Positions 1-64,000 of a stretch of 64,000 nt of DNA are shown one piece after another. The position numbers and the translations under genes are program-made. The notes under the pieces were generated by a model. It worked only from the letters and a program-made list of their open reading frames with translations. It had not been told where the DNA came from and searched no databases. The number at the start of each line of letters is the position of its first letter. The stretch's first letter is position 1. The stretch is from Dehalococcoidia bacterium (GTDB taxonomy: Bacteria > Chloroflexota > Dehalococcoidia > Lucifugimonadales > UBA3495): positions 1,895,086 to 1,959,085 of the forward strand of contig OZ244811.1 in NCBI GenBank assembly GCA_965220105.1, in the 5' to 3' direction.

Positions 1-21
1 ATTATAGCAGGGGGGTCCTCA

Positions 22-165
22 CGCGTACCCACTATAATCTGTCATTGCGAGGAGCACAGCGACGTGGCAATCTCGATGAGGTTGAACACACGTCGGCGAA
101 TCGCCGTTGCTACGACGACGAGATTGCCACGCTGCGCTCGCAATGACAAAGCGGGCACGCATGAG
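22..165. repeat. Long-hairpin intergenic repeat, copy A
   Basis: Nested self-complementary arms (GTCATTGCGAG...CTCGCAATGAC and CGTGGCAATCTCG...CGAGATTGCCACG). A second copy lies at 44164-44307 in the same orientation. Core 35-165 versus 44177-44307 differs at 5 positions by eye. Confidence 0.8.
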
Positions 166-296
166 CGGAGGAGTCGGGTTGACATTGCCGGCGGCCCTCG
201 CCACAATTGCGCCACCGTTAGGTTCGCCGTGATTCCCCGGCGCTTGGGCATTCGTGCCGCATTGCATCGGGAGGCGCCGCGTTGGGAGGTTGAATT

Positions 297-500
297 TTGC
301 CAGATTTGAACGACGCCGAGATACGGGCTCTGGCCAATGCCTCAGACATCAATATCCCGGACGACCTGGTGGGCGAAGTGCGTGAATCGCTGAACGGGCT
401 GCTGGCTGCCCTGGCCGTCATCGACGAGCCTGACGTTGCCGGCGTGGAACCCCTGCCAATCATCATTTCCGACACCGCACGTCAGCAGGAGGCGCCGTGA
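297..500 (+). CDS. GatC/AtzG-like small amidase-partner protein (67 aa)
   Basis: TTG start 7 nt after GGGAGG. The sequence pattern (LNDAEIRALA...ESLNGLL...DVAGVEPL) resembles GatC-type peptides. Its stop overlaps the start of the downstream amidase (GTGATG). Confidence 0.6.
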   Translation: MPDLNDAEIRALANASDINIPDDLVGEVRESLNGLLAALAVIDEPDVAGVEPLPIIISDTARQQEAP

Positions 501-1921
501 TGGCAAGTGCAGACCTTTGCTACCTGTCGGCCACCGAACTCGGGGAGCGGATAGCGTCCGGCGCAATATCCTCTGCCGATGCTACCGAGGCGTACCTGCA
601 ACGCATCGCCGACCTGGATGGCAACTACGCTTCGTATATCACGGTCACCGCCGACCGGGCCCGGGAAGATGCCCGCCGGGCCGACGCTGAGTTGGCTGCC
701 GGGCAACGTCGCGGGCCGCTCCATGGCGTGCCGGTGGCGGTGAAGGACCAGTTCAACACGGCCGGCATCGTCACCACCAACGGTTCCACGATAATGGCCG
801 AAAACGTGCCTGCTGAGGACGCCACGGTGATGGTCCGGCTGCGCGAGGCAGGCACTGTGCTCCTGGGCAAGCTCAATATGAGCGAATACGCCAGCGGTGA
901 CGCCTTTCGCCATCCCTACGGGAGGCCGCGCAACCCGTGGGATACCGACCGAAACCCCGGCACCAGCAGCAGCGGATCCGGCGCGGCCACCGCGGCGTTC
1001 CTGTGCGCCACGTCCCTGGGCGAGGACACGGGTGGCAGCATCCGTGGGCCGGCGGCGTTCTGCGGTTTGGTGGGCATCCGGCCCACCTTCGGGCGGGTCA
1101 GCCGGCACGGGGTCTTTGGCGCCAGCTGGTCGATGGATACCGTGGGCCCAATTTCCCGAACCGTGACGGACTGCGCCAATACCCTGGCCGCCATCGCCGG
1201 CCACGATCCCAACGACGCGCAGACGTGGGATGTTCCGGTGCCCGATTACGCCGTTGGGTTGGGCGATGGCATAGATGGGCTCAAAGTAGGTCTGATAACA
1301 GAGCGTGTTCACACCGACGCCAACGATCCCGAGGTTAGAGACGCCATCATCGCGGCCGCCGGCGTGCTGGCCGGCCTGGGCGCCGACGTACGGGAAGTGT
1401 CGATACCGCTCATCGTCAACTCGTCGGAAATCTCCTACGGCATCATCAGCAGCGACGCGGCGATGCTGAACTGGGACATCATCACCACGGAACGGTTGCG
1501 GGAATTGGACCACAACAATCAGGTGCGTCTGCTCATGGGCAGCATTGTACCGGCCAAGATTTATCAAAAGGCGGCGCGACTGCGGGACGTGCTGCGTCGG
1601 CAAATACTGGCCGCGCTGGACGACGTTGACGTGCTGGTGATGCCGGCGTCGTCGGTGCCGGCCACGCTGATACCCGACTCGGCGGGTCTGGGCACGAAGG
1701 AAGACGTCATAGCTGGATTCAAGGGACGGCGGGGATTCACCGCGCCGTTCAACCTGGCCAACCTGCCCGCGTTATCGATAAACTGCGGATACACCGGGTC
1801 GGGGCTGCCCATCGGTCTGCAAATCGCCGGTAGAGCTTTCGACGAGTCGACGCTGTTCCGCGCAGCCTACGCCTACGAGCAAGCGACCGATTGGGGACAG
1901 CGGCGTCCGCCCGGCGTCTGA
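497..1921 (+). CDS. Amidase-signature family amidase (GatA/AtzE-like)
   Basis: 474-aa ORF with a Gly/Ser-rich amidase signature (GTSSSGSGAA, GGSIRGPAA). Translationally coupled to the 67-aa ORF. Confidence 0.9.
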   Translation: MMASADLCYLSATELGERIASGAISSADATEAYLQRIADLDGNYASYITVTADRAREDARRADAELAAGQRRGPLHGVPVAVKDQFNTAGIVTTNGSTIMAENVPAEDATVMVRLREAGTVLLGKLNMSEYASGDAFRHPYGRPRNPWDTDRNPGTSSSGSGAATAAFLCATSLGEDTGGSIRGPAAFCGLVGIRPTFGRVSRHGVFGASWSMDTVGPISRTVTDCANTLAAIAGHDPNDAQTWDVPVPDYAVGLGDGIDGLKVGLITERVHTDANDPEVRDAIIAAAGVLAGLGADVREVSIPLIVNSSEISYGIISSDAAMLNWDIITTERLRELDHNNQVRLLMGSIVPAKIYQKAARLRDVLRRQILAALDDVDVLVMPASSVPATLIPDSAGLGTKEDVIAGFKGRRGFTAPFNLANLPALSINCGYTGSGLPIGLQIAGRAFDESTLFRAAYAYEQATDWGQRRPPGV

Positions 1922-1944
1922 ATCTGACAAGAGGCCAATGCATC

Positions 1945-3294
1945 ATGCCAAACCCCAACGAACTCACCGCCACCCAGGCTGCCCACGCGGTGGCGAAAAG
2001 GAGCATCACGGCGACGGAGCTGGCTGAAGCCTGCCTCAATCGGATTGAATCCCTGGATGCCAGATTGAAAGCCTGGGTATACGTGGACCGTGAAGCGGTG
2101 CTGGCGGAAGCGCGGGCCGCCGATCAGGCCTTATCGTCGGGTCGCCCACTGGGTCCGTTGCACGGTGTTCCGGTCGGCCTCAAGGACATTTACTACACGG
2201 CAAACATCCCCACGCGAGCCGGCAGCGAGGTGTACAAGGACTTCGTTCCCGAATTCGACGCCACGTCGGTGACTCTGCTCAAGAGGGCTGGCGCGTTGAT
2301 GCTGGGGAAGGCGGTAACTACGGAGTTCGCCTGCCTGGACCCTTCACCAACGGTGAATCCGTGGAACGCGGCGCATACGCCGGGAGGCAGCAGCAGCGGC
2401 TCGGCGGTGGCAGTGGCCTCGCGCATGTGTCCGGCTGCCCTGGGTTCCCAGACGGTTGGGTCGGTGCTGCGACCGGCAGCATACAACGGCGTGGTCGGGT
2501 TCAAACCGACTTTCGGACGGGTTAGCCGATACGGGGTGGTACCGGTCAGCTGGAACCTGGATACGGTGGGCTGGCTGGTGAGGAGCGTGGAAGACGCCGC
2601 ATTGCTTTTGCAGGTAATGTCGGGGCCGGACGTTAACGATCCGGTATCGTCCCACGAACCGGTGGGGGATTATCTGTCTGGAATAGCCGACCCGCCGGCG
2701 CCCCGCATCGGTGTGCTGCGGCGGTACTTCTACCAGGGGGCGGACGCGGAGACGCGTCAACATCTGGATAGCGTGGTTGAACGACTGGCGCAGGCCGGCG
2801 CCCGGATTGAAGAGCTACCGATGCCTCCCAGCATCGACACGGCGTACGTCAACCAACGCCTGATAATGTCGGTGGAAGCGGCGGCGTTTCACGAACCTAT
2901 GTACCGCGTGCAGGCCGAGGACTATCAGCCCAAGCTGCGAGCGATGCTGGCCGACGGTTTGCAGGTGGACGGCATCGCCTATTCGCGTGCGTTGGAAAAT
3001 CGACGGCAGTTCATCACCGACATGGAGCAGCTTTCCCAGCAGTGCGACGTCCTGCTGACGCCGGCCACGCCGTCGCCGCCACAGGCCGATGTCACAAACA
3101 CCGGCGATCCGGCGTTCCAGGGGCCTTGGACATCATGCGGCTTGCCGGCCATCGCATTGCCCTCGGGCATCGCCGAATCGGGATTGCCGCTGGGCATCCA
3201 GCTGGTGGCGTCGCCCTTTGCGGAGTCGAGATTGCTGTCGTCGGCGGCCTGGTGCGAGGATGTATTGGGCGTGGACCTGATGCCGCCGGTATAG
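1945..3294 (+). CDS. Second amidase-signature family amidase
   Basis: 449 aa counted from the ATG at 1945, with GGSSSGSAVAVA and LRPAAYNGVVGFKPT motifs. Paralogous to the upstream amidase. Confidence 0.9.
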   Translation: MPNPNELTATQAAHAVAKRSITATELAEACLNRIESLDARLKAWVYVDREAVLAEARAADQALSSGRPLGPLHGVPVGLKDIYYTANIPTRAGSEVYKDFVPEFDATSVTLLKRAGALMLGKAVTTEFACLDPSPTVNPWNAAHTPGGSSSGSAVAVASRMCPAALGSQTVGSVLRPAAYNGVVGFKPTFGRVSRYGVVPVSWNLDTVGWLVRSVEDAALLLQVMSGPDVNDPVSSHEPVGDYLSGIADPPAPRIGVLRRYFYQGADAETRQHLDSVVERLAQAGARIEELPMPPSIDTAYVNQRLIMSVEAAAFHEPMYRVQAEDYQPKLRAMLADGLQVDGIAYSRALENRRQFITDMEQLSQQCDVLLTPATPSPPQADVTNTGDPAFQGPWTSCGLPAIALPSGIAESGLPLGIQLVASPFAESRLLSSAAWCEDVLGVDLMPPV

Positions 3295-3721
3295 ATCGTT
3301 TAAAGGGCGGTACGTAAAATCTCATTTAGCGGATACTAAAATACATGAAAGGCAGCGTATTAAACTATACAGTGCAGACTACCTCGGGCGTCATGTCCGG
3401 AGTTGATAACCAGCGGTCCGTTCATCGTAGGGGTTATTTCATTTGTTGAGGGCATCATGTACTTGACAGCCTCGGATGAAGATTTCGAGCGAAAGTACGT
3501 CCGCTGATAGCAAACAGGTCGAACCCCATCGGGCATTTCTAAAACGGTATCCCGATGATATTGCGTAATCAGCGATACATCCTTCCTTGCCAGTATTACA
3601 CGCCATGTCCAGATGCCCGATGACGGTGGGCTGTCGACTTCGTTGCCTGGCAACCGTACTGGTAATTATGGGTATTTTTGGGGTAGGATAAGCCCCTACA
3701 ATCATCAAGGAGACCCAACCA

Positions 3722-4996
3722 ATGGCAACTACTCGCCCGCGCCGGCTGGCGCGCCAGGTGTCAATCGTCGGCGCCGGACTGTCCCAGTTCGGTGCGTATC
3801 CCGACAAGACCAGTCGCGACCTGTTCGTGGAAGCGTTCCAGGATATGCAGGAGAATATTGACCAGGGCATTACCGCCCAGGACATCGAAGCCGGTTACCT
3901 GGGTAACTATTCCGCCGACCTGTTCGAGCATCAGGGCCACACCGCGCCCATTATGGCCGACTGGTTGGGGATGACGCCGACTCCCTTCACCCGGGTGGAA
4001 AACGCCTGCGCCAGCAGCGGCAGCGCGCTGCGCGAGGGCGTAATGGCCATCGCCAGCGGTATGTATGACGTGGTGCTCGTGGGCGGCGTTGAGAAAATGA
4101 CGTCCCTACCCACGGAGGGCGTGACCGACGTTCTCGCGTCGGCAGCGGACGGCCTGTACGAGGTGCCGGCGGGGCTAACTTTCCCGGGCATTTTCGGCGC
4201 CATCGCCAAGGCCCACATGGACCGCTACGAGACCAATCTGAATCATTTGCTCAAGGTCGGCATCAAGAATCATGAGAATGGCAAGCTGAACCCCAAGGCC
4301 CAGTTCCAGCAGACGGTGCGGGACATGATGGATCGCCGCAAGGCGCGGGCCGAGCAGCGCGGCGAAACCGTGCCCGACTGGGCCGACGAGCTGGATTTCC
4401 TCAACGACGCCCGGGCCAACCCGTGGATTGCCTGGCCGCTGCGGCTGTACGACTGCGCGCCGATCACCGACGGTGCGTCCTGCGTGCTGCTGGTGGCCAG
4501 CGACATCGCCAACCAGTTCACCGACCAGCCGATCCGCATGGCGGGTATCGGCCAGGCGACCGGGCGACCGCTGCACGATGCCGAAGAGCTGACGTCGTTG
4601 TCGGCGGCCAAAATCGCGGCGGAGCAAGCCTACGGGATGGCGGGCATTGGGCCCAACGATGTTGGTGTGGCTGAAGTCCATGACTGCTTCACCATCGCCG
4701 AGATCGTAGCCAGCGAGGACCTGGGGTTCTTTGCCCCCGGCGAGGGGCCCCACGCGGTGGACGAAGGGCGCACCGCCCGCAGCGGCGACCGGCCCATCAA
4801 CACCAGTGGCGGTTTGAAGGCCAAGGGGCATCCGGTGGGAGCCAGCGGCGTGGCCCAGGTCATCGAGGTCTACAAGCAACTGCGTGGCGAAGCCGGTGAG
4901 CGTCAGTTGGACAATCCGAACCTGGAGTTTGGTTTGACCCACAACGTGGGCGGCACTGGCGGCACCTGCGTCGTCAACGTGCTGCAACGCGGCTAG
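3722..4996 (+). CDS. Thiolase-like protein (SCP-x/DUF35-associated type)
   Basis: 424 aa with AAGGAG-like RBS. Thiolase-type motifs are visible (NACASSGSAL, GGVEKM, GHPVGASG). Confidence 0.85.
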   Translation: MATTRPRRLARQVSIVGAGLSQFGAYPDKTSRDLFVEAFQDMQENIDQGITAQDIEAGYLGNYSADLFEHQGHTAPIMADWLGMTPTPFTRVENACASSGSALREGVMAIASGMYDVVLVGGVEKMTSLPTEGVTDVLASAADGLYEVPAGLTFPGIFGAIAKAHMDRYETNLNHLLKVGIKNHENGKLNPKAQFQQTVRDMMDRRKARAEQRGETVPDWADELDFLNDARANPWIAWPLRLYDCAPITDGASCVLLVASDIANQFTDQPIRMAGIGQATGRPLHDAEELTSLSAAKIAAEQAYGMAGIGPNDVGVAEVHDCFTIAEIVASEDLGFFAPGEGPHAVDEGRTARSGDRPINTSGGLKAKGHPVGASGVAQVIEVYKQLRGEAGERQLDNPNLEFGLTHNVGGTGGTCVVNVLQRG

Positions 4997-5005
4997 GGGG
5001 TTGCC

Positions 5006-5425
5006 ATGACCACCGACGCCGAATCCAGGCCGTTCAACGCCGCCTCATTCTATGCGTTCCTCAAGGAAGGTCGGTTCATGGGCGTGCGCTGCCGTGAGAA
5101 CGGGAACATCTACGCCGAGGCCCGACCCATCGACCCAGTGAGCCACAGCCGGGATATGGAATGGCATGAGCTGAGCGGTCGGGCGACTTTGAGCACTTTC
5201 ACGTGCATCTCGGTGGCGCCGGCGTCGCTGGAGGCCAAGGGTTACGGGCGCAATAATCCGTACTGCACGGGCATAGTGACGCTGGAGGAGGGTCCGCGGA
5301 TCAGCGCGCGAATCTCTGGAGTGGATGCGGCCAACCCGCAGACCATTCCCACCGACCTGCCGGTGGTGTTGGCGTTGGACGAGATAGACGCCGACGACCC
5401 GGGGCTGGTGTTCCGGCCGGCTTGA
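5006..5425 (+). CDS. DUF35-type OB-fold protein (thiolase partner)
   Basis: 139-aa ORF 9 nt after the thiolase stop. Thiolase+DUF35 is a typical gene pair. The family assignment is from memory of sequence style. Confidence 0.6.
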   Translation: MTTDAESRPFNAASFYAFLKEGRFMGVRCRENGNIYAEARPIDPVSHSRDMEWHELSGRATLSTFTCISVAPASLEAKGYGRNNPYCTGIVTLEEGPRISARISGVDAANPQTIPTDLPVVLALDEIDADDPGLVFRPA

Positions 5426-5441
5426 CGTCGCCCAGCGATTC

Positions 5442-5477
5442 AAAAAAGTGTAGGGGCTACCAACCGGTCGCCCCTAC
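5442..5477 (-). terminator. Intrinsic terminator for the VOC gene
   Basis: 8-bp stem GTAGGGGC/GCCCCTAC (5450-5477) followed on the minus strand by TTTTTT (5442-5447). It sits between convergent genes. Confidence 0.6.
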
Positions 5478-5504
5478 GTATTGGTAGCCGGTGTCGTAGT
5501 TGGC

Positions 5505-5930
5505 CTAGTCGAAGCCGCGAGTGCCGATCCAGCCGGTGCCGGAGACGTCGATCATCTCGCCGTTGGGGCCTTCGTACTTGGTCTCCACGTTCTGGGTGCG
5601 GGGGCCGCCCATGCCGGCGTGCAGCGCGTTGTTGACGTCGTCCATGGGCTTGGAGTTGTTTTCCATCAGCCGCTTTTCGATGTCTTCCAGGTCTTCGACC
5701 TCGAAGCCGATGTGGTGGATGCCTTCCCAGTCCTTGCCGCGCTCACCGGCCACAGTGTCGTTCTGGAAATCCAGGATGGCCATGTTGACGTTGCCGTCGC
5801 TGAGCATGAAGCCGCGGGCGTTTTCGCTCTCCAACTGGGCCACTTGACGAAGCCCAAAGACTTCGGAGTAGAACTTGGCGGTGCCTTCCGCGTCGTTGGT
5901 GGCGATGGCGATGTGCTTGATCTGAGGCAT
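5505..5930 (-). CDS. VOC family (glyoxalase/dioxygenase-fold) protein
   Basis: 141 aa. The sequence style (MPQIKHIAIATND...FY..VFG, HHIGFEVEDL) is typical of VOC-fold proteins. Confidence 0.8.
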   Translation of the reverse strand: MPQIKHIAIATNDAEGTAKFYSEVFGLRQVAQLESENARGFMLSDGNVNMAILDFQNDTVAGERGKDWEGIHHIGFEVEDLEDIEKRLMENNSKPMDDVNNALHAGMGGPRTQNVETKYEGPNGEMIDVSGTGWIGTRGFD

Positions 5931-6209
5931 GTCTCCCTCCCTACGTATGTTGTAATCTGGCGACCAGGACGCATTGCCTGGAGAACTGATGGCGCAACAA
6001 TACCACGTTTGCCGTTGCTGGGCTAGTGGCGATGGAACACGCCCGTCCCCGGGGCAGGTGTCCTGGTTGGCGTTATTCCGGGCGCAATGCGGCGTGACCG
6101 GCGTCTGAATGCCACAGGCTGTTGCTGCCCGTTCGGCGGGTGGGACGCCGTGTTAGAATGGCGCAACTTCAAGATATCAAGCACGTGGGAAATCACGAGG
6201 AGGCAATAC

Positions 6210-7376
6210 ATGGCTGCTCCAGCGCGGATGAATTTTGGCGTATTCATGGCACCGTTCCACCGGGTCGGCGAGAATCCGACGCTGGCGCTGGAGCGCGACC
6301 TGGAACTGCTGCAATGGCTGGACCATCTGGGTTATGACGAAGCATGGATCGGTGAGCACCACAGCGCCGGCTGGGAAACCATCGCCTCCCCGGAGGTTTT
6401 CATGGCAACCGCCGCCGAGCGGACGCGCAACCTGCGTTTGGGCACGGGCGTGGTGAGCCTGCCCTATCACCATCCGTATATGGTGGCCAACCGGATGGTG
6501 CTGCTCGACCACCTCACCCGCGGCCGGGTGATGCTGGGCGTAGGGCCCGGCGCATTGGCCTCCGATGCGTACATGTTCGGCATCGACCCCGCCCGTCAGC
6601 GGGAAATGATGGACGAATCGCTGGGGGCCATCAAACGACTGATGGACAGTCCCGAACCCTACACCTACACCAGCGACTGGTTTGAGCTGCACGACGCGCA
6701 TCTCCAATTGCGTCCTTACCAGCAGCCCTTCCCGCTGGTGGTCGCATCAGTGCAGTCGCCGGCTGGCGTGATGACGGCTGGCAAGTACGGCGCGGGGGTC
6801 ATTTCGTTGAGCGTGCCGCGGGATATGGTACGGTCAACGTCGCTGAAGTCCCAGTGGGCCATCGCGGAGGAGACGGCCGCGGAGCACGGCCAAACCGTCA
6901 AGCGCGAGGAATGGCGTCTCTCGGTTGGTGTGCACCTGGCCGAAAGCAAGAAAGAAGCCCAGGAGGATATTCGCGAGGGCTCGGCGCGGGTAGTTACTGA
7001 ATACTTTGGTAACACGCTGGGACACGAGGTTCCCGACGTGCCTCGCGACCAGATTGTGGATTTCATGACCGACAATAACCAGTGGATTGTGGGCACGCCG
7101 GACGACTGCATCAAGCGGATCAATGAGCTGCAGGAGATTTCCGGCGGTTTCGGTGGGATGCTGGTGCGCGTGGAGGATTGGGCGCCCCGGGACAAGCTGC
7201 ATCGTTCGTACGAGCTGATGGCCCGCTACGTGATGCCCCAGTTCCAAGGGACTATCGCCGGTATCCAGACGTCCCAGCAGTGGGCATCCGACATGCGGGA
7301 CACGTTGCAGGTGAACCGCCGCGCCGGCCTGGATCGCGCTGCCGAAGTATACGAGCAGACCCGCCAACAGAGCTAA
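6210..7376 (+). CDS. LLM-class (luciferase-like) flavin-dependent oxidoreductase
   Basis: 388 aa from the ATG at 6210, preceded by GAGGAGG. The N-terminus FGVFMAPFH...LGYDEAWIGEHH is typical of LLM proteins. Confidence 0.85.
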   Translation: MAAPARMNFGVFMAPFHRVGENPTLALERDLELLQWLDHLGYDEAWIGEHHSAGWETIASPEVFMATAAERTRNLRLGTGVVSLPYHHPYMVANRMVLLDHLTRGRVMLGVGPGALASDAYMFGIDPARQREMMDESLGAIKRLMDSPEPYTYTSDWFELHDAHLQLRPYQQPFPLVVASVQSPAGVMTAGKYGAGVISLSVPRDMVRSTSLKSQWAIAEETAAEHGQTVKREEWRLSVGVHLAESKKEAQEDIREGSARVVTEYFGNTLGHEVPDVPRDQIVDFMTDNNQWIVGTPDDCIKRINELQEISGGFGGMLVRVEDWAPRDKLHRSYELMARYVMPQFQGTIAGIQTSQQWASDMRDTLQVNRRAGLDRAAEVYEQTRQQS

Positions 7377-7571
7377 CCGGTCAACGACTCCCAACGGGAC
7401 GCATCCGACGATCCGTCGGGTGCGTCCTTATCTATTTTTCTGCGCGGCGGTGAATTGCGTGGGACAGAATCGTTGCAGGTATAATGCAGTCAGAAGCGAA
7501 CTAACGAAGGCCATCATGAGCCCAATGGCGTGGGCCGCCGGGAACCTGCCGGTCAGGCAAAGGAATGGGAA

Positions 7572-9020
7572 ATGCGGAAGACAAAGATTATTGCCACCAT
7601 AGGCCCGGCGTCGCGGTCGCCGGAGACCCTGGATCGCCTGGTGGCAGCTGGAATGGACGTGGCGCGGCTGAACTTTTCCCACGGTACGCTGGAAGAGCAC
7701 GCCGAAGTCATCGCCAATGTCCGCGAAGCGTCCCGGCGCCAGAACCGCCCGGTTGCGGTGCTGCAGGACCTGGGCGGCAACAAGTTCCGGTTGGGGCACA
7801 TGGCGGAAGCCATTCAACTGAACTTCGGCGATGCGATTTCGATCGTCAACGAACCGCGATCGGAAGACCCCGGCCAGTTGCCATTTCCGGAGCCGTCCAT
7901 CCTGAGAAACCTTCGACCCGGCAACCTGGTTTACATCTCCGATGGCACGGTTTGCCTGGAAGTGTTGGATGTTACGGATGACCTGGAAGTCAAAACCCGG
8001 GTGCGTATCGGCGGGAATCTGTCCTCGTACAAGGGCGTGAACCTGCCCGACGTGCCTATCGACATGCCGGTAATTACTGAGAGTGACAAGATTGCTCTCC
8101 AGTTCGGCGTGGAGCAGGAAGTGGACTGGGTAGCGCTCTCCTTCGTGAGAACGGGAGAGGACGTTCGCTACGCTCGAGCTTACCTGAACCAACTGAATAG
8201 CCGCGCGCCGGTAATGGCCAAGCTGGAGCGTCGTGAATGCATCGACAACCTGGATGACATCCTTCGCGAGGTTGACGGCATCATGGTCGCCCGCGGGGAT
8301 CTGGGCGTTGAGATGCCCATGGAGGAAGTTCCCGTCATCCAGAAAAATATGGTGACCAGGGCGAACGAGGCGGGCCGCATCTCGTCGGTGGCAACGCAGA
8401 TGCTCCGCTCGATGGTAAATTCACCCACACCGACCCGGGCCGAAATTTCTGACATTGCCAACGCAGTGCTGGACGGTTGCGACTCGATCCTGCTGTCGGA
8501 CGAGATAGCGGTGGGAGGGTATCCGGTAGAGGCGGTACGCATCGCGGACGCGGCCATCGTGCAAGCGGAAAAGATGTACCACTACTACACGGAGTTTCCG
8601 CAGCGCGACCAGACCCAATCGGTTACCTGGGGTGCGACACAGCTCACCAAGTCGTTGGATGCCAAACCCATCGTGATCACGAGCACCGGGCGCGCGGCGT
8701 TTGAGATGGCGCGGTTCCGGCCCGAGAACGACGTGCTGGTGTTCTCCCATGACGAGGCGGTGCAACGGCGCGTGTGCATGGCCTGGGGTCTGGCGCCGAA
8801 AGGCGTCATTCCGGCAGAACCCGACGTGGCGAAGCTGGTAACGCTGCTGGTGGACGAAGCGATGGCCACGGGTCTGGTTTCGGAGCGGGACATAGTGACG
8901 CTGGTGCATGGGTTCATGACGGGTGTCACGGGCACGACCAACACCATCCAGGTGCTCAACATTCGGGAGTATCTGAACCACATCGGGCGCAACGCGGTGC
9001 CCCACGCGGCGCCGGTGTAA
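7572..9020 (+). CDS. pyk: Pyruvate kinase
   Basis: MRKTKIIATIGPAS...RLNFSHG...MVARGDLGVE motifs across 482 aa. Confidence 0.95.
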   Translation: MRKTKIIATIGPASRSPETLDRLVAAGMDVARLNFSHGTLEEHAEVIANVREASRRQNRPVAVLQDLGGNKFRLGHMAEAIQLNFGDAISIVNEPRSEDPGQLPFPEPSILRNLRPGNLVYISDGTVCLEVLDVTDDLEVKTRVRIGGNLSSYKGVNLPDVPIDMPVITESDKIALQFGVEQEVDWVALSFVRTGEDVRYARAYLNQLNSRAPVMAKLERRECIDNLDDILREVDGIMVARGDLGVEMPMEEVPVIQKNMVTRANEAGRISSVATQMLRSMVNSPTPTRAEISDIANAVLDGCDSILLSDEIAVGGYPVEAVRIADAAIVQAEKMYHYYTEFPQRDQTQSVTWGATQLTKSLDAKPIVITSTGRAAFEMARFRPENDVLVFSHDEAVQRRVCMAWGLAPKGVIPAEPDVAKLVTLLVDEAMATGLVSERDIVTLVHGFMTGVTGTTNTIQVLNIREYLNHIGRNAVPHAAPV

Positions 9021-9047
9021 GGGACGGCGTGTAAGCGGAGGCATAGT

Positions 9048-9404
9048 GTGACTGGTCAGGAGTATGCACAAAAAGCGCGTGATTTTCTGGCCGATGCAGA
9101 CCGGGAATTTGCCGCCGGAGACCGGCAGCAGGCTTCGGAGAAACTCTACGGCGCGGCGAACGAAGCGCTGAGCGCCATAGCGTTACAGCGCGGCTGGCGG
9201 TATCGCACCCATCGGGATATGAAAAACGCCAGCCAACGACTGGCGGAAGAATACAGCGATCTTTTCTTGATTGGCGGATTTTCCATCGCCGAAAAGTTTC
9301 ATAAGAACTTTTATCACGACGAGATGGAAGATTACGAGATTGAGGTTGACCGTCCAGCGGTTCACCAGTTCGTTGCACGCGTGCTGGCGTTATTGGAGGG
9401 CTGA
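9048..9404 (+). CDS. PaREP1/HEPN-like helical protein
   Basis: 118 aa. The pattern ASEKLYGAA...AL...HRDM...KFHKNFYHDE resembles the PaREP1 family (recalled, not searched). Confidence 0.5.
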   Translation: MTGQEYAQKARDFLADADREFAAGDRQQASEKLYGAANEALSAIALQRGWRYRTHRDMKNASQRLAEEYSDLFLIGGFSIAEKFHKNFYHDEMEDYEIEVDRPAVHQFVARVLALLEG

Positions 9405-9439
9405 CGCTGCAATCGGCGTGCCAATGTTGCAGGAAACCG

Positions 9440-10888
9440 CTACTTGGCAGCAGTGGAGCGTGGCAGCTGGCTGACTCCGGATAGATACTGGTCGATACCC
9501 CGCGCGACGTCCCTGCCTTCCGCAATGGCCCAAACCACCAGCGACTGACCTCGCACCATGTCGCCGCCGGCGAAGATGCCGGGGACTGACGTCATCTTGT
9601 TCGCGTCCACCTGCACGTTGCCACGGCCATCGAGCGCTACCCCGAGCTGTTCCACCATTCCGCCGTGTTCAGGATGCAGAAAGCCCATGGCGAGGAGCAC
9701 CAGGTCGGCGTCGACGGCGAACTCGCTGCCGGGCACCTCGGACATCTGAAAGCGGCCGTCTTCGCCTTTGGTCCAGTCGACGCGAACGGCGTGGAGTCTT
9801 TCAACGCGATCGCCGTCGCCGCTGAAGGATTTGGTGAGAATGTTGTAGTCGCGGATACCGCCTTCCTCGTGGGCGCCGGAGGTTCGCAGGATCAGCGACC
9901 AGTTGGGCCAGGGGTTGTCGTCGGCGCGTTCGGCAGGCGGTTCGGGCAGGAGTTCAAACTGCCGGACAATTTCAGCTCCCTGGCGATGGGCGGTGCCCAG
10001 GCAGTCGGCGCCGGTATCTCCGCCGCCGAGAATGACGACTCGCTTGCCTTCAGCGGAAATCTGGTCGTTGACTGCTTCGCCGGCTAATTTGCGGTTCTGT
10101 TGGGGCAGATACTCCATCGCCAGGTGCACGCCGCTCAGTTCGCGGCCGGGCACGTTCAGGTCCCGAGCCTCGGTGGAACCCCCGGTGAGACAAACTGCGT
10201 CGTATTCTTCCAGGAGCCGCTGCGCCGGGTAATTTATGCCCACGTTGACACCGGTGCGGAACTGGATACCCTCCGCCGCCATCAGGTCGACGCGGCGGCG
10301 TACGACTTCTTTGCTGAGTTTGAAATCTGGGATACCCAACATCAAAAGACCGCCGACGTAATCGGCCCGTTCGAGGACGGTGACCTGATGGCCGGCGCGA
10401 TTCAGTTGCTGGGCGGCGGCCAGGCCCGACGGGCCGCTGCCGACGACGGCCACGGATTTGCCGGTGCGGGTCTCCGGAGGGGATGCCTTGATCCAACCCT
10501 GCTCGAAACCGCGGTCGCTGATCTCTTTTTCGATGTATTCGATAGTCACCGGATCGGCGTTGATACTGAGCACGCAGGATGCTTCGCAGGGGGCGGGGCA
10601 GATGCGTCCGGTGAACTCAGGGAAGTTGTTGGTGCTGAGGAGGACCTCGAGGGCGCGCTCCCAATTTCCCAGGTAGACCTGGTGATTGAAATCCGGTATT
10701 ACGTTGCCCAGCGGGCAGCCCATGTGACAGAAGGGCACGGCGCAGTCCATGCACCGCCCGCCCTGTTCGGTTGCCTGCGCGTCGGACCAACGTTGGTAGT
10801 ATTCCTGGTAGTCGCCAATTCGTTCGGCGGGGGCCTTGCGGTCCGGCGGCTCACGCTCGAACTCCATGAATCCGGTGACTTTACCCAT
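9440..10888 (-). CDS. gltD: Glutamate synthase small subunit
   Basis: Starts MGKVTGFMEF. Cys clusters and GSGPSGLAAA and GGGDTGADC dinucleotide motifs are present. It overlaps the gltB stop by 8 nt. Confidence 0.95.
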   Translation of the reverse strand: MGKVTGFMEFEREPPDRKAPAERIGDYQEYYQRWSDAQATEQGGRCMDCAVPFCHMGCPLGNVIPDFNHQVYLGNWERALEVLLSTNNFPEFTGRICPAPCEASCVLSINADPVTIEYIEKEISDRGFEQGWIKASPPETRTGKSVAVVGSGPSGLAAAQQLNRAGHQVTVLERADYVGGLLMLGIPDFKLSKEVVRRRVDLMAAEGIQFRTGVNVGINYPAQRLLEEYDAVCLTGGSTEARDLNVPGRELSGVHLAMEYLPQQNRKLAGEAVNDQISAEGKRVVILGGGDTGADCLGTAHRQGAEIVRQFELLPEPPAERADDNPWPNWSLILRTSGAHEEGGIRDYNILTKSFSGDGDRVERLHAVRVDWTKGEDGRFQMSEVPGSEFAVDADLVLLAMGFLHPEHGGMVEQLGVALDGRGNVQVDANKMTSVPGIFAGGDMVRGQSLVVWAIAEGRDVARGIDQYLSGVSQLPRSTAAK

Positions 10889-13800
10889 TCTGCACCGCCG
10901 CCAATTCAGCCTCGGCGCGCTGCCGGCGCTCTTCCAGCACGCGACGATAGTCCCGCGGCATGATCTTGCGGAACCGACCGATGCTCTCGGTCCAGTTTTC
11001 CAGAATGCGTCGCGCGGGGCCACTCCCGGTACGTTCCAGGTGTTCCGTCAGCAGGACGTGCAGCAGGTCGATGTCATCCTGCTCGGCCAAGTTTTCCAGG
11101 TCGGCCATGCCACCGTTGAACCTGATGTGGAAATCACCGTCCGGGTCGTAAACGAAGGCGATGCCGCCGCTCATGCCGGCGCCGAAGTTGCGGCCAGCGC
11201 TACCGATGACGGCGACCACCCCGCTGGTCATATATTCGCAGCCGTGATCCCCGACGCCTTCCACCACGGCGCGCGCGCCGCTATTACGGACCGCGAACCT
11301 CTCGCCGGCGCGCCCGCGGATGTACACGTCGCCGCCGGTGGCGCCGTAAAGGGCCACGTTGCCGATGATGATGTTTTCCTCGGGGACGAATCCGGAACCT
11401 TCGGGTGGCACGATAACGATTCGTCCACCGCCGATGCCCTTGCCCATGTAGTCGTTGGTGTCGCCGGCCAGGCTGATTGCTACGCCGGGCGCCAGGAAGG
11501 CGCCGAAGCTTTGACCGCCCGACCCGCTCAGATGGATGTCGATGGTTCCGTCGGGAAGCCCCTGCTCCCCGTACTTGCGCGCCACCCGCCCGCTGAGCAT
11601 CGCGCCCACGGTGCGGTTGGAGTTGCTGACCGGCAGGTCGATGCGAACCGCAACGCCGTTGTCGATGGCGGGTTGCGCCTGGGCGATGAGCTGGTGATCC
11701 AGCGCCCGTTCCAGGCCGTGGTCCTGGTCGATGCAGCAGTAGGTCTGCACACGCTGGGCGCGTGTCGGCATTGCCAGCAGGCGCGCCAGATCGATGCCGG
11801 AGGCCTTCCAGTGATCTACCGCCTGGCGGGTTTCCAGCATGTCCACCCGGCCCACCATTTCCGCTACGGTGCTGAGCCCCAGCTGGGCCATAATTTCCCG
11901 CAACTCTTCCGCCACAAAGTAAAAGTAGTTGACGAGATGACCGGGCTGGCCGGCGAACCGCTTGCGGAGCTCGGGATCCTGGGTGGCGATGCCGACGGAG
12001 CAGGTGTTGAGGTGGCACTTGCGGAGCATGATGCAGCCGTTGACGATGAGGGCAGCGGTGGCCATACCGAATTCTTCAGCGCCCAAAAGGGCGGCAATGG
12101 CGACGTCCCGGCCCGTTTTGAGCTGCCCGTCGGTTTGCACGACGATACGACTGCGGAGGTCGTTGGCGACCAGCACCTGTTGGGTTTCAGCGACGCCCAG
12201 TTCCCAGGGCAGGCCGGCATGTTTGATGGACGATTCCGGTGACGCGCCGGTGCCGCCGTCGTGGCCGCTGATGAGCACCACGTCGCCGTGGCCCTTGGAA
12301 ACACCGGCGGCGATGGTGCCAACTCCCACCTCGGAAACCAGCTTGACGTGGATGCGCGCCTCCGGGTTGATGTTTTTGAGGTCGTGAATCAGCTGGGCCA
12401 GGTCTTCGATGGAGTAGATGTCGTGGTGCGGCGGTGGGGAGATGAGCTCGACGCCCGGGGTGGTGTGGCGGACCCAACCGATGTATTCGTCAACCTTGTG
12501 GCCGGGGAGCTGTCCGCCCTCGCCGGGCTTGGAGCCCTGGGCCATCTTGATCTGCAAGTCGGTGGCGTTGACCAGGTAGTTGGGTGTCACGCCGAAACGC
12601 CCGGAGGCCACCTGCTTGATGGCGCTGGAGCGATTGTCGCCGTTATCGTCGGGGGTGTAGCGATGAAAGTCCTCCCCGCCCTCGCCGGTGTTGCTGCGCG
12701 CGCCCAGCCGGTTCATGGCGATGGCCATGGTCTCGTGGGCCTCGCGGCTGATGGAGCCGAGGGAAATTGCGCCCGTGGCGAACCGCCTCACGATATCCAC
12801 CGCGGGTTCTACGTCGTCGATGGGGATGGACTGGGCCGGTTTGAAATCCATCAGGCCACGCAGGGTCGCCATGGCGCGGCTCTGGTCGTTTACCTGGTCG
12901 GCGAACTCCCGGTAGGCCCGTGGGTCGTTGGATCGGGTGGCGTATTGCAGCTTGGCAATGGCTTCGGGGTTCCACTGGTGGAATTCGCCGTGACGCCGCC
13001 ACTGGTACTGGCCGCCCATCTCCAGTTCCTGCATACCCGGTACGAAGGGGTCGTCGAAAGCCGAACGATGCCGTTCCAGCGCCTCCTCCTCGATGATGTC
13101 CAAGCCGATGCCCTGGATGCGGGAGGGTGTGCCGCCAAAGTAACGGTCGACCACGTCGTCGCGCAGGCCGATGGCCTCGAAGATCTGGGCGCCCCGGTAT
13201 GACTGCACCGTGGAGATTCCCATTTTGGACATCACCTTGAGGATGCCCTTTTCGTTGGCTTTGATGAAGTTGTAGACGGCGTAATCCGGTTCAGTGCCGT
13301 TGAGTTCGCCGCGTTCGGCCAGATCGCGCACGGACTCCAGGGCCAGGTAGGGGTTGATGGCGCCGGCGCCGTAACCGACCAGGAGGCAGATATGCTGTAC
13401 CTCCCGGGGTTCGCCGGATTCGACCACCAGGCCCACGCGAGTACGGGTGCCCTCTCGGGTCAGGTGGTGATGCACCGCCCCGGTGGCAAGCAGGGTTGGA
13501 ATGGGGGCGTGTTGACCATCCACGCCGCGGTCGGAGAGGATGATGATGTTCTTGCCGTCAACGATGGCCTGGGATGCGGCGGCGCACAGGTCTTCCAGCG
13601 CCTGTTCCAGCGATCCGTTGCGGGCATTGAAAAGGGTCGGGATGGTAACGGACGACAGACCGGGCAGGTCCAGGGCGCGGATCTGGGCCAACTCTTCGTC
13701 GGAAAGCAAAGGGCTCTTCAACCGCAACTGCCGGCAGTGCTCGGGCGTTTCGTCGAAGAGGTTCTGCTCGCTGCCCGCGAAGGCTTCCAGCGAGGTGACC

Positions 13801-15428
13801 AGTTCTTCGCGGATTGCATCCAGCGGAGGATTGGAAACCTGAGCGAACAGCTGTTTGAAGTAGTCGAACAGGGACCTATTCTGGTTGGACAGCACGGCCA
13901 GCGAGGCGTCGTTGCCCATCGAGCCGATGGCTTCATACCCGGCCGCGGCCATGGGTGTGGTGAGCATCCGCAGTTCTTCGATGGTGTAGCCGAAGGCGCG
14001 TTGCTGCTGGCGGAGGTTCTCACCACCGGCGGAGATTGCCGGATCGGCGGCCGGCAGGTCTTGCAGAGTGACCTTGTTTGCTTTGAGCCAATCGCCGTAG
14101 GGCCGGCGGCTGGACAGGGTGTGCTTAAGCTCTTCGTCGCCGATGATGCGGCCTTCGTCGAAGCTGACCAGATACATGCGCCCGGGTTGTAGGCGACCCT
14201 TCTCCCGGACGTTTTCGGGAGGGAATTCCAGGACGCCGGTTTCGGAAGCCATCACCAGCTTGTCGTCGTGGGTCACCGTGTAGCGGAAGGGGCGCAGCCC
14301 GTTGCGGTCGAGTACCGCGCAAACATCCTTGCCGTCGGTGGCCAGCATCATGGCCGGGCCGTCCCAGGGCTCCATCATGCAGGAGTGGAATTCATAGAAG
14401 TCCTTTTTCTCCTGTGCCATGGTCTCGTGCTGGTCCCACGCCTCCGGAATCATCATCAGCATGGAGTGGGCCAGCTCCCGACCGGTCATCACCAGCAGTT
14501 CCAGGCAGTTATCGAAGCTGGCGGTGTCGCTGGCCTGGGGGTTGCAGATGGGGGCCAGCTTGTGGACGTCATCGCCGAACAGCGGGGACCGGAACTGCTG
14601 CTCGCGAGCGTGCATCCAGTTTATGTTGCCGCGCAGAGTGTTGATTTCGCCGTTGTGGGCCAGGTACCGGTAGGGATGGGCCAGTTTCCAGTGTCCCAGG
14701 GTGTTGGTGCTGAAACGGGAATGGACCAGCGCAAAGGCGGAGACCAGCGCTTCGTTGTTCAAGTCCAGGTAGAACTGGGGCAACTGATGGGAAACCAGCA
14801 GTCCTTTGTACACTACAGTGTTACAACTCAGGCTGCAGATGTAGCAGAAGTCGGCGTCGTCTTCGCTGATGCCGGTGTTTCCCAGCGTATTATCAATGAC
14901 TTTGCGAACGACGTAGAGTTTGCGTTCCAGCGCAGCGCGATCCGGCGTATTGGCGGCGCCTCTGCCGACGAAAAACTGCCGAATGGTGGGACAGACGGCG
15001 CGGGCGTCGGCGCCAATGTAGGCATGATCCAGAGGAACTGCACGCCATCCGAGCATGGTCAGGCCCTCATCGGCCACAACCTGCTCGATGTGCGCAACGA
15101 CAGCGGCCACCGCGTCCGGGTGCTGAGGCAGGAACGCCATGCCGACGCCATACTCTCCCTCGGCGGGCAGCGTGAATCCCAACGGTTGGGTCGCCAGGCG
15201 GAAGAAGGTGTCTGGCATCTGTACCAGAATGCCGGCTCCGTCACCGGTATCCGGGTCGGAGCCGGAGGCGCCCCGGTGGCCGAGATTGACCAGCACCTCC
15301 AGCGATTCTTCGATGATGGCGTGGGTCTTTTCGCCCTTGATGTTAGCGACCATGCCGACGCCACAAGCGTCGTGTTCCTGCTCCGGGGAATACAAACCGG
15401 ATTGAGCTAACTCTTTAAGCGAATTCAT
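10881..15428 (-). CDS. gltB: Glutamate synthase large subunit
   Basis: 1515 aa from MNSLKELAQSGLY. The N-terminal CGVG amidotransferase Cys and the FMN and GXGXG domain motifs are present, and the ORF is uninterrupted. Confidence 0.97.
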   Translation of the reverse strand: MNSLKELAQSGLYSPEQEHDACGVGMVANIKGEKTHAIIEESLEVLVNLGHRGASGSDPDTGDGAGILVQMPDTFFRLATQPLGFTLPAEGEYGVGMAFLPQHPDAVAAVVAHIEQVVADEGLTMLGWRAVPLDHAYIGADARAVCPTIRQFFVGRGAANTPDRAALERKLYVVRKVIDNTLGNTGISEDDADFCYICSLSCNTVVYKGLLVSHQLPQFYLDLNNEALVSAFALVHSRFSTNTLGHWKLAHPYRYLAHNGEINTLRGNINWMHAREQQFRSPLFGDDVHKLAPICNPQASDTASFDNCLELLVMTGRELAHSMLMMIPEAWDQHETMAQEKKDFYEFHSCMMEPWDGPAMMLATDGKDVCAVLDRNGLRPFRYTVTHDDKLVMASETGVLEFPPENVREKGRLQPGRMYLVSFDEGRIIGDEELKHTLSSRRPYGDWLKANKVTLQDLPAADPAISAGGENLRQQQRAFGYTIEELRMLTTPMAAAGYEAIGSMGNDASLAVLSNQNRSLFDYFKQLFAQVSNPPLDAIREELVTSLEAFAGSEQNLFDETPEHCRQLRLKSPLLSDEELAQIRALDLPGLSSVTIPTLFNARNGSLEQALEDLCAAASQAIVDGKNIIILSDRGVDGQHAPIPTLLATGAVHHHLTREGTRTRVGLVVESGEPREVQHICLLVGYGAGAINPYLALESVRDLAERGELNGTEPDYAVYNFIKANEKGILKVMSKMGISTVQSYRGAQIFEAIGLRDDVVDRYFGGTPSRIQGIGLDIIEEEALERHRSAFDDPFVPGMQELEMGGQYQWRRHGEFHQWNPEAIAKLQYATRSNDPRAYREFADQVNDQSRAMATLRGLMDFKPAQSIPIDDVEPAVDIVRRFATGAISLGSISREAHETMAIAMNRLGARSNTGEGGEDFHRYTPDDNGDNRSSAIKQVASGRFGVTPNYLVNATDLQIKMAQGSKPGEGGQLPGHKVDEYIGWVRHTTPGVELISPPPHHDIYSIEDLAQLIHDLKNINPEARIHVKLVSEVGVGTIAAGVSKGHGDVVLISGHDGGTGASPESSIKHAGLPWELGVAETQQVLVANDLRSRIVVQTDGQLKTGRDVAIAALLGAEEFGMATAALIVNGCIMLRKCHLNTCSVGIATQDPELRKRFAGQPGHLVNYFYFVAEELREIMAQLGLSTVAEMVGRVDMLETRQAVDHWKASGIDLARLLAMPTRAQRVQTYCCIDQDHGLERALDHQLIAQAQPAIDNGVAVRIDLPVSNSNRTVGAMLSGRVARKYGEQGLPDGTIDIHLSGSGGQSFGAFLAPGVAISLAGDTNDYMGKGIGGGRIVIVPPEGSGFVPEENIIIGNVALYGATGGDVYIRGRAGERFAVRNSGARAVVEGVGDHGCEYMTSGVVAVIGSAGRNFGAGMSGGIAFVYDPDGDFHIRFNGGMADLENLAEQDDIDLLHVLLTEHLERTGSGPARRILENWTESIGRFRKIMPRDYRRVLEERRQRAEAELAAVQNG

Positions 15429-15543
15429 CGTTACACCCTTGTGAGGTACGCTGCGTTGCCTGACAACCGGCGGTCGGGCAACTCCACCCCCGCTGTGCCG
15501 CTCCCGGTCGTTGCAACACAAAATAATCGTCGCCACGCTAACT

Positions 15544-15559
15544 TGTGTAATATATCACA
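15544..15559. promoter_or_regulatory. CRP/FNR-type palindrome TGTGT-N6-TCACA
   Basis: TGTGTAATATATCACA lies in the divergent gltB/rsfS intergenic region and matches the TGTGA-N6-TCACA consensus at 9 of 10 positions. Confidence 0.35.
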
Positions 15560-15570
15560 AATGATAGGGA

Positions 15571-15599
15571 TTGCAAGGCGTTGCACGGCTCCCTATACT
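15571..15599 (+). promoter_or_regulatory. Sigma70-like promoter upstream of rsfS
   Basis: TTGCAA, a 17-nt spacer, then TATACT. Confidence 0.5.
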
Positions 15600-15654
15600 C
15601 CCGCCAGGGAGCCTGGAGGGCTCAAAAAAAGCACGGATCGCAGGCCATATTGGA

Positions 15655-16038
15655 ATGTCCATGACCAATTTATCGACGACCAATCTATCCACGCACACAC
15701 CGAATGAAATGGCCCGGCTGGCAGTTGACGTGGGAGCGGAGAAACTCGCCACGGATATTGTAATGCTGGACCTTCGGGAGCTGACCGTGTTCACCGATTA
15801 CTTCGTCGTGATGACGGCGGACTCGGTGCGCCAGATAGAAGCGTTGGAGCAGGACCTGTCCGGCGCGATGAAGACTGCGGGCATACCCATCCACCATCGG
15901 GAAGGCACGCCGGCTTCCGGGTGGGTTTTGCTGGATTTCGCCTATGTTGTGATTCACATATTCGGCCCGGAGGAGCGGGAGTTTTTCGGCCTGGAACGGC
16001 TGTGGAACCGGGCGCCCCAGGTGGTCAGGATTCTGTAA
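15655..16038 (+). CDS. rsfS: Ribosome silencing factor RsfS (iojap)
   Basis: Motifs DIVMLDL...TDYFVVMT...GWVLLDF..VVIHIF. The start codon is uncertain (15571, 15655 or 15661). Confidence 0.85.
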
Positions 16039-16477
16039 TCCATTCGTCGGTATCGCGGCTGTAATCCACTCCGGCGTCGGCGCCGAAGAACAGCCCGATT
16101 TCCCTTGCCGCGGACTCCGGGCTGTCGGATCCGTGGACGATATTGCGCCCGATGTTGATGCCAAAATCGCCGCGAATGGTCCCGGGGGCGGCTTCGGCCG
16201 GGTTGGTGGCGCCCATGGTCTGACGAGCCAGGGCGACGGCATTTTCGGCTTCCCAGATCATTGCCACGATGGGGCCGGAGGTGATGAAGGAAACCAGGCC
16301 CGGGAAGAAGGGCCGGTCAACGTGCTCGCCGTAATGTTCCCGGGCCAGCGCATCCTCCACCTGCATGAGTCGGATCGCGACCAGTTTGAGGCCCCGCCGC
16401 TCCAGTCGTGAGATGACTTCGCCGATAATGCCGCGTTGGACACCGTCCGGTTTGATCGCTACAAAGGTTCGTTCCAT
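16025..16477 (-). CDS. ndk: Nucleoside diphosphate kinase
   Basis: [16 protein letters not shown]...NIVHGSDS across 150 aa. Confidence 0.97.
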
Positions 16478-16531
16478 AGGATTCCTGTTCTCCTGGATTG
16501 GTCAAAAGTCTGGTTATTGGCGGCGGCCCGG

Positions 16532-17254
16532 CTATGGTCGAGCCGATGCGGGTCTCCCCTGCGCCACCTGGTCGCGCTGTTTGGGCGCGCCGATGCTGGG
16601 CATCCGGAGGTAGTAGGGTTGGAGGTTGTCGAGGTCGTCGGTTTCTCCGTGTTGAACGCATTGGGCGGTACGTGCGGCCAGAGTCCAAAGACGGTCTGCC
16701 GGCGTCCATGGAGCTACGGCACGGGCGGATTCGGCGCCGGATTCCCCGATGGTGTCCGCCAGTCGGTAGGCAGCCTCGCCGCAGTAGGTCGTCGCGCCGG
16801 CAAAGACGGCGTCTCCGGCGATGAGCGTGCCGGGTTCTGCAAGCTCGTCATCACGGATCCGCCTACCCCGGACGTCGAACCAGCCGGCGGCGACCTCATG
16901 GCGGCCAGCATCCAGCCAGGCAACGGTGGCGCCACCCGTATTGAGGTGACGGCCCGCTTCCAGGGCCAGAGTGTCGATGCCCACGATGGGCAGGCCGGCG
17001 GCCATGGCCAAGCCCTTGGCGGCGCTAACGCCCACCCGCAACGCGCTGAACGGGCCCGGCCCCAGGGCAACCCCCACGCCGGCCAGGTCGGAAACCTCGG
17101 CATGACAGGTTTCCAACAACGACGCCACGGCGGGCATCAGCTGCGCGGTGTGGTTGTATTGACTGCGCCACAGGCGGGCTTCCACCACCATGCCGGAGGG
17201 GTCGGCAATGGCGACACCCCCGTAGCGGGACGACGTGTCGATGGCAAGGAGCAT
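16532..17254 (-). CDS. tsaB: tRNA t6A biosynthesis protein TsaB
   Basis: Starts MLLAIDTSS. The FSALRVGVSAAKGLA motif is present, and the start lies 2 nt after the tsaE stop. Confidence 0.85.
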   Translation of the reverse strand: MLLAIDTSSRYGGVAIADPSGMVVEARLWRSQYNHTAQLMPAVASLLETCHAEVSDLAGVGVALGPGPFSALRVGVSAAKGLAMAAGLPIVGIDTLALEAGRHLNTGGATVAWLDAGRHEVAAGWFDVRGRRIRDDELAEPGTLIAGDAVFAGATTYCGEAAYRLADTIGESGAESARAVAPWTPADRLWTLAARTAQCVQHGETDDLDNLQPYYLRMPSIGAPKQRDQVAQGRPASARP

Positions 17255-17256
17255 CG

Positions 17257-17802
17257 TCAAATCCCTGCCGTGCTGCGTCCGGAGAACCGTTCCGCCAGGT
17301 GGTGTAGCAAGGCCACGAACCTGGTTGAAGGACTGCTTAGGGCGAGACTGTGCCGGGCGGGGATGGAGCCGTCTTCGTCGGGCATCACTTCGCACGCTGC
17401 CGCGGCGTCGATAGCGTAGTTCAGCTCGATCCACAGGGCATCGGGCGGGAAAATGTCCGGCGCCCGGTCGGCCCACTCAACGGCGAGAACGTCCTGGCCG
17501 GCGGCGACCACGTCTTCCAATCCCAGGTCCCATGCTTCGGCGGATTGTTCAATGCGATAAAGGTCGGCGTGGTGCAGGGTTAAGCGGCCCCGGTATCGGG
17601 TAACCAGTACGAATGTAGGGCTCCGGGCGTAACCCGGAACGCCGAGACCTCGGGCTATACCCTGAATCAGGCAGGTTTTGCCAGCGCCAAGAGGCCCGGT
17701 CAGCAGGTACACGTCACCGGGGCTGGCGTACTCGCCAATGGCTTCACCGACGGCGCGGGTTGCGGCGGCGGTATCGGTGTGGAGGGTAAGAGTCGGCGAC
17801 AT
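17257..17802 (-). CDS. tsaE: tRNA t6A biosynthesis ATPase TsaE
   Basis: Walker A GPLGAGKT, then SPTF.L...Y and HHADLYR motifs. Confidence 0.85.
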   Translation of the reverse strand: MSPTLTLHTDTAAATRAVGEAIGEYASPGDVYLLTGPLGAGKTCLIQGIARGLGVPGYARSPTFVLVTRYRGRLTLHHADLYRIEQSAEAWDLGLEDVVAAGQDVLAVEWADRAPDIFPPDALWIELNYAIDAAAACEVMPDEDGSIPARHSLALSSPSTRFVALLHHLAERFSGRSTAGI

Positions 17803-17814
17803 AACGTGGGCAGT

Positions 17815-18837
17815 TCAGGAACCGGAGCCGGCAAAGTGGTCCCACCCGGAACCGTCCCTGGAGATGACGTTACCGGCAGAATCACGCACCACCACGTCAC
17901 CGGGCGTTCCGGCGGAAATTTCGCCGATAACCTTCGCCGTGGGGACTTTATCGATCGCCAGGGCCATGACGTCGGGCGGGGCAGTGAACACCAGCACGTA
18001 ATCCTCACCTCCATAGAGGGCCAGCTGTCGCCAGTCTGCCGGGTGGGCGTCCTGGAGTGTAGTGAGGACTGGAACCCGGTCCAGCATTATACCGGCGGCC
18101 ACGCCGCTGGCTTTACAGAGCTTGGCCAGGTCGTCGGCCAGCCCATCGCTCACGTCCATGGCCACGCGGACACCGGCGTCCACGAGAGCCTGCCCTTCGT
18201 TGATGTGTGGCCTGGGACGGCGATGTTGCAGGACCATCGGGTTGTCGGCGAGGTCTGCGGCGTCGGCGTCTGCCAGCAGCAGCTTCAGGCCGCCGGCGGA
18301 ACCACCCACGGGACCGGTGACCGCGACCTGGTGGCCGGGTTGGGCGGCGAACCGCGTCAATGCCGGGCGCTGGGAAACGCCGGTGAGGGCCACCGTTACG
18401 AAGGCGACCGGGGAACTGACCATATCCCCGCCAATGATCCGGACGCCGTATTCGCGGCAGATTGCGTTCATGCCCTGATAGAGTTGCCGAATATGGTCAA
18501 CCAGCGTATGGCCGGGGAGGCCCAAAGTCACCAGCGCCCAGGTTGGCGTACCGCCCATGGCGGCGATGTCGCTGATGTTGGACGCGAGGGACTTCCAGCC
18601 CAGGTCTTCCCACGGCGTCGTTTTACCGGTGAAGTGGATACCGTCGACCATGGTGTCGGTGGTATAGAACTCGGTGACCGGGCTGCGTATGAACGTGCTG
18701 GCGGCGGCATCGTCGCCGTTGTCGATGGTAAGGCAAACCGTACCGTCGCCGGCCAAACCTGCACTGGCGGCGGAGGGTCGGGTCCACTCCTGGACCAGCT
18801 CAATGAGTCCAAATTCTCCCAAGTCGGAAATACGCAT
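17815..18837 (-). CDS. thiL: Thiamine-monophosphate kinase
   Basis: ThiL-type N-terminus MRISDLGEFGLIE and AIR-synthase-like fold motifs across 340 aa. Confidence 0.85.
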   Translation of the reverse strand: MRISDLGEFGLIELVQEWTRPSAASAGLAGDGTVCLTIDNGDDAAASTFIRSPVTEFYTTDTMVDGIHFTGKTTPWEDLGWKSLASNISDIAAMGGTPTWALVTLGLPGHTLVDHIRQLYQGMNAICREYGVRIIGGDMVSSPVAFVTVALTGVSQRPALTRFAAQPGHQVAVTGPVGGSAGGLKLLLADADAADLADNPMVLQHRRPRPHINEGQALVDAGVRVAMDVSDGLADDLAKLCKASGVAAGIMLDRVPVLTTLQDAHPADWRQLALYGGEDYVLVFTAPPDVMALAIDKVPTAKVIGEISAGTPGDVVVRDSAGNVISRDGSGWDHFAGSGS

Positions 18838-18996
18838 GATCAGTGTGGATGATAGCAGAGAGGGGAGGCAAAATCTGCTACTGCGCCGAGCTCGGGGATG
18901 CTACCAGCGGGCAACCCGGCTTACGATCATCATGGTGATTGGGGCTGGTTCCTTGGAGATGCGTAGCCGGCGGCCAAATGCGCGATTTTAACGGTA

Positions 18997-19032
18997 GGCA
19001 AAACTAAACCGGGCCTCTGGTGGGAGGCCCGG
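18997..19032 (-). terminator. Intrinsic terminator downstream of the 16S rRNA
   Basis: Perfect 9-bp stem CCGGGCCTC/GAGGCCCGG (19009-19032) followed on the minus strand by TTTAGTTTTG. Confidence 0.6.
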
Positions 19033-19259
19033 CGATGATTGGCGCTAACGGCTGAGTAGTGAAAGGAAACGAGAAATTTGAGAGTAGATATCCGGCGAGT
19101 TGCCGGAGTTCAACGGATTTTCTCAGGGAACCTGTTCTCTAGGTACGGGAGCCTGAAGGGCTCGACCAGAAGACCCGAGGGACAGGGACATCCGTTGATT
19201 GACCTTGGGAGTGACCTCGTCTGAGTGTTGGAACCACCCCGACGTGGTGTAGGTCTCCC

Positions 19260-20772
<1,513 letters not shown>

Positions 20773-20864
20773 TGTGAACCTTACTCATTTCCTTCCACTA
20801 TTCAGCTGTTAAGGTGCCGACGCTCACCGGAGGTACTCGCCCTCTACGGCGGCTATGTTCGGCA

Positions 20865-20893
20865 ACTGTACTCCATCCGTCTCGCCTTGTCAA
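20865..20893 (-). promoter_or_regulatory. Sigma70-like promoter for the 16S rRNA
   Basis: On the minus strand: TTGACA (20893-20888), a 17-nt spacer, then TACAGT (20870-20865), about 90 nt upstream of the mature 5-prime end. Confidence 0.55.
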
Positions 20894-20934
20894 CACGGGC
20901 CGGACACGGGATTTACACGAACCGCCTCGGCGGC

Positions 20935-20985
20935 CGCCGGGTCTGGAGCGTCGCCGGGTCTGGGGCGTCGCTGGGTCTGGGGCAC
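20935..20985. repeat. Tandem repeat, 3 x 17 bp (CGCCGGGTCTGGRGCGT)
   Basis: Units at 20935-20951, 20952-20968 and 20969-20985, the third degenerate. They lie between the divergent 16S and ssrA promoter candidates. Confidence 0.85.
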
Positions 20986-21062
20986 GGCTCAGGCCATCGG
21001 GGTGCGAACCCCGCCGCAACGCCCGGCCCGCCGCGCCGCCTGGTCCGGCACAGCGGGGAATA

Positions 21063-21071
21063 TGGTAATAT
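21063..21071 (+). promoter_or_regulatory. Possible extended -10 promoter for ssrA (TGgTAATAT)
   Basis: Sequence match only. No good -35 element. Confidence 0.3.
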
Positions 21072-21114
21072 TAATCAACGAAACGCCGGAATACTTCGGC
21101 GTGACGGAAAAGTT

Positions 21115-21470
21115 GGGGACGCGCGGGTTCGACAGGGGCGGTCTCTGACGGATTGCAAGCCGAGGTTGCTGCTGCCCTCGTTAAAAACGGTGGCGAACAA
21201 GTAACTGGCGAACGTGAATTCGCTCTAGCCGCCTAACCGCGGCTACGTCTGCCACCGGGTTGCCCGAAGACCGGGACGCGGACGTACTATTTTTTCGGGA
21301 TGCTACTCTCACGACACCGATGATGGGAGCCACAGATTAATCGGTTGGCTGTAACGGAATCCCGTCGGCGGGAGCCCGCAACGGCGAGATCAAAGCGCCG
21401 AACAAGCTTGTAGCACATCTGGTCAGGGGAGTTTCTGGACGGGGAGTTCGACTCTCCCCCGTCTCCACCA
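21115..21470 (+). ncRNA. ssrA: tmRNA (SsrA)
   Basis: The 5-prime GGGGACG pairs with the 3-prime CGTCTCC-ACCA, including a G3:U pair. T-arm is GGGGAG-TTCGACT-CTCCCC. The internal tag frame ends ...GEQVTGEREFALAA-TAA (about 21192-21236). Confidence 0.93.
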
Positions 21471-21658
21471 TCCCGTCCAAATTCCCCATACGGGGTAGGC
21501 CATACATCGACTTCTTCACGGTAATTCGTTGCCTGCAGGAGGGCGTAGAAGGCCTTCTTGGGCCGGAATCCCACGACCTCCCGGTTTTCCAGATCAACGT
21601 AGATGTTGTGGAATACCGCCAGCAGCAAACGATTACGCTGGCCGGGGTTAGACGCTTG

Positions 21659-23020
21659 CTAAAGGTCGCCGAGGTCGTTCAGAATTTTTACCGCCTCCTC
21701 CGCGTCATCCAGTTCGGGGATGTAGATCGTGTTGAGTTCAGACTCAGTGTTGTCCTTGATGATCAAGTAACGATCCTTGGTGATGTCGCCCTCCAGGTAT
21801 AGTTCCCGGGCCCGCTCGATCTTTCTCTGGAGAGCCTCTCGTCGTTTGAGGGACTGGCTCCGGTCGGTTCCGTCGATGTAGTTTTCAATGATCCACTCAA
21901 CCCAGTCTGGTCGCAGTGTGAAACCGCCGAAGATCTGGTCAACCTGGTCCTCGAACACGCCACCCACGACCGACCGACCGACGTGGGGGCACTTTCTGTC
22001 CGTCCCCTTTCGTGGGACCACGTAGTAGGTCTGGCCGCTTCGCCCCTGCCTTTGGGACCACAGTTTTATCCCGCATTGGTGGCAACGCAGGAGCCCGGTG
22101 AGCATATGAGGGTTCTGGCTGGTTCGGCTGACGGAAACCGATTTCCGGGACCGGTTCTCTTTGATGAGTTCCTGGACGTCGAGAAACACGCCCACGTTGA
22201 CGAGAGGCTGATGGAGCCCAGAGTAGTATTCTCCCTTGTGGCGCACCTCTCCTATGAAAAAACGGTTGCTCAAAAGGTCGCGAACCGACCATCCAGTGAA
22301 AAGAGCTCCCTTGGCGGTTTCCGGATCCTCGGCGGTTCCATCGGCATCCCGGTCTGGCCGTCGTCTTCCTTTGGTCCGGAATCCCTTCCGGTTCAACTCC
22401 TCCGCGACTGTGCGGTATGAATGTGATCCGTTTCTGTACAGCTCAAATGCCTTGAGCATCTCGGGCCCGGCCACTGGGTCGATGTGGCATCCGGTGTGAT
22501 TCTGGTCAACGCCGATGCAATCTGCATCGCAACGTTCATAACCGAAAGGCGGCTCACCATTGAACATCCCTTGCATCGCCCGCTCTCGCATGCCCTTCTT
22601 GGTGTGGCCCGACAATGCATCGGAAAAATACTGGGCGAAAGCTCCCAGCATGGTCATGAACAACTTGCCTTCTGGCGTCGAGTAATCGATATCTTGCGTG
22701 ATGGACGCGTAGGTTACGCTGTGCTGAGAAAAGACGTGAAATGCGTCCAGCATGACGCGGAGGTTGCGTGAAAAGCGGTCCAGGGTGTGGGTGACGACAA
22801 CGTCGAACTTGCCCGCTGGGGCATCCGTCAACATTTGGCGGAAGACCGGGCGCTTGGCGCTGGATTCCGCCCACGCCGAGTGGCCTTCCTCCGTGTATAT
22901 GCCGACGACTTCCCACCCTTTCTGTGCGCAGAAGTCGTAGAAGGCCCGCCGTTGAGCATCCAGCGAATAGCCTTCCACCTGATCGTCGTCACTGACTCGA
23001 ATGTATGCCACCGCTCTCAT
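21659..23020 (-). CDS. Large serine recombinase (integrase), ended by an in-frame TAG
   Basis: N-terminus MRAVAYIRVSDDDQ with catalytic Ser, then recombinase and Zn-ribbon regions (CHQCG...C). After the TAG at 21659-21661 the same frame continues with a recombinase-like tail (LLLAVFHNIYVDLENREVVGFRPKKAFYALL). The start is one of several ATGs between 23020 and 23083. Confidence 0.9.
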   Translation of the reverse strand: MRAVAYIRVSDDDQVEGYSLDAQRRAFYDFCAQKGWEVVGIYTEEGHSAWAESSAKRPVFRQMLTDAPAGKFDVVVTHTLDRFSRNLRVMLDAFHVFSQHSVTYASITQDIDYSTPEGKLFMTMLGAFAQYFSDALSGHTKKGMRERAMQGMFNGEPPFGYERCDADCIGVDQNHTGCHIDPVAGPEMLKAFELYRNGSHSYRTVAEELNRKGFRTKGRRRPDRDADGTAEDPETAKGALFTGWSVRDLLSNRFFIGEVRHKGEYYSGLHQPLVNVGVFLDVQELIKENRSRKSVSVSRTSQNPHMLTGLLRCHQCGIKLWSQRQGRSGQTYYVVPRKGTDRKCPHVGRSVVGGVFEDQVDQIFGGFTLRPDWVEWIIENYIDGTDRSQSLKRREALQRKIERARELYLEGDITKDRYLIIKDNTESELNTIYIPELDDAEEAVKILNDLGDL

Positions 23021-23626
23021 CGTCATGCGCTCCATCATCGTCATTGTCCAGCATTGTACGCTCCGAACGCCGCTTTGCCTCAAGGTACTCGCGGACGACC
23101 TCTCCCACTTCCGCCAGGAGACCCATGATCTCCGGCGGGGGGAGTGCTGCTGGCTTTGTGTGTTTGGCCTTGCGTGGCATTGGCACTAGAGCCTCGCCAC
23201 CGGTTGAATGGGGACACCGAACCGTGTCGTGCCCCAATGGTAGTGAAACAGGTCGACTTTCTCGATTTTCACCGCTGCAACGGGCTATTCCCCGCAGTAA
23301 AGACCGACCGGTTCCCGTCGCTGTGCTCTGACCAACGGGGCAGGCGTAGAGATGAGCAGCGGAACGCGTACGGTCAGCACGGACGCATCGTGCTTCCCTG
23401 CCACTACAGCGTAAGCAATGCCGCTGTGTAAGTGGCATTTGTGAGATTCGAACCGTTGTTGGACTGGCCAGTCGCCGAGGCGACAGCACAGCCGCATTGG
23501 GCATGGATTCCAACCCATCTGGATTCGAGAGCCCCAACGTGCACCGAACATGTCTGGGGGAGTTCCGCCGTTATGGTTGGTCAGCCACTGCCTGGGTTCG
23601 GTCATTACTGTGATGCAGGCACCGAC

Positions 23627-24604
23627 TAAGAGCCTATCCTAAAAACTGGTGGAAACTTGCAGGGGGAGTTGCGGGAAGGCAAGCTGGGGTTGGGGCTAGA
23701 CTGGGGGAATGACGAAAGCTAAAGACCCCAAGCCGCCGCGTCCGAAGCGTGCTGGCCCTGCCACCAAGACCAACCCCACCACTGGCTCCTTTCAGGTATC
23801 CGACGAGCTCTGGGAAGCGCTGGAGCCCCTGATCCCCGAGCATGTGAACACCCATCGGTTCGGCGGCGGCCGGCCCCGGGTTCCTGACCGCACCTGCGCC
23901 AATGGCCTCTTCTACGTGCTGCGCACCGGCGGTCAGTGGAAGGCGTTGGACGCCACGGGCATCTGCTCCGGCTCCACCGCCCACCTGCGCTTTCAGGAAT
24001 GGGTCGCCGCTGGGGTGTTTCTGGAGCTGTGGCGGGTTGGGCTGGAACGCTATGACGAACTGAAGGGGCTGGACTGGAGTTGGGTGAGCATGGACGGGGC
24101 CATGACCAAATCACCCTTGGGCGGGGAAAAAAACCGGCGCCAATCCCACTGACCGAGGTAAAGGCGGCGTCAAGCGCCGCCGGTTGACCGAAGCTGAGGG
24201 CATTCCGGTGGGTCTGGCGGTGGACGGCGCCAACCGTCATGACATGAAGCTGGTACGGGCCACGGTGGAAAGTCTGCCCGTGCCCCGACCGGCGTCCACT
24301 CCGGACCAACCCCAGGGCAGGTGCCTGGACAAAGGCTATGACTTTGACGAGGTGCGCCGCACGTTGGAGGAGTTCGGCTTCACCGCTCACATTCGTAGCC
24401 GAGGTGAAGCGGCAAAGGCCATCAAGCGGGCGGCTGGGTTCAAGGCGCGGCGCTGGGTGGTGGAACGAACCCACGGCTGGCTGAACCGTTTCCGGCGCAT
24501 CCTGGTGCGCTGGGACAAGTCCCCTGACAACTACATCGCCTTTCTGCATTTCCCTTGCGCCCTTATCGCCCTCAGAGCCGCCAGGTTATTAGGATAGGCT
24601 CTTA
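23627..24604 (+). mobile_element. IS5-family (IS427-group-like) insertion sequence
   Basis: Perfect 16-bp terminal inverted repeats TAAGAGCCTATCCTAA (23627-23642) and TTAGGATAGGCTCTTA (24589-24604). Confidence 0.85.
23709..24597 (+). CDS. IS5-family transposase (two frames joined by -1 slippage at an A7 run)
   Basis: ORFs 23709-24152 and 24184-24597. The slippery GGGGAAAAAAACC lies at about 24123-24135. A DDE-type C-terminal region is present (VDGANRHD, DKGYD, VERTHGWLN). Confidence 0.85.
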
Positions 24605-24670
24605 TTCGCAAGTGATCACGCGACGTGGGGGCTGTCGAGGTTCCTAGCAAACCGCTGCTCCCGAGAATTC

Positions 24671-25234
24671 ATGCGTATGTGTCTGCAAGACCATTCACAT
24701 CTGTTAGAGCACGTCTCTAGCCCAAGAACGATGCTGAAATATGCACCAGAAGTCGACCTCGCCGTTCGTCTGCACGAGTTTGAACTCCTGCCTGAGGCCA
24801 AACGGAAGGATTTGATCGACAAGGCAAGCGAGTCCTTTCTCGATGGTAGGGATGCAGGCGCATTGGTAAGCGACCAAATCAGAGCCCTATATCGTGATGG
24901 AGAATTGGAGGATCTGATTCAACGCATCAAGGATGAGCTTGTGCCGAACCTCGATGAAATGCGGGACAGCGAAGAGTGGAATTGGGACGAAGAAACTGAT
25001 CCTGACGATTGGATGCGACCGTTGGAAGAGGTCCTCCGGGCGATGGATACTTACTTTCAAGATGAGCCATGTATCTCTGCCCTTGTCGGCGATCAGTTGA
25101 CCATGCTTCAAATTTGGATCGACGACCACCCCTACGTCGAAAACGAGCGGGAGGAGAAGTTAATCGGACGCGTAGAACTCCCGGTTGCCCCTGCTGGAAG
25201 CCGTAGCATCTTCGACGATATTGACGTGGAGTAA
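24671..25234 (+). CDS. Hypothetical acidic protein (possibly a 5-prime-truncated fragment)
   Basis: 187-aa ORF in a lower-GC stretch. The frame is open right up to the IS5 end at 24604. No recognisable motif. Confidence 0.4.
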   Translation: MRMCLQDHSHLLEHVSSPRTMLKYAPEVDLAVRLHEFELLPEAKRKDLIDKASESFLDGRDAGALVSDQIRALYRDGELEDLIQRIKDELVPNLDEMRDSEEWNWDEETDPDDWMRPLEEVLRAMDTYFQDEPCISALVGDQLTMLQIWIDDHPYVENEREEKLIGRVELPVAPAGSRSIFDDIDVE

Positions 25235-25290
25235 TCATCGACCGTCACCGCATCGGACGGTGCGTCATCTTGGCACATCGGATCCTCTCG

Positions 25291-28200
25291 TCAAATCCGC
25301 ACAACCTCAGGCTCGTTGGCGCCCCGCTCGTTCGCCGCGTCCACGAACCAATCTACGATCTGGGGGTGGCAAGTGAAGACCAGCACCTGGTTGGTCTCGG
25401 AGAGTTCGATGAATGAGCCGGCTGCTTTGGTGCCGCGGGTTGGGTCGAAGTTGACCAGGGCCTCGTCCACGATCACCGGGAGGCGTTCCGAGTGCTGGCC
25501 CATTTCCAGGATCAGGCCGAACCGCAGGGCGAGGAACAACTGCTCGCGGGTGCCGCGGCTGAGCTGCTGGGGTGTCCTGACGTTGCCGGCGGCGTCCGTG
25601 ACGTTTATCTCGGAACTGCCCAGCGGTGAAAAGACGGTTTGGTACGCGCCATCGGTGACGTCGCGGAAGAAGCGCTCGGCGTGGCGGATCACGTCGGGCT
25701 GCCGTTCCTTCTCGAACTTGCTCTGCGCCTGCCGGATCAGGTTCTCGGCAACGGCGCGCACCGCCCAGTCCCGCGCGTTTCCCTGCAACTCTTCGGAGAG
25801 CCGATGACGCTCCAATCGCAGCCGCGATGAGTCCTCCTCGCTGGCGAGCCCGTCCAGCGTGGTCCGGATGGAGCCGCGCTCGGTGTCAAGTTCAGACCTG
25901 AGCGCTTCTATATCTTCAAGCTCCGTGTCGCGCTGCCGGATGTCGTCGCGGATGGACTGAACGTCGGTTTTGGCCAGTGTGTCCCGCAGCGTGTCCAACG
26001 CCTCGCCCGGCCCACTGATGCGCTGCATCTGCTCCAAGGCGCCGGACATTGTTGCGGTCAGGGCAGTCCGCTCTTGGAAACACGGTCGAGCCTGCGGAAG
26101 TCGTCCGCGTCCCTGGCCTCGCCGCTTTTCAGCAGGGCCGTGATTGCGTCAGAAACCTCTTGTTGGCCCTTCTGCCGCGTCTCCAGTTCCTTCTCGGCAT
26201 CATCGCGAGTTCGCGCCGCCTCGGTAACGTCGCGATGCAGGTCGATGATGTCGTCGGCCACGCCGGCGACCCTGGGGTAGTCGCTCCACTCCGCCGCAAA
26301 TCCGTGGTCTTCCGCCAGCGGTCGGGCCATGGCGATGAATTCATCGATATCCGTCTGGATGGCGGCGATGCGATTTTCCATTTCCACCACTTCGCGGTGG
26401 TGGGTTCGCGCCAGGTCCACCAGGGTACGCAGTTCCTGAATGCTGTCGGGCAGGAAGGTGTTCAGCAAACCGCGTTGCTGGAGCCAGGCTTGCCACGCCT
26501 GCTGCTCGGCTTCCATGGCCACCCCAGCGTCCTGCACGGCCTGCTGTGCGTCATCCCGCCGCTGCGTCTGGCGCTCGACGCGTTCGGTCGCCTGAGCCAG
26601 CGTGGCTTCCAGTTCCCGCCATTCCCTGAGCCTCGCGTCAGCCGCGTCCAGTCCTTCCTCGGCTTCCAGCAACGTGTTCGCGTTGACGGCTTCCAGTCCC
26701 AGTGCGTCGGCGTCCGATTGGAGACGCGAACGGATTCCCGCCAACTGCTCGTCGGCGTCGCGGATCTGTCCGCGCACCCGCGCCGCCGCTGGCGAGGCGG
26801 TGGGCTGTCCTTCAGCGCGACCCCTGATGAACCAGAAAACCGCCACCGTGGCCAGCACCGCGCCGATGGCAGCCAGGATCGCGCCGGCTCCGAAGGTGGT
26901 GGCCGCCGCCAGCCAGAGGCCGGCCACCAGCAGAACGACGCCCAATACTCCCAGCGCCCCGCCAGCACTCGGGACCCGACGTGTGGCGACCCCGCCGCGC
27001 CGGGTTCAGGCTCATCGGCAATCTGCGCTTGCAGGTCCCGGCTCCGGTCTTCGGCACGGCCCAATTCGTCCAGCGTGGTTCTGGACTGTCGGATACGCCG
27101 GCGGCGTTCACGGATGTCGTTTTCGTCCTGTTCGAGAGGTGTGGCGGCATTCCGTTCGGCTTGCGCTCGCTGCGCGCCTTCCGCGGCGTCCGACAGCGTC
27201 GCTTCATCTTGCGCCAACGCCGTCTGAGATCTATCGACGGCCGCCCGGGCGTTCTGGAGCCGTTCGCCGTGGTTGGCGACTTCCTCGCGCACCACCAGCG
27301 ACAGGTCGAATCGGTCGAGGCGGTCCGTGTTCAAGTCGGGCCCCAGGTTCGCCAGCGAGGTTTCCAGCTCGGAGCGCTTGCTGGCGAGTTCGGCCCGTCG
27401 CTCGGGCAGGTCTTTCACCGATTGGTCGAACGCGCTGCGGGCATACGCCAAGTCGCGCACCTCGCTTGAGCGCTCAGGATCGTCAGATGCTCGATGTCCT
27501 CGTCAACGCTGGCCCTAATGCGCTTGACCCGATCCTCCGCGGCGGACAATTCCTCGCGGGCAGTTTCGGCCTGCGCCTCCAGCGTTTCCAAGCGGATGAC
27601 GCCATTCTCAGGGAACGCCTCCACCGACGGCAGCTCTTTCAGTCGTTGTTCCGCACTGACCAACACGTTCCAGTGGTCCCACGCGTCAATCAAGTTTCCG
27701 TGCCGGTCACTTTCCGACATGAGTCGCAAACGCCGATCAGCCAACCTTTGGTATTCTCGGTCGATTTCTGCCAGCCGGTCCGATTGCCGGCGATATGCGG
27801 TGGCGTGGCCCGCCACCTCCTGCAGATTGGAATCAGTCTGCTCGATACTTTGAGCAGTACGTGCAACTGATTGGTTCCTTCCGCTCGGCAGAAATATCTC
27901 CCTCTTCTGGCGATCCAGTGCCGCCAACGCGTCGGGCAGTCTCATCGCTCCGATGCCGGCGCTGTAGATCTGCAGGTTGACACTTTCATCGCTGAGTCGG
28001 TTCTGATCGTTCAGCTCGTCCAGCGTGAACGCGAAGATACCTTCGAACACGCTCCGCGAATGGTTCCCCAGCAACCTCTGGAGTTCGCTGGCCACAAGTG
28101 TCTCGCCGGCGCCGGCGGTGAGGGATACGGGCCCGTCGCCCCGTCCCGGCGTCCGGTCGATGGTGATGACGTCCCCTGCGTCGGTGGCTATGGTGATCCG

Positions 28201-28413
28201 ACCGCCGTGTCGCCCGCCCGCCAGGGCCGGATAGTCGTTGCCTCGGTTGCGGCCGCTGGGAAACCCGAACAGTATCCGACGGATAAACTCCAGCAGCGTG
28301 CTCTTGCCCGCTTCGTTGGGGCCGTAGAACACCGTTACCGGACGTTCCAAGGGGCCGAAAGCGCGGTCGGCAAACCGCCCGAAACCGTCGATGTGCAGGC
28401 CTGTTATTCTCAT
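25291..28413 (-). pseudogene. SbcC/YhaN(SbcE)-like SMC-type ATPase, split by three single-nt frameshifts
   Basis: N-terminal Walker A (GPNEAGKST), coiled coils, two hydrophobic helices, and C-terminal signature and Walker B (LSRGTREQL, VIVDEALVNFD). The parts lie in 4 ORFs (27415-28413, 26462-27460, 26058-26945, 25291-26049). The shifts map to homopolymers near 27477, 26972 and 26079. Confidence 0.8.
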
Positions 28414-29666
28414 CAGCGGTCGTCCTCGGCCAGCAGGTTCACGGCCAGCGCCTCCGCCTCGTCAAGCAGCACCGCCATCTCCGCTTCGGTCAGAGCGGCG
28501 AGATGCTGCCTGAATCGCCGGTGCTGGTAAAGTTCAGCCAGTCCATCCTGTAGCGCGGCGGGGTCTTGCCTGATCTGATCGGCGGTGCGCAGCACCTCGG
28601 CCAGGAAGTCCTCGCCGGACCGCAGGGCATTGCGGTCAACGGCCGCCGCCGTTTCGTCCTGGATTCGTTCGCACCACACAAACGGCAACCGTTCAGCCCA
28701 CTGTTCGTTAACGCCCGCCAGGAGATCATCCACCGCACCGGGTTGGCGCAGAAACTGGTTCAACTCGCCCCTGCCGTTCAGGGTCATACGAACCACCACC
28801 GACCTGCCTTGTGCGCCGTCCAGCAGGCCTTGCATCCCATCGTCAATGGCATCCAGCATGTCCTGCTCAGTCTCCAGTGCGCTGATGTCTATGCTTAACT
28901 GTTCCCATCGCACGGTGTCCGTCGCGCGAAAATCCAGATTGATGCTCCCGCTTGCATCCACCTCCACCAGATAGACGCCCCGCGCTCCCTGCTCGTTGGG
29001 GTGCCGACCCTGGGGATTGCCGGGATACACCACCGTGGGGGTTCGCTCCCGCATGACCTGGCGAGTGTGAACGTGGCCCAGCGCCCAGTAGTCGATACCC
29101 GACTGCGCCAGGTCGTCCAGTGAGCAAGGGGCGTACAGGTCGTGGTCGGGATTGCCGCCCACGTGGGCGTGCAGCAGGCCGACCGTGAATTTCGCAGCGT
29201 CCACGTGCCCAAGCCGGGCGACGAGGTTGTCGTACACGTCCCGGGTGGGATAACTGACGCCGTAAACCAACCCGCGCTCCGGCGCATCCGGAAAGATCGG
29301 GACCGCTTCGAATTCAGGGCCAAACCGGTGGCAACCGTCCGGATACGACAACTGCACTTCCCAACCGTCCAGCGGGTCGTGATTGCCGTGGCAAACGAAG
29401 GACCGTATGCCGGCGGCGTCCAGGCTGCGCAGGCCGTCGATGAAGGCCTGTTGGGCGCGCAGGCTGCGGTCCGCGCCGTCGTAGATGTCGCCGGCGACCA
29501 GCAGAGCATCCACGCTTTCGGAAATGCAGAGATCGACGATGTTTCGGTAGGAATCGAAGGTTGCTGAGTAGAGCGCCCTGGCTACATTTTCGGGCGCTGC
29601 TGCCCTGATACCCCTGAACGGACTGTCCAGGTGGAGATCAGCGGCATGGATAAATCGAAAGGCCAT
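28413..29666 (-). CDS. SbcD/YhaO(SbcF)-like metallophosphoesterase nuclease
   Basis: Motifs MAFRFIHAADLHLD, GDIYD, GNHD and GHVH. The stop overlaps the ATPase start (ATGA). Confidence 0.85.
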   Translation of the reverse strand: MAFRFIHAADLHLDSPFRGIRAAAPENVARALYSATFDSYRNIVDLCISESVDALLVAGDIYDGADRSLRAQQAFIDGLRSLDAAGIRSFVCHGNHDPLDGWEVQLSYPDGCHRFGPEFEAVPIFPDAPERGLVYGVSYPTRDVYDNLVARLGHVDAAKFTVGLLHAHVGGNPDHDLYAPCSLDDLAQSGIDYWALGHVHTRQVMRERTPTVVYPGNPQGRHPNEQGARGVYLVEVDASGSINLDFRATDTVRWEQLSIDISALETEQDMLDAIDDGMQGLLDGAQGRSVVVRMTLNGRGELNQFLRQPGAVDDLLAGVNEQWAERLPFVWCERIQDETAAAVDRNALRSGEDFLAEVLRTADQIRQDPAALQDGLAELYQHRRFRQHLAALTEAEMAVLLDEAEALAVNLLAEDDR

Positions 29667-29897
29667 ATCGGAACGCACACCCCATCTTCATCGGGTTTTG
29701 CCACCTCACTGGTGAGGGCCGACACAATGTACGTTCGTCGAAGAGGCAGGTCAACCACAGGATGTCACTGTGTGCCTCGCACTTCATTGATCTGCCTTCA
29801 CCATGAAACGCCCTATACATCGCGCCGTTGAGCAAGCCTTGACCTATCTTCGAAGTCGTCGGCGCAATGGAACCACGCTGAATCGGGAGCGAGATTG

Positions 29898-30125
29898 ATG
29901 GTCACCGGAAAGGAGCAGTTCACGGGACAGGTACCCCCTGAACTGCTGGCCTCGATACGGGAGATAGCCCTCGAAGGAGGTCATGATTTCAAGGCGACGC
30001 TGGAAGATGCGACGCGACTGCACGCTGAATGCAAGACTCGTAATGAGGTACAGCCCGACGCGATCGCTCATTTCCGAGCCAGCTTGGAGCGCAACCGTCG
30101 TCTCTACGAGTTGCTGGCCCAATGA
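29898..30125 (+). CDS. Ribbon-helix-helix-like small protein
   Basis: 75 aa. The strand-helix-helix pattern (FTGQVPPELLASIREIALEGG..FKATLEDATRL) is read by eye. Divergent from the yhaO-like gene. Confidence 0.4.
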   Translation: MVTGKEQFTGQVPPELLASIREIALEGGHDFKATLEDATRLHAECKTRNEVQPDAIAHFRASLERNRRLYELLAQ

Positions 30126-30204
30126 CGCGCCGGTTCCTCGCCGTAGAAACCGTGCTGACGATACATGGGGTCTTTTTGGGCTGCACTCATGGGGCGGCGT
30201 CCGC

Positions 30205-30613
30205 TCATCGTAGGCCGCCGGTCCAATCCAGTATGCGGCGGTCGGCGGTTACCAGTTGGTGGCCGTGCATGGCGGTGGCGACGATGATACGGTCGGCCGG
30301 GTCGGCGTGGAAATCGGGAAGTTCGTTGGCGCGGATGCCGATCTCGCCGTCCACGGGGATCTCGGTCAGGCCCTGGCCCAACTGCTCCAGCCGCCACCGG
30401 CTCACGTCGTCTGGGTATTCGATGCGCCCCTTCTCCCTGAGCGTCGCCATCTCCCAGAATTACATGGCCGACATGGCGACTTCCCCAGCCTGCCAGGCCC
30501 GCTCAATTTCAGCGCGCGCCACCGAACCCAGCCTGGCGTCGCCGGCCCTCAACCACACGGCGGCGTGAGTATCCAGCAGGGCACGGGTTGAGCACCCGAT
30601 CAGGGTCCGACTG
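30205..30613 (-). pseudogene. vapC: PIN-domain VapC toxin with in-frame TAA
   Basis: The frame reads ...ALLDTHAAVW...VAMSAM-TAA-FWEMATL...DPADRIIVATA...LVTADRRIL. The stop codon is at 30460-30462. The start is uncertain. Confidence 0.75.
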
Positions 30614-30868
30614 GGCTTCCCATTCAACGTCTATGGGCGAGATGATGTCGCCAGTTATTTTCAGACGCCCCTTGTCGATACCGAACAGCGTCTTGGGCCG
30701 CTCGTGAAAGGCGGTCAGCTTGGCCACGGGCCTGCCATTCTTGGTGATGACGATCTCGCCGCCGTTCTCGGCCACCTCATCCATCAGCGCAAGGCACTTC
30801 GCCTTGAATTCCGATGCCTTCATGGTCCGGCTCTGGCCGGTGCCGCCGCTGTGGGTGGTCATAGTCAT
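30509..30868 (-). CDS. Phd/YefM-type antitoxin (3-prime extended over the dead toxin)
   Basis: Reads MKASEFKAKCLALMDEV...EIVITKNGRPVAKL...ISPIDVEWEA. The ORF runs on into the vapC region. Confidence 0.75.
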   Translation of the reverse strand: MTMTTHSGGTGQSRTMKASEFKAKCLALMDEVAENGGEIVITKNGRPVAKLTAFHERPKTLFGIDKGRLKITGDIISPIDVEWEAQSDPDRVLNPCPAGYSRRRVVEGRRRQAGFGGAR

Positions 30869-31099
30869 CGCTCCTGTGAGACGGGTGCGGCTATCGCTAC
30901 TGCATTATACAGTGGTCATGACCATGGTCACCAACGCCCGAACGGGACCGGATTGCCAACGTGACCTTATCGTCGCGATCAACCCAGGATCAATGTTGGG
31001 ACCCGCTGAGCAAATCAGATATATGATGGACGGCGCGCCCTTCACTGTCCGGCGTCCACCAGATTTGCCGACTTCTGGGCCATACAGACAATACAAACG

Positions 31100-31435
31100 A
31101 TGGCAAAGCTTGTCCCTATGAATCATCCGATGCAAGGCAAAATCTGTCTCATCACCGGCGGCAGCGATGGCATCGGCTACGCTGCATCCCGCGAACTGGC
31201 CCGCATGGGCGCCAGGGTGGTCATCGTGGGCCGCAACTCCGCCAAGACCCAAGCCGCAGTGCGGGAGATCATCGCCGATACGGACAACCCGGCAGTGGAG
31301 TGCCTGTTGGCCGACCTTTCGTCCCAGAGTGAGGTGCGTCGGGTCGCCGCCGAGGCGATGGAACTGGTGCCCCATCTGCATGTGCTGCTGAACAATGCCG
31401 GTGCCATCTTCCTGTCCGACAGGCGCATCGCCGAG
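31100..31435 (+). pseudogene. SDR-family oxidoreductase, N-terminal fragment
   Basis: TGGSDGIG Rossmann motif and NNAG are present. The ORF is cut after about 112 codons by an IS21-type end. Confidence 0.75.
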
Positions 31436-31925
31436 TGTCAATGTATAGGGACTATAGTCCAGCGAATTGAGGAACAGTTTTACATCTCGACACAGTCTAC
31501 ACCGCGACTATGCCGCCGACTTTTGAGACAGGCTCGAATGGAGATATACGCGCGCGTTCGCCGGGCCTGCCTGGCGGAGGGGATGAGTGTTCGAGAAGCC
31601 TCGCGCGTGTTCGGCGTGCACCGGAACACGGTGCGCAAGATGTGGACCTACGCAGTTCCGCTCGTGTACCGACCTGAGAATCCGCCATGGAGTCCCAAGC
31701 TTGAGCCCTACACCGGCGTGGTTGGCGCTATCGTGGAGGCTGATGCCAGAGTCCAGGAAACAGCGTCACACGGCCAAGCGCATCTTCGAGCGGCTCAGGA
31801 GAGAGTACGGGTTCGCTGGTCAGCACACCATCGTCAAGGACTATGCCAAGGAGCGCCGGCGGTGGACGCAGGAGGTGCTCGTGACGTTGTTCCACGCTCC
31901 TGCCCACTCCCAGTGCGATTTCGGC
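31436..31925 (+). mobile_element. IS21-family fragment (left end plus IstA N-terminus, frameshifted and truncated)
   Basis: Begins TGTCA. IstA-like MEIYARVRRA..GMSVREASRVFGVHRNTVRKM, then in another frame RKQRHTAKRIFERL...HSQCDFGE. Similarity stops near 31925. Confidence 0.7.
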
Positions 31926-32103
31926 GAGATGGTTCCGCCTGAGGGGCCGGCCCCAGCCGCTCATGGAGCGGGGTGGACATTGCTGATCAGCAGCCGGTCC
32001 AACCGTTGCCGGGCCCGCGAATGGCGCACCAGACGGTCCGGTCATTGGGCACCCACCGGAGATGATGGGGACGCGTTTGGCAAACGCGCCTCCCATTTTG
32101 CCG

Positions 32104-32958
32104 CTACTGCTCACGCACCGTGAACCCCGGCGGGGCTTCGCCTTCCTCCGAGAGTACCTTGACATTGATGATGACTTCAGCGCCGCTGGCCACGTTGACG
32201 ACCACGCTGCTGGGCCCGTGGATGTTCAGTACTCCCGATCCCAGGTCCACCTCGACGTCATCCGGAGAATCGGGATCGTAGGGTACCGGGTTTGTGCTCA
32301 GGACCCGCAGATCCCTGTCAACGTATTGGGCGTTCAGATTAGACCTCCATTTGCTCTTGGGCAGCTGGCGTATAACCCTTTCCACCAGGTCGTCCAGGCC
32401 CCAGAGGACTTTCACTCCCCGATCTCCCTTCATGTCCAGGACCGTCTCGTCGGGTTCCATGTCGGCGAATACCGCCACGGGTAGGACAAACGCACCAAAA
32501 TCGAAGTCCCGGATGATGTCGTCCCTGACCGCCATGGCGGCTTGCCAGGCGCTTTCCAGCGGGTCTTCCACGCTGACAACCTCGCCGTCATCGGCGCGGT
32601 GATACCAGCTGCCGTCCTCCACATCGTAGTCTCCGGAGAGGAAGCAGATTGCGAACCGGCCGATTTTGTGAATAAGGGTGACGCAGTCGGGCGAAGGTAC
32701 GTTGCCCGTCACGCCAGGACGCCACAGCGCGGTACCTCCCCGATCTCTGGCTTTGAATTGAGCCATGGCCTTGAGTTCCACGGTCCTCAATGGCGTTGTG
32801 TCGTTTCCGTTGGTCGAGTTGTTCAATACCTGCATCAGATGCACCTCATGGTGATGAGTGTTGGTTTGGCCGCCGCCGAAATGCAAAAGCGGGCGGCCCA
32901 CGTGCAGTCGTGGGCCGCCCACAGCGTTCGGCATGTCGGCCGTATCGTAGTGGTTCAT
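32104..32958 (-). CDS. NERD-like paralog lacking the nuclease signature
   Basis: 284 aa. It aligns by eye to the 35065-35811 protein (GRFAI/GRFAL, GDY..DGSW/GCY..DGDW, FVLPVAVFAD/FVIPLLVFPD, GVKVLWG/GVYVVWG), but ELDF...QVKGG is replaced by PDCV...CFLSG. Confidence 0.6.
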   Translation of the reverse strand: MNHYDTADMPNAVGGPRLHVGRPLLHFGGGQTNTHHHEVHLMQVLNNSTNGNDTTPLRTVELKAMAQFKARDRGGTALWRPGVTGNVPSPDCVTLIHKIGRFAICFLSGDYDVEDGSWYHRADDGEVVSVEDPLESAWQAAMAVRDDIIRDFDFGAFVLPVAVFADMEPDETVLDMKGDRGVKVLWGLDDLVERVIRQLPKSKWRSNLNAQYVDRDLRVLSTNPVPYDPDSPDDVEVDLGSGVLNIHGPSSVVVNVASGAEVIINVKVLSEEGEAPPGFTVREQ

Positions 32959-33112
32959 AACTGCGAACCGGCTTCATGAAACGTGGGAGGACCGCGCGGG
33001 CGGTTCCTGTCTGGTTGACGATTCATCTGGGTCGATTTCCTTCCATGGGAGGTGGTAGCTGGCTTCGTCGCAAGCGGGATCGGTGGTCAATCTCCGGGGA
33101 GTGATCCGCCCG

Positions 33113-34900
33113 TCATTTAACGCGAACGCTCGTTGTCGTTCTTGGATCAGCCCGCGATCCCATGCGAACCCGGATCCGCCTGGCGTTCAGATCAAGGGCA
33201 CGCTGGCGCGGGTTCGATGCCCGTTCGATCGACTTCGGGTGGACGGTAGCATCGTCGGACCCGAATCGCTGGCGTCCCAAAGCGCGCCGTTCGCTCCGGC
33301 CCATCTCATGCCATCGAGGGGCCTGGTCCCAAATGGGGCCGAAGCGGGCCTTGGGCTCGTCGTTGGCAGTCAGAATGAGCAGGCGCCTGGCCCTGGAGAA
33401 CGCCACGTAATGCTGCCTCATGTGGTCATACAGTGCGACGCGATTGGCCGGCTCGAACGCTGATCGTTCGCCGTGAGGCAGGAGCACACGCCCCACCGGG
33501 TCCACGGTGCGATTGTGGAAATCCAGCGAACCGACGACCACCACGTCCCATTCCAACCCCTTGGACTGGTGGATGGTTGTTACACACACCGCCGAAGCCC
33601 GGCGCCCCACGGCCCCGCGGGCATTCCCGCCGGCCACGTAGACGCTGGCGGGAATGCCACCGTCTTCCAACGCGTCCAGGTATGGGCCGGCCACCGCTTC
33701 TCTCATGCTGTGCAACAGAAGCGCGGTTTGGCCGAAATCGTTGATCACGCCACGGCGTTTCAGAAACCGCAGCAACTGCACGAGCTGCTCGCCCTCGTCC
33801 GCAGGACCCTCTCCCTCGATGGCGATTACGGCCGGATAGTCGTCGTGCCCTGCGTGCTGATGCGGCGTGATGGTCTTGTCGTAACGGAAAGGAGCGCTAT
33901 CTTGGTCCGGGTTGGACCAGTCGGCCGAGGCCATCCAGCGACCGTATGCCCGGACGATAATCGGGTGACTGCGGTAGTTGACGGTGAGTTCCACAACTCG
34001 GCAGTCGTCGAACCGGTCGGGGAAGAGCAGGATGTTCTCCACCCTCGCACCTCGGAAGCGGTAAAGGGACTGGTCCTCGTCGCCCACCACACAAATGTTG
34101 CCGTGGACCCGCGACATTTGTAACAGGAGCTGTTCCTGGGCGTAACTGGTGTCCTGGTATTCGTCGCACATCAGTTGACGGATTTGGGCCGATATTCCCT
34201 GGCGTGCCTCATCGCACTCTTCCACCAGTTCGACCGTCCAACGCTGGAGGTGCGCGAAATCCGCCAATCCGCGATCAAGCAGCAATGCCTCGTAGCGGAG
34301 GTATGACCGTCCCAGGGCGGGTTTGAAGCTGCCGCCGGCATCGATCAGTTCCTGGGGGTCTATCATCTCGTCGCAGATGCGGTCGAAGTATTTGAGCGCA
34401 TTGCGTATCAGTGCGGGTCGCCGTCGCCAGCCACGCCGCTCTAGGAGACGCCGGTCGGGGCCGAAGACTCGCCCGACGCTGAGGGCCAGCAGGTCCTGCT
34501 GTTCCTCTTCGTTCAGCAGCCGGAGGTTGCGACGGAATCCCCCAAGGCGCCCATGACGCCGCAGCAGACTGCCGGACAACCCGTGGATGGTGGTGATGCG
34601 CACCCGGCTCAAATCGCCCCTGTAGCCGGCCCCGGCCGCGCCGGCGGCAGCGTCGAAACGGGTGCGCATTTCCCGGGCCGTCGCGCGGTTGTAGGTGCAG
34701 ACCAGCAGTTCTCCGGGATCTACCATACCCAGGAGCAGCAGGTTTACCGCTCGCAGTACGATGGCCAGGGTCTTGCCCGCTCCCGGGCCGGCGATGCCCA
34801 GCAGGGGCCCATACCGGTGGCCGATCAGGTCCAGCTGTTGGTCATTGAGTTCAGGGTGCAGGCGGCGTATGGTGGGTGCGATGGTGTCGAACGATTTCAT
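33113..34900 (-). CDS. UvrD/Rep-like SF1 helicase
   Basis: 595 aa from the ATG at 34900 (GGAGGAG RBS). Motifs GPGAGKT, DEYQDT, VGDEDQSLYRFRGA, NYRS, TIHQSKGLEWD and YVAFSRARR are present. Confidence 0.9.
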   Translation of the reverse strand: MKSFDTIAPTIRRLHPELNDQQLDLIGHRYGPLLGIAGPGAGKTLAIVLRAVNLLLLGMVDPGELLVCTYNRATAREMRTRFDAAAGAAGAGYRGDLSRVRITTIHGLSGSLLRRHGRLGGFRRNLRLLNEEEQQDLLALSVGRVFGPDRRLLERRGWRRRPALIRNALKYFDRICDEMIDPQELIDAGGSFKPALGRSYLRYEALLLDRGLADFAHLQRWTVELVEECDEARQGISAQIRQLMCDEYQDTSYAQEQLLLQMSRVHGNICVVGDEDQSLYRFRGARVENILLFPDRFDDCRVVELTVNYRSHPIIVRAYGRWMASADWSNPDQDSAPFRYDKTITPHQHAGHDDYPAVIAIEGEGPADEGEQLVQLLRFLKRRGVINDFGQTALLLHSMREAVAGPYLDALEDGGIPASVYVAGGNARGAVGRRASAVCVTTIHQSKGLEWDVVVVGSLDFHNRTVDPVGRVLLPHGERSAFEPANRVALYDHMRQHYVAFSRARRLLILTANDEPKARFGPIWDQAPRWHEMGRSERRALGRQRFGSDDATVHPKSIERASNPRQRALDLNARRIRVRMGSRADPRTTTSVRVK

Positions 34901-35064
34901 GACTATCTCCTCCAACGAAGGTTCACAGAATTACGGGGTTGGGTTGTCCTGACTGCAGCACGACGTAAAACGCGCCGCTGTGACGACAGCAGCGCGGCCG
35001 GGCAGACGGGACGGGGCAGGATTTGCGGCCTTCCGGAATAATCTGAAGCAGGGAACGCCCCCAC

Positions 35065-35811
35065 TCAACGGTGGGGGCGGCGGCGAGTTTGTTTTGTTTG
35101 TATCCGGACGCGAAGCGTGCCCGCTTCAACTTTGAACACGTCCGACCCGCCAACCTTGAGCGACAACGACGCTTTTTGGCTTACGGACGGCACGGTGGCT
35201 TCGCCATTGACCGGGTCGAGAGCGGGCGCATCGGCTACCTCCCTCAGCCGGATCAGCCCATCCGTAACGGCATGTACTTCTCTGGCGATCTGTGCGGAGT
35301 CGAGGGACGCGCGCACGCTGCGCCCGCGCACGATGCCCTCCAGGTTGTCGGGAAGGTTCGCGGTTCCCCAGACCACGTATACTCCCTGCCTGCTGGCCAG
35401 CCGGTCAATGTCCGAATCGCCGTGCTTATCAGGGAAGACGAGCAGCGGGATCACGAATGGGTTGTAGTCGGTTTTCGCACGCTCTTTGACGTCATCGTGA
35501 AGGTCCAGCGCCGCGATTTTTGTCTCGTCCAGCGGGGATGAGGCGACGGTTTTGAGCCCTTCCCGGGTCTGGAGGCGCCAATCGCCATCTATCAGGCGGT
35601 AACAGCCGCCTTTTACCTGCAATGCGAAACGCCCCAAACCCTCTATCCAGACGGCGAAGTCCAACTCGATTTGTTCATGACCCTTGCGCCACTCGTAATA
35701 GCAGAAGCCCTGGCGACCACAATCAGCCAGGGCTTCGTAGACCCGACGCTCCGCTCGCCGCTTCGGGATTTTCAGGCGGGCTGGCGGAAATTCCTTGGGA
35801 TACATTCTCAT
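35065..35811 (-). CDS. NERD-domain nuclease-like protein
   Basis: 248 aa from the ATG at 35811 (GAGAGAG RBS). Reads ERRVYEALA...IELDFAVW..GRFALQVKGG. The longer ORF to 35991 reads through an IS110 remnant. Confidence 0.7.
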   Translation of the reverse strand: MRMYPKEFPPARLKIPKRRAERRVYEALADCGRQGFCYYEWRKGHEQIELDFAVWIEGLGRFALQVKGGCYRLIDGDWRLQTREGLKTVASSPLDETKIAALDLHDDVKERAKTDYNPFVIPLLVFPDKHGDSDIDRLASRQGVYVVWGTANLPDNLEGIVRGRSVRASLDSAQIAREVHAVTDGLIRLREVADAPALDPVNGEATVPSVSQKASLSLKVGGSDVFKVEAGTLRVRIQTKQTRRRPHR

Positions 35812-35889
35812 ACTCTCTCGCTTCTCCTTTTCCTCTGCTTGGTCGGTGGGCGCAGTGGAAGTTTCGGATGCGGGGTTGGTGTGGGCGCC

Positions 35890-36990
35890 AGGCTTCTTGT
35901 AGCCAGACGAGCGCGGCGCGTTCTTCTGGTTCCGCTTTTGGCCATGAAGAGCGGAAGGTTGGCCATAGCTGCGGTCATCTAACCGCCCCAACTGGGCTTC
36001 AATCTCCTGGTTGCACTCGGCAATCTTGCTCTGGTAGAACCGGTTCAGTTCCGGGGCCCGGGTCAGCTCGAAGATGTGATCGTCGTGCCGGTGCCCCCGC
36101 AGAGACTTGGCGGCGGTCTTCTCGACGGTCTTGATACCAGGTTGCGCAGGCGAGCCACCTTCCGCAGGTTCGGTTCACCAGCCACGATGGCCTCTATGAT
36201 ATCCATGCCTTCCTTGCCGGTGATGTCGCTGATCACGCACTGCAACTTCGCGTTGATCTGGGTCAGCGCCTTGTGCATATTGCTGGACGTGGTGGGAGGC
36301 GTATCCCGCCAGCGTGACCCGTTGCCGCAGGTAGCTGCGCAGACGCCGAATGTTTCCGTCCAGACGGAAAGATTCGGAGAGCAGGCCGTAAGTGTGCAAC
36401 TACTGCAGCCACTGGCATTCCAAAAAGTCGGTCTCGCGCCCCGGCACGTTCTTGATGCGCCGTGGGACCATAGCGTCACTTGAAAGTCCCGGTCTTCCAG
36501 GATCCCGGAGGGGTATCCGGTAGACCCCGGTGGACCCCATGACCACGGTCTCCACTCCGCATTCAGCAAGCCAGGCGGCACAGGTCAACGGCGTGGGCGG
36601 CAAACTCTTTGACCGGCGGCTCCATTCGGTGAGGACGCGGCGGGCGCTCGGCAAAGCGAGCGCGGCGATTCCCGAGAACAGTTCCGGTCGAACCGTTGGG
36701 ACTCTGCGACCAGCCAGTTGGGTTCTCTCCCCAACGGCACATGCGAGGAAGTGGACCGCGGCAGCTCCCTCGTTGGGCATCTGGTTTGACCGTTGGGCCT
36801 CGAGGCCGTTGAATCGCAACGGATTTGCGAGTTGCTACCGGCGAGCCAATGCGCTCGTAGGCATCGGCGTGATTCTTCGCCCAAGCGGGAATAACCTGCA
36901 CGTCCCAGCCTGGGTTGACGGGGGCGTTGGATGCGTGGCACGCGGTGGTTTCTCAACCACTGGGCCACAAAAACACGATTGAATTGCGTC
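35890..36990 (-). mobile_element. IS110-family transposase remnant (multiple frames, 3-prime truncated)
   Basis: Pieces are spread over three frames: AWAKNHAD, CGVETVVMGSTGVY, KNVPGRETDFLECQWLQ, HKALTQINAKLQCVISDITGKEGMDII, FYQSKIAECNQEIEAQL. Confidence 0.7.
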
Positions 36991-37185
36991 AATTAATTGG
37001 TTCAATGAGCCGTTGAGCGATTATCAATTTAATGAACGTCAAATCAGTCAAATTACTCCATCACGTCGGCTGTTTTGACATAGGCAGAATTTTCGCCGTC
37101 AATCAAGTCAATTGGATCACATTCTGGGATCCACAGGGGGCTATACACAGAAAGACGCGCAAACAGCGTGGGAATCTGGGTCAAC
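36988..37185 (-). repeat. AT-rich segment with six (A/T)TTGAC direct repeats, two as 10-bp-phased pairs
   Basis: Plus-strand GTCAA(T/A/C) at 36988, 37038, 37047, 37098, 37107 and 37180. Directly upstream of the IS110 transposase N-terminus. Confidence 0.6.
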
Positions 37186-37544
37186 AAATTTCGCGCGCTT
37201 ATGGCCAGTGATCTCAGAACGATGGTGGGTTGTTCAGGTAAGGCGGCAGCGATTTTGATGATCCGTTCCGTTTCCCCTAAGTCCGAATCCACCGAAGGGA
37301 TGAGGCGGTGTTGGCCAGATGAGGGGTGATCGGCCAGGGAAAGGATGGCGAGGCTGTGATGCTGATAGGAGCAGACGATGCAGATTGCGGGTGCCACGCC
37401 AGCGGGATGTTGGCGGCCTGTGGTGGCGGGGTTGGAGCGATCATCATCGCAAATCGCCGGTGCAGACCGTCAGGAGCACAGCCTGGGCGCTCATCGGCCA
37501 AGTATGTGGCGTCATGGTGGACAGGTCAAACGCCGAGGGCTGCG

Positions 37545-38725
37545 TCAGAAAGGAAGTGGCAGGGCGCGCAATCTGGCCAGGGCGGAGCTGAACAGGTTGT
37601 GTTAGGGCCAGCCTTGAGGCAGATGCAGGGTGAGGCGGCGGGCCTTGTGGGTGAGGCGTCCGGCCAGGGAGAAGAAGGGTCGCCGGAGGGTCTCGGTGTC
37701 GCTACCGGTTCACCCAAGCCGAGGCGCTTGGTCCAGCGAACCAGGTTGTCGGCGATGGCTGGACGGCCAGCCAGGGGGCGTTGGCGGGAAAGCGACCCGA
37801 GGGCAGGTCGTTGAGGCCTACGCCGTACTTCAGGTCAGGGATGGTGTTCTCGATCTCCGCGTGGCGACGATGGTCGGCCCCCAGATCCACCATCTAACCC
37901 TCTCGGTCAGTGATGCAGGCGTGATAGCTGTAGTTGGCAAACAGGGCCCGTTGGGAGGCGGGGGTGGGCTTCACTCTTCGCACGATGAGCCGTACCGATG
38001 CAGCGCCGGGCTCACCGCCAAATGGTGTGTATTCAGTCTAGGCTACGTCGGCGGTGCCCTCCATCCAGTAGGGTTTGGGCGTCCAGTCCGTCTCGGGTAT
38101 GGCCTCGATCAAGTTGCGCACACTTTGGCGCTGGCGTACGGTGACGGAGAGGCGGACCTTCATCTTCCGGCAGACGGCGACGATACCGTGGGTGTAGAAG
38201 CCGTTGTCGGCCCGTACGGTGAGCGGTCCGGTGGCTCCGGCGTCGCGTACTCGGCTGATGGTCTCCCATAGGAAATTGGGCGGCGGCCCGCGCCGCGTTG
38301 GCTCGGCCCTGGCGAAGCCTGCCATCAGCACGTCGCCGGTGCCAGCGGCGATGGCCAACAGCGGATGATAGCCTCGCTGTCCGGCGTAGTTGTGGCGCTG
38401 TGCACCTTCCTTGGCCAGCCCGTAGGTCTCGCAGACGGTGGAGTCCAGGTCGATGGTCGGCGGATCATCGCCCGGTCCGGCCCCAGCCGCTCGGGCCCGA
38501 GCCAGCAACTCAAGGCTCACCCGATCCACCTGTCTCACATGGCCCCACCGGAAACTCCACAGGAAGCTACCCAGTGTGGACGCGCCTTGACCGCGCAGCC
38601 CAGGACCTGCCCCGTACCGCCAGCGCGCAGCGCGTCGGCATCATCAATGCGGTCCCCACCGGCCAGCGCCGACGCCACCAACGTCAGCAACTTGTCCCCC
38701 GCATTGGCCCGACCCGACGCATATC
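37545..38725 (-). mobile_element. IS1380-family transposase remnant
   Basis: Pieces GDKLLTLVASALAGGDRIDDADALR, TIDLDSTVCETYG, RADNGFY, AEIENTIPDLKYG and LAGRLTHKARRLTLHLPQGWP, with frameshifts and stops between them. Confidence 0.7.
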
Positions 38726-38972
38726 CCAGGTCAACATGGCGGCCCACCAACTCCCGGTGCAGCACCAAGCAGTTTACCAACCCCTCGGCCATCCTGTGGT
38801 CGATGTAGTTCGTGTACGTGTCCTGCTTCGACGGCCGCCGCCGCAGTTTCGGACGCATCGCCTCTGCCGACTTCAGGCACCGACGCACCGTGTTGCGCGA
38901 TATGTCCAGCTCCCGGGCTATGTCTCAGATCGAACGTCCCGCGCCTGTCATCTCGTAGATCTCGTCCATCAT
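38725..38972 (-). mobile_element. Second IS21-family IstA N-terminal fragment with in-frame TGA
   Basis: Reads MMDEIYEMTGAGRSI-TGA-DIARELDISRNTVRR...RPSKQDTY...LHRELVG and runs in frame into IS1380-like sequence. The stop is at 38925-38927. Confidence 0.6.
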
Positions 38973-39097
38973 TCCCAGCGTTAGCAAGGTCTCTGCGGCA
39001 CCTCCGCGAAAAGTCCGCAGATGATGCCACCACCGCGCGGTGGGTCAGTTCCACTTTGCTACTTTTGTTGCTGGTCTACGATTCGGTCAGTAGCTAA

Positions 39098-40697
39098 CTG
39101 GTCAGGGAAAATATCAGTCCCATGAAGGACCTGACATTGAACCAGCTAGAACAGACGAGACTCCACGTGCTCAACTCAGTATTGGAACACCAGCTACCGG
39201 TAGCCAGGCCGCCGAGGTCCTGGGGGTGAGTGAGCGCCATGCCTGGCGACTTCTGGCGGCCTATCGGAGGGAAGGCGCCGCCGCACTTGCTCACGGGAAC
39301 CGGGGCCGTAAGCCACGCAACACCGTGGCCGACGACGAGGCCAACGCGGTGGTGCAGCTGGCTAGCACCACCTATGCTGGAGCCATCAACACCCACCTCA
39401 CCGAGTTGCTCAAGGAACGAGAGGGCATCGACATGAGCCGGCCCACGGTGCGGCGCATTCTGACCAGGGCGGGGATCTCCAGTCCGCGCCACCGGCGTCC
39501 GCCCAAGCATCGGGTGCGAAGGCAACGGATGCCCCAGGCTGGGATGATGGTGCAGATCGACGGCAGTTTCCACCGGTGGCTGGGCGATGACGGTCCCCAA
39601 TTCACCCTGCTGCTGGCGGTGGACGACGCCACCAGCGCCGTGGTCAACGCGGTGTTTAGTCCCGAGGAGGACACCCGGGGCTACTTCATCCTGATGCAGG
39701 ACCTGATCGAACGCTGGGGCCGGCCCATCGCCCGGTACGGCGACCGCCACGGCGTGTTCAAGTTCTCGGGCCGGCCCAGGCATATCCAGCCGCCGGTGGA
39801 GGCCACTCACTTCAGCAAGGCCATGGCGGAACTGGGCATCCAACAGATCTTCGCCCGCTCTCCTCAGGCCAAGGGCCGGGTGGAACGCGCCGCGGAAACC
39901 TTCCAGGACCGGCTGGTGACTGAACTGCGTCTCGCCGGAGCCAGGACCATAGACCACGCTAACGCCGTGCTGCGGGATTTCCTGCCCCGGTACAACGCCC
40001 AGTTTGCTGTCCCTGCCGAACTGGCCGAGCCGGCCTACCGTCCGTGGCACAGAAATCTGCCCTTGGATGAAATCCTCTGCATCAAGCACACCCGCAAGGT
40101 GGCCAGGGACAACACGGTCAAGTACAACTGGCGCACCCTGCAGCTGCTGCCTGGCGAGGAGCGTCCCAGCTACGCCGGTGTGCAGGTGGAGGTCCTCGAA
40201 CACACCGACGGCCGCCTCCAGGTGCGCCACGAAGGCGAGATCATCCCCAGCCGGCCCGCGCCGCCCCGACCCGGCGCCCTGCGCGCTTCCCATGGCGCCC
40301 TGGCCCCCACGCCGGAAATCGGCCGCATCGTGAAACGCCTGGGCAACCACCGCATCAGTCAGACACAACTGCGGAACCTGGCCAACCTGGAGCCCGATCC
40401 CGTCGTCGAGGAACCGGCGGTCGACAACAATCACAGTGAACCCCCCAACTCGCCGGGAACTCGCGCCGCGACAGCTGGCCCTCTGGAAGGCCGTGCAGCA
40501 GGCCCAAGCCCAGGGCCTTTCCCTGCGCGCGATCTCGCGCCAACTGGGCGTGCACCGCAACACCGTCCGCAAGTACGCCTGCTCCCCAACCCAGCCGACC
40601 AATCGACCCATCAACCGTGGCGCCAGCCGATCACATCAACCAACCACCAACCGCTCAGACTGACATTTTCCCTTTACATTTAAACTGACAGAGTCGC
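39098..40697 (+). mobile_element. ISNCY/IS481-like element (rve-type integrase-core transposase), two frameshifts
   Basis: Main ORF 39226-40683 (HGNRGRKP..., DGSFHRW, DDATS, YGDRHGVF, SPQAKGRVER). The N-terminus is in another frame from the ATG at 39122 and a C-terminal HTH is in a third frame (40436-40663). The shifts sit at C-runs 39204 and 40441-40446. Terminal IR core is AGGGAAAAT(A/G)TCAGTC. Confidence 0.7.
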
Positions 40698-40713
40698 TGG
40701 ACAACGACACTAG

Positions 40714-41919
40714 GACCGTTTCAATCTGATCTTGTCGGATAGATATGTTGGAGCTTACGGCGAGCATCTTGGGTGGTAAACCGCCAGTCGATGGCTAATC
40801 TTGCTGCGTTGCGCTCGCGTTCGAGCGCCGCAACCTCTCGCCGCAGCTCCGCCTCATCGCTGATACGGCGGTTCAGACATCCCCTGCTGAAGACGCTCAA
40901 CTCGATCTCAGCCATGTTCAGCCAGCTGCCGTGGGTGGGGGTGTAATGAAACTCGAGGCGTTGGGCGATGCGCCGAGCTTCGGATGGCTCAAATGCTTCG
41001 TAGAGCGCGCCGAGCTTGTGGGTGTTGAGGTTGTCCAGTACCAGCCTGACCACCTCGGCATCAGGGTAGGCCTCGTCCACCAGCCACCGCATCTGGTGCG
41101 CGAAGTCCACGGCAGTGCGGCGCTCGGTCACCTCCACAGGTCTCCAGCCACCCCTCGGCTCACAGATCATGAACAGGTTCCGGGTCCCGTTACGCTGGTA
41201 CTCGGTGTCATAGCGTGCCACCCGTCCCGGGGCAGCCTCCAGGGGCGGACGCACCTCCCCGGTCAATTGCCGGGAGGTCTCGTCGAAACACACTACCGGA
41301 CGCTCCGGGTTGTACGCCGGTTGGTACAGGTCCAGCACGTCCTCCATCCGCGCCACGAACTCCCCGCTCACCTTGGGGATACACCACTCTTGCTTCTTCC
41401 ACGGCTTGAGTTCATTTTTTTGAGTAGCTGGCGCACCGTCTCCAGGGAGATGCTATCGGCAAACTCCAACTCCACCACCTGGTCGGCCAACAACTGGAGT
41501 GTCCAGTGCGTGTGCCCTTCGGGCGCGGCGCTGCACGCGAAGGCGATCAGGTGCGCTTCCTGCTTGCCGTCCAGCTTGCGCTCCTGGCCCGGCCGCGGTC
41601 GGTCATTGATGGCGGCCTCAAGTCCTTCCTCCACGTACCGCTTCCGCGCTCTGGCGACCGTGGCCGCGTTGACCAACAGCACATCGGCTAGCTCACGGTC
41701 CCGAAGCCCCTGGTCAGCCTTGAGCAGCGACAGCGCCCGCTTCACGGTGCGCACTGACGCCTTGCCTCGCTGGGACACCTCATTGAGACGGGAGCGTTCG
41801 GCCTCGGTCAGCTCTACTTTATACTTGATGGCAGCCATGGCTGGGCACTTCCTCACACAAAGCTCATGCCCAAGTATGGCTGCCTTCTCATATTCTTACA
41901 AATCTATCTAGTAACGGTA
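40714..41919 (-). mobile_element. IS630-family element, copy 1
   Basis: OrfA 41368-41856 (HTH) and OrfB 40721-41371 (DDE) are joined at an A7 slippery run (41415-41421). Ends are (G/T)ACCGTTTC...GTAACGGTA, flanked by CTAG. Confidence 0.9.
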
Positions 41920-41923
41920 CTAG

Positions 41924-43129
41924 TACCGTTTCAATCTGATCTTGTCGGATAGATATGTTGGAGCTTACGGCGAGCATCTTGGGTGGTAAACCGCCAGTCG
42001 ATGGCTAATCTTGCTGCGTTGCGCTCGCGTTCGAGCGCCGCAACCTCTCGCCGCAGCTCCGCCTCATCGCTGATACGGCGGTTCAGACATCCCCTGCTGA
42101 AGACGCTCAACTCGATCTCAGCCATATTCAGCCAGCTGCCGTGGGTGGGAGTGCAATGAAACTCGAGGCGTTGGGCGATGCGCCGAGCTTCGGATGGCTC
42201 AAATGCTTCGTAGAGCGCGCCGAGCTGGTGGGTGTTGAGGTTGTCCAGTACCAGCCTGACCACCTCGGCATCAGGGTAGGCCTCGTCCACCAGCCACCGC
42301 ATCTGGTGCGCGAAGTCCACGGCAGTGCGGCGCTCGGTCACCTCCACAGGTCTCCAGCCACCCCTCGGCTCACAGATCATGAACAGGTTCCGGGTCCCGT
42401 TACGCTGGTACTCGGTGTCATAGCGTGCCACCCGTCCCGGGGCAGCCTCCAGGGGCGGACGCACCTCTCCAGTCAATTGCCGGGAGGTCTCGTCGAAACA
42501 CACTACCGGACGCTCCGGATTGCACTCCGGTTGGTACAGGTCCAGCACGTCCTCCATCCGCGCCACGAACTCCCCGCTCACCTTGGGGATACACCACTCT
42601 TGCTTCTTCCAGGGCTTGAGTTCGTTTTTTTGAGCATCTGGCGCACCGTCTCCAGGGAGATGCTATCGGCAAACTCCAACTCCACCACCTGGTCGGCCAA
42701 CAACTGGAGTGTCCAGTGCGTGTGCCCTTCGGGCGCGGCGCTGCACGCAATGGCGATCAGGTGCGCTTCCTGCTTGCCGTCCAGCTTGCGCTCCTGGCCC
42801 GGCCGCGGTCGGTCATTGCTGGCGGCCTCAAGTCCTTCCTCCACGTACCGCTTCCGCGCTCTGGCGACCGTGGCCGCGTTGACCAACAGCACATCGGCTA
42901 GCTCACGGTCCCCAAGCCCCTGGTCAGCCTTGAGCAGCGACAGCGCACGCTTCACGGTGCGCACTGACGCCTTGCCTCGCTGGGACACCTCATTGAGACG
43001 GGAGCGTTCGGCCTCGGTCAGCTCTACTTTATACTTGATGGCAGCCCTGGCTGGGCATTTCCTCACACAAAGCTCATGCCCAAGTATGGCTGCTTTCTTA
43101 TATTCTTACAAATCTACCTAGTAACGGTA
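41924..43129 (-). mobile_element. IS630-family element, copy 2 (tandem, slightly diverged)
   Basis: Same 1206-bp architecture, 4 bp (CTAG) after copy 1. There are at least 11 amino-acid substitutions. The OrfA ATG is changed to AGG (MAAIKY becomes RAAIKY). Confidence 0.9.
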
Positions 43130-43260
43130 CTAGTAGACCAACTTCTTTGTTATGACGGGTGAAATGCAGGGTTACTCGGCGAATTTCTGCGTAGGCCCAG
43201 TAGGTCAGGGCAGAGCCCCAGTACCAATCAACTCATCATTACAAAGATTTCAGACTACTA

Positions 43261-44067
43261 GGTTCTGTTGACATTTGATTATAATGGCCGTATGTCAAAC
43301 ATCAGATTATCACCAGAACAGTGGGCTAGGATTCTCGATTTCTTGCGTGGCTGCACCGGCCTGTACGTTGGCCAGGAAGCGGATTGCCGGCGTTTTGTCG
43401 AGGCCGTCTTATGGATTAATCGCTCTGGGGCCCAGTGGCGACTGCTGCCGGCCGAATACGGGAACTGGAACACCGTCTACAAACGATTCGCCCGTTGGAC
43501 TGACCAAGGGGTCTGGGCACAAATGCATCAACATTGCTCCGACGATGCGGATCTGGAATACCTGATCATCGACAGCACGGTGGTTCGGGCGCACCCTTGC
43601 GCGGCAGGAGCTCCCCCAAAAAGGGTGGCCAGGCTGCCCAGGCCCTGGGCCGGAGCCGCGGCGGGTTCAGCGCCAAGATTCACGTGAGCGTGGACGGCTT
43701 GGGCAACCCCTTGCGATTCATCCTGACCGGCGGGCAACAGCACGACATCACCCAGGCGGAGGGTTTGATCGCCGGTTATGCTGGCGAGCACGTACTGGCC
43801 GACCAAGGGTACGATGCCCAGGAGTTTCGCCGACACATTCTGGGACTGGGTATGATGCCGGTCATTCCGCCCCGCTCGAACCGCAAGGAACCCGCCGACT
43901 ATGACCGGCATCTGTACCGGGAGCGTCATCTGGTCGAATGCTTCATCAACAAAATCAAGCACTATCGCCGGATCTTCTCCCGGTTTGAGAAGCTGGACAC
44001 CAGATACCTGGGCTTCCTGCATTTCACCGCCGCTCTCATCTGGCTACGGTGAAATGTCAACAGAACC
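43261..44067 (+). mobile_element. IS5-family (IS427-group-like) element
   Basis: Perfect 16-bp IRs GGTTCTGTTGACATTT and AAATGTCAACAGAACC. ORFs 43268-43687 and 43534-44052 are joined by -1 slippage at CCAAAAAGG. Flanking TA. Confidence 0.9.
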
Positions 44068-44163
44068 TAATTTATCGATTTCGCTTCCGACTATCCCCAT
44101 AAGAATCGACCGGTCTGGGGCGCCAGAATCGACCGGTGTGTTCATCAACTGTTGCCGGACCTC

Positions 44164-44307
44164 CGCGTACACACTTTAATCTGTCATTGCGAGGAGCACA
44201 GCAACGTGGCAATCTCGATGAGGTTGAACACACGTCGGCGAACCGCCGTTGCTACGACGACGAGATTGCCACGCTACGCTCGCAATGACAAAGTGGGTAC
44301 GCATGAG
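44164..44307. repeat. Long-hairpin intergenic repeat, copy B
   Basis: See copy A at 22-165. Confidence 0.8.
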
Positions 44308-44504
44308 TTGGCGGACGCACCGACAGATTTGGCATATCCCTGCTATAATTCTTATGTTGTGCCAACGTCGGGAGGTCTGATTATCCCATATCCCGACTCT
44401 CGTACCAACCAGGGCAGTCGGCCGGATTCTGCCCCGATTGTCGCCGGAATCGGCCCGCCCGTTCAACCTGACCTGTTGACTTAAAACGCTGAGGAGCCCC
44501 TCCC

Positions 44505-45620
44505 ATGACCCTGACCAAGATCGCCCAGCAGAACCTGCGTACTCCCGGACCTACCCCAATACCGGACGACATCGTTGAAGAGATGTCGCTGCCGATGATC
44601 AACCACCGGGGGCCTGAGTTCAAGGAGCTGATTGAGGCTACCACCGCCGGCCTGAAGCAGGTCTTCATGACCAACGACGACCTGTACATCCTGACCGCCA
44701 GCGGCACCGGGGCCCTGGAGGCCGCCGTGGTCAACACCCTGTCCCCCGGCGACCGGGTCATCGCCTGCACCGCCGGTTCTTTCGGCGACCGCTTCGTCCA
44801 GATTGCCGAGACCTACGGCGCCGACGTGCTCCGCATGGACTTTGAATGGGGCGACGCCATCGACGCCGAAGCCATCCGGGCCGAGTTGCGGCAGGACGCC
44901 TCCATCAAGGCGGTGCTGGTCACCCACAACGAGACCTCCACCGGCGTGACCCACGACCTGGAATCCATCGCCAGGGTGGTCAAGGGCGAGTTCGGCAAGC
45001 TCCTGCTGGTGGACGCCGTCAGCAGCCTGGGCTGCCTGCCCCTGCCCGTGGACGGCTGGGACTGCGATATGGTCGCCACCGGGTCGCAGAAGGGTTTCAT
45101 GATTCCGCCCGGGCTGGCCTTCATCAGCATCAGCGCCAGGGGTTGGGAAGCCTACCAGGACGCGAAGATGCCCAAGTTCTATTTCGACCTGATGGCTGCC
45201 GAGCGTTCGCTGTCCCGAGGCCAGACCCCCTGGACGCCCAACGTGGCCCTCCTCTACGGCCTGCGCCTGGGCCTGGACCGCATCCTCAGCGAGGGGCTGG
45301 AATCGGTGTACGATCGCCACGCCGGCATCGGTGAATACTGCCGGGCGGGCGTCAAGGAGTTGGGCCTGCAACTGCTGGCCAACGACGAATCCCGCGCGTC
45401 CAACACCGTGACCGCCGTCAAGATGCCCGAAGAGATCGACGGCGGCAGGTTCATGGCCATGATGCGCGAGGACGAGGGCGTGGTGCTGGCCGGCGGCCAG
45501 GGCAAGCTGACCGGCCTCACCTTCCGGATCGGACACTTGGGTTGGGTGACCAAAGAAGACATCACCGAGGTTCTGGACGCGCTGGGACGCGTATTGCCCA
45601 AGGTCGGTTTCAAAGGATAA
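44505..45620 (+). CDS. Class V PLP-dependent aminotransferase (AGXT/SGAT/SerC-like)
   Basis: 371 aa with GAGGAG RBS. Motifs TPGPTPIP, NHRGPEF, HNETSTG and TGSQKG (PLP lysine) are present. Confidence 0.85.
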   Translation: MTLTKIAQQNLRTPGPTPIPDDIVEEMSLPMINHRGPEFKELIEATTAGLKQVFMTNDDLYILTASGTGALEAAVVNTLSPGDRVIACTAGSFGDRFVQIAETYGADVLRMDFEWGDAIDAEAIRAELRQDASIKAVLVTHNETSTGVTHDLESIARVVKGEFGKLLLVDAVSSLGCLPLPVDGWDCDMVATGSQKGFMIPPGLAFISISARGWEAYQDAKMPKFYFDLMAAERSLSRGQTPWTPNVALLYGLRLGLDRILSEGLESVYDRHAGIGEYCRAGVKELGLQLLANDESRASNTVTAVKMPEEIDGGRFMAMMREDEGVVLAGGQGKLTGLTFRIGHLGWVTKEDITEVLDALGRVLPKVGFKG

Positions 45621-45699
45621 GCGGTCGGATCAACGTCGGTCCGGTCACCGGTCGAACCATCGGTAGAAAGGTTCTGGGGCAACGTAAACCCCCGATGGA

Positions 45700-46170
45700 G
45701 TGACGGATATGTCCACCAACTCGCAGCTACAACAGGCCATGGCGACTCTCCGGCTGTCCCTGGCCGAGATTCGTCACAAAGAAGAGCAGCTGGACGCCTC
45801 CATAAGCCAGTTCCGTACGCAGATGCGTCGGCTCCCCCGCCAGAACATCTATGGCCGGGCTCCCCTGGAAATGGCATTGTCGGCCATGGGCGAGGTGGAG
45901 GAGCGGTTGCAGGACGCCGAAGCCACCCGTCGCCGACTGCTGACAGTCAAGAAAGCCGCTCAAGAAGAACTCGCCGCGCTGGAATCGGTGCAGCAGGTGG
46001 ACGAAGCCCGCAAGTCCCTCGCCCAGCTCAAGCAGCAATCCCGAGGGTTGCCGCCGTCCGATGAAGCCGCCGCCGAAATCCGACGCCTGGAACACTTCAT
46101 CGCCCAGCACAGCCGCCGCGCCGAGCAGACCATCACCGCCAACTTCCAGGAACGCCGCGAGCAGGGGTAA
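45700..46170 (+). CDS. Hypothetical coiled-coil protein
   Basis: 156-aa ORF rich in Q/E/R/A heptad-like sequence. No motif recognised. Confidence 0.45.
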   Translation: MTDMSTNSQLQQAMATLRLSLAEIRHKEEQLDASISQFRTQMRRLPRQNIYGRAPLEMALSAMGEVEERLQDAEATRRRLLTVKKAAQEELAALESVQQVDEARKSLAQLKQQSRGLPPSDEAAAEIRRLEHFIAQHSRRAEQTITANFQERREQG

Positions 46171-46222
46171 CGGCGCCGCTGCTCCCTCCACAGCAAGGGG
46201 TGGGCATTTGGGCGGCGACTAT

Positions 46223-46267
46223 CCCCTCCCCTCCCCCTTGATGGGAGAGGGCCAGGGTGAGGGTGAA
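46223..46267. repeat. REP-like hairpin element (CCCCTC(T)CCC-loop-GGGAGAGGG...GGTGAGGGTG family)
   Basis: Related copies at 50805-50837, 52691-52739, 53621-53669 and 55551-55588 (inverted), plus a degenerate inverted copy at about 50881-50919. Confidence 0.7.
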
Positions 46268-46296
46268 GCAGCATCGGGCGCTGATATACTGGCTTC

Positions 46297-47608
46297 ATGG
46301 ACTCCATAACGCTCGAAAACTACCGTTGCTTCGGCGAAAAACAAACCGCGCGCCTGGCTCCGCTGACGCTGTTGGTTGGCCCCAACAGCACCGGGAAAAC
46401 ATCGTTCCTGGCGCTGATACGGGCACTTTGGGATACGGTCTTCGGTGAATCGATTACCCAATTTCCGGGAGTTCCCATACGATCTGGGTTCGTTCCAGGA
46501 CATAGCCCACAGTCGCGGGGCCAGGGGTAGTCAAGCCAGCGAATTTGGGGCCGGATTCGACTTTTCACCCATAGAAACAATGGAAGGCTCGCCTGTCCAC
46601 ATGTGGGTCACTTTCGAGAATCGTGACACCGCTCCCTTTCCCAGATTTACTAGCGCGGTGTCCACCGAAGTAACGTGGGAGATATGTGCCGGCGGAGAGG
46701 GTGCGTCGCAAGGGAGATTTCGTGTCGGCGACGGAGAATGGCAACCCTATCCGATGCTTGAAGGGAACATAGAACTTCATGGCCGGTTCCCTTTGTCGAC
46801 CCAGTTATCGCGGCTGCACCGGACTTTTCCGCATAGGAATAGTTTCGATCCCTCCGAAAGTGACATTGATTATACCCCGATGATGGAATTAGGGGCTGTG
46901 ATTTTTGCAGTGCGGAATTTTTTGCGCCGTCCGTTTGCCAATGCAGCCATCCGCTCTCGGCCACAACGGAGGTACGACCCAATGCTTCAGACGCCGGACG
47001 CTCAGGGAGAATACATACCAAGCTACTTGGCTGGGTTGGCCCGGTCTGACCCTGACGAATGGCAGTCGTTAAAGCGCCGTCTAGAGAGATTCGGGGACCA
47101 ATCAGGATTATTCGACGAAATCTCCGTCAGATCACTCGGAAAATCGGACGGCGACCCTTTTCAACTGCAAATCCGCAAGTTCGGGAAGCGTAGAAAGGGC
47201 CGACCTCGTAACCTGATTGACGTTGGGTACGGTATCAGCCAAGTGTTGCCCACTTTGACCGAAGTTTTTCGCGCAAACGGACCCTCGACTTTTCTCTTGC
47301 AGCAACCGGAAGTGCACTTGCACCCCAGCGCTCAGGCGGCGTTAGGTACCCTGTTCTGCTCCGTCGCCGCCGGGGGCCGCCAACTGGTAATCGAAACCCA
47401 CAGCGACTACATCATCGACCGGGTGCGGATGGACGTGCGCGACGGAACCACCGGCCTCAAGCCTGAGGACGTATCAATCCTCTACTTTGAACCGGGCGAT
47501 TTGGATGTGAAGATTCACTCGATTCGCATAGACCAAGCCGGGAACGTGCTGGATGCACCGCATTCATATGGAAAGTTCTTCATGGATGAGGTTAGTAGGT
47601 CTAGGTAG
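46297..47608 (+). pseudogene. AAA ATPase with DUF3696-like C-terminus, one frameshift
   Basis: The Walker A part (LLVGPNSTGKTS) is in ORF 46297-46530 and the rest in ORF 46445-47608 (GYGISQVLP, LLQQPEVHLHP, IETHSDYIIDR). The shift lies at CCC 46458-46460. Lower GC than the flanks. Confidence 0.75.
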
Positions 47609-47621
47609 TGTCCCGTCAATA

Positions 47622-48949
47622 GGTGTAAAAGCGCGTCATCCCTTTTGATGTTGATTAGGTCGCTGTGTCCAGCATATTGGGCGTCGGCAGTGCCTCGTTG
47701 CCGGCGGCGTTGGGGATGGTGAGGTAGCGGCGGGCTTCGGCCCATTCGTCGTGCTGCTCGGCCAGCACCGCGCCCACCAGGCGCCGCGCCGACAGCCGGT
47801 TGGGGAAGATGCCCACCACATCAGTGCGGCGCCTTATCTCCCGGTTCAGCCGTTCCTGCGGGTTGTTGGACCACAGCTTCTGCCAGTGGGCCACTGGGAA
47901 GGCCGTGAAGGCCAGGAGGTCCGGCGCGGCGTCCGCCAGCAGCTCCGCCACCTGGGGAAAGGGCTCCCGAAGTTGTTCCACCACTCGGTCTAGTTGGCCG
48001 TGGACCTCGGCGGGAGACAGTTGCTGGTAGATGGTGCGTACCATGGTGGCCACGCCAGGTTGGGCACGCTTGGGCACTCGGGTGAGCAGGTTGGCCATGA
48101 AGTGAGTGCGGCAGCGCTGCCAGCTGGCTCCAGCAAACACCGCGGCGATGGCGTTCTTCAGCCCCTGGTGGGCATCGGAGGTAACCAGTTCCACCCCGCT
48201 GAGCCCCCGAGCGGTCAGCGACCGCAGGAAGGCCAGCCAGAAGGCGCCGTCCTCGCTGGCGCCCACGTCCATACCCAGGATCTCACGCTGCCCGTCGGCA
48301 TTGACCCCCGTCGCCACCACCACGCAGACGTTGACGATGCGACCGCCCTCCCGCACCTTCTGGGTCAGGCCGTCCAGCCACACGTAGGGGTAGGGGCCAC
48401 CGTCCAGGGGCCGACCCAGGAAACTCTCCACCACCTCGTCCAGTTGCTCGCAGATGCGCGACACCTGGCTGCTGGAGATGCCGTCGCAGCCCAGAGATTT
48501 GATCAGGTCATCCACCCTCCTGGTGGACACGCCTTCTACATAGGCTTGCTGGATCACCGACAGCAGCGCCTTCTCACTGCGCCGCCGTGGTTCCAGCAGG
48601 CTGGGGAAGTAGCTGCCCTCCCGCAGCTTGGGAATGTGCAACTCCATGGTGCCCACCCGAGTATCCCAGGTGCGGTTGCGGTAGCCGTTGCGGTAGGTGA
48701 CCCGCTCCGAGCTGCGTTCGCCGTGATCAGCGCCGATCTGGGCGGAAACCTCGGCGTCCATGATGCCGTCCACCAGGACGCGCAGGGCTTCCCGCAGAAA
48801 GTCCACGTCTCCGTCCATACCACGCTTGCGTAATAATTCCAAAAGGTCCATTCTTTGCTTGACCACCGTCGTTCTCCTTGGTTGGGTTGTGACTTCCGAT
48901 CAAGGATGACGCGGTGGTTAGCTTTTGGCTACACCGATTCTTTTACACC
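47622..48949 (-). mobile_element. IS256-family element with intact transposase (47655-48866)
   Basis: The 403-aa ORF has IS256/mutator-type motifs (RVTYRNGY, YVWLDG, VTSDAHQGL, WQRCRTHF). The terminal inverted core is GGTGTAAAAG/CTTTTACACC. Exact ends are uncertain by about 10 bp. Confidence 0.85.
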
Positions 48950-48991
48950 ACCTCCCGGTACTCTACTTAGGTCTATCGGCCTTCGCAGGAA

Positions 48992-49474
48992 ATGAGGGTG
49001 TGCGCGATACTTGATAACAGCACCAGGGACGAGGTTTTTGGGAATACGCCGACTGATAGGGGCCAGGTTTTCTACGAGTGGATTAATCAGGGGTATGGCC
49101 GTTTAGTAATAGGCGGCACTCAGCTCCGGGATGAACTCGGTGGGAACAATGAGCAGCCCGGTTCTGTGAACTTCCGAAGGTGGCTTCCCACTGCTATACG
49201 GCTTGGCCGCGTTGCCCAACCGAATGACGACACGGTAGTGGATGCGGCAGCCAAAGCTTTGAAGACGCAAGGGATTTGTCAATCCAATGACCCTCACGTT
49301 CTCGCCCTGGCACAGCATACCGGGGCGCAGTTGCTGTACACCAACGACCAGGCGTTGCAGCGTGATTTCGGGAACCGCGCCATTATCGGCGGTATAGGCG
49401 GCAAGGTTTATCCCAATACGGATTATCGCGAGTTCTTGAACAACCGTCGCAACCGCCGTTTGTGCAACAGGTGA
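48992..49474 (+). CDS. PIN-like domain protein
   Basis: 160 aa. The pattern ILDNS...SNDPHVLALA...LLYTNDQAL..DF resembles PIN-like nucleases (recalled pattern only). Confidence 0.5.
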   Translation: MRVCAILDNSTRDEVFGNTPTDRGQVFYEWINQGYGRLVIGGTQLRDELGGNNEQPGSVNFRRWLPTAIRLGRVAQPNDDTVVDAAAKALKTQGICQSNDPHVLALAQHTGAQLLYTNDQALQRDFGNRAIIGGIGGKVYPNTDYREFLNNRRNRRLCNR

Positions 49475-49555
49475 TAATCTATTTCCAACCGCCCTCTATG
49501 GTATATTGAGCCGGCAATTTCGCTGCTAATCCATGCCCGCCAGGAGCGCTTTACA

Positions 49556-50794
49556 ATGGCCAGCAACCCGTCGTCCAGCGCAGATATCACCCAGATCTCC
49601 GATGGCACCATCACCTCCCCGCCGGGCTTCTCCGCCGGCGGCGTTTTCATCGGGCTAAAGAGCCGGGGGGAGGACAAACTTGACCTGGCGCTGCTGGTTT
49701 CGGACACCACCTGTTCGGTGGGCGGTGTGTTCACCACTTCCTCCATCCGTTCGGCCACCGTCGACCTGGACCGGGAGCGCGTCGCCCGGGGCCAGGCTCG
49801 CGCCCTCATCGTCAACGCCGGCATCGCCAATACCTGCGTCGGCCCCCAGGGTTACAAGGACGCCGAGGAGATGACCCGCCTGGCCGCCAATACCCTGGGC
49901 CTCACCACCGAAGACGTGCTGGTGTGCAGCACCGGCGTCATCGGCGTGGAGCTGCCCATGTCTCTCATCCGTTCCGGCGTAACGGCGATTTCCCTCGACG
50001 CGAGCGGCGGAAACCAGCTCGCCCGGGCCATGATGACCACCGACACCCACCCCAAGGAAACCGCCGTATCCTTCACCGCCTCCAGCGGCCAGACCATCAC
50101 CATCGGCGGCGTGGCCAAGGGGTCGGGCATGATCCACCCCAACATGGCGACCATGCTGTCCTTCGCTGCCACCGACGCCGCCGTCGACCCGGGATTTCTG
50201 CAAACCACCGTGAAGGCGGTGGCTGACGAGACCTACAACATGCTCACGGTGGACGGCGACAGCAGCACCAACGATACGTTCCTCGCTTTCGCCAACGGGC
50301 AGGCCGGCAACCCGGTAATCGACGACCGCTCGCCCGACGCCGCCGCCTTCCGCAGCGCGCTCCACCGGGTCTGCACCGATCTGACCCGCATGCTGGCCCG
50401 CGACGGCGAGGGCGCTTCGCGCCTCATAACGGTGCAGGTGGACGGCGCCCGCAGCGACGTCGACGCCCGCAAGGCCGCCAAGACCATCGCCGGCAGCAAC
50501 CTGGTGAAGTCCGCGGTCTACGGGGCCGACCCCAACTGGGGCCGCCTGATGATGGCCCTGGGCCGCAGCGGCGCCGAGGCCGTCGAGGAGCACGTCGACC
50601 TCTTCGTCAACGGTGTTTGCATCATGGAAGCCGGCACTCCAATACCATTCCATCGAGATGCTGTGGTGGCGTTGATGTCCACCGATCAGGTGGACTTTCG
50701 GGTCAGCCTGAACCTGGCCGACGGGGCCGCCACCGCCTTCGGTTGCGACCTCACCGAGCAGTACGTCATCATCAACAGCGCCTACACCACCTAG
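49556..50794 (+). CDS. argJ: Bifunctional ornithine acetyltransferase / N-acetylglutamate synthase
   Basis: Motifs GFSAGGV, NAGIANTC, MMTTDT, KGSGMIHPNMATMLSF and NSAYTT at the C-terminus. Confidence 0.93.
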   Translation: MASNPSSSADITQISDGTITSPPGFSAGGVFIGLKSRGEDKLDLALLVSDTTCSVGGVFTTSSIRSATVDLDRERVARGQARALIVNAGIANTCVGPQGYKDAEEMTRLAANTLGLTTEDVLVCSTGVIGVELPMSLIRSGVTAISLDASGGNQLARAMMTTDTHPKETAVSFTASSGQTITIGGVAKGSGMIHPNMATMLSFAATDAAVDPGFLQTTVKAVADETYNMLTVDGDSSTNDTFLAFANGQAGNPVIDDRSPDAAAFRSALHRVCTDLTRMLARDGEGASRLITVQVDGARSDVDARKAAKTIAGSNLVKSAVYGADPNWGRLMMALGRSGAEAVEEHVDLFVNGVCIMEAGTPIPFHRDAVVALMSTDQVDFRVSLNLADGAATAFGCDLTEQYVIINSAYTT

Positions 50795-50804
50795 AGATTA
50801 CTTG

Positions 50805-50837
50805 TCCCCTCTCCCTTGATGGGAGAGGGTGAGGGTG
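50805..50837. repeat. REP-like hairpin element
   Basis: TCCCCTCTCCC-TTGAT-GGGAGAGGGTGAGGGTG, directly after the argJ stop. Confidence 0.7.
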
Positions 50838-50959
50838 AAAAACCTCGAATAGCCATTCGTTCCGGGCCCGGCGGGGGGTTCCCCCTCACCCCAGCCATCT
50901 CCCACCAGGGGAGCGGGAGCCGCCGGCGCCACAGCATCAGCCATTGAGCACCGCAAACC

Positions 50960-51763
50960 GTGTCGCAACCATCCAAACCGGCCCCCATCGTCGTTAAAAT
51001 CGGCGGCAGCACCCTGGGCAGAAATGATACATCGTTGCAGGATTTGGTGGAATTGCACCGGGCGGGGCGGCCCGTGGTCATCGTTCACGGTGGGGGCAAC
51101 GTCATCAGCGAGTGGATGCGGCGGCAGAACCTGGCGCCCAACTTTGTCAACGGTCTCAGGGTCACCGACGCCCCTGCGCTGGAGATTGTCGTCGCCGTCC
51201 TGGGCGGCTTGGTGAACAAGGAACTGACCGCCCAGCTGCAGAACCTGGGCGCGCCCACCATCGGCCTCAGCGGCATGGACGGTTGCCTTTTGCAGGCCTG
51301 GGTCGCCAACCCCGAACTCGGCTACGTCGGGGAGATCGCCCGGGTCGACACCACACCCGTCGATGCCATCGTCGCCGCCGGTTTCATCCCCATGATTTCG
51401 CCCATCGCCGTGGATGTTACCGACGGCAGCGACCACGCCGGGCAACCCCTCAACGTCAACGGCGATACGGCAGCCGGTGCTCTCGCCCACGCCCTGGGGG
51501 CGGAGCGGGTCATCTTCCTGACCGACGTCGCCGGCGTCATGGATAACGGCGGGCGGGTGATTCCGCGCCTGAACTCCCGCACCGCTGAGAACCTGCGTAA
51601 CTCAGGCGTGGCCCGCGGCGGGATGCTGCCCAAGCTGGATGCCTGCCTGGCCGCGCTGACCGACCACGCCGTTCCCAGCGCTCATATCATCGACGGGCGG
51701 GAGCCTGGCGCCCTGATGGAGTGCATCAACGGCAACCCCATCGGCACCCGCATTACGCCGTAG
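50960..51763 (+). CDS. argB: Acetylglutamate kinase
   Basis: GTG start. Motifs IVVKIGGS, VIVHGGG, NVNGDTAAG and GGMLPKL. Confidence 0.93.
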   Translation: MSQPSKPAPIVVKIGGSTLGRNDTSLQDLVELHRAGRPVVIVHGGGNVISEWMRRQNLAPNFVNGLRVTDAPALEIVVAVLGGLVNKELTAQLQNLGAPTIGLSGMDGCLLQAWVANPELGYVGEIARVDTTPVDAIVAAGFIPMISPIAVDVTDGSDHAGQPLNVNGDTAAGALAHALGAERVIFLTDVAGVMDNGGRVIPRLNSRTAENLRNSGVARGGMLPKLDACLAALTDHAVPSAHIIDGREPGALMECINGNPIGTRITP

Positions 51764-51926
51764 GCAGCGCTTAACGCCGTCCAACCAGTTCCTTGCCAGG
51801 CAGTTCGAGGGTGTCCTTCAACAGCCTCATAATGAATGGTAACCGGCCGGATCTCGCCGTTCAGGGGACACCCGGGCCCGAGCAGTGCATCTTGACATCA
51901 AACAGATCGCGCACTATGATGCGGGC

Positions 51927-52187
51927 ATGAGAACCACGTTGACTTTGGACGACGATTTGGCCGATGCCCTACGGGAGCGTGCGTTCCTCATGAATCTGCC
52001 TTTCAAACAGGTGGTGAACGACGCGATACGACGGGGGCTGTCTCCTGAGGCTTCACCGGATCGTGTGCCACGTTTCAGGGTAGTTCCCAACAAGAGCGGG
52101 TTCGCGCCTGGCGTCGACCCTTTGCGTCTGAATCAGCTCAACGACCAGCTCCAAGCCGAGGAATTCGGCGCAGCGGACTCGCCTTGA
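51927..52187 (+). CDS. vapB: VapB-type antitoxin
   Basis: Starts MRTTLTLDDDLADALRE. The stop overlaps the vapC start. Confidence 0.75.
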   Translation: MRTTLTLDDDLADALRERAFLMNLPFKQVVNDAIRRGLSPEASPDRVPRFRVVPNKSGFAPGVDPLRLNQLNDQLQAEEFGAADSP

Positions 52188-52618
52188 TAGTCCCAGACGT
52201 GAACCTGTTAGTGTATGCCTATAACGACGCGGTCCAGTGGCACGAGCCGGCGTTGCGGTGGTGGGAAGATATGGTGAACGGCACCGAACGGGTGGGGATC
52301 CCGTGGGTGGTAACCACCGGTTTTATGCGGCTCATGACCCACCCGAGGTTGTTGGCTGTGCCGATCGACGGCGCTCAAGCCATCGATGTCGTGGCGGAAT
52401 GGTTCCGGTTTCCCAACGTAGTGCCCATCAATCCAGGGACCGACCATCTCACCTACCTGCGGCGCAACTTGGAAGCCGCCGGGGTGGGAGGAAACCTGGT
52501 TACCGATTGTCACCTGGCCGCATTGGCCATGGAGTACCAGGCTGAGTTGCACTCCAACGATACCGACTTCAGCCGCTTCCCAGGCCTTCGCTGGCGTAAT
52601 CCTCTGACGCCGGTGTGA
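52184..52618 (+). CDS. vapC: PIN-domain toxin VapC
   Basis: Reads MIVPDVNLLVYA...TD.HLAALA...LHSNDTDF across 144 aa. Confidence 0.85.
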   Translation: MIVPDVNLLVYAYNDAVQWHEPALRWWEDMVNGTERVGIPWVVTTGFMRLMTHPRLLAVPIDGAQAIDVVAEWFRFPNVVPINPGTDHLTYLRRNLEAAGVGGNLVTDCHLAALAMEYQAELHSNDTDFSRFPGLRWRNPLTPV

Positions 52619-52686
52619 ACACGGGACAGCCGCCAGGCCACTGGCTCGCCCGGTCGACTGCCGGGCAACCCCACCCCGATAGGCAA

Positions 52687-52810
52687 AAAAAGCCCCTCTC
52701 CCGCCGGGAGAGGGGTTTGGGGTGAGTGGCGAGGGCCCCTAAGCAGCGATCAGATCTTTCGCTATGGCGTCGGTCATGATGCCGTTGTGGGAGTCCAGGT
52801 GGGCAACCAC
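52687..52810. repeat. 124-bp direct repeat, copy A (hairpin terminator plus a copy of the last 23 codons of the 53669-54133 gene)
   Basis: Identical to 53617-53740 except at 52726 and 52792. The offset is exactly 930 bp. Confidence 0.95.
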
Positions 52811-52869
52811 CTCAACGACCAACTTAAGGCCGAGGCTTTCGGCGCGGTGGGCGCTGTCCTCTGGGACAG

Positions 52870-53559
52870 CTATGTACCGTCATCGCCGTTGAATTGAGTG
52901 ATTCGCTTGGGGTTTTTGGGCGACAGTGAGTAACGTGATTCCAGGCTGTCTAGCTCTTCCAACACCTTGACTAAGCGCCGACGGGTCTCTGGTTGGCATT
53001 GAATCAGGGCGTGAATCAGTTCTTGGACCTTACCGTCCGCGCCAGACTGTGTTCTGCGGATTTGTTGCTGACGCGGAATATTGCTTATGCCCACTTGATC
53101 GAAGACTATCGTATTCCAAGCGTAGGCCCATTTCGGTTTCAGTTCATCATTCGGGGAAGGGACCAAGGCTTTGAGTTCGTCCTCGTTGCGGACCGGGACT
53201 TGTACTACTTCCACGTCACGATTTTGCAACTGTTCCAGCTTTGCCATTTTCTTCGACGTGGGCGGAGACGTTACTACGACCTCGATGACCCGCACTGGCC
53301 GCAAGTCTTTATCCAGCAACGCCAAATCGGGTATGCAACCACCGATGGGTTGCATCGAATCGGGAATCACCACACGGTCAACGCCCTCTTTCAGGTTGCC
53401 TGATATACTGCCGTCGATCTTTTTAACGGCTACTGCATCATTGTTGTGCAAGGCATCCCATAGCAAGCCCACAGCGTATTCGTGGAGGAATGACACAGGA
53501 AATGCCGGACTACCGACGTTCCTATCCCATTCGGCTCCGGGCAGCATCGGATCCGACAT
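52870..53559 (-). CDS. Putative PD-(D/E)xK-fold (CoiA/restriction-endonuclease-like) protein
   Basis: 229 aa from the ATG at 53559 (GAGGTAAAGG RBS). Reads FLHEYAV...IPDLALLD...VRVIEVVVTSPPT...K. Lower GC. The fold assignment is an inference from motif spacing. Confidence 0.55.
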   Translation of the reverse strand: MSDPMLPGAEWDRNVGSPAFPVSFLHEYAVGLLWDALHNNDAVAVKKIDGSISGNLKEGVDRVVIPDSMQPIGGCIPDLALLDKDLRPVRVIEVVVTSPPTSKKMAKLEQLQNRDVEVVQVPVRNEDELKALVPSPNDELKPKWAYAWNTIVFDQVGISNIPRQQQIRRTQSGADGKVQELIHALIQCQPETRRRLVKVLEELDSLESRYSLSPKNPKRITQFNGDDGT

Positions 53560-53615
53560 GACCTTTACCTCGTGTAGTAAGTGTAACGAACCGTCCCTGG
53601 GCGAGGGCAAGCCTA

Positions 53616-53645
53616 TAAAAAGCCCCTCTCCCGCCGGGAGAGGGG
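53616..53645 (-). terminator. Intrinsic terminator of the 53669-54133 gene
   Basis: Perfect 10-bp stem CCCCTCTCCC/GGGAGAGGGG followed on the minus strand by CTTTTT. A duplicate lies at 52686-52715. Confidence 0.6.
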
Positions 53646-53740
53646 TTTGGGGTGAGGGGCGAGGGCCCCTAAGCAGCGATCAGATCTTTCGCTATGGCGT
53701 CGGTCATGATGCCGTTGTGGGCGTCCAGGTGGGCAACCAC
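53617..53740. repeat. 124-bp direct repeat, copy B (authentic 3-prime end and terminator of the 53669-54133 gene)
   Basis: See copy A. Confidence 0.95.
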
Positions 53741-54133
53741 GTCGGCGGTGGCGGCGGCCAGCAGCTCAGCGTCCAGGCCGGCGGCAGCGTCGGTGTAGCC
53801 AGCCTCGGCCAGCAGGGCGGCGGATTGCTCGCGAACCTGCTCCAGCGACCAGGCGACCTGCGCCTCGCTCTCGGTGACGTCCTCGGGGAAGTCCACGTGG
53901 GAGCCGCCGGCGCCCAGCTTATCGTAGCCGCCCTTGTGCCAGTGGCCGCGCGCGCCGTGGGGGTCAAAGCGAATGATTTCCACGCCCTGAACGTCCACGC
54001 CGAAAGTGGGGCCGCCGAACTTGGCCCGCAGGCAGCGCAGGGGCCAGCAGTACAGGGTAACGTCGCCAGTCTTGCTCAGCGGGCGGATCATCACCTTGCC
54101 CAAGTAGGACTCGCCATCAATCATAGTTGCCAT
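53669..54133 (-). CDS. Hypothetical protein (154 aa)
   Basis: GGAGGA RBS 8 nt upstream of the ATG. No motif recognised. Divergent from argD. Confidence 0.6.
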   Translation of the reverse strand: MATMIDGESYLGKVMIRPLSKTGDVTLYCWPLRCLRAKFGGPTFGVDVQGVEIIRFDPHGARGHWHKGGYDKLGAGGSHVDFPEDVTESEAQVAWSLEQVREQSAALLAEAGYTDAAAGLDAELLAAATADVVAHLDAHNGIMTDAIAKDLIAA

Positions 54134-54317
54134 GTTTAAAATTCCTCCAGATGGTCATCGTTGGGATGAGATTTGCTGGAGCGCATGCTATCACAAACGC
54201 CAACAACACTGCTCCCCTTGAAACGGACCCGATTGGGGTGAGGGCAGAGGCTTCCCGCTTGACGTATAATAGCCGGCGCGCCCAGGCGCACAACACACTG
54301 AAGGGAGCAGATGTCCA

Positions 54318-55508
54318 ATGCCCAGCAACGCTGAATACATCGCCATCGAGCAGAAATACTACGCCCAAACCGTCCGGCGACGCCCGGTCGTCATCGTGCG
54401 TGGCGAAGGCTCCCGAGTGTGGGACGCCGACGGCAAGGAATACATTGACTTCGTGGCCGGCTGGGCCGTGGACAACCTGGGTCACTGCCCGCCCGTGGTG
54501 GTGGAAGCCATCACCCGGCAGGCCGCCACCCTCATGCAGACCTCCAACCAGTTCTACACCCTTCCCCAGCTCGACATCGCCGAGATGCTGATCGAAAATT
54601 CCTGCATGGACCGGGTGTTCTTCTGCAACAGCGGCGCCGAGGCCGTGGAGGGCGCGCTCAAGATCGCCCGCCGCTACGGCAAGCTCCACAAGAACGGAGC
54701 CTATGGAGTCATCACGGCGCTGAACTCCTTCCACGGGCGCACCATGAACGCGGTGGCCGCCACCGGCCAGCCCCACTACCACGAGCTGTTCGAGCCCATC
54801 CCGGAGGGTTTCACCTACGTGGACTTCAACGACGTTGAGGCCGTGATGAACGCCACCACCGAAAACACGGTGGCCGTCATGATCGAGCCGGTGCAGGGAG
54901 AGGGCGGCGTCAACATCCCCGACGACGACTACTTCCAACGGCTGCGCGCCTGGTGCGACCAGAACAACATCCTGCTGATTCTGGATGAGGTTCAGACCGG
55001 CATGGGCCGTCTGGGCAGCCTGTTCGGGTACCAGGAGTACAACGTGGAGCCCGACGTGATGATCCTGGCCAAGGGGCTGGGCTTCGGCGTGCCCATCGGC
55101 GCGTTTCTAGCCAAGGAGGACGCGATGGCGCTGACCTACGGCGACCACGGCAGCACCTTTGGCGGCAACCCCCTGACCACCGCCGCGGCAGCAGCCGGCA
55201 CCCGCTACCTGCTGGACAACGACATCCTGGCACACGTCAAGGAAATGGAAGTGGCGCTGAAGGACCGCCTCAACGGCCTGAAGTCCAAGTACGGTTTCGT
55301 CAACGAGATCCGTTGCAAGGGCCTGCTAGCCGCGGTTGCCTTCGACAGCGACATCATGCCCCAGGTCATGGACGCCGCCGAAGCCGCCGGCGTGCTGCTC
55401 AACGGCGTGCGCCCCAACGCAGTACGCATCATGCCGGCCCTCAACATCACCGAGGCCGAAATCGACGAAGGCGTGGGCCGCCTGGACACGGCGTTGGGGA
55501 GCGTGTAG
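54318..55508 (+). CDS. argD: Acetylornithine aminotransferase
   Basis: Class III aminotransferase motifs: FCNSGAEA, LILDEVQTGMGR, LAKGLG, TFGGNPL. Confidence 0.9.
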   Translation: MPSNAEYIAIEQKYYAQTVRRRPVVIVRGEGSRVWDADGKEYIDFVAGWAVDNLGHCPPVVVEAITRQAATLMQTSNQFYTLPQLDIAEMLIENSCMDRVFFCNSGAEAVEGALKIARRYGKLHKNGAYGVITALNSFHGRTMNAVAATGQPHYHELFEPIPEGFTYVDFNDVEAVMNATTENTVAVMIEPVQGEGGVNIPDDDYFQRLRAWCDQNNILLILDEVQTGMGRLGSLFGYQEYNVEPDVMILAKGLGFGVPIGAFLAKEDAMALTYGDHGSTFGGNPLTTAAAAAGTRYLLDNDILAHVKEMEVALKDRLNGLKSKYGFVNEIRCKGLLAAVAFDSDIMPQVMDAAEAAGVLLNGVRPNAVRIMPALNITEAEIDEGVGRLDTALGSV

Positions 55509-55550
55509 GGGGTTCGGCCTCACCCCTGGAAACTACCGGTAGGCAGAAGG

Positions 55551-55588
55551 GACTCCCCTCACCCCCGGCCCCTCTCCCGGAGGGAGAG
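55551..55588. repeat. REP-like hairpin element (inverted orientation), abutted by an IS end
   Basis: GACTCCCCTCACCCCCGGCCCCTCTCCCGGAGGGAGAG, immediately followed by the IS inverted repeat. Confidence 0.6.
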
Positions 55589-56969
55589 CTAACAAGGGTA
55601 TGTATTGGCTGAAATTGGTTGGGTGAGGAGCTTGGAAGGCGCAGGGGGTATCCGGCATCTTGGTTGTGACGAAACCGGATGCCGGAGGTCTCCCCTGCGC
55701 CTTCCCAAGGAAGCCTACCAAATGCAGCAGATGATTGGCACGCATTTGCCGCACCTCGCTCCGCCACAGTTGACCGGCCTGGTTCTGTGGGTGTGCGGCG
55801 CTATCCTGGCCGGGAGCGCCTGCCAGAACGCCGTCGCGTCCGCCCTCTCGCCCTGGGGCAGCTGGAACAGCCGGCGCCAGTATCTCCGGGAGTGAGTATC
55901 TCCGGGAGTGGTTGTACGACGGCAGCGACCGGGCGCGTCCCTGCCAGACCGAGCTGGACGTAAGTCTCTGCTTCGCGCCGCTGCTCCGGTGGGTGCTGGC
56001 CTGGTGGCGCTCCGGTCGGCTGGCGCTGGCGATTGACCCCACGCTGAAGGGAGACCAAACCACCGCCATCGTCGTCAGCGTAGTCTGTCGTCAGCGTGGT
56101 CTACCGGAGTTGCGCCGTCCCCGTGGCCTGGCGCATCGTGCGCGCCAACCAGCCCGGGGCCTGGATGGACCCGATAGTGGAACTGCTGAAAGCCCTGGCC
56201 CCGGCGGTGCCCAAAGAAATGAACGTGATCGTCCTGTGCGACCGAGGCTTGGCCAGCCCGAAGTTGTGGCGACAGATCATGGCTCAGGGCTGGCATCCCC
56301 ACATGAGGTATCCCAAAAGCATCACCTTCTGCGCCGAGGGCGGCCGCCGGCTCCCCGCGCGCGCCTTCGTTTCCCGTCCGGATACCGCTCCCGTCCGGAT
56401 ACCGCGTGGATCGGCAGAGGCGCCGCCTTTGGCGCCGCCGCCGCAAACGCCGTTGCACCCTGCTGGCGGTCTGGTACGCCGAGCAGCAGGAACCATGGAT
56501 CATCCTCACCGACCTTCCGCCGGAAGCAGTCGGGGTGAGTTGGTACGCGCTGCGCTGCTGGATCGAACTGGGCTTCAAGGCGCTCAAGAGCCTGGGCTGG
56601 CAATGGGACAAGACCCGCCGGACCGACCCGGCGCGCGTCTCGCGGCATTGGCTCGTGTTGTCGGTGGCAACGCTGCTGGCCCTGGCCTATGGCGCCCGGG
56701 TGGAGGACGCCAACGCCCGGAGGATTGCGCCTGGCAATCTGCGCACACCGCTCAATGCCCTGGCTCCTACGCACCTTAACCCTCGGCGTCGGCCGGGCCG
56801 GACCGTCAGCGTCATCCGCCACGGCATTGACTGGCTGTGGCGGTTGCTGCTCCGGGGCCGGCTCTGGCGCCGCGTCTGGCTGCAGCCCGAACCCTGGCCG
56901 GAACCCAAGCCCAACCTGGAGATTACCCGCCATGCCCCTTCGTGATAATCCCATACATACCCTTGTCAG
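55589..56969 (+). mobile_element. IS4-family-like element with its transposase broken by three 16/17-bp tandem duplications
   Basis: IRs CTAACAAGGGTATGTAT (55589) and ATACATACCCTTGTCAG (56969). Transposase pieces lie in ORFs 55605-55895, 55912-56538, 56096-56779 and 56406-56945 (DRGLASPKLW, WYALRCWIELGFKALKS). Confidence 0.8.
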
Positions 56970-57025
56970 CCCCGGTAGGGGTAGGGGTAGGCGAGGCCAA
57001 TTTTGAGTATAAAATCAGGGTAATT

Positions 57026-57483
57026 TGCACGGGGTAGCGTCATCATTTGCACTGGGTAGCGTCATCATTCTCGAGCCAACATACTCTGATGTTCTGAACC
57101 GGATCCCTTCCCTGTGGGCATTGAAAACCTTGCTATACCGGTCTGCAACGTCTCCGAGGTGGCCTTATTGACCATCTTTTAAGAGTGTCGCGGTGGTATC
57201 TGCTATGCCCGATGTTCAAAATAGCCGGGTCAGGCCACATTTTGCACGAGGTAGCGTCATTGTCCAAATCCGTGACTATCTAGTATGTGCACGGGGTAAC
57301 GTCATGTACTCGGCCGCTATCCTATCGTCATTTGCACGGGGTAGCGTCATAATTTGAGCACGGATAGATCAATATACAGAATGAAGTAGATCGCCAACTA
57401 CACCGATTGCGTTTCATTATCTGCACGGGGTAGTGTCATTATCTGGAATTCGCTGTCCGTTCATCCGCACGGGCTGGCGTCAA
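57026..57483 (+). repeat. Iteron-like direct repeats (core TGCACGGGGTAGCGTCAT), six good copies plus one degenerate
   Basis: Copies at 57026, 57048, 57243, 57288, 57333 and 57422, and a degenerate one at 57466. All are in the same orientation and mostly preceded by CATTT. Confidence 0.85.
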
Positions 57484-58993
57484 TGCTAGGTGGCAGAATC
57501 CTCATGGTGCTTCCACTGCCTTCCACCACACGCAACTCTCCGGAATGTTCCAGTTGGCGGATGACCTTTCGCGCGTCCGACAGGACGTTGCGACGAGCGC
57601 TACGCGCCGAGGTCGGGAAGCACCAGGCAATGATCTCGTCTTCCGCCAACGTCGGATATCGCTCCGGATCATTGACCTGAGTCCAATAGCGTCGCCGTCC
57701 TCTCCCGACCGGAAAATGGGTTCTCCCCGGCTCGAACCAGCGGTAGGCCAGGTTCAGCAACGCCCGATACCCTGCCGCGGACTTGATCCCCCACTGACGC
57801 AGGTCGCCGCTGACCTGGGGGCCGTTTCCAGAGCCGGGCGGCAGGTCAACGATGATGCTGATCAGGTCGTCGAGTTTAGCCGGACCTCGTGGGATGTCGG
57901 AGATGTTGACTATCCGACGTGAGCCGCCCCGACCGGTTTCCGGATCATACCAGGGGATTCGGGCGGCTGGGGATTCCAGCGCCTCGAACGCCGCCATCAG
58001 ACGTGGCCAGTACTCGTTGGGCCGGGGCTTGCGCCGGCTAGGATACAGCCAGTCCAGCATCTGGCGGAGTGTGACCCGCATTGCTACTGGTGTGTGGGCA
58101 TCTCGGGAGTCCATCGGCACCGCCAGCACCGATTCCACAAACAGCCTCAGCGGCAAGGGGGCCGCTGGTCCCCGGCTGGTCGCTGGCGCATCGCCCAAGT
58201 CGTACAGGGCCAGCGGCAGACAAGGCCCGATAGCCGTGGATTCTTTGAATCCGGGGAGGATGAACTGCTGCCGCGCCGCCTCGGACTGCTGAAAACCGGA
58301 GAAGGCCAGCTGGCTTGTTTCGGAGCCTGTTTCCGGCGCGATGTGGGCCACGTGAGCGGCTATCGTGAACAGTTTGCCGGCCTGTCGATCTCCCGGAGCA
58401 ACCTGTGCCAGTTTGGCCGGTATGATACGGCCCGTAGCGCGGGCGTTGGGTGTCACCAGCTGCGGCCGGTTAAGCCAGGCCACGTACAGTATTTCCAAGG
58501 GAAACCCGTCTCTGGGTCTGTCATCAACCGGCAGGCCGTTCCAAAAGGCCAGCAGGTCGGCAATGCGTATCGCGATGGAGAAAGTCTCGTCCGTGGCGCT
58601 CACCGTGCCTGATGAAGAGACCAGTCGGCCAGTGTAGTCCACCACCACGTCGCCGACCGAATTCAGTTTTATCCTCGTTTGCGTCCGCGGCTCCCTCGAC
58701 GGGCGCAGCGTGTCAGCATGGCGTCCATCATCGGTGTCTGGGGCTCCCTCGGTAGCCAAACGCTCGCCAAAGGGCTGGTGGACGGTGCAGATCACGTCCA
58801 CCAAGCCTGATGCCTCCCAGTCTTCGGATTTCGTGATCAACTCCAGGATGCTCCAAGCGGCGGTTCGGATGACGTCGGGAGGACACTCTCCCGACACCAG
58901 CCATTGGGCCAGGGCCCCCACCGTTGTGGTTTCGCCGTCGTTCCGTGTGGCCAGACGGCTCAAGATGGCGTCGCCGGAATCAGATGTCGTCAT
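57461..58993 (-). CDS. Putative replication initiator-like protein (510 aa)
   Basis: The ATG at 58993 overlaps the stop of the upstream ATPase gene (ATGACGACATCTGA). There is no recognisable catalytic motif. The call is by context (iterons, RepA-like neighbour). Confidence 0.45.
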   Translation of the reverse strand: MTTSDSGDAILSRLATRNDGETTTVGALAQWLVSGECPPDVIRTAAWSILELITKSEDWEASGLVDVICTVHQPFGERLATEGAPDTDDGRHADTLRPSREPRTQTRIKLNSVGDVVVDYTGRLVSSSGTVSATDETFSIAIRIADLLAFWNGLPVDDRPRDGFPLEILYVAWLNRPQLVTPNARATGRIIPAKLAQVAPGDRQAGKLFTIAAHVAHIAPETGSETSQLAFSGFQQSEAARQQFILPGFKESTAIGPCLPLALYDLGDAPATSRGPAAPLPLRLFVESVLAVPMDSRDAHTPVAMRVTLRQMLDWLYPSRRKPRPNEYWPRLMAAFEALESPAARIPWYDPETGRGGSRRIVNISDIPRGPAKLDDLISIIVDLPPGSGNGPQVSGDLRQWGIKSAAGYRALLNLAYRWFEPGRTHFPVGRGRRRYWTQVNDPERYPTLAEDEIIAWCFPTSARSARRNVLSDARKVIRQLEHSGELRVVEGSGSTMRILPPSIDASPCG

Positions 58994-59682
58994 AGTTCGC
59001 TCTGTGATTGCCGTTGGTCGCCACTGGGGCGGCATCAGGGGCTTCTCCAGCCGCGGCCTCCCAAGTGCTGGATACTGCCCAACGGGGACCTGAGGGGTCC
59101 CAATCCAGGCATAGCTCGGGGGGTTCGGGGCCATAGTTGGATTTGACCATCGCCAGCTGCCAATGGGTAGGCTCCTGACGGCTGTTTCTGGATGCAGATT
59201 GTAACGGTTCCTTGCTGATTTCCCAACGAGCTCGGGCCGCAGAATGCCAATCCGTGGATCCCAAGTATCCCGCGGCGGATTTGGGCGGATGGCCAATGAT
59301 TAGAACGGTGCAATCGGCGGCAGTAGCCCAGGCGTCCCACGACGCCATGAAATCCCTCACCTGCCCTCGGTCGTTCTCGCTCGCCCCATAGACGGCGGCC
59401 AGTGAATCCAGTACCAGCAGGCCTGCGCTCACGTCTTCCACCACCTGCCGCAATGCCCGCCCCAGCGGTGTCAGCGAAGGAACGTCGTAGCGCGTTGCCG
59501 CGGTCCACAGCGGGCCGTAACCGGCTAGGTCGAGCATCTTGAGGTTGTCGAGGGAGGACGGTTGGCGCCACGGAGCCGGTCCGCCGCTGATCTGCGACAA
59601 TCGCCGGGCCATTTCATCGGCGCGGTCCTCCCAAGTGGCATATACCACGGCCGTTCCTCCATCAGGAACCGCTTTGCCCAGC
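58980..59682 (-). pseudogene. RecA-fold AAA_25/RepA-like ATPase, N-terminally truncated by IS insertion
   Basis: Walker B and downstream region are present (LLVLDSLAAVYG...NDRGQVRDF, TVLIIGHPPKS, GSTDWHSAARARW). No Walker A. Upstream sequence from 59683 belongs to an IS. Confidence 0.65.
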
Positions 59683-61118
59683 CTATTATTACAGTCGCGC
59701 ATATGGTGAAGGTCTCTGAAGGCGTCTTCGGTAATGACACTGCATGGCCCGAGCCTGATGCCGCCGTCTCCACCACGACCATCCAATGGTCAGGGCAGGA
59801 CTGCCGCGAGGTAGCCACCGCAGCCGGCATAGTAGCCGTCTGACCTCGGGCACGGTCAGTGGGATGAGCTCTCCCGGGAGCATTGCCCCCCTTTGCCAGC
59901 GCCACCATCGGCGTAGGACCGGGTCACTTCAAGGAAGGCATGGACCAGTAACGCCAGGGTGATGTGACGGTACCACCCGACCCACCGCCGCACCGGGTAT
60001 TCGTCCAACCCCACCTCCTGTTTGGCCGCTTTGAAGGCATCTTCGATGATCCACCGGGCGCCAGCCACGCGCACCAGTTCCGCCAGCGGCGCCTCCCCTA
60101 CACCAAAACAGGCGTAGTAGGCCAGGTCCTCAGGATCGGTGATGCTGCGACGCACCAATCGCCAATGCCCCTGAGCCGGCTCTGACCAAGGCCGTAGCGA
60201 CACTCGGCTCCAATCGTAGCGGCGTGGCCCTTTGCAACCGTCCCCAGCGCTCAGACGTTGCCACTGGTCATCGGGTATCTGCTCGGCCAACCGCCGCGCC
60301 GCCACCGGCGCGGCGCCACGCTCCGTGTCGGTCCACAACGGCTCATTACTCTTCACCGCCAGCACGTATGACCGCCAGCACGTATGACCGCCAGCACGTA
60401 TGACCGCCAGCACGTATGACCGCCAGCACGTATGACCGCCAGCACGTATGACCGCCAGCACGTATGACCGCCAGCACGTAGGGTAGGCCCTGCTCCTCCA
60501 GCCATCGGCGCAGTCGGCGGTCATTGCCGTACACCGTATCCCCAGTTACCCAGGCAAAAGGCACACCAGCACCCGTGGCTCGTTCAATCACCCCCTGGGC
60601 CAATTGTGCTTTGGTATTGTGCTTTGCTACGGAAGGCTACCGCTTCCGCCACCCCGGCTTCCCGCCGTCGCTCCCAGTCCTCCGCCCATTCCTGGGGCAG
60701 GTAAAGCTCCCGATCCAGCAAGGCTGAGCCATAACGACTGCCATAGGCCAGGAACCCCCCGATCTGACAGTTCTCTATCTTCCCCGCCGTGCCGCTGTAC
60801 TGCCGCTTTACCCCTACCGACTTTTGGCCTTGCTTGAGGAACCCCGTCTCATCCACTACCAGCACCCCTCCCGGATCGCCCAGATGCTCCACCGACCCCA
60901 GCAATCCTTTCAGGTACGCCAGAACCCGCTGGCGAGACTCACTGCGGCTAAAACGAGGCGCGATACGCGCGTGCAGCGCCGGGAGCCCAGCTTCCCAGTC
61001 CAGCACTTCCCTCAGCACCGCCTCCCCTTCCACCAACGTCTGACTCAGATCCAACCCCTCCCCTCTCACCAGTAGTCATGAGTCTATCCTATCAAACTAA
61101 GCGCGACTGTAATATTAG
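59683..61118 (-). mobile_element. IS701-family-like element with its transposase broken by a 16-bp repeat expansion and frameshifts
   Basis: IR ATTACAGTCGCGC (59686) and GCGCGACTGTAAT (61101). Pieces: [61 protein letters not shown]. Confidence 0.75.
60355..60480. repeat. Tandem array, about 7.9 copies of the 16-bp unit ACCGCCAGCACGTATG
   Basis: Unit starts at 60355, 60371, 60387, 60403, 60419, 60435, 60451 and 60467 (last partial). It lies inside the IS701-like transposase reading frame. Confidence 0.95.
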
Positions 61119-62577
61119 CTAGGCTTTACGCAATTCAAGCGGCGTAGGCAAGGGAATCTACAAGTCGGTGGTACAGTGCGACCGGGAGTTCCTGAATGTC
61201 GGGGTCAGCGACCGACAGTGAGAAACCTTCCGACGCCAGCCACAGGTGGCGACGCGCCAGGGCGATGGCATCCACGAAGGTCGGCGACGGTTTGTCGTAC
61301 CAAGCGGCCTTGCGCTGGGTCATGGGGCGCCGTTTCTGCAACGCGTGGGCGGCCAGGGTGGTCCAGGAGAAGAGTCCCAGTAGGGCGGGCGTGGTGCGGG
61401 CGATGGCGAGATCGGACCACTGGCGTTGTGTCTCCACACCCAGATGGGTTCGTACCTCGTGGAAGGTGACCTCCAGTTGCCAGCGCAGTACAAACCATTC
61501 CAGGATCTGGGTCGGGTCCGCCGCCGGGTCGGTACAGAGCAGGGCCTGAGTGGCGAAGGAGCCCTGGGGGTCTCGGATCAGCACCCAGCGAATGAGGACG
61601 GGGGGCTTGCCGGAGCGGTACCAGACCGCCGTCTGGGAGGTGAGTTCCACGGCGCGGGTGATGCCGTCGTACCAGGCCACCTCGGCGCTGGCCCAAGTTA
61701 CATCCGTCTGCGCAAGGAAAACTTTCAGCGGCGGCCGCCGCGGGCCCTTCAATGGCGGGCGACCGTTCTGGCCAGGTTGACGGGGTGGCGCTGGCGCATA
61801 CAGGGCGGCGTCCAGACGCAATCTGGCGATCAGGGTAACGGGTTCACGGAGGGACTGGCAGCAGTGGAGCAAATCCAGCACGGCATAGCTGTTGTCGCCC
61901 ACCAGCGCCAGGGGTCGGTGGGGCAGCCAGCGGCGCAGTTGCATGACCATCTGGCGGGCCCAGTCGGTGAGCTTCTTGTGCTGGCGTCCCTGCTGTTGGT
62001 AGTAACGGGTCGAAGGCGCCAGCACCGTGAGCGCCGGCAAGGCCCAATGGCGTCCGGCCCATGGCACGTGGCCCAGCCACATCAGGGAGATCCAGCGCAA
62101 ACCGCTGGCCTTGACCACCTGAGACCGGCTGGAACGCACCGGGTCGCGGTAGATGGCCCGCGCCCTGATCTTGGCGCCGCGACGCCGTTCCAGGGTCTCG
62201 TCGATGCCGAAGATCAGTGGGCCGTCGCCACCATCCAGGTGCTGGAGCAACAGCGCCAGCAGGATGCGCGCTGCCTGGCGGGACGACCACACCGCCCGAT
62301 TGAGCACCTCGTGGTAGCGGGCGTAGTCGCGCTGGTCGCTGCGGCCCATGACGCGCAGTGCCGCCGCCACGGTGCGTTGGCCCGGGGTCAGGATCGCGCC
62401 GACCAGCAGCAGTTGGGCTTTCCGCCAGGTTGGGCTCGTAAACAGCGTTGCGAAGGGAACGAGAACGGCTACAATGGCATCGGGCAGGGTGAGCATGGCT
62501 GGGCCTTTCCGTTGAAAGTGGGGTCAGGCCAGCTTACCCTGTCTTTATACTTTTTCTAAATTATGCGTAAAGCCTAG
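61119..62577 (-). mobile_element. IS4/IS701-superfamily element with intact 453-aa transposase (61135-62496)
   Basis: IRs CTAGGCTTTACGCA and TGCGTAAAGCCTAG. The 5-bp direct repeat ATTAG flanks it (61114-61118 and 62578-62582). It is inserted at the edge of the neighbouring IS. Confidence 0.85.
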
Positions 62578-62827
62578 ATTAGAGATCTGGCCGGAAAGCC
62601 ATTGGCCGGGTTTTGCACTACGCCAAGTAGACGTATTACAGTCGTATAGGGCGTGATGGTGTATGGGATACGTTTCAATAACCCCTTATTACATCGATAA
62701 TAGACATTAAGAAAATAACGGCTTGTGGAGAATCGGGGTTCCCGGCCAGATTTCTAGGGCAATCAGTGATGCCCGGGGCTGGTGCAGGGTGATAGCGTAC
62801 ATCTGTTGGCCCTACTCCAGGGCACGG

Positions 62828-63031
62828 TCACTGCCGCGGGTTGACGAAGATGGTATCGGAACCGGTGCCGGCCCTGACCTCCTTCATTACGCCGGCGACC
62901 ACGGCAGCTTTGAGGACGTGGTGGCGGCATTAGGTCTGGCCGGCCAGCTGGTACAGGGTTTTCACGTAATTGGTGTGGGGAGCACGGGCGGGCGGCTCCA
63001 GTTCTTTTCCACAGGCAACGCAGCTGTGCAT
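62828..63031 (-). other. Small Cys-containing ORF with strong RBS and an in-frame TAA
   Basis: GGAGGTG lies 7 nt before the ATG at 63031. Reads MHSCVACGKELEPP...LAGQT-TAA(62930-62932)-CRHHVLKAAVVAG...NPRQ-TGA. Confidence 0.25.
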
Positions 63032-63165
63032 GGCTTTCACCTCCGGGTGATTTATGGTGTTGCCTGAATTGTAGTGAAAGAGCCCCGGGACTCGTTGTCG
63101 TTATCCCGGGCCGGAGCAACCGACGGCCGTCACTGGTGCAGTGTTATGCAATCCTTTGCATTGCA

Positions 63166-63238
63166 ATGGATACCATTCCATTCCATTGCGAATGTATTCC
63201 ATAGGAATGGTATGGATATCATTAGTATGGATACCATT
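63166..63238. repeat. AT-rich repeat cluster (ATGGATA(C/T)CATT x3 plus inverted ATACCATTCC/GGAATGGTAT)
   Basis: Copies at 63166, 63212 and 63227, with the palindromic TGCAAT..ATTGCA just upstream. GC is clearly below the surroundings. Confidence 0.7.
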
Positions 63239-63582
63239 GGGCTGATCGCCCCTGGAACTGCCGCGTCCGGAGGTGGGGTCACGAGAGCGATTTGGCCCTT
63301 CCTGGTACGGGACCTGTGGTCGGATCGTGGACGGCATCGGGTTTCCGGCCCCGGGGAGGGCTGTAAAATAGTCTTCAAACGGCCGCTTGCGCACGGATGT
63401 TCGCCGCGCGATAATTGTCTTTATCGCGCAGCTTTCAGCCCTAGAAATCACCACGAAATCGCCCCTCCGGAGACCGCCCTGGCCACCGCTGCCAACAACC
63501 CTGGGAATGACCGCCGCCGGCGTCCCGCCCGGCCGGAGATGACCCCCTGCCGCCGGTGAGACGACACCGCATCGGCAAGGAG

Positions 63583-64000
63583 ATGCCGGCCGTGATCCAC
63601 CCGGATCCCGATCCGGCCGCAATCAATCTCTGCCGGGACCTAGCGGCCGAGACCGACGCGGAGGCCGTCGTCCTCTTCGGCTCCCGGGCCGCCGGCGGCT
63701 GGGATGAGCAGTCCGATCTCGACATGATCATCGTCCATCCCGCCGCCGCCGAGGATGACCGCAGGAAGGTCCTGGGACAAACCTTGGCCCGGCTCGGGGA
63801 ACGCCACTACCCGGGCCACGGCGATTACGACAGTCCCCATCACGGAGTGGCGGACGGGCTGATGGTCGAGACGCCGCAGAATTACCACGCCTGCAGCCGC
63901 ACCCTGAACCACGTCATGGCCCGGGCCGCCCGGGAGGGCCGCATCTTCACCAGGGACTCCAGCGCCGCAGGCCGTTTCCGCCACGACGACGACGTCTCCA
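63583..64000 (+). CDS. Nucleotidyltransferase-domain (MNT-like) protein, partial at the window edge
   Basis: AAGGAG RBS and ATG at 63583. Reads VVLFGSRAAGGWDEQSDLDMIIV. The frame is open to the window end and is absent from the ORF track because no stop falls within the window. Confidence 0.65.
   Translation, partial: MPAVIHPDPDPAAINLCRDLAAETDAEAVVLFGSRAAGGWDEQSDLDMIIVHPAAAEDDRRKVLGQTLARLGERHYPGHGDYDSPHHGVADGLMVETPQNYHACSRTLNHVMARAAREGRIFTRDSSAAGRFRHDDDVS

Follow-up and report, generated by a model that had tools for sequence, protein, structure and literature searches.

Between positions 46297 and 49474 of the window (the whole 64,000-nucleotide stretch of Dehalococcoidia DNA analysed here), a frameshifted ATPase gene, an IS256-family element and a small PIN-like open reading frame follow one another, raising the question of whether they are the parts of a single operon and, if so, what that operon encoded and how it came to be broken. 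We conclude that the locus is a pseudogenised copy of a widespread two-gene ATPase and PIN cassette, probably one for defence. The reading that we prefer, at a probability of roughly 0.7, is that this cassette was translationally coupled, was related to HEC-03 and Menshen, and was inactivated by a frameshift and then by insertion of the IS256-family element. Its first gene would encode an ABC ATPase of OLD/SMC type (~441 aa, with a DUF3696-like helix at the C-terminus) that is similar to NsnB of Menshen and homologous to the HEC-03 ATPase, and its second gene a stand-alone VapC-like PIN nuclease of ~158 aa.

The insertion shows the hallmarks of the IS256 family: a Mutator-type DDE transposase encoded on the minus strand (47655-48866; Pfam Transposase_mut, 2.6e-136), imperfect terminal inverted repeats of 28 nt (47604-47631 and 48940-48967) and an 8-bp target duplication, TAGGTCTA, on both sides (8-9 bp in the family). 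It is present as a single copy in the window. The first-pass annotation had correctly recognised a module split by such an element, but had placed the element between the two genes, with the ATPase ending 13 bp before it, the PIN ORF starting 42 bp after it and a gap of about 50 bp left upon its removal. An empty site, together with the repeats and the duplicated target, rules out this intergenic position. The element lies inside the ATPase gene, six codons ahead of the original stop; the present stop codon (TAG, 47606-47608) is supplied by the element itself, and the ATG of the PIN gene begins 24 nt past its end. When the element and one copy of the duplication are removed, the translated ATPase ends in ...EVSRSIGLRRK followed by TGA, with RSIGL aligning to the intact homologues L002 and P0029, and in place of a gap the restored TGA (48993-48995) overlaps the PIN ATG (48992) as ATGA. 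Over 44000-47603 and 48968-52000 the window is matched at 100% identity by contig L088, which carries a single TAGGTCTA and lacks the element; the element is also absent from contig L087. L088 is the empty site, proving both the insertion and the reconstructed ATGA junction. The insertion uncoupled the still intact PIN gene from its operon.

Table 1. Features of the ATPase-PIN locus, in window coordinates.
Feature	Position	Strand	Basis
ATPase gene, first 53 codons, frame 1, Walker A GPNSTGKT	46297..46455	+	ORFs; Pfam AAA_15 (1e-9); tblastn
Extra frameshift base	46456	+	Intact homologue P0029; same base in L087 and L088
ATPase gene, rest, frame 2, up to IS junction	46457..47603	+	PADLOC; motifs; DUF3696
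Target-site duplication TAGGTCTA, left copy	47596..47603		Sequence; single copy in empty site L088
IS256-family insertion sequence, 1364 bp	47604..48967	-	Transposase_mut; inverted repeats; empty site
Target-site duplication TAGGTCTA, right copy	48968..48975		Sequence; empty site L088
Displaced ATPase 3' end, six codons (I)GLRRK and original TGA	48976..48995	+	Reconstruction; homologue alignment
Intact PIN-like effector gene, 160 aa, ATG 48992	48992..49474	+	Alignments; Pfam; Foldseek

The ATPase is encoded jointly by two plus-strand ORFs (46297-46530 and 46445-47608) with a single frameshift between them. A single surplus base close to 46456, att[a]ccc, accounts for the break, its exact place within att-a-ccc being ambiguous by a few nucleotides, and in intact homologues such as P0029 the sequence GESIPNFREF reads through this site (tblastn). 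Contigs L087 and L088, which come from other samples, carry the same extra base, so an assembly error of the window alone is unlikely; a systematic sequencing error keeps a small probability. Because the empty-site contig L088 already carries the frameshift base, the 1-nt insertion at codon 54 preceded the IS256 insertion, and the ATPase was already dead when the element landed. The PIN ORF is intact while the ATPase is frameshifted in all three sequences (the window, L087 and L088). GC content falls to 0.53-0.57 in the ATPase and 0.55 in the PIN ORF, from 0.61-0.69 in the element and the flanking DNA. Together with the Pfam matches and the homologues described below, these data bear out the original description of a lower-GC AAA ATPase with a DUF3696-like C-terminal region and one frameshift.

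The 160-aa product of the downstream gene had been called PIN-like, and several lines of evidence agree with this assignment. It matches Pfam PIN weakly (E 0.00097, 20.2 bits against a cut-off of 23.6), and the same domain was found in 12 of 18 family members (best E 1.7e-5). With an AlphaFold model of moderate or low confidence (pLDDT 68.5) as the Foldseek query, PIN, VapC and FitB structures made up 19 of the best 20 PDB matches (best E 5.4e-3, TM about 0.5), while sequence-only searches of the PDB with two PIN profiles returned nothing significant. Family alignments place the acidic D-E-D-D positions of PIN nucleases at D8, D100, D119 and D125, which are invariant, and at E48, which is invariant or nearly so; the homologue start MCAILD corresponds to the GTG at 48998 of the window gene. 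We therefore conclude, with moderate confidence, that the protein has a PIN fold with conserved acidic residues. A protein search by shared exact words found only 28 relatives, a family size corrected by an exhaustive search to 1,829 representative clusters (~1,800 at 50% identity), whose members are nearly all stand-alone proteins of 120-210 aa. Alignment of the family with the window's own VapC using hhalign gave a low probability, and alignment of 34 members with 24 homologues of the HEC-03 PIN protein brought the core into register at a probability of only 4.4%; these low values indicate kinship at the level of the superfamily only.

In every homologous locus with readable upstream DNA (84 of 84), the PIN gene is immediately preceded by an ATPase gene. 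These loci are spread over at least 12 phylum-level lineages, and two further look-ups seeded on the ATPase recovered the same adjacency. From ATPase stop to PIN start there are usually 0-4 nt, or else the genes overlap slightly. The pairing is not due to chance, and the ancestral operon postulated by the first-pass annotation, which had also proposed a search for uninterrupted pairs in other genomes, is well supported by these loci. Intact pairs occur, for instance, in L002 (4665-6477) and in L090 (3001-4824); L090 is syntenic with the window, and its ATPase is 74% identical. ATPase-PIN-ATPase-PIN tandems in loci L063 and L076 show that the pair duplicates as a unit. Clustering of the flanking ORFs at 81 loci revealed no conserved third gene; the largest clusters represent either lineage synteny (ArgJ, 13 loci) or Hma genes. 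At 10 of the 81 loci the HmaB DUF1156 methylase gene lies upstream of the pair, accompanied in nine of these ten by the HmaC DUF499 gene downstream. Away from the Hma systems the pair has mainly metabolic neighbours and few with defence hits, so enrichment in defence islands is not demonstrated. The source lineages are mainly Chloroflexota and other uncultured lineages, and a scan of IMG/VR viral contigs found no copy of the pair.

Pfam matches the window ATPase to AAA_15 (1e-9), AAA_21 (1.1e-15) and, below Pfam's own cut-off, DUF3696 (0.0073), a family that is also weakly matched by 21 of 32 ATPase family members (best 1.7e-4). The frame-2 part holds a variable insert (approximately residues 81-220), the motif DVGYGISQ, a Walker B sequence LLQQPE, the H-loop ETHSD and the DUF3696-like C-terminal helix. 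Across 78 family sequences the Walker A motif, GYGxSQ and ETHSD are invariant; equally invariant is the QQ that replaces the Walker B acidic pair, and ATP hydrolysis is therefore uncertain. The best PADLOC match of the window fragment is NsnB of Menshen (1.8e-34), with the HEC-03 ATPase model at 7.6e-22. Intact homologues match NsnB over its full length (E 3.9e-40 to 7.1e-49; it is the best model for L004, at 1.5e-47, and for L003, at 7.1e-49) and the HEC-03 model at 1.3e-18 to 2.2e-30. By BLASTP, the tested HEC-03 ATPase (WP_025259138.1) is 32% identical over 125 aa (E 8e-19). For the PIN protein, PADLOC, whose use on both proteins had been suggested, gave no family that matched the window sequence (E <= 0.1) or three homologues (E <= 0.01). 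Weaker PADLOC hits of the ATPase were AriA, PtuA and GajA, and a PDB sequence search hit the OLD-family nuclease 6p74 (5.7e-11). The AlphaFold model of the ATPase is poor (pLDDT 61.3), and its Foldseek matches, Rad50/SMC heads, back a general ABC-ATPase fold only. Two other identities were rejected: MAD3 of MADS was hit weakly by the N-terminus, in the P-loop region only and far below the cut-off, and the PDC-M55A model was matched, but PDC-M55 is a three-gene candidate.

The first-pass annotation had recognised no named system in this pairing. However, the architecture of an ABC ATPase (DUF3696) with a PIN protein is already named: it is HEC-03, the Hma-embedded candidate 03 of Pseudomonas cichorii ATCC 10857 (WP_025259138.1 and WP_025259137.1), in which both genes were needed for protection against phage (Payne et al., bioRxiv 10.1101/2024.01.29.577857). 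HEC-03 consists of a 461-aa 'DUF3696 domain-containing' ABC ATPase followed on the same strand, with a 14-bp overlap, by a 157-aa PIN protein. The pair described here likewise combines a DUF3696-type ABC ATPase, though with a weak Pfam DUF3696 match, and a small PIN gene that abuts or overlaps it downstream, as seen in the reconstructed ATGA junction and the 84/84 adjacency. The two ATPases are homologous (BLASTP E 8e-19; PADLOC model 7.6e-22 to 2.2e-30), and relatives of the window pair also occupy the Hma-embedded position (10/81 loci) through which HEC systems were discovered (10.1101/2024.01.29.577857). The two systems nevertheless differ. The window PIN belongs to another sequence family, as the lack of a PADLOC match and the 4.4% hhalign probability attest; the ATPase is matched better by NsnB than by the HEC-03 model; its Walker B reads QQPE where HEC-03 has EQPE; and most copies lie outside Hma, mainly in Chloroflexota and other uncultured lineages rather than in Proteobacteria.

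Menshen, NsnA-NsnB-NsnC (Millman et al. 2022; Li et al., NAR 2025, PMC12065111), is the other close relative. Its NsnB is the best match of the ATPase, full-length in intact homologues, and shares with it an ABC ATPase followed by a DUF3696-like tail as well as two unusual motifs, GxG for SGG and a non-canonical Walker B (PMC12065111); in both systems the downstream partner starts with a PIN-fold domain. In Menshen as modelled by AlphaFold 3, NsnB has its DUF3696 helices placed around the PIN-like domain of NsnC (PMC12065111). The pair might on these grounds be regarded as a remnant rather than a system of its own: NsnB is the closest model, NsnC begins with the PIN-like domain predicted to dock on the NsnB tail, and sporadic domain loss has been noted in Menshen (PMC12065111). 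We consider this very unlikely. The pair has no NsnA gene (ParB-DUF262 and ParBDB) upstream, DUF262 is not among the Pfam families that occur at least twice in 83 neighbouring ORFs, and a conserved third gene was found in none of the surveyed loci. The ATPase is partnered by a free-standing PIN protein of ~158 aa (150-165) that lacks a C-terminal toxin domain, and almost all of the 1,829 clusters of the PIN family likewise stand alone. This PIN protein keeps the D-E-D-D catalytic residues, whereas the PIN-like (inPIN) families of NsnC all lack them and are described as inactive (PMC12065111). Nor would a remnant be strongly conserved over at least 12 phylum-level lineages. The Menshen survey was seeded on DUF262 and so could not capture ATPase-PIN pairs.

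The pair might alternatively be a toxin-antitoxin or addiction module with no dedicated anti-phage role, in which a VapC-type PIN toxin is neutralised by an ATPase in place of VapB. The small PIN protein, with its VapC-like fold matches and conserved acidic residues, does resemble VapC toxins; most copies stand alone among housekeeping genes, as toxin-antitoxin cassettes do; copies often decay; and the Pfam label of AAA_21 is a 'putative AbiEii toxin, Type IV TA system' domain. In VapBC, however, the upstream partner is a small DNA-binding VapB and not the 441-aa ABC ATPase found at all 84 loci. Unless the PIN gene is silent, an essential antitoxin is also hard to reconcile with the three sequences (the window, L087 and L088) in which a frameshifted ATPase stands beside an intact PIN gene, and the Hma-embedded loci point to defence; we therefore judge such a module unlikely. 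A housekeeping role in RNA or DNA metabolism (e.g. repair or RNA processing), unrelated to conflict systems, would be in keeping with the resemblance of the modelled ATPase fold to Rad50/SMC heads and with the constant position of the pair beside argJ in 13 Dehalococcoidia-type loci. It appears extremely improbable given the patchy distribution and varied genomic contexts of the pair, its GC content below that of the flanks, the recurrence of pseudogenised copies among homologous loci, the Hma-embedded and tandem copies, and the fact that the closest sequence relatives are defence ATPases.

We thus return to the inactivated defence cassette related to HEC-03 and Menshen. That it belongs to an anti-phage type of module, as the first-pass annotation had proposed, is reasonable, since NsnB is the best PADLOC match and the architecture is that of HEC-03. 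OLD-type ABC ATPases (AAA_15/AAA_21) coupled to nuclease effectors are also found in PARIS (AriA/AriB), Septu (PtuA/PtuB) and Gabija (GajA), but there the effectors are Toprim or HNH nucleases rather than PIN, and the ATPases have no DUF3696 tail. If the pair works as Menshen, HEC-03, PARIS and Septu do, the ATPase may oligomerise and grip the PIN protein through its C-terminal helix (approximately residues 422-436), and its hypervariable insert (approximately residues 81-220) may sense a phage-derived trigger. An ATP-dependent conformational switch would then activate or release the PIN nuclease, which would cut RNA and thereby stop growth of the infected cell.

Pairs of an ABC ATPase and an effector are a major theme of prokaryotic immunity. 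The ATPase-PIN family bridges Menshen and HEC-03, combining an NsnB-like ATPase and DUF3696-like tail with a stand-alone PIN protein that is seemingly catalytically competent. It offers a simpler two-protein model for the predicted docking of DUF3696 helices on a PIN domain, and hints at how Menshen could have come by its inactive PIN. A bolder proposal, which we regard as doubtful, is that the pairs form a distinct and widespread defence family missed by current tools, with the PIN protein itself as active effector, and that they may represent a minimal or ancestral condition, with Menshen derived from it through the gain of a DUF262 sensor and the reduction of PIN to an inactive domain that serves for docking; since an invariant QQ stands where Walker B would have its D-E pair, the ATPase would then work as an ATP switch that is slow or does not hydrolyse. 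The pair family is not called by PADLOC v2, so defence inventories would miss it in microbiomes whose metagenome-assembled genomes commonly carry it (uncultured Chloroflexota, Latescibacterota, Binatia and similar). For the window, the practical result is the annotation of a pseudogenised defence cassette whose mutations are dated in order.

A scan for promoters and terminators found nothing useful. The genes upstream of the pair in the window encode an aminotransferase and a protein of 156 aa, for which Pfam gave a single sub-threshold hit and no significant family. A genuine VapBC-like pair is found elsewhere in the window, at 51885-52618.

The module consists of an ABC-type ATPase gene, now divided between two overlapping frames, and a small PIN-like gene, with the transposase ORF of an IS256-family element between them on the opposite strand. 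The Pfam matches of the present ORFs to DUF3696 (387-aa ORF, E 0.0073) and to PIN (160-aa ORF, E 0.00097; 20.2 bits, cut-off 23.6) are sub-threshold. The GC content of the ATPase gene (0.53–0.57) is, as the first-pass annotation had remarked, lower than that of the flanking genes and the IS (0.61–0.69); the PIN ORF lies at ~0.55.

Features of the module and its surroundings (window positions)
Feature	Position	Strand	Evidence
IS630-type element	41931–43066	−	HTH_32 ORF and DDE_3 ORF overlapping by 4 bp
IS4/IS5-type element	43268–44052	+	DUF4096 ORF and DDE_Tnp_1 ORF in different frames
156-aa protein	45700–46170	+	between aminotransferase gene and ATPase; no significant Pfam family
ATPase ORF part 1, 77 aa	46297–46530	+	ORF list; Walker A GPNSTGKT; Pfam AAA_15, AAA_23
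ATPase ORF part 2, 387 aa	46445–47608	+	next frame, overlaps part 1; Pfam AAA_21 1.1e-15, AAA_15
Hypervariable ATPase segment, residues ~81–220	46537–46957	+	homologue alignment
Direct 8-bp repeats	47596–47603, 48968–48975		TAGGTCTA
IS256-family element	47604–48967		1364 bp
Terminal inverted repeats, 28 nt	47604–47631, 48940–48967		imperfect
Transposase ORF, 403 aa	47655–48866	−	Pfam Transposase_mut 2.6e-136; between ATPase part 2 and PIN-like ORF
PIN-like ORF, 160 aa	48992–49474	+	sub-threshold Pfam PIN
VapBC-like pair	51885–52618	+	100-aa ORF overlapping 144-aa PIN protein (Pfam PIN 8.5e-8)
246-aa ORF	52870–53610	−	low-GC patch (0.52–0.53); no Pfam match
DUF7700 protein	53669–54133		follows 246-aa ORF

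The IS256 element, the sole copy within the window, is delimited by its terminal inverted repeats and the flanking direct repeat TAGGTCTA. The current ATPase stop codon (TAG, 47606–47608) is IS sequence. When the IS and one repeat copy are deleted, the ATPase reads ...DEVSRSIGLRRK followed by TGA (48993–48995), which overlaps the PIN start codon (ATG, 48992) as ATGA. This reconstruction was confirmed by intact homologues that align straight across the junction (RSIGL; tblastn), by the C-terminal end of P0029 (...EVSRSIGLLKA), an intact homologue 74% identical to the window ATPase, and by L088, a contig from another sample that is 100% identical to positions 44000–47603 plus 48968–52000, carries a single TAGGTCTA and is the true empty site. 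The IS therefore lies inside the ATPase gene, six codons before its end, and the ancestral arrangement was a 4-bp overlap of the two genes. Thus, the first-pass annotation correctly recognized both genes and an IS between the present ORFs but misread the geometry, ending the ATPase before the IS and proposing an ancestral gap of ~50 bp. Three IS families occur within ~7 kb, the IS630-type and IS4/IS5-type elements lying just upstream of the module.

Across the frameshift site intact homologues read ...ALWDTVFGESIPNFREFPYDLGSF..., and the window ATPase matches this reading if one base is removed near 46456 (att-a-ccc), bearing out the single frameshift noted previously; with this correction and excision of the IS, the protein is 441 aa long. 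The same extra base is present in L088 and in L087, a second contig from another sample, and both lack the IS. The frameshift therefore predates the IS insertion and is unlikely to be an error of a single assembly. The ATPase gene of L087 carries an additional 2-bp insertion; the PIN ORF is undamaged in the window, L087 and L088. The window copy of the pair is a pseudogene. Elsewhere the ATPase is also split across frames (L001/L011, L025, L066, L086) and the PIN protein truncated (L025, L044, L062), and the cassette seems to decay frequently.

A word-indexed search found 28 relatives of the PIN-like protein, and an exhaustive profile search placed 1,829 representative clusters in the family (E ≤ 1e-3), nearly all stand-alone proteins of 120–210 aa. 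Scanning one genome per species gave 415 loci, and 80 were retained: 42 from Chloroflexota (mostly Dehalococcoidia), 7 Latescibacterota, 6 Alphaproteobacteria, 5 Rhodothermales, 4 Binatia, 3 Nitrospirota, and one or two each from Gemmatimonadota, Nitrospinota, Entotheonella, Opitutales, Acidobacteriota and Synechococcus. The ATPase gene was immediately upstream of the PIN gene on the same strand in 84 of 86 loci, the other two being contig ends without upstream DNA. The spacing from ATPase stop to PIN start was 3 nt (25 loci), 0 nt (16) or 2 nt (6), and in several further loci the genes overlap slightly; two ATPase-seeded look-ups each found a PIN family member directly downstream. Operonic coupling is thus strict; homologous pairs do co-occur elsewhere, and these arrangements, together with the reconstructed ATGA, support the ancestral operon originally proposed. 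Clustering of all ORFs in the 3.5-kb flanks revealed no conserved third gene; the largest clusters reflected lineage-specific synteny (ArgJ, 13 loci) and Hma genes. Many source MAGs have record names in the style of sponge or marine-host microbiomes (SB066x bins, RHO bins, Entotheonella, Latescibacterota, Binatia; L007–L086), and, judging only by these names, symbionts of this kind may be enriched for the family.

In the window and 13 related Dehalococcoidia-type loci the pair lies between an aminotransferase gene and argJ-argB. The 156-aa protein upstream has a composition suggestive of a coiled coil; as its conservation is confined to these syntenic loci, it probably does not belong to the module. 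Ten loci have a HmaB (DUF1156 methylase) gene upstream of the pair (L004, L031, L042, L063, L064, L066, L067, L076, L080, L086), and in nine of them HmaC (DUF499 ATPase) follows, so that the pair sits between the two, the position that led to discovery of the HEC systems (Payne et al., bioRxiv 10.1101/2024.01.29.577857). In two Rhodothermales MAGs the complete pair occurs twice, in tandem, flanked by HmaB and HmaC (L063, 2512–6468; L076, 2509–6468), each ATPase being ~46–49% identical to that of the window. Embedding in defence loci is the minority case: neighbours outside Hma loci are mostly metabolic genes, with few defence-type matches (including PDC-S01, type III and type IIG methyltransferases and other ABC ATPases). 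No relatives were found in IMG/VR viral contigs. Within the Hma system of L031, a different ABC ATPase (VIEEPEATIHP type; 6937–7605) directly follows the PIN gene and would be a second embedded module.

The best PADLOC model for the ATPase was NsnB of the Menshen system (NsnA-NsnB-NsnC), at 1.8e-34 for the window fragment and 3.9e-40 to 7.1e-49 for intact homologues, two of three (L004, L003) matching over the full length; PDC-M55A, the ATPase of Hma-embedded candidate 03 (HEC-03) and AriA followed. Against the experimentally tested HEC-03 ATPase, BLASTP gave 32% identity over 125 aa (E 8e-19). The sole PDB sequence match was the OLD-family nuclease 6p74 (5.7e-11), and a low-confidence AlphaFold model (pLDDT 61.3) resembles Rad50/SMC heads. 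Three ATPase motifs are essentially invariant among 78 sequences: Walker A (G[EP]NSTGKTS), DVGYGVSQ and ETHSD. In Walker B (hhLLQQPExHLHP) the acidic pair is replaced by Gln-Gln (window residues 335–336) in all 77 aligned homologues; the corresponding residues are EQ in HEC-03 and reportedly EN in NsnB (PMC12065111). The C-terminal helix (model residues 422–435) gives a weak DUF3696 match in 21 of 32 members. The protein is well conserved outside residues ~81–220, the Insert-1 region, for which a role in trigger specificity has been suggested (Payne et al., bioRxiv 10.1101/2024.01.29.577857). The window ATPase and P0029 are near-identical to residue 113, diverge sharply and are conserved again from ~215, suggesting that this putative sensor insert has undergone segment replacement or is under diversifying selection.

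The PIN-like nature of the 160-aa protein held up. Residues D8, D100, D119 and D125 are invariant and E48 is invariant or nearly so (window numbering), an arrangement of acidic residues that is canonical for PIN domains. Of 18 family members, 12 matched Pfam PIN, and 19 of the top 20 Foldseek matches of the AlphaFold model (pLDDT 68.5) were PIN/VapC/FitB structures, although the match scores were modest (best E 5.4e-3, TM ~0.5).

Although the pairing had not been recognized as a named system, its kind is already known as HEC-03. In P. cichorii this system comprises a 461-aa "DUF3696 domain-containing" ABC ATPase and a 157-aa VapC-like PIN protein, encoded with a 14-bp overlap, and phage defence needed both genes (bioRxiv 10.1101/2024.01.29.577857). 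The window pair has identical architecture and a homologous ATPase, but its PIN protein falls outside the HEC-03 PIN family, since it has no PADLOC match and the two family profiles align in register with a probability of only 4.4%. Menshen has an NsnB-type ATPase in common with the window pair, and a PIN-fold domain occurs in its NsnC; however, NsnA (DUF262) is always present there and the PIN-like domains are inactive and fused to a toxin domain (PMC12065111). Because the published Menshen survey was seeded on DUF262, pairs lacking NsnA were beyond its reach. By these comparisons the family is classed as an undetected variant of the ABC-ATPase(DUF3696) and PIN kind, outside both HEC-03 and Menshen. 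The NsnB match, the HEC-03 architecture and the embedded copies support the anti-phage role suggested at first pass.

The alignments show conserved nucleotide-binding motifs and PIN catalytic residues alongside a variable ATPase insert. By analogy with Menshen AlphaFold 3 models and the PARIS and Septu structures cited in PMC12065111, an ATPase oligomer would hold the PIN protein via the C-terminal helix, the variable insert would sense a phage cue, and ATP binding or hydrolysis would activate or release the nuclease, which would cleave RNA and abort infection. The frameshifted ATPase beside an intact PIN ORF in three strains argues weakly that PIN by itself is not lethal, and hence, again weakly, that activation by the ATPase fits better than sequestration; alternatively, a silenced PIN gene would explain the same intact ORF.

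The VapBC-like pair 2.4 kb downstream of the module encodes a PIN protein unrelated to the module family (hhalign probability 4.7%), and the DUF7700 protein beyond it recurs as a neighbour in related loci.

Follow-up and report, generated by a model that had tools for sequence, protein, structure and literature searches.

Two unrelated transposase genes that lie about 4 kb apart in the genome of an uncultured soil bacterium of the Dehalococcoidia are dead relics, one of an IS4-family and one of an IS701-family insertion sequence (IS), and the duplications found in both are real, heritable mutational scars rather than a regulatory device or an on-off switch. These scars probably come from an unusual DNA-repair event. 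Both relics belong to a mobile-element-rich region adjoining argD, within the 64-kb stretch of DNA analysed here (hereafter the window). The original prediction, namely that frame-breaking duplications recur in two unrelated transposase genes, is borne out, and Pfam assigns the two genes to DDE_Tnp_1 and DDE_5, respectively.

Repeats were called by TRF and by an exact-period scan, and both agreed. No perfect duplication at a period of at least 12 was found in 1.7 Mb of shuffled sequence, so the repeats reported here are not chance matches. The two approaches recovered what had been predicted: duplications of 16, 16 and 17 bp, each in two copies, in the IS4-like gene and a 16-bp array of 7.9 copies in the IS701-like gene. 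The third duplication exists as described (17 bp, two copies), but the coordinates first given for it (56382-56415) were 10 bp too high. The IS4-family relic and its lesions are the following:

55589..56969, plus strand: IS4-family insertion sequence relic (transposase ATG at 55722, stop at ~56945)
55879..55910, plus strand: duplication 1, AGTATCTCCGGGAGTG x2.0, perfect, without flanking microhomology
56071..56102, plus strand: duplication 2, 16 bp, GTCGTCAGCGT(A/G)GTCT x2.0, one mismatch, without flanking microhomology
56372..56405, plus strand: duplication 3, TCCCGTCCGGATACCGC x2.0, 17 bp, perfect, without flanking microhomology
56444..56445, plus strand: 1-bp deletion, fourth frame break, GCCGC^AAACG

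IS4-family elements have inverted repeats at their ends and duplicate ~9-13 bp of their target site. This relic has inverted repeats of 17 bp (CTAACAAGGGTATGTAT and CTGACAAGGGTATGTAT); the 11-bp target-site duplication present in most relatives' copies is absent at its flanks, which are unmatched, so one side has been rearranged. The restored protein matches DDE_Tnp_1 (PF01609, E = 7e-11, above the curated cut-off) and is 78-89% identical to hundreds of 400-aa transposases, the nearest intact one (89%) being found in other assemblies. In addition, the IS4 family signature Y-x2-R-x3-E-x6-K, which follows the third catalytic residue, can be read in the restored sequence as YALRCWIELGFKALK and is conserved in relatives. 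At the DNA level, the relic was aligned with eight intact relatives (80-86% nt identity), and duplication 1, which gives rise to an in-frame TGA at its junction, is inserted with respect to every one of them. As had been proposed, removal of one unit at each of the first two duplications restores conserved protein sequence (...RRQYLREWLYDG... and ...AIVVSVVYRSCAVPVAW...), which matches intact relatives in both cases. The further frame break noted after the third duplication is also present, as the 1-bp deletion at 56444/56445, but it is missing from L081, one of the assemblies compared below, and from every intact relative. The net change of the gene in the window is +16+16+17-1 = +48. A meaning of the net frame, considered for this value and for the +45 of the IS701-like gene in L079, was rejected as chance, the intervening segments containing stop codons. 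Similarly, ribosome hopping over the repeats, an idea suggested by the TGA directly after duplication 1, was discarded, as the other duplications are not followed by one and serial bypasses would be needed.

The IS701-family relic comprises the following features:

59685..61117, minus strand: IS701-family insertion sequence relic, inverted repeats TA(T/A)TATTACAGTCGCGC
60355..60480, minus strand: 16-bp array, ACCGCCAGCACGTATG x7.9, perfect, inside ...GLPYVLAVKSNEPLW...
60604..60629, minus strand: 13-bp tandem duplication, one mismatch, ATTGTGCTTTGGT / ATTGTGCTTTGCT
60886..60893, minus strand: 129-bp in-frame deletion, window-specific, between two GCTCCACC repeats

It interrupts and truncates an AAA_25 ATPase gene (Pfam match to AAA_25), and its right end abuts a later IS insertion. 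A short target-site duplication (~4 bp) characterizes the IS701 family; a separate intact DDE_5 element at 61119-62577 has one of 5 bp (ATTAG). The restored IS701-like protein matches DDE_5 (PF13546, E = 3e-39) without gaps over model positions 71-230, and its alignment with five intact 398-aa relatives is gapless as well (83% identity). Some relatives bear the JGI name 'SRSO17 transposase'. The ancestral unit of the array is ACCGCCAGCACGTAGG, of which the amplified unit is a G-to-T variant. Two lesions of this gene had escaped the first reading. One is the 13-bp duplication, the second frame break, which on removal of one unit gives a protein junction matching that of relatives; the other is the window-specific 129-bp deletion, which has an 8-bp repeat on either side and is an ordinary deletion at microhomology.

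The window was compared with three ENA assemblies (L079, L080 and L081) that are 98-99% identical to it. The duplications of the IS4 relic occupy the same positions in all four assemblies (duplication 3, for instance, in 4/4) and those of the IS701 relic in three, the 13-bp duplication being common to the window, L079 and L080. The assemblies differ by SNPs and copy number and show two contig-naming styles, hence two different assemblers. The occurrence of the same duplications in such closely related assemblies from two assemblers indicates inherited mutations and not artefacts, and alignment of the assemblies demonstrates that all five primary events predate the divergence of those carrying each relic (four for IS4, three for IS701). 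An artefact of assembly or polishing of long-read metagenomes in repeated IS sequence is thus extremely improbable. It is true that the contig names suggest long-read assemblers, that IS repeats are a polishing risk, and that JGI metagenome contigs brought no confirmation from an independent data source: scans for the duplication 3 junction, and for a gapped pattern accepting the duplicated or the unduplicated state of duplication 1, gave no match. However, four assemblies of two naming styles, 1-2% apart in the island and unequal in copy number, have identical duplications, and one of these duplications carries a substitution in two of the four (duplication 2 is perfect, GTG/GTG, in L079 and L080, but GTA/GTG in L081 and the window). 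Moreover, both relics are single-copy in the lineage, which leaves no near-identical paralogue by which polishing could be misled.

Two repeats have changed copy number since the assemblies diverged. Duplication 1 has two copies in the window, L079 and L080 and three in L081, and the 16-bp array has 7.9 copies in the window, 3.0 perfect ancestral units in L079, where the unit exactly copies the ancestral 16 bp, and ~4.6 units in L080, including one irregular unit. Such variation among relatives speaks for reversible, phase-variable silencing of the transposases through repeat copy number, as the original prediction had envisaged; since the units are not multiples of 3, every copy-number step shifts the reading frame. 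We nevertheless regard this possibility as very improbable. The IS4-like gene combines three duplications with a 1-bp deletion, and no single change restores its open reading frame, and the IS701-like gene combines the array with the 13-bp duplication and, in the window, the 129-bp deletion. With several independent frame breaks per gene, no copy-number state of any one repeat restores the open reading frame, and an open transposase gene was found in none of the four assemblies. Known contingency loci are, in addition, short, long-tract repeats, far from 16-17-bp units at two copies.

Without the duplications, both genes are collinear with their intact relatives. The defects that remain (-1, -2 and -129 bp) are each confined to some assemblies, and the ancestral lesions are therefore all junction-clean duplications with 0-1 nt of microhomology. 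They amount to five primary events, of 16, 16 and 17 bp in the IS4 relic and of 13 and 16 bp in the IS701 relic; all are insertions relative to intact relatives, and no deletion or small indel is shared. The narrow unit-size class that had been predicted is supported, with P = 4e-5 to 1e-3 for at least four of five events at 16-17 bp against the duplication size spectrum of 1.64 Mb of related genomes, a post hoc statistic (the test was chosen after the data had been seen) on five events only. The events are also clustered, with five in 2.64 kb versus ~0.2 expected (P = 3e-6), an expectation that assumes every background event to lie in neutral DNA. Four of them have exactly 2.0 or 3.0 copies and the fifth has 1 nt of overlap, and duplications of at least 13 bp in related genomes show the same clean-junction pattern. 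Microhomology at the junctions, which the first reading had recommended looking for, is limited to 0-1 nt at the five primary events, and so are the flanking direct repeats expected of slippage (5/5). No motif is shared by the ten duplication boundaries beyond a weak pyrimidine/purine tendency, and single-stranded DNA folding revealed no hairpin potential at the five ancestral sites (z-scores -0.7 to +2.0), which led us to reject hairpin-stimulated slippage.

Among the three processes proposed at the outset, a length-constrained duplication mechanism fits best, given the clean junctions (0-1 nt) and the single class of lesion. Replication slippage, another of the three, suits the later copy-number changes but not the origin of the duplications, in view of the lack of flanking microhomology and hairpins. 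We tentatively favor the view that the relics carry scars of a length-limited, microhomology-independent process, in which a staggered break would be followed by fill-in and end joining, and then by slippage in the arrays. A double-strand break with a stagger of ~13-17 nt, due for example to two nearby nicks on opposite strands, would have its overhangs filled in, and joining of the blunt ends would yield a tandem duplication. With identical units now adjacent, ordinary replication slippage would then have expanded and contracted them. The primary events would date from a burst, or from a previous setting of both elements, because the surrounding chromosome lacks a comparable density of scars and the later lesions of the relics are ordinary. 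Fill-in of staggered breaks followed by end joining generates small tandem duplications, some with extra mutations, and this route is established for such duplications in eukaryotic cells (PMC8355091). The junction that it leaves, without microhomology or filler, is what was found here at all five events (0-1 nt). As for the source of breaks with a 13-17-nt stagger, there was no boundary motif, no hairpin and no candidate enzyme.

The window has three further repeats:

63210..63239, plus strand: 15-bp tandem duplication, window-specific (TRF and assembly comparison)
20935..20983, unstranded: 17-bp array x2.9, imperfect, 93% matches (TRF)
21010..21055, unstranded: second 17-bp array, degenerate, near the 20935 array

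The duplication at 63210, the newest event, has two substitutions in its new copy, and the surrounding 200 bp are identical between assemblies; it points to error-prone copying and thereby speaks for the explanation that we favor. It covers the start region of a small unannotated open reading frame. The array at 20935 had been listed together with the IS duplications in the original prediction. It does exist, in non-coding DNA 161-209 nt upstream of a minus-strand 16S rRNA gene (19263-20774), and nothing links it to them. An exact-period scan of the other 61 kb of the window returned zero perfect duplications of at least 9 bp. A group of older IS fragments at 36-40.3 kb has in-frame stop codons and at most one or two degenerate duplications; since these fragments are nearly free of duplications, they speak against a steady genome-wide process, and the favored explanation has to suppose an episode or a previous host. 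A 10-bp near-repeat at 36517, examined as a possible duplication in another relic, is merely coding sequence for G-S-T-G-V-Y-R. At the other end of the window, positions 1891-3294 encode an amidase-like protein.

The enrichment in duplications is specific to these two relics. In related genomes, 89 of 98 copies of the IS4-family element are intact, and three other broken copies owe their state to 2-bp and 8-bp deletions and hairpin mini-insertions, with no such duplications. Comparing copies of the same family, as had been advised, thus confirmed the duplications as insertions relative to intact relatives, but did not extend them to other broken copies, and it lends no support to a general tendency of such events to inactivate transposases. 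A family-wide habit of the IS4-like element was rejected for the same reasons. Similarly, the 1.64-Mb survey of related genomes found 38 in-frame duplications of 12-24 bp, all of them outside the transposase gene of this element.

The scars could also have been targeted. If a nuclease or integrase that prefers mobile DNA cut it with a constant stagger of ~16-17 nt, repair would leave a duplication of the stagger length. Host defence, a competing element, failed integration or excision footprints with the target-site duplication preserved might lie behind it. This is quite unlikely in our estimation, and a fixed-stagger process of this kind (a nuclease, an integrase-like enzyme or a guided system) acting specifically through fill-in and joining is more doubtful still. 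The narrow size class and clean junctions agree with it, as do the several events per element in two unrelated IS ~4 kb apart, the burst-like timing and the scarcity of events elsewhere in the window; repeated cutting could add units, in keeping with the three-copy and eight-copy states, and IS insertion-excision footprints have been proposed for 3-bp direct repeats in Burkholderia pseudogenes (PMC6054270). However, the ten boundaries have no shared motif, one event measures 13 bp, and no candidate enzyme was found. Footprints of the resident IS checked here were rejected, the IS4-like family duplicating 11 bp and the DDE_5 element 5 bp rather than 16-17 bp, and a literature search for a prokaryotic element with a 16-17-bp target-site duplication found none, the search returning almost only eukaryotic retroelements.

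Polymorphisms within the IS4 relic bring in another possibility. Across its four alleles, 25 polymorphisms are non-synonymous versus 37 expected (P = 2e-4), and at 32 of 50 both alleles also occur among intact relatives, against roughly 10-14 expected (our rough estimate, not a computed value). The SNPs form patches, with 2-7 of them within 2-30 bp, and violate the four-gamete test. These polymorphisms look selected or imported, which sits uneasily with death of the gene before the alleles diverged; the pattern suggests that the relic recombined with other copies, and such recombination could itself have produced the duplications. Under template switching during recombination or replication of repeated IS DNA, diverged paralogues would serve as repair or conversion templates and error-prone synthesis would re-copy a short stretch. 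We consider this unlikely. In its favor, patchy SNPs with four-gamete violations, alleles reused from the intact family and depleted non-synonymous changes bear the signature of gene conversion in short patches; in the neighbouring argD segment, 2 kb contain 0 SNPs, against 99 over the 3.6 kb that follow; and template switching would account for multi-copy IS DNA being affected and unique non-coding DNA spared. On the other hand, re-annealing should leave microhomology at the junctions, where none is seen, a fixed length of 16-17 bp is left unexplained, and the IS701 relic has few SNPs. Furthermore, no intact paralogue was found above 89% (IS4-like) or 83% (IS701-like) identity; the nearest are in other assemblies, and co-resident intact paralogues were accordingly rejected as conversion donors, the 89% relative being one of those located elsewhere.

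If fill-in and joining of staggered breaks is the right reading, the two relics record, in an uncultured lineage, short tandem duplications made without microhomology by a process that is difficult to observe in other settings; scar size would then give the geometry of the underlying break, and the process could be searched for in complete genomes of the group. If instead a fixed-stagger process aimed at mobile DNA were true, each event would leave a frame-breaking duplication that cripples transposase genes, and the relics would represent the bacterial equivalent of mutagenesis directed at repeats, or would visibly record a conflict between host and mobile element. More generally, a frameshift in a transposase gene of a long-read metagenome assembly need not be a sequencing error, and the 16-bp array is usable as a strain marker. 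With these repeats shown to be incapable of switching, the interpretation that was most attractive, though unsupported, falls away.

Several known systems resemble the relics in part. Repeat-induced point mutation (RIP) of fungi introduces C-to-T transitions and depends on the detection of duplicated sequence. The parallel is conceptual only: in both cases repeated or mobile DNA is riddled with one type of inactivating mutation, but here the lesions are duplications and the relics are single-copy. VNTR and contingency loci, which achieve phase variation by repeat copy number, resemble the 16-bp array and duplication 1 in that copy number differs between close genomes and each step shifts the frame; unlike them, the relics have long units, mostly in two copies, and no copy-number state with a working gene. 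Transposon excision footprints may retain the target-site duplication and would, like the relics, show a tandem duplication of constant length whose copies abut cleanly, although the target duplications measured here for the IS families are 11 bp or 5 bp long. Footprints of this type have been proposed for IS30 (PMC6054270). In Candidatus Burkholderia, pseudogenes also carry frame-breaking indels in non-functional genes, and about half of the insertions create direct repeats; however, these ordinary bacterial pseudogenes have more deletions than insertions, and their indel sizes obey a power law, with few above 15 nt (PMC6054270), whereas all the ancestral events described here are insertions of 13-17 bp. 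Finally, the fill-in and non-homologous end-joining (NHEJ) duplications of mouse and human were obtained in eukaryotic cells with Cas9 nickases and involve Pol alpha-primase, CST and Ku80 (PMC8355091), so that their likeness to the scars of an uncultured bacterium is by analogy only. With this difference, they share with the relics a short head-to-tail duplication and microhomology-independent junctions; their length equals the inter-nick distance, and in the 'TD+' class the new copy sometimes acquires extra substitutions, as it does here (PMC8355091).

Two dead transposase genes lie in a mobile-element-rich region adjoining argD. The IS4-like gene, which has many relatives in Dehalococcoidia metagenome-assembled genomes, encodes a product that matches Pfam DDE_Tnp_1, and the IS4-family signature YALRCWIELGFKALK is readable in its sequence. 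The IS701-like gene has a Pfam DDE_5 match, and its relic interrupts an AAA_25 ATPase gene. Also in this region are an array of iteron-like repeats, a 611-aa ORF without annotation and an intact DDE_5 element, located right where the dead IS701-like relic ends. The features concerned are the following; repeats were detected by TRF over the whole window and by an exact-period scan.

55589-56969, plus strand: IS4-like relic with 17-bp terminal inverted repeats
55879-55910: duplication 1 of the IS4-like gene, 16 bp x2.0, perfect (TRF and exact-period scan)
56071-56102: duplication 2 of the IS4-like gene, 16 bp x2.0, one mismatch (TRF and exact-period scan)
56372-56405: duplication 3 of the IS4-like gene, 17 bp x2.0, perfect (TRF and exact-period scan)
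56444/56445: 1-bp deletion in the IS4-like gene, a frame break downstream of duplication 3
59685-61117, minus strand: IS701-like relic
60355-60480: array in the IS701-like gene, 16 bp x7.9, perfect (TRF and exact-period scan)
60604-60629: extra frame-breaking duplication in the IS701-like gene, 13 bp, one mismatch
61119-62577: intact IS701-family element (DDE_5, 453 aa), 14-bp inverted repeats, target duplication ATTAG

Both searches thus recovered the two 16-bp duplications and the 7.9-copy array of the original prediction. Its third repeat is indeed a 17-bp doubling but had been placed at 56382-56415, 10 bp too high, and the further frame break reported beyond it is the 1-bp deletion. Outside these sites, the exact-period scan found no perfect tandem duplication with a unit of at least 9 bp in the 64 kb, and block shuffles of 1.7 Mb produced zero perfect duplications at periods of at least 12.

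When the IS4-like coding region was aligned with eight intact copies, the only length differences were the three duplications and the 1-bp deletion. For the IS701-like gene, seven array units and one 13-bp unit were taken out and a 129-bp stretch, lost in the window only, was put back. The restored protein showed 83% identity, with no gaps, to intact relatives of 398 aa and ran uninterrupted across both repaired sites, one of which reads PYVLAVKSNEPLW. As judged from these alignments, the duplications were inserted into genes that were otherwise intact.

Three further ENA assemblies (loci L079, L080 and L081) encode the exact ArgD protein; their contig names follow two different styles, and they match the window at 98-99% identity in aligned blocks between ~44 and 64 kb. 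Each of the four sequences carries all three IS4-like duplications. In L081, the unit of duplication 1 occurs three times and the 1-bp deletion is missing; in L079 and L080, the two units of duplication 2 are identical. The IS701-like relic was found in L079 and L080, and the 13-bp duplication is common to them and the window. Array copy number is 3.0 for L079, ~4.6 for L080 and 7.9 for the window; its unit in L079 repeats the ancestral 16 bp, ACCGCCAGCACGTAGG, exactly, and the window array is built from a G-to-T variant. Because the same duplications recur in other assemblies that differ in copy number, an assembly artefact is very unlikely, and this comparison indicates that the duplications are real and inherited. 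Two scans of JGI metagenome contigs gave no confirmation from an independent source. The intact DDE_5 element is missing from L079 and L080 and is therefore a recent insertion; a transposase identical to its own occurs in a different sample, on three contigs with low coverage (L082-L084).

Reversible, phase-variable silencing of IS activity had been proposed for these repeats. The sequence itself excludes it, since neither gene would be reopened by any one change in copy number; the duplications are not a regulatory system.

Background frequency was surveyed in the surroundings of 78 related IS copies (1.64 Mb in all), where perfect duplications of at least 12 bp occur about once per 30 kb. 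The majority are multiples of 3 within long ORFs, and the others fall smoothly with length (10 bp, 16; 11 bp, 9; 13 bp, 5; 14 bp, 6; 16 bp, 2; 17 bp, 0). Against this background, finding 4/5 events at 16-17 bp is improbable (P = 4e-5 to 1e-3, a post hoc value for five events), and the grouping of five events within 2.64 kb has P = 3e-6, even with all background events placed in 12% neutral DNA. The effect is not a trait of the IS4-like family: 89/98 copies are intact, and the lesions in three other broken copies are of different kinds, namely deletions of 2 bp and 8 bp, a 2-bp insertion and hairpin mini-insertions. The survey yielded 38 in-frame duplications, none of which falls in the IS4-like transposase gene. 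Older IS fragments were found elsewhere in the window:

36000-40300: DDE_Tnp_1_4 (IS1380-type) transposase with in-frame stop codons, and an IS21-like N-terminal fragment

These fragments (36-40.3 kb) have in-frame stops and at most one or two degenerate duplications; others there look IS110-like by eye, without a Pfam match. The enrichment is therefore a property of the two relics or of an episode in their history, and not one of transposases at large or of all neutral DNA of the chromosome.

Other short inserts were noted in related genomes. A 24-bp hairpin-like insertion, e.g., GCCTGCCCCGTACTGGATACGGGG, recurs among IS4-like family members, intact and broken alike, in L003-L007, L014 and L039 (~column 1014 of alignment A1), L039 (~column 1215), L085:2331, L088:1416 and 1514-1541, and proteins P0008, P0033, P0034 and P0051. 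It occupies several positions in both orientations, twice at an identical CAA^GGCG site, and is mostly in frame, adding 8 aa (e.g., SLPPARPG, APVSSTGQ, ACPVLDTG); it looks like a tiny palindromic mobile insert landing within genes. L088 has an additional 29-bp hairpin insertion. The IS4-like transposases P0062 and P0085 (alignment A5) show several 9-bp replacements (QL or RL to SA(K/T/W)GG; (S/G/A)C to PP(Q/E)AD), at sites that, by back-translation, would contain GCTG. Short IS4-like derivatives (L023:5777-6140, L037:6687-7042) retain only ~112 bp of the left end and ~220 bp of the right, and look like MITE-type internal deletions.

Clean tandem duplications were also seen at L003:6096-6124 in a related genome (14 bp; a 729-aa Eco57I-type restriction-modification methylase gene is split into two ORFs) and L082:2000-2029 (15 bp, perfect; at the HTH/DDE_3 ORF junction of an IS630-like element). 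Two related copies of the IS630-like element lack the latter duplication; the L082 contig shares the DDE_5 transposase with the window. Long perfect arrays occur in related Dehalococcoidia at L031:7842-8282 (15 bp x29), L024:7403-7538 (13 bp x10), L004:8670-8804 (15 bp x9) and L058:11887-11976 (18 bp x5). Larger repeats in the window are a 1210-bp unit twice in tandem at 40703-43135 (98% identity over 300 nt) and, at 52687-53743, a 930-bp segment between 127-nt direct repeats that is missing from L079-L081. Near the 16S rRNA gene, with no 23S rRNA match within 4.8 kb downstream, lie the following:

19263-20774, minus strand: complete 16S rRNA gene
20935-21055: two adjacent arrays of 17-bp periodicity, 93% and 72% matches, 160-280 nt upstream of the 16S rRNA gene

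At 57020-57470, at least six copies of a ~20-bp iteron-like repeat (TTTGCACGGGGTAGCGTCAT), two in direct tandem, lie next to the AAA_25 ATPase gene and the 611-aa ORF, which has no Pfam or PHROG match; the group may be a replication module belonging to a plasmid-like element that has integrated.

Among the four sequences, 2 kb including argD have 0 SNPs and the adjoining 3.6 kb, with the IS4-like relic, iteron region and 611-aa ORF, have 99 (window 53619-59213). Allele patterns in the SNP-rich part are incompatible with a single tree, and it appears to recombine or to be exchanged independently of the chromosome. The IS4 relic has 49-50 SNPs, which occur in clusters and fail the four-gamete test; 25 are non-synonymous against 37 expected (P = 2e-4), and 32/50 have both alleles among 12 intact relatives. 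This clustered, allele-reusing pattern resembles either short patches of gene conversion from diverged paralogues or polymorphism older than inactivation; no close intact paralogue of either relic was found in these assemblies. The pattern leaves recombination among the possible sources of the duplications.

The defects that both genes owe to the common ancestor are five tandem duplications only (16, 16 and 17 bp; 13 and 16 bp). Lesions acquired later, restricted to some assemblies, are ordinary: 1-bp and 2-bp deletions, the 129-bp deletion flanked by GCTCCACC repeats, and changes in repeat copy number. Junction microhomology is 0 nt in 4/5 duplications and 1 nt in the fifth, with neither hairpin potential nor a shared motif at the duplication sites. 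Slippage, another of the original proposals, accounts for the later copy-number changes but not for these clean primary junctions. Nor do the scars match footprints of the resident IS, whose target duplications measure 11 bp and 5 bp. The best-supported model, drawn from an analogy to eukaryotic cells (PMC8355091), is a break with a ~13-17 nt stagger, after which the overhangs would be filled in and the ends blunt-joined; we infer these three steps. Directly shown are the entry of the duplications into intact genes, their inheritance, the clean junctions and the shifts in copy number. The newest event, at 63210, has two substitutions inside the new copy, which fits error-prone fill-in. Of the three mechanisms first proposed, the length-constrained one fits best, and the duplications are probably scars left by an episodic process of limited duplication length. 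There is a small chance that they mark a process directed at mobile DNA.

Small tandem duplications arise by staggered breakage, fill-in and joining in eukaryotic cells (PMC8355091). The gene-decay pattern described here is genuine and statistically unusual, and the lesion spectrum of the two relics is abnormal. In a large Burkholderia pseudogene dataset, insertions are less common than deletions, and indel sizes are power-law distributed, with few above 15 nt (PMC6054270), whereas the ancestral lesions of the two relics are all insertions of 13-17 bp.
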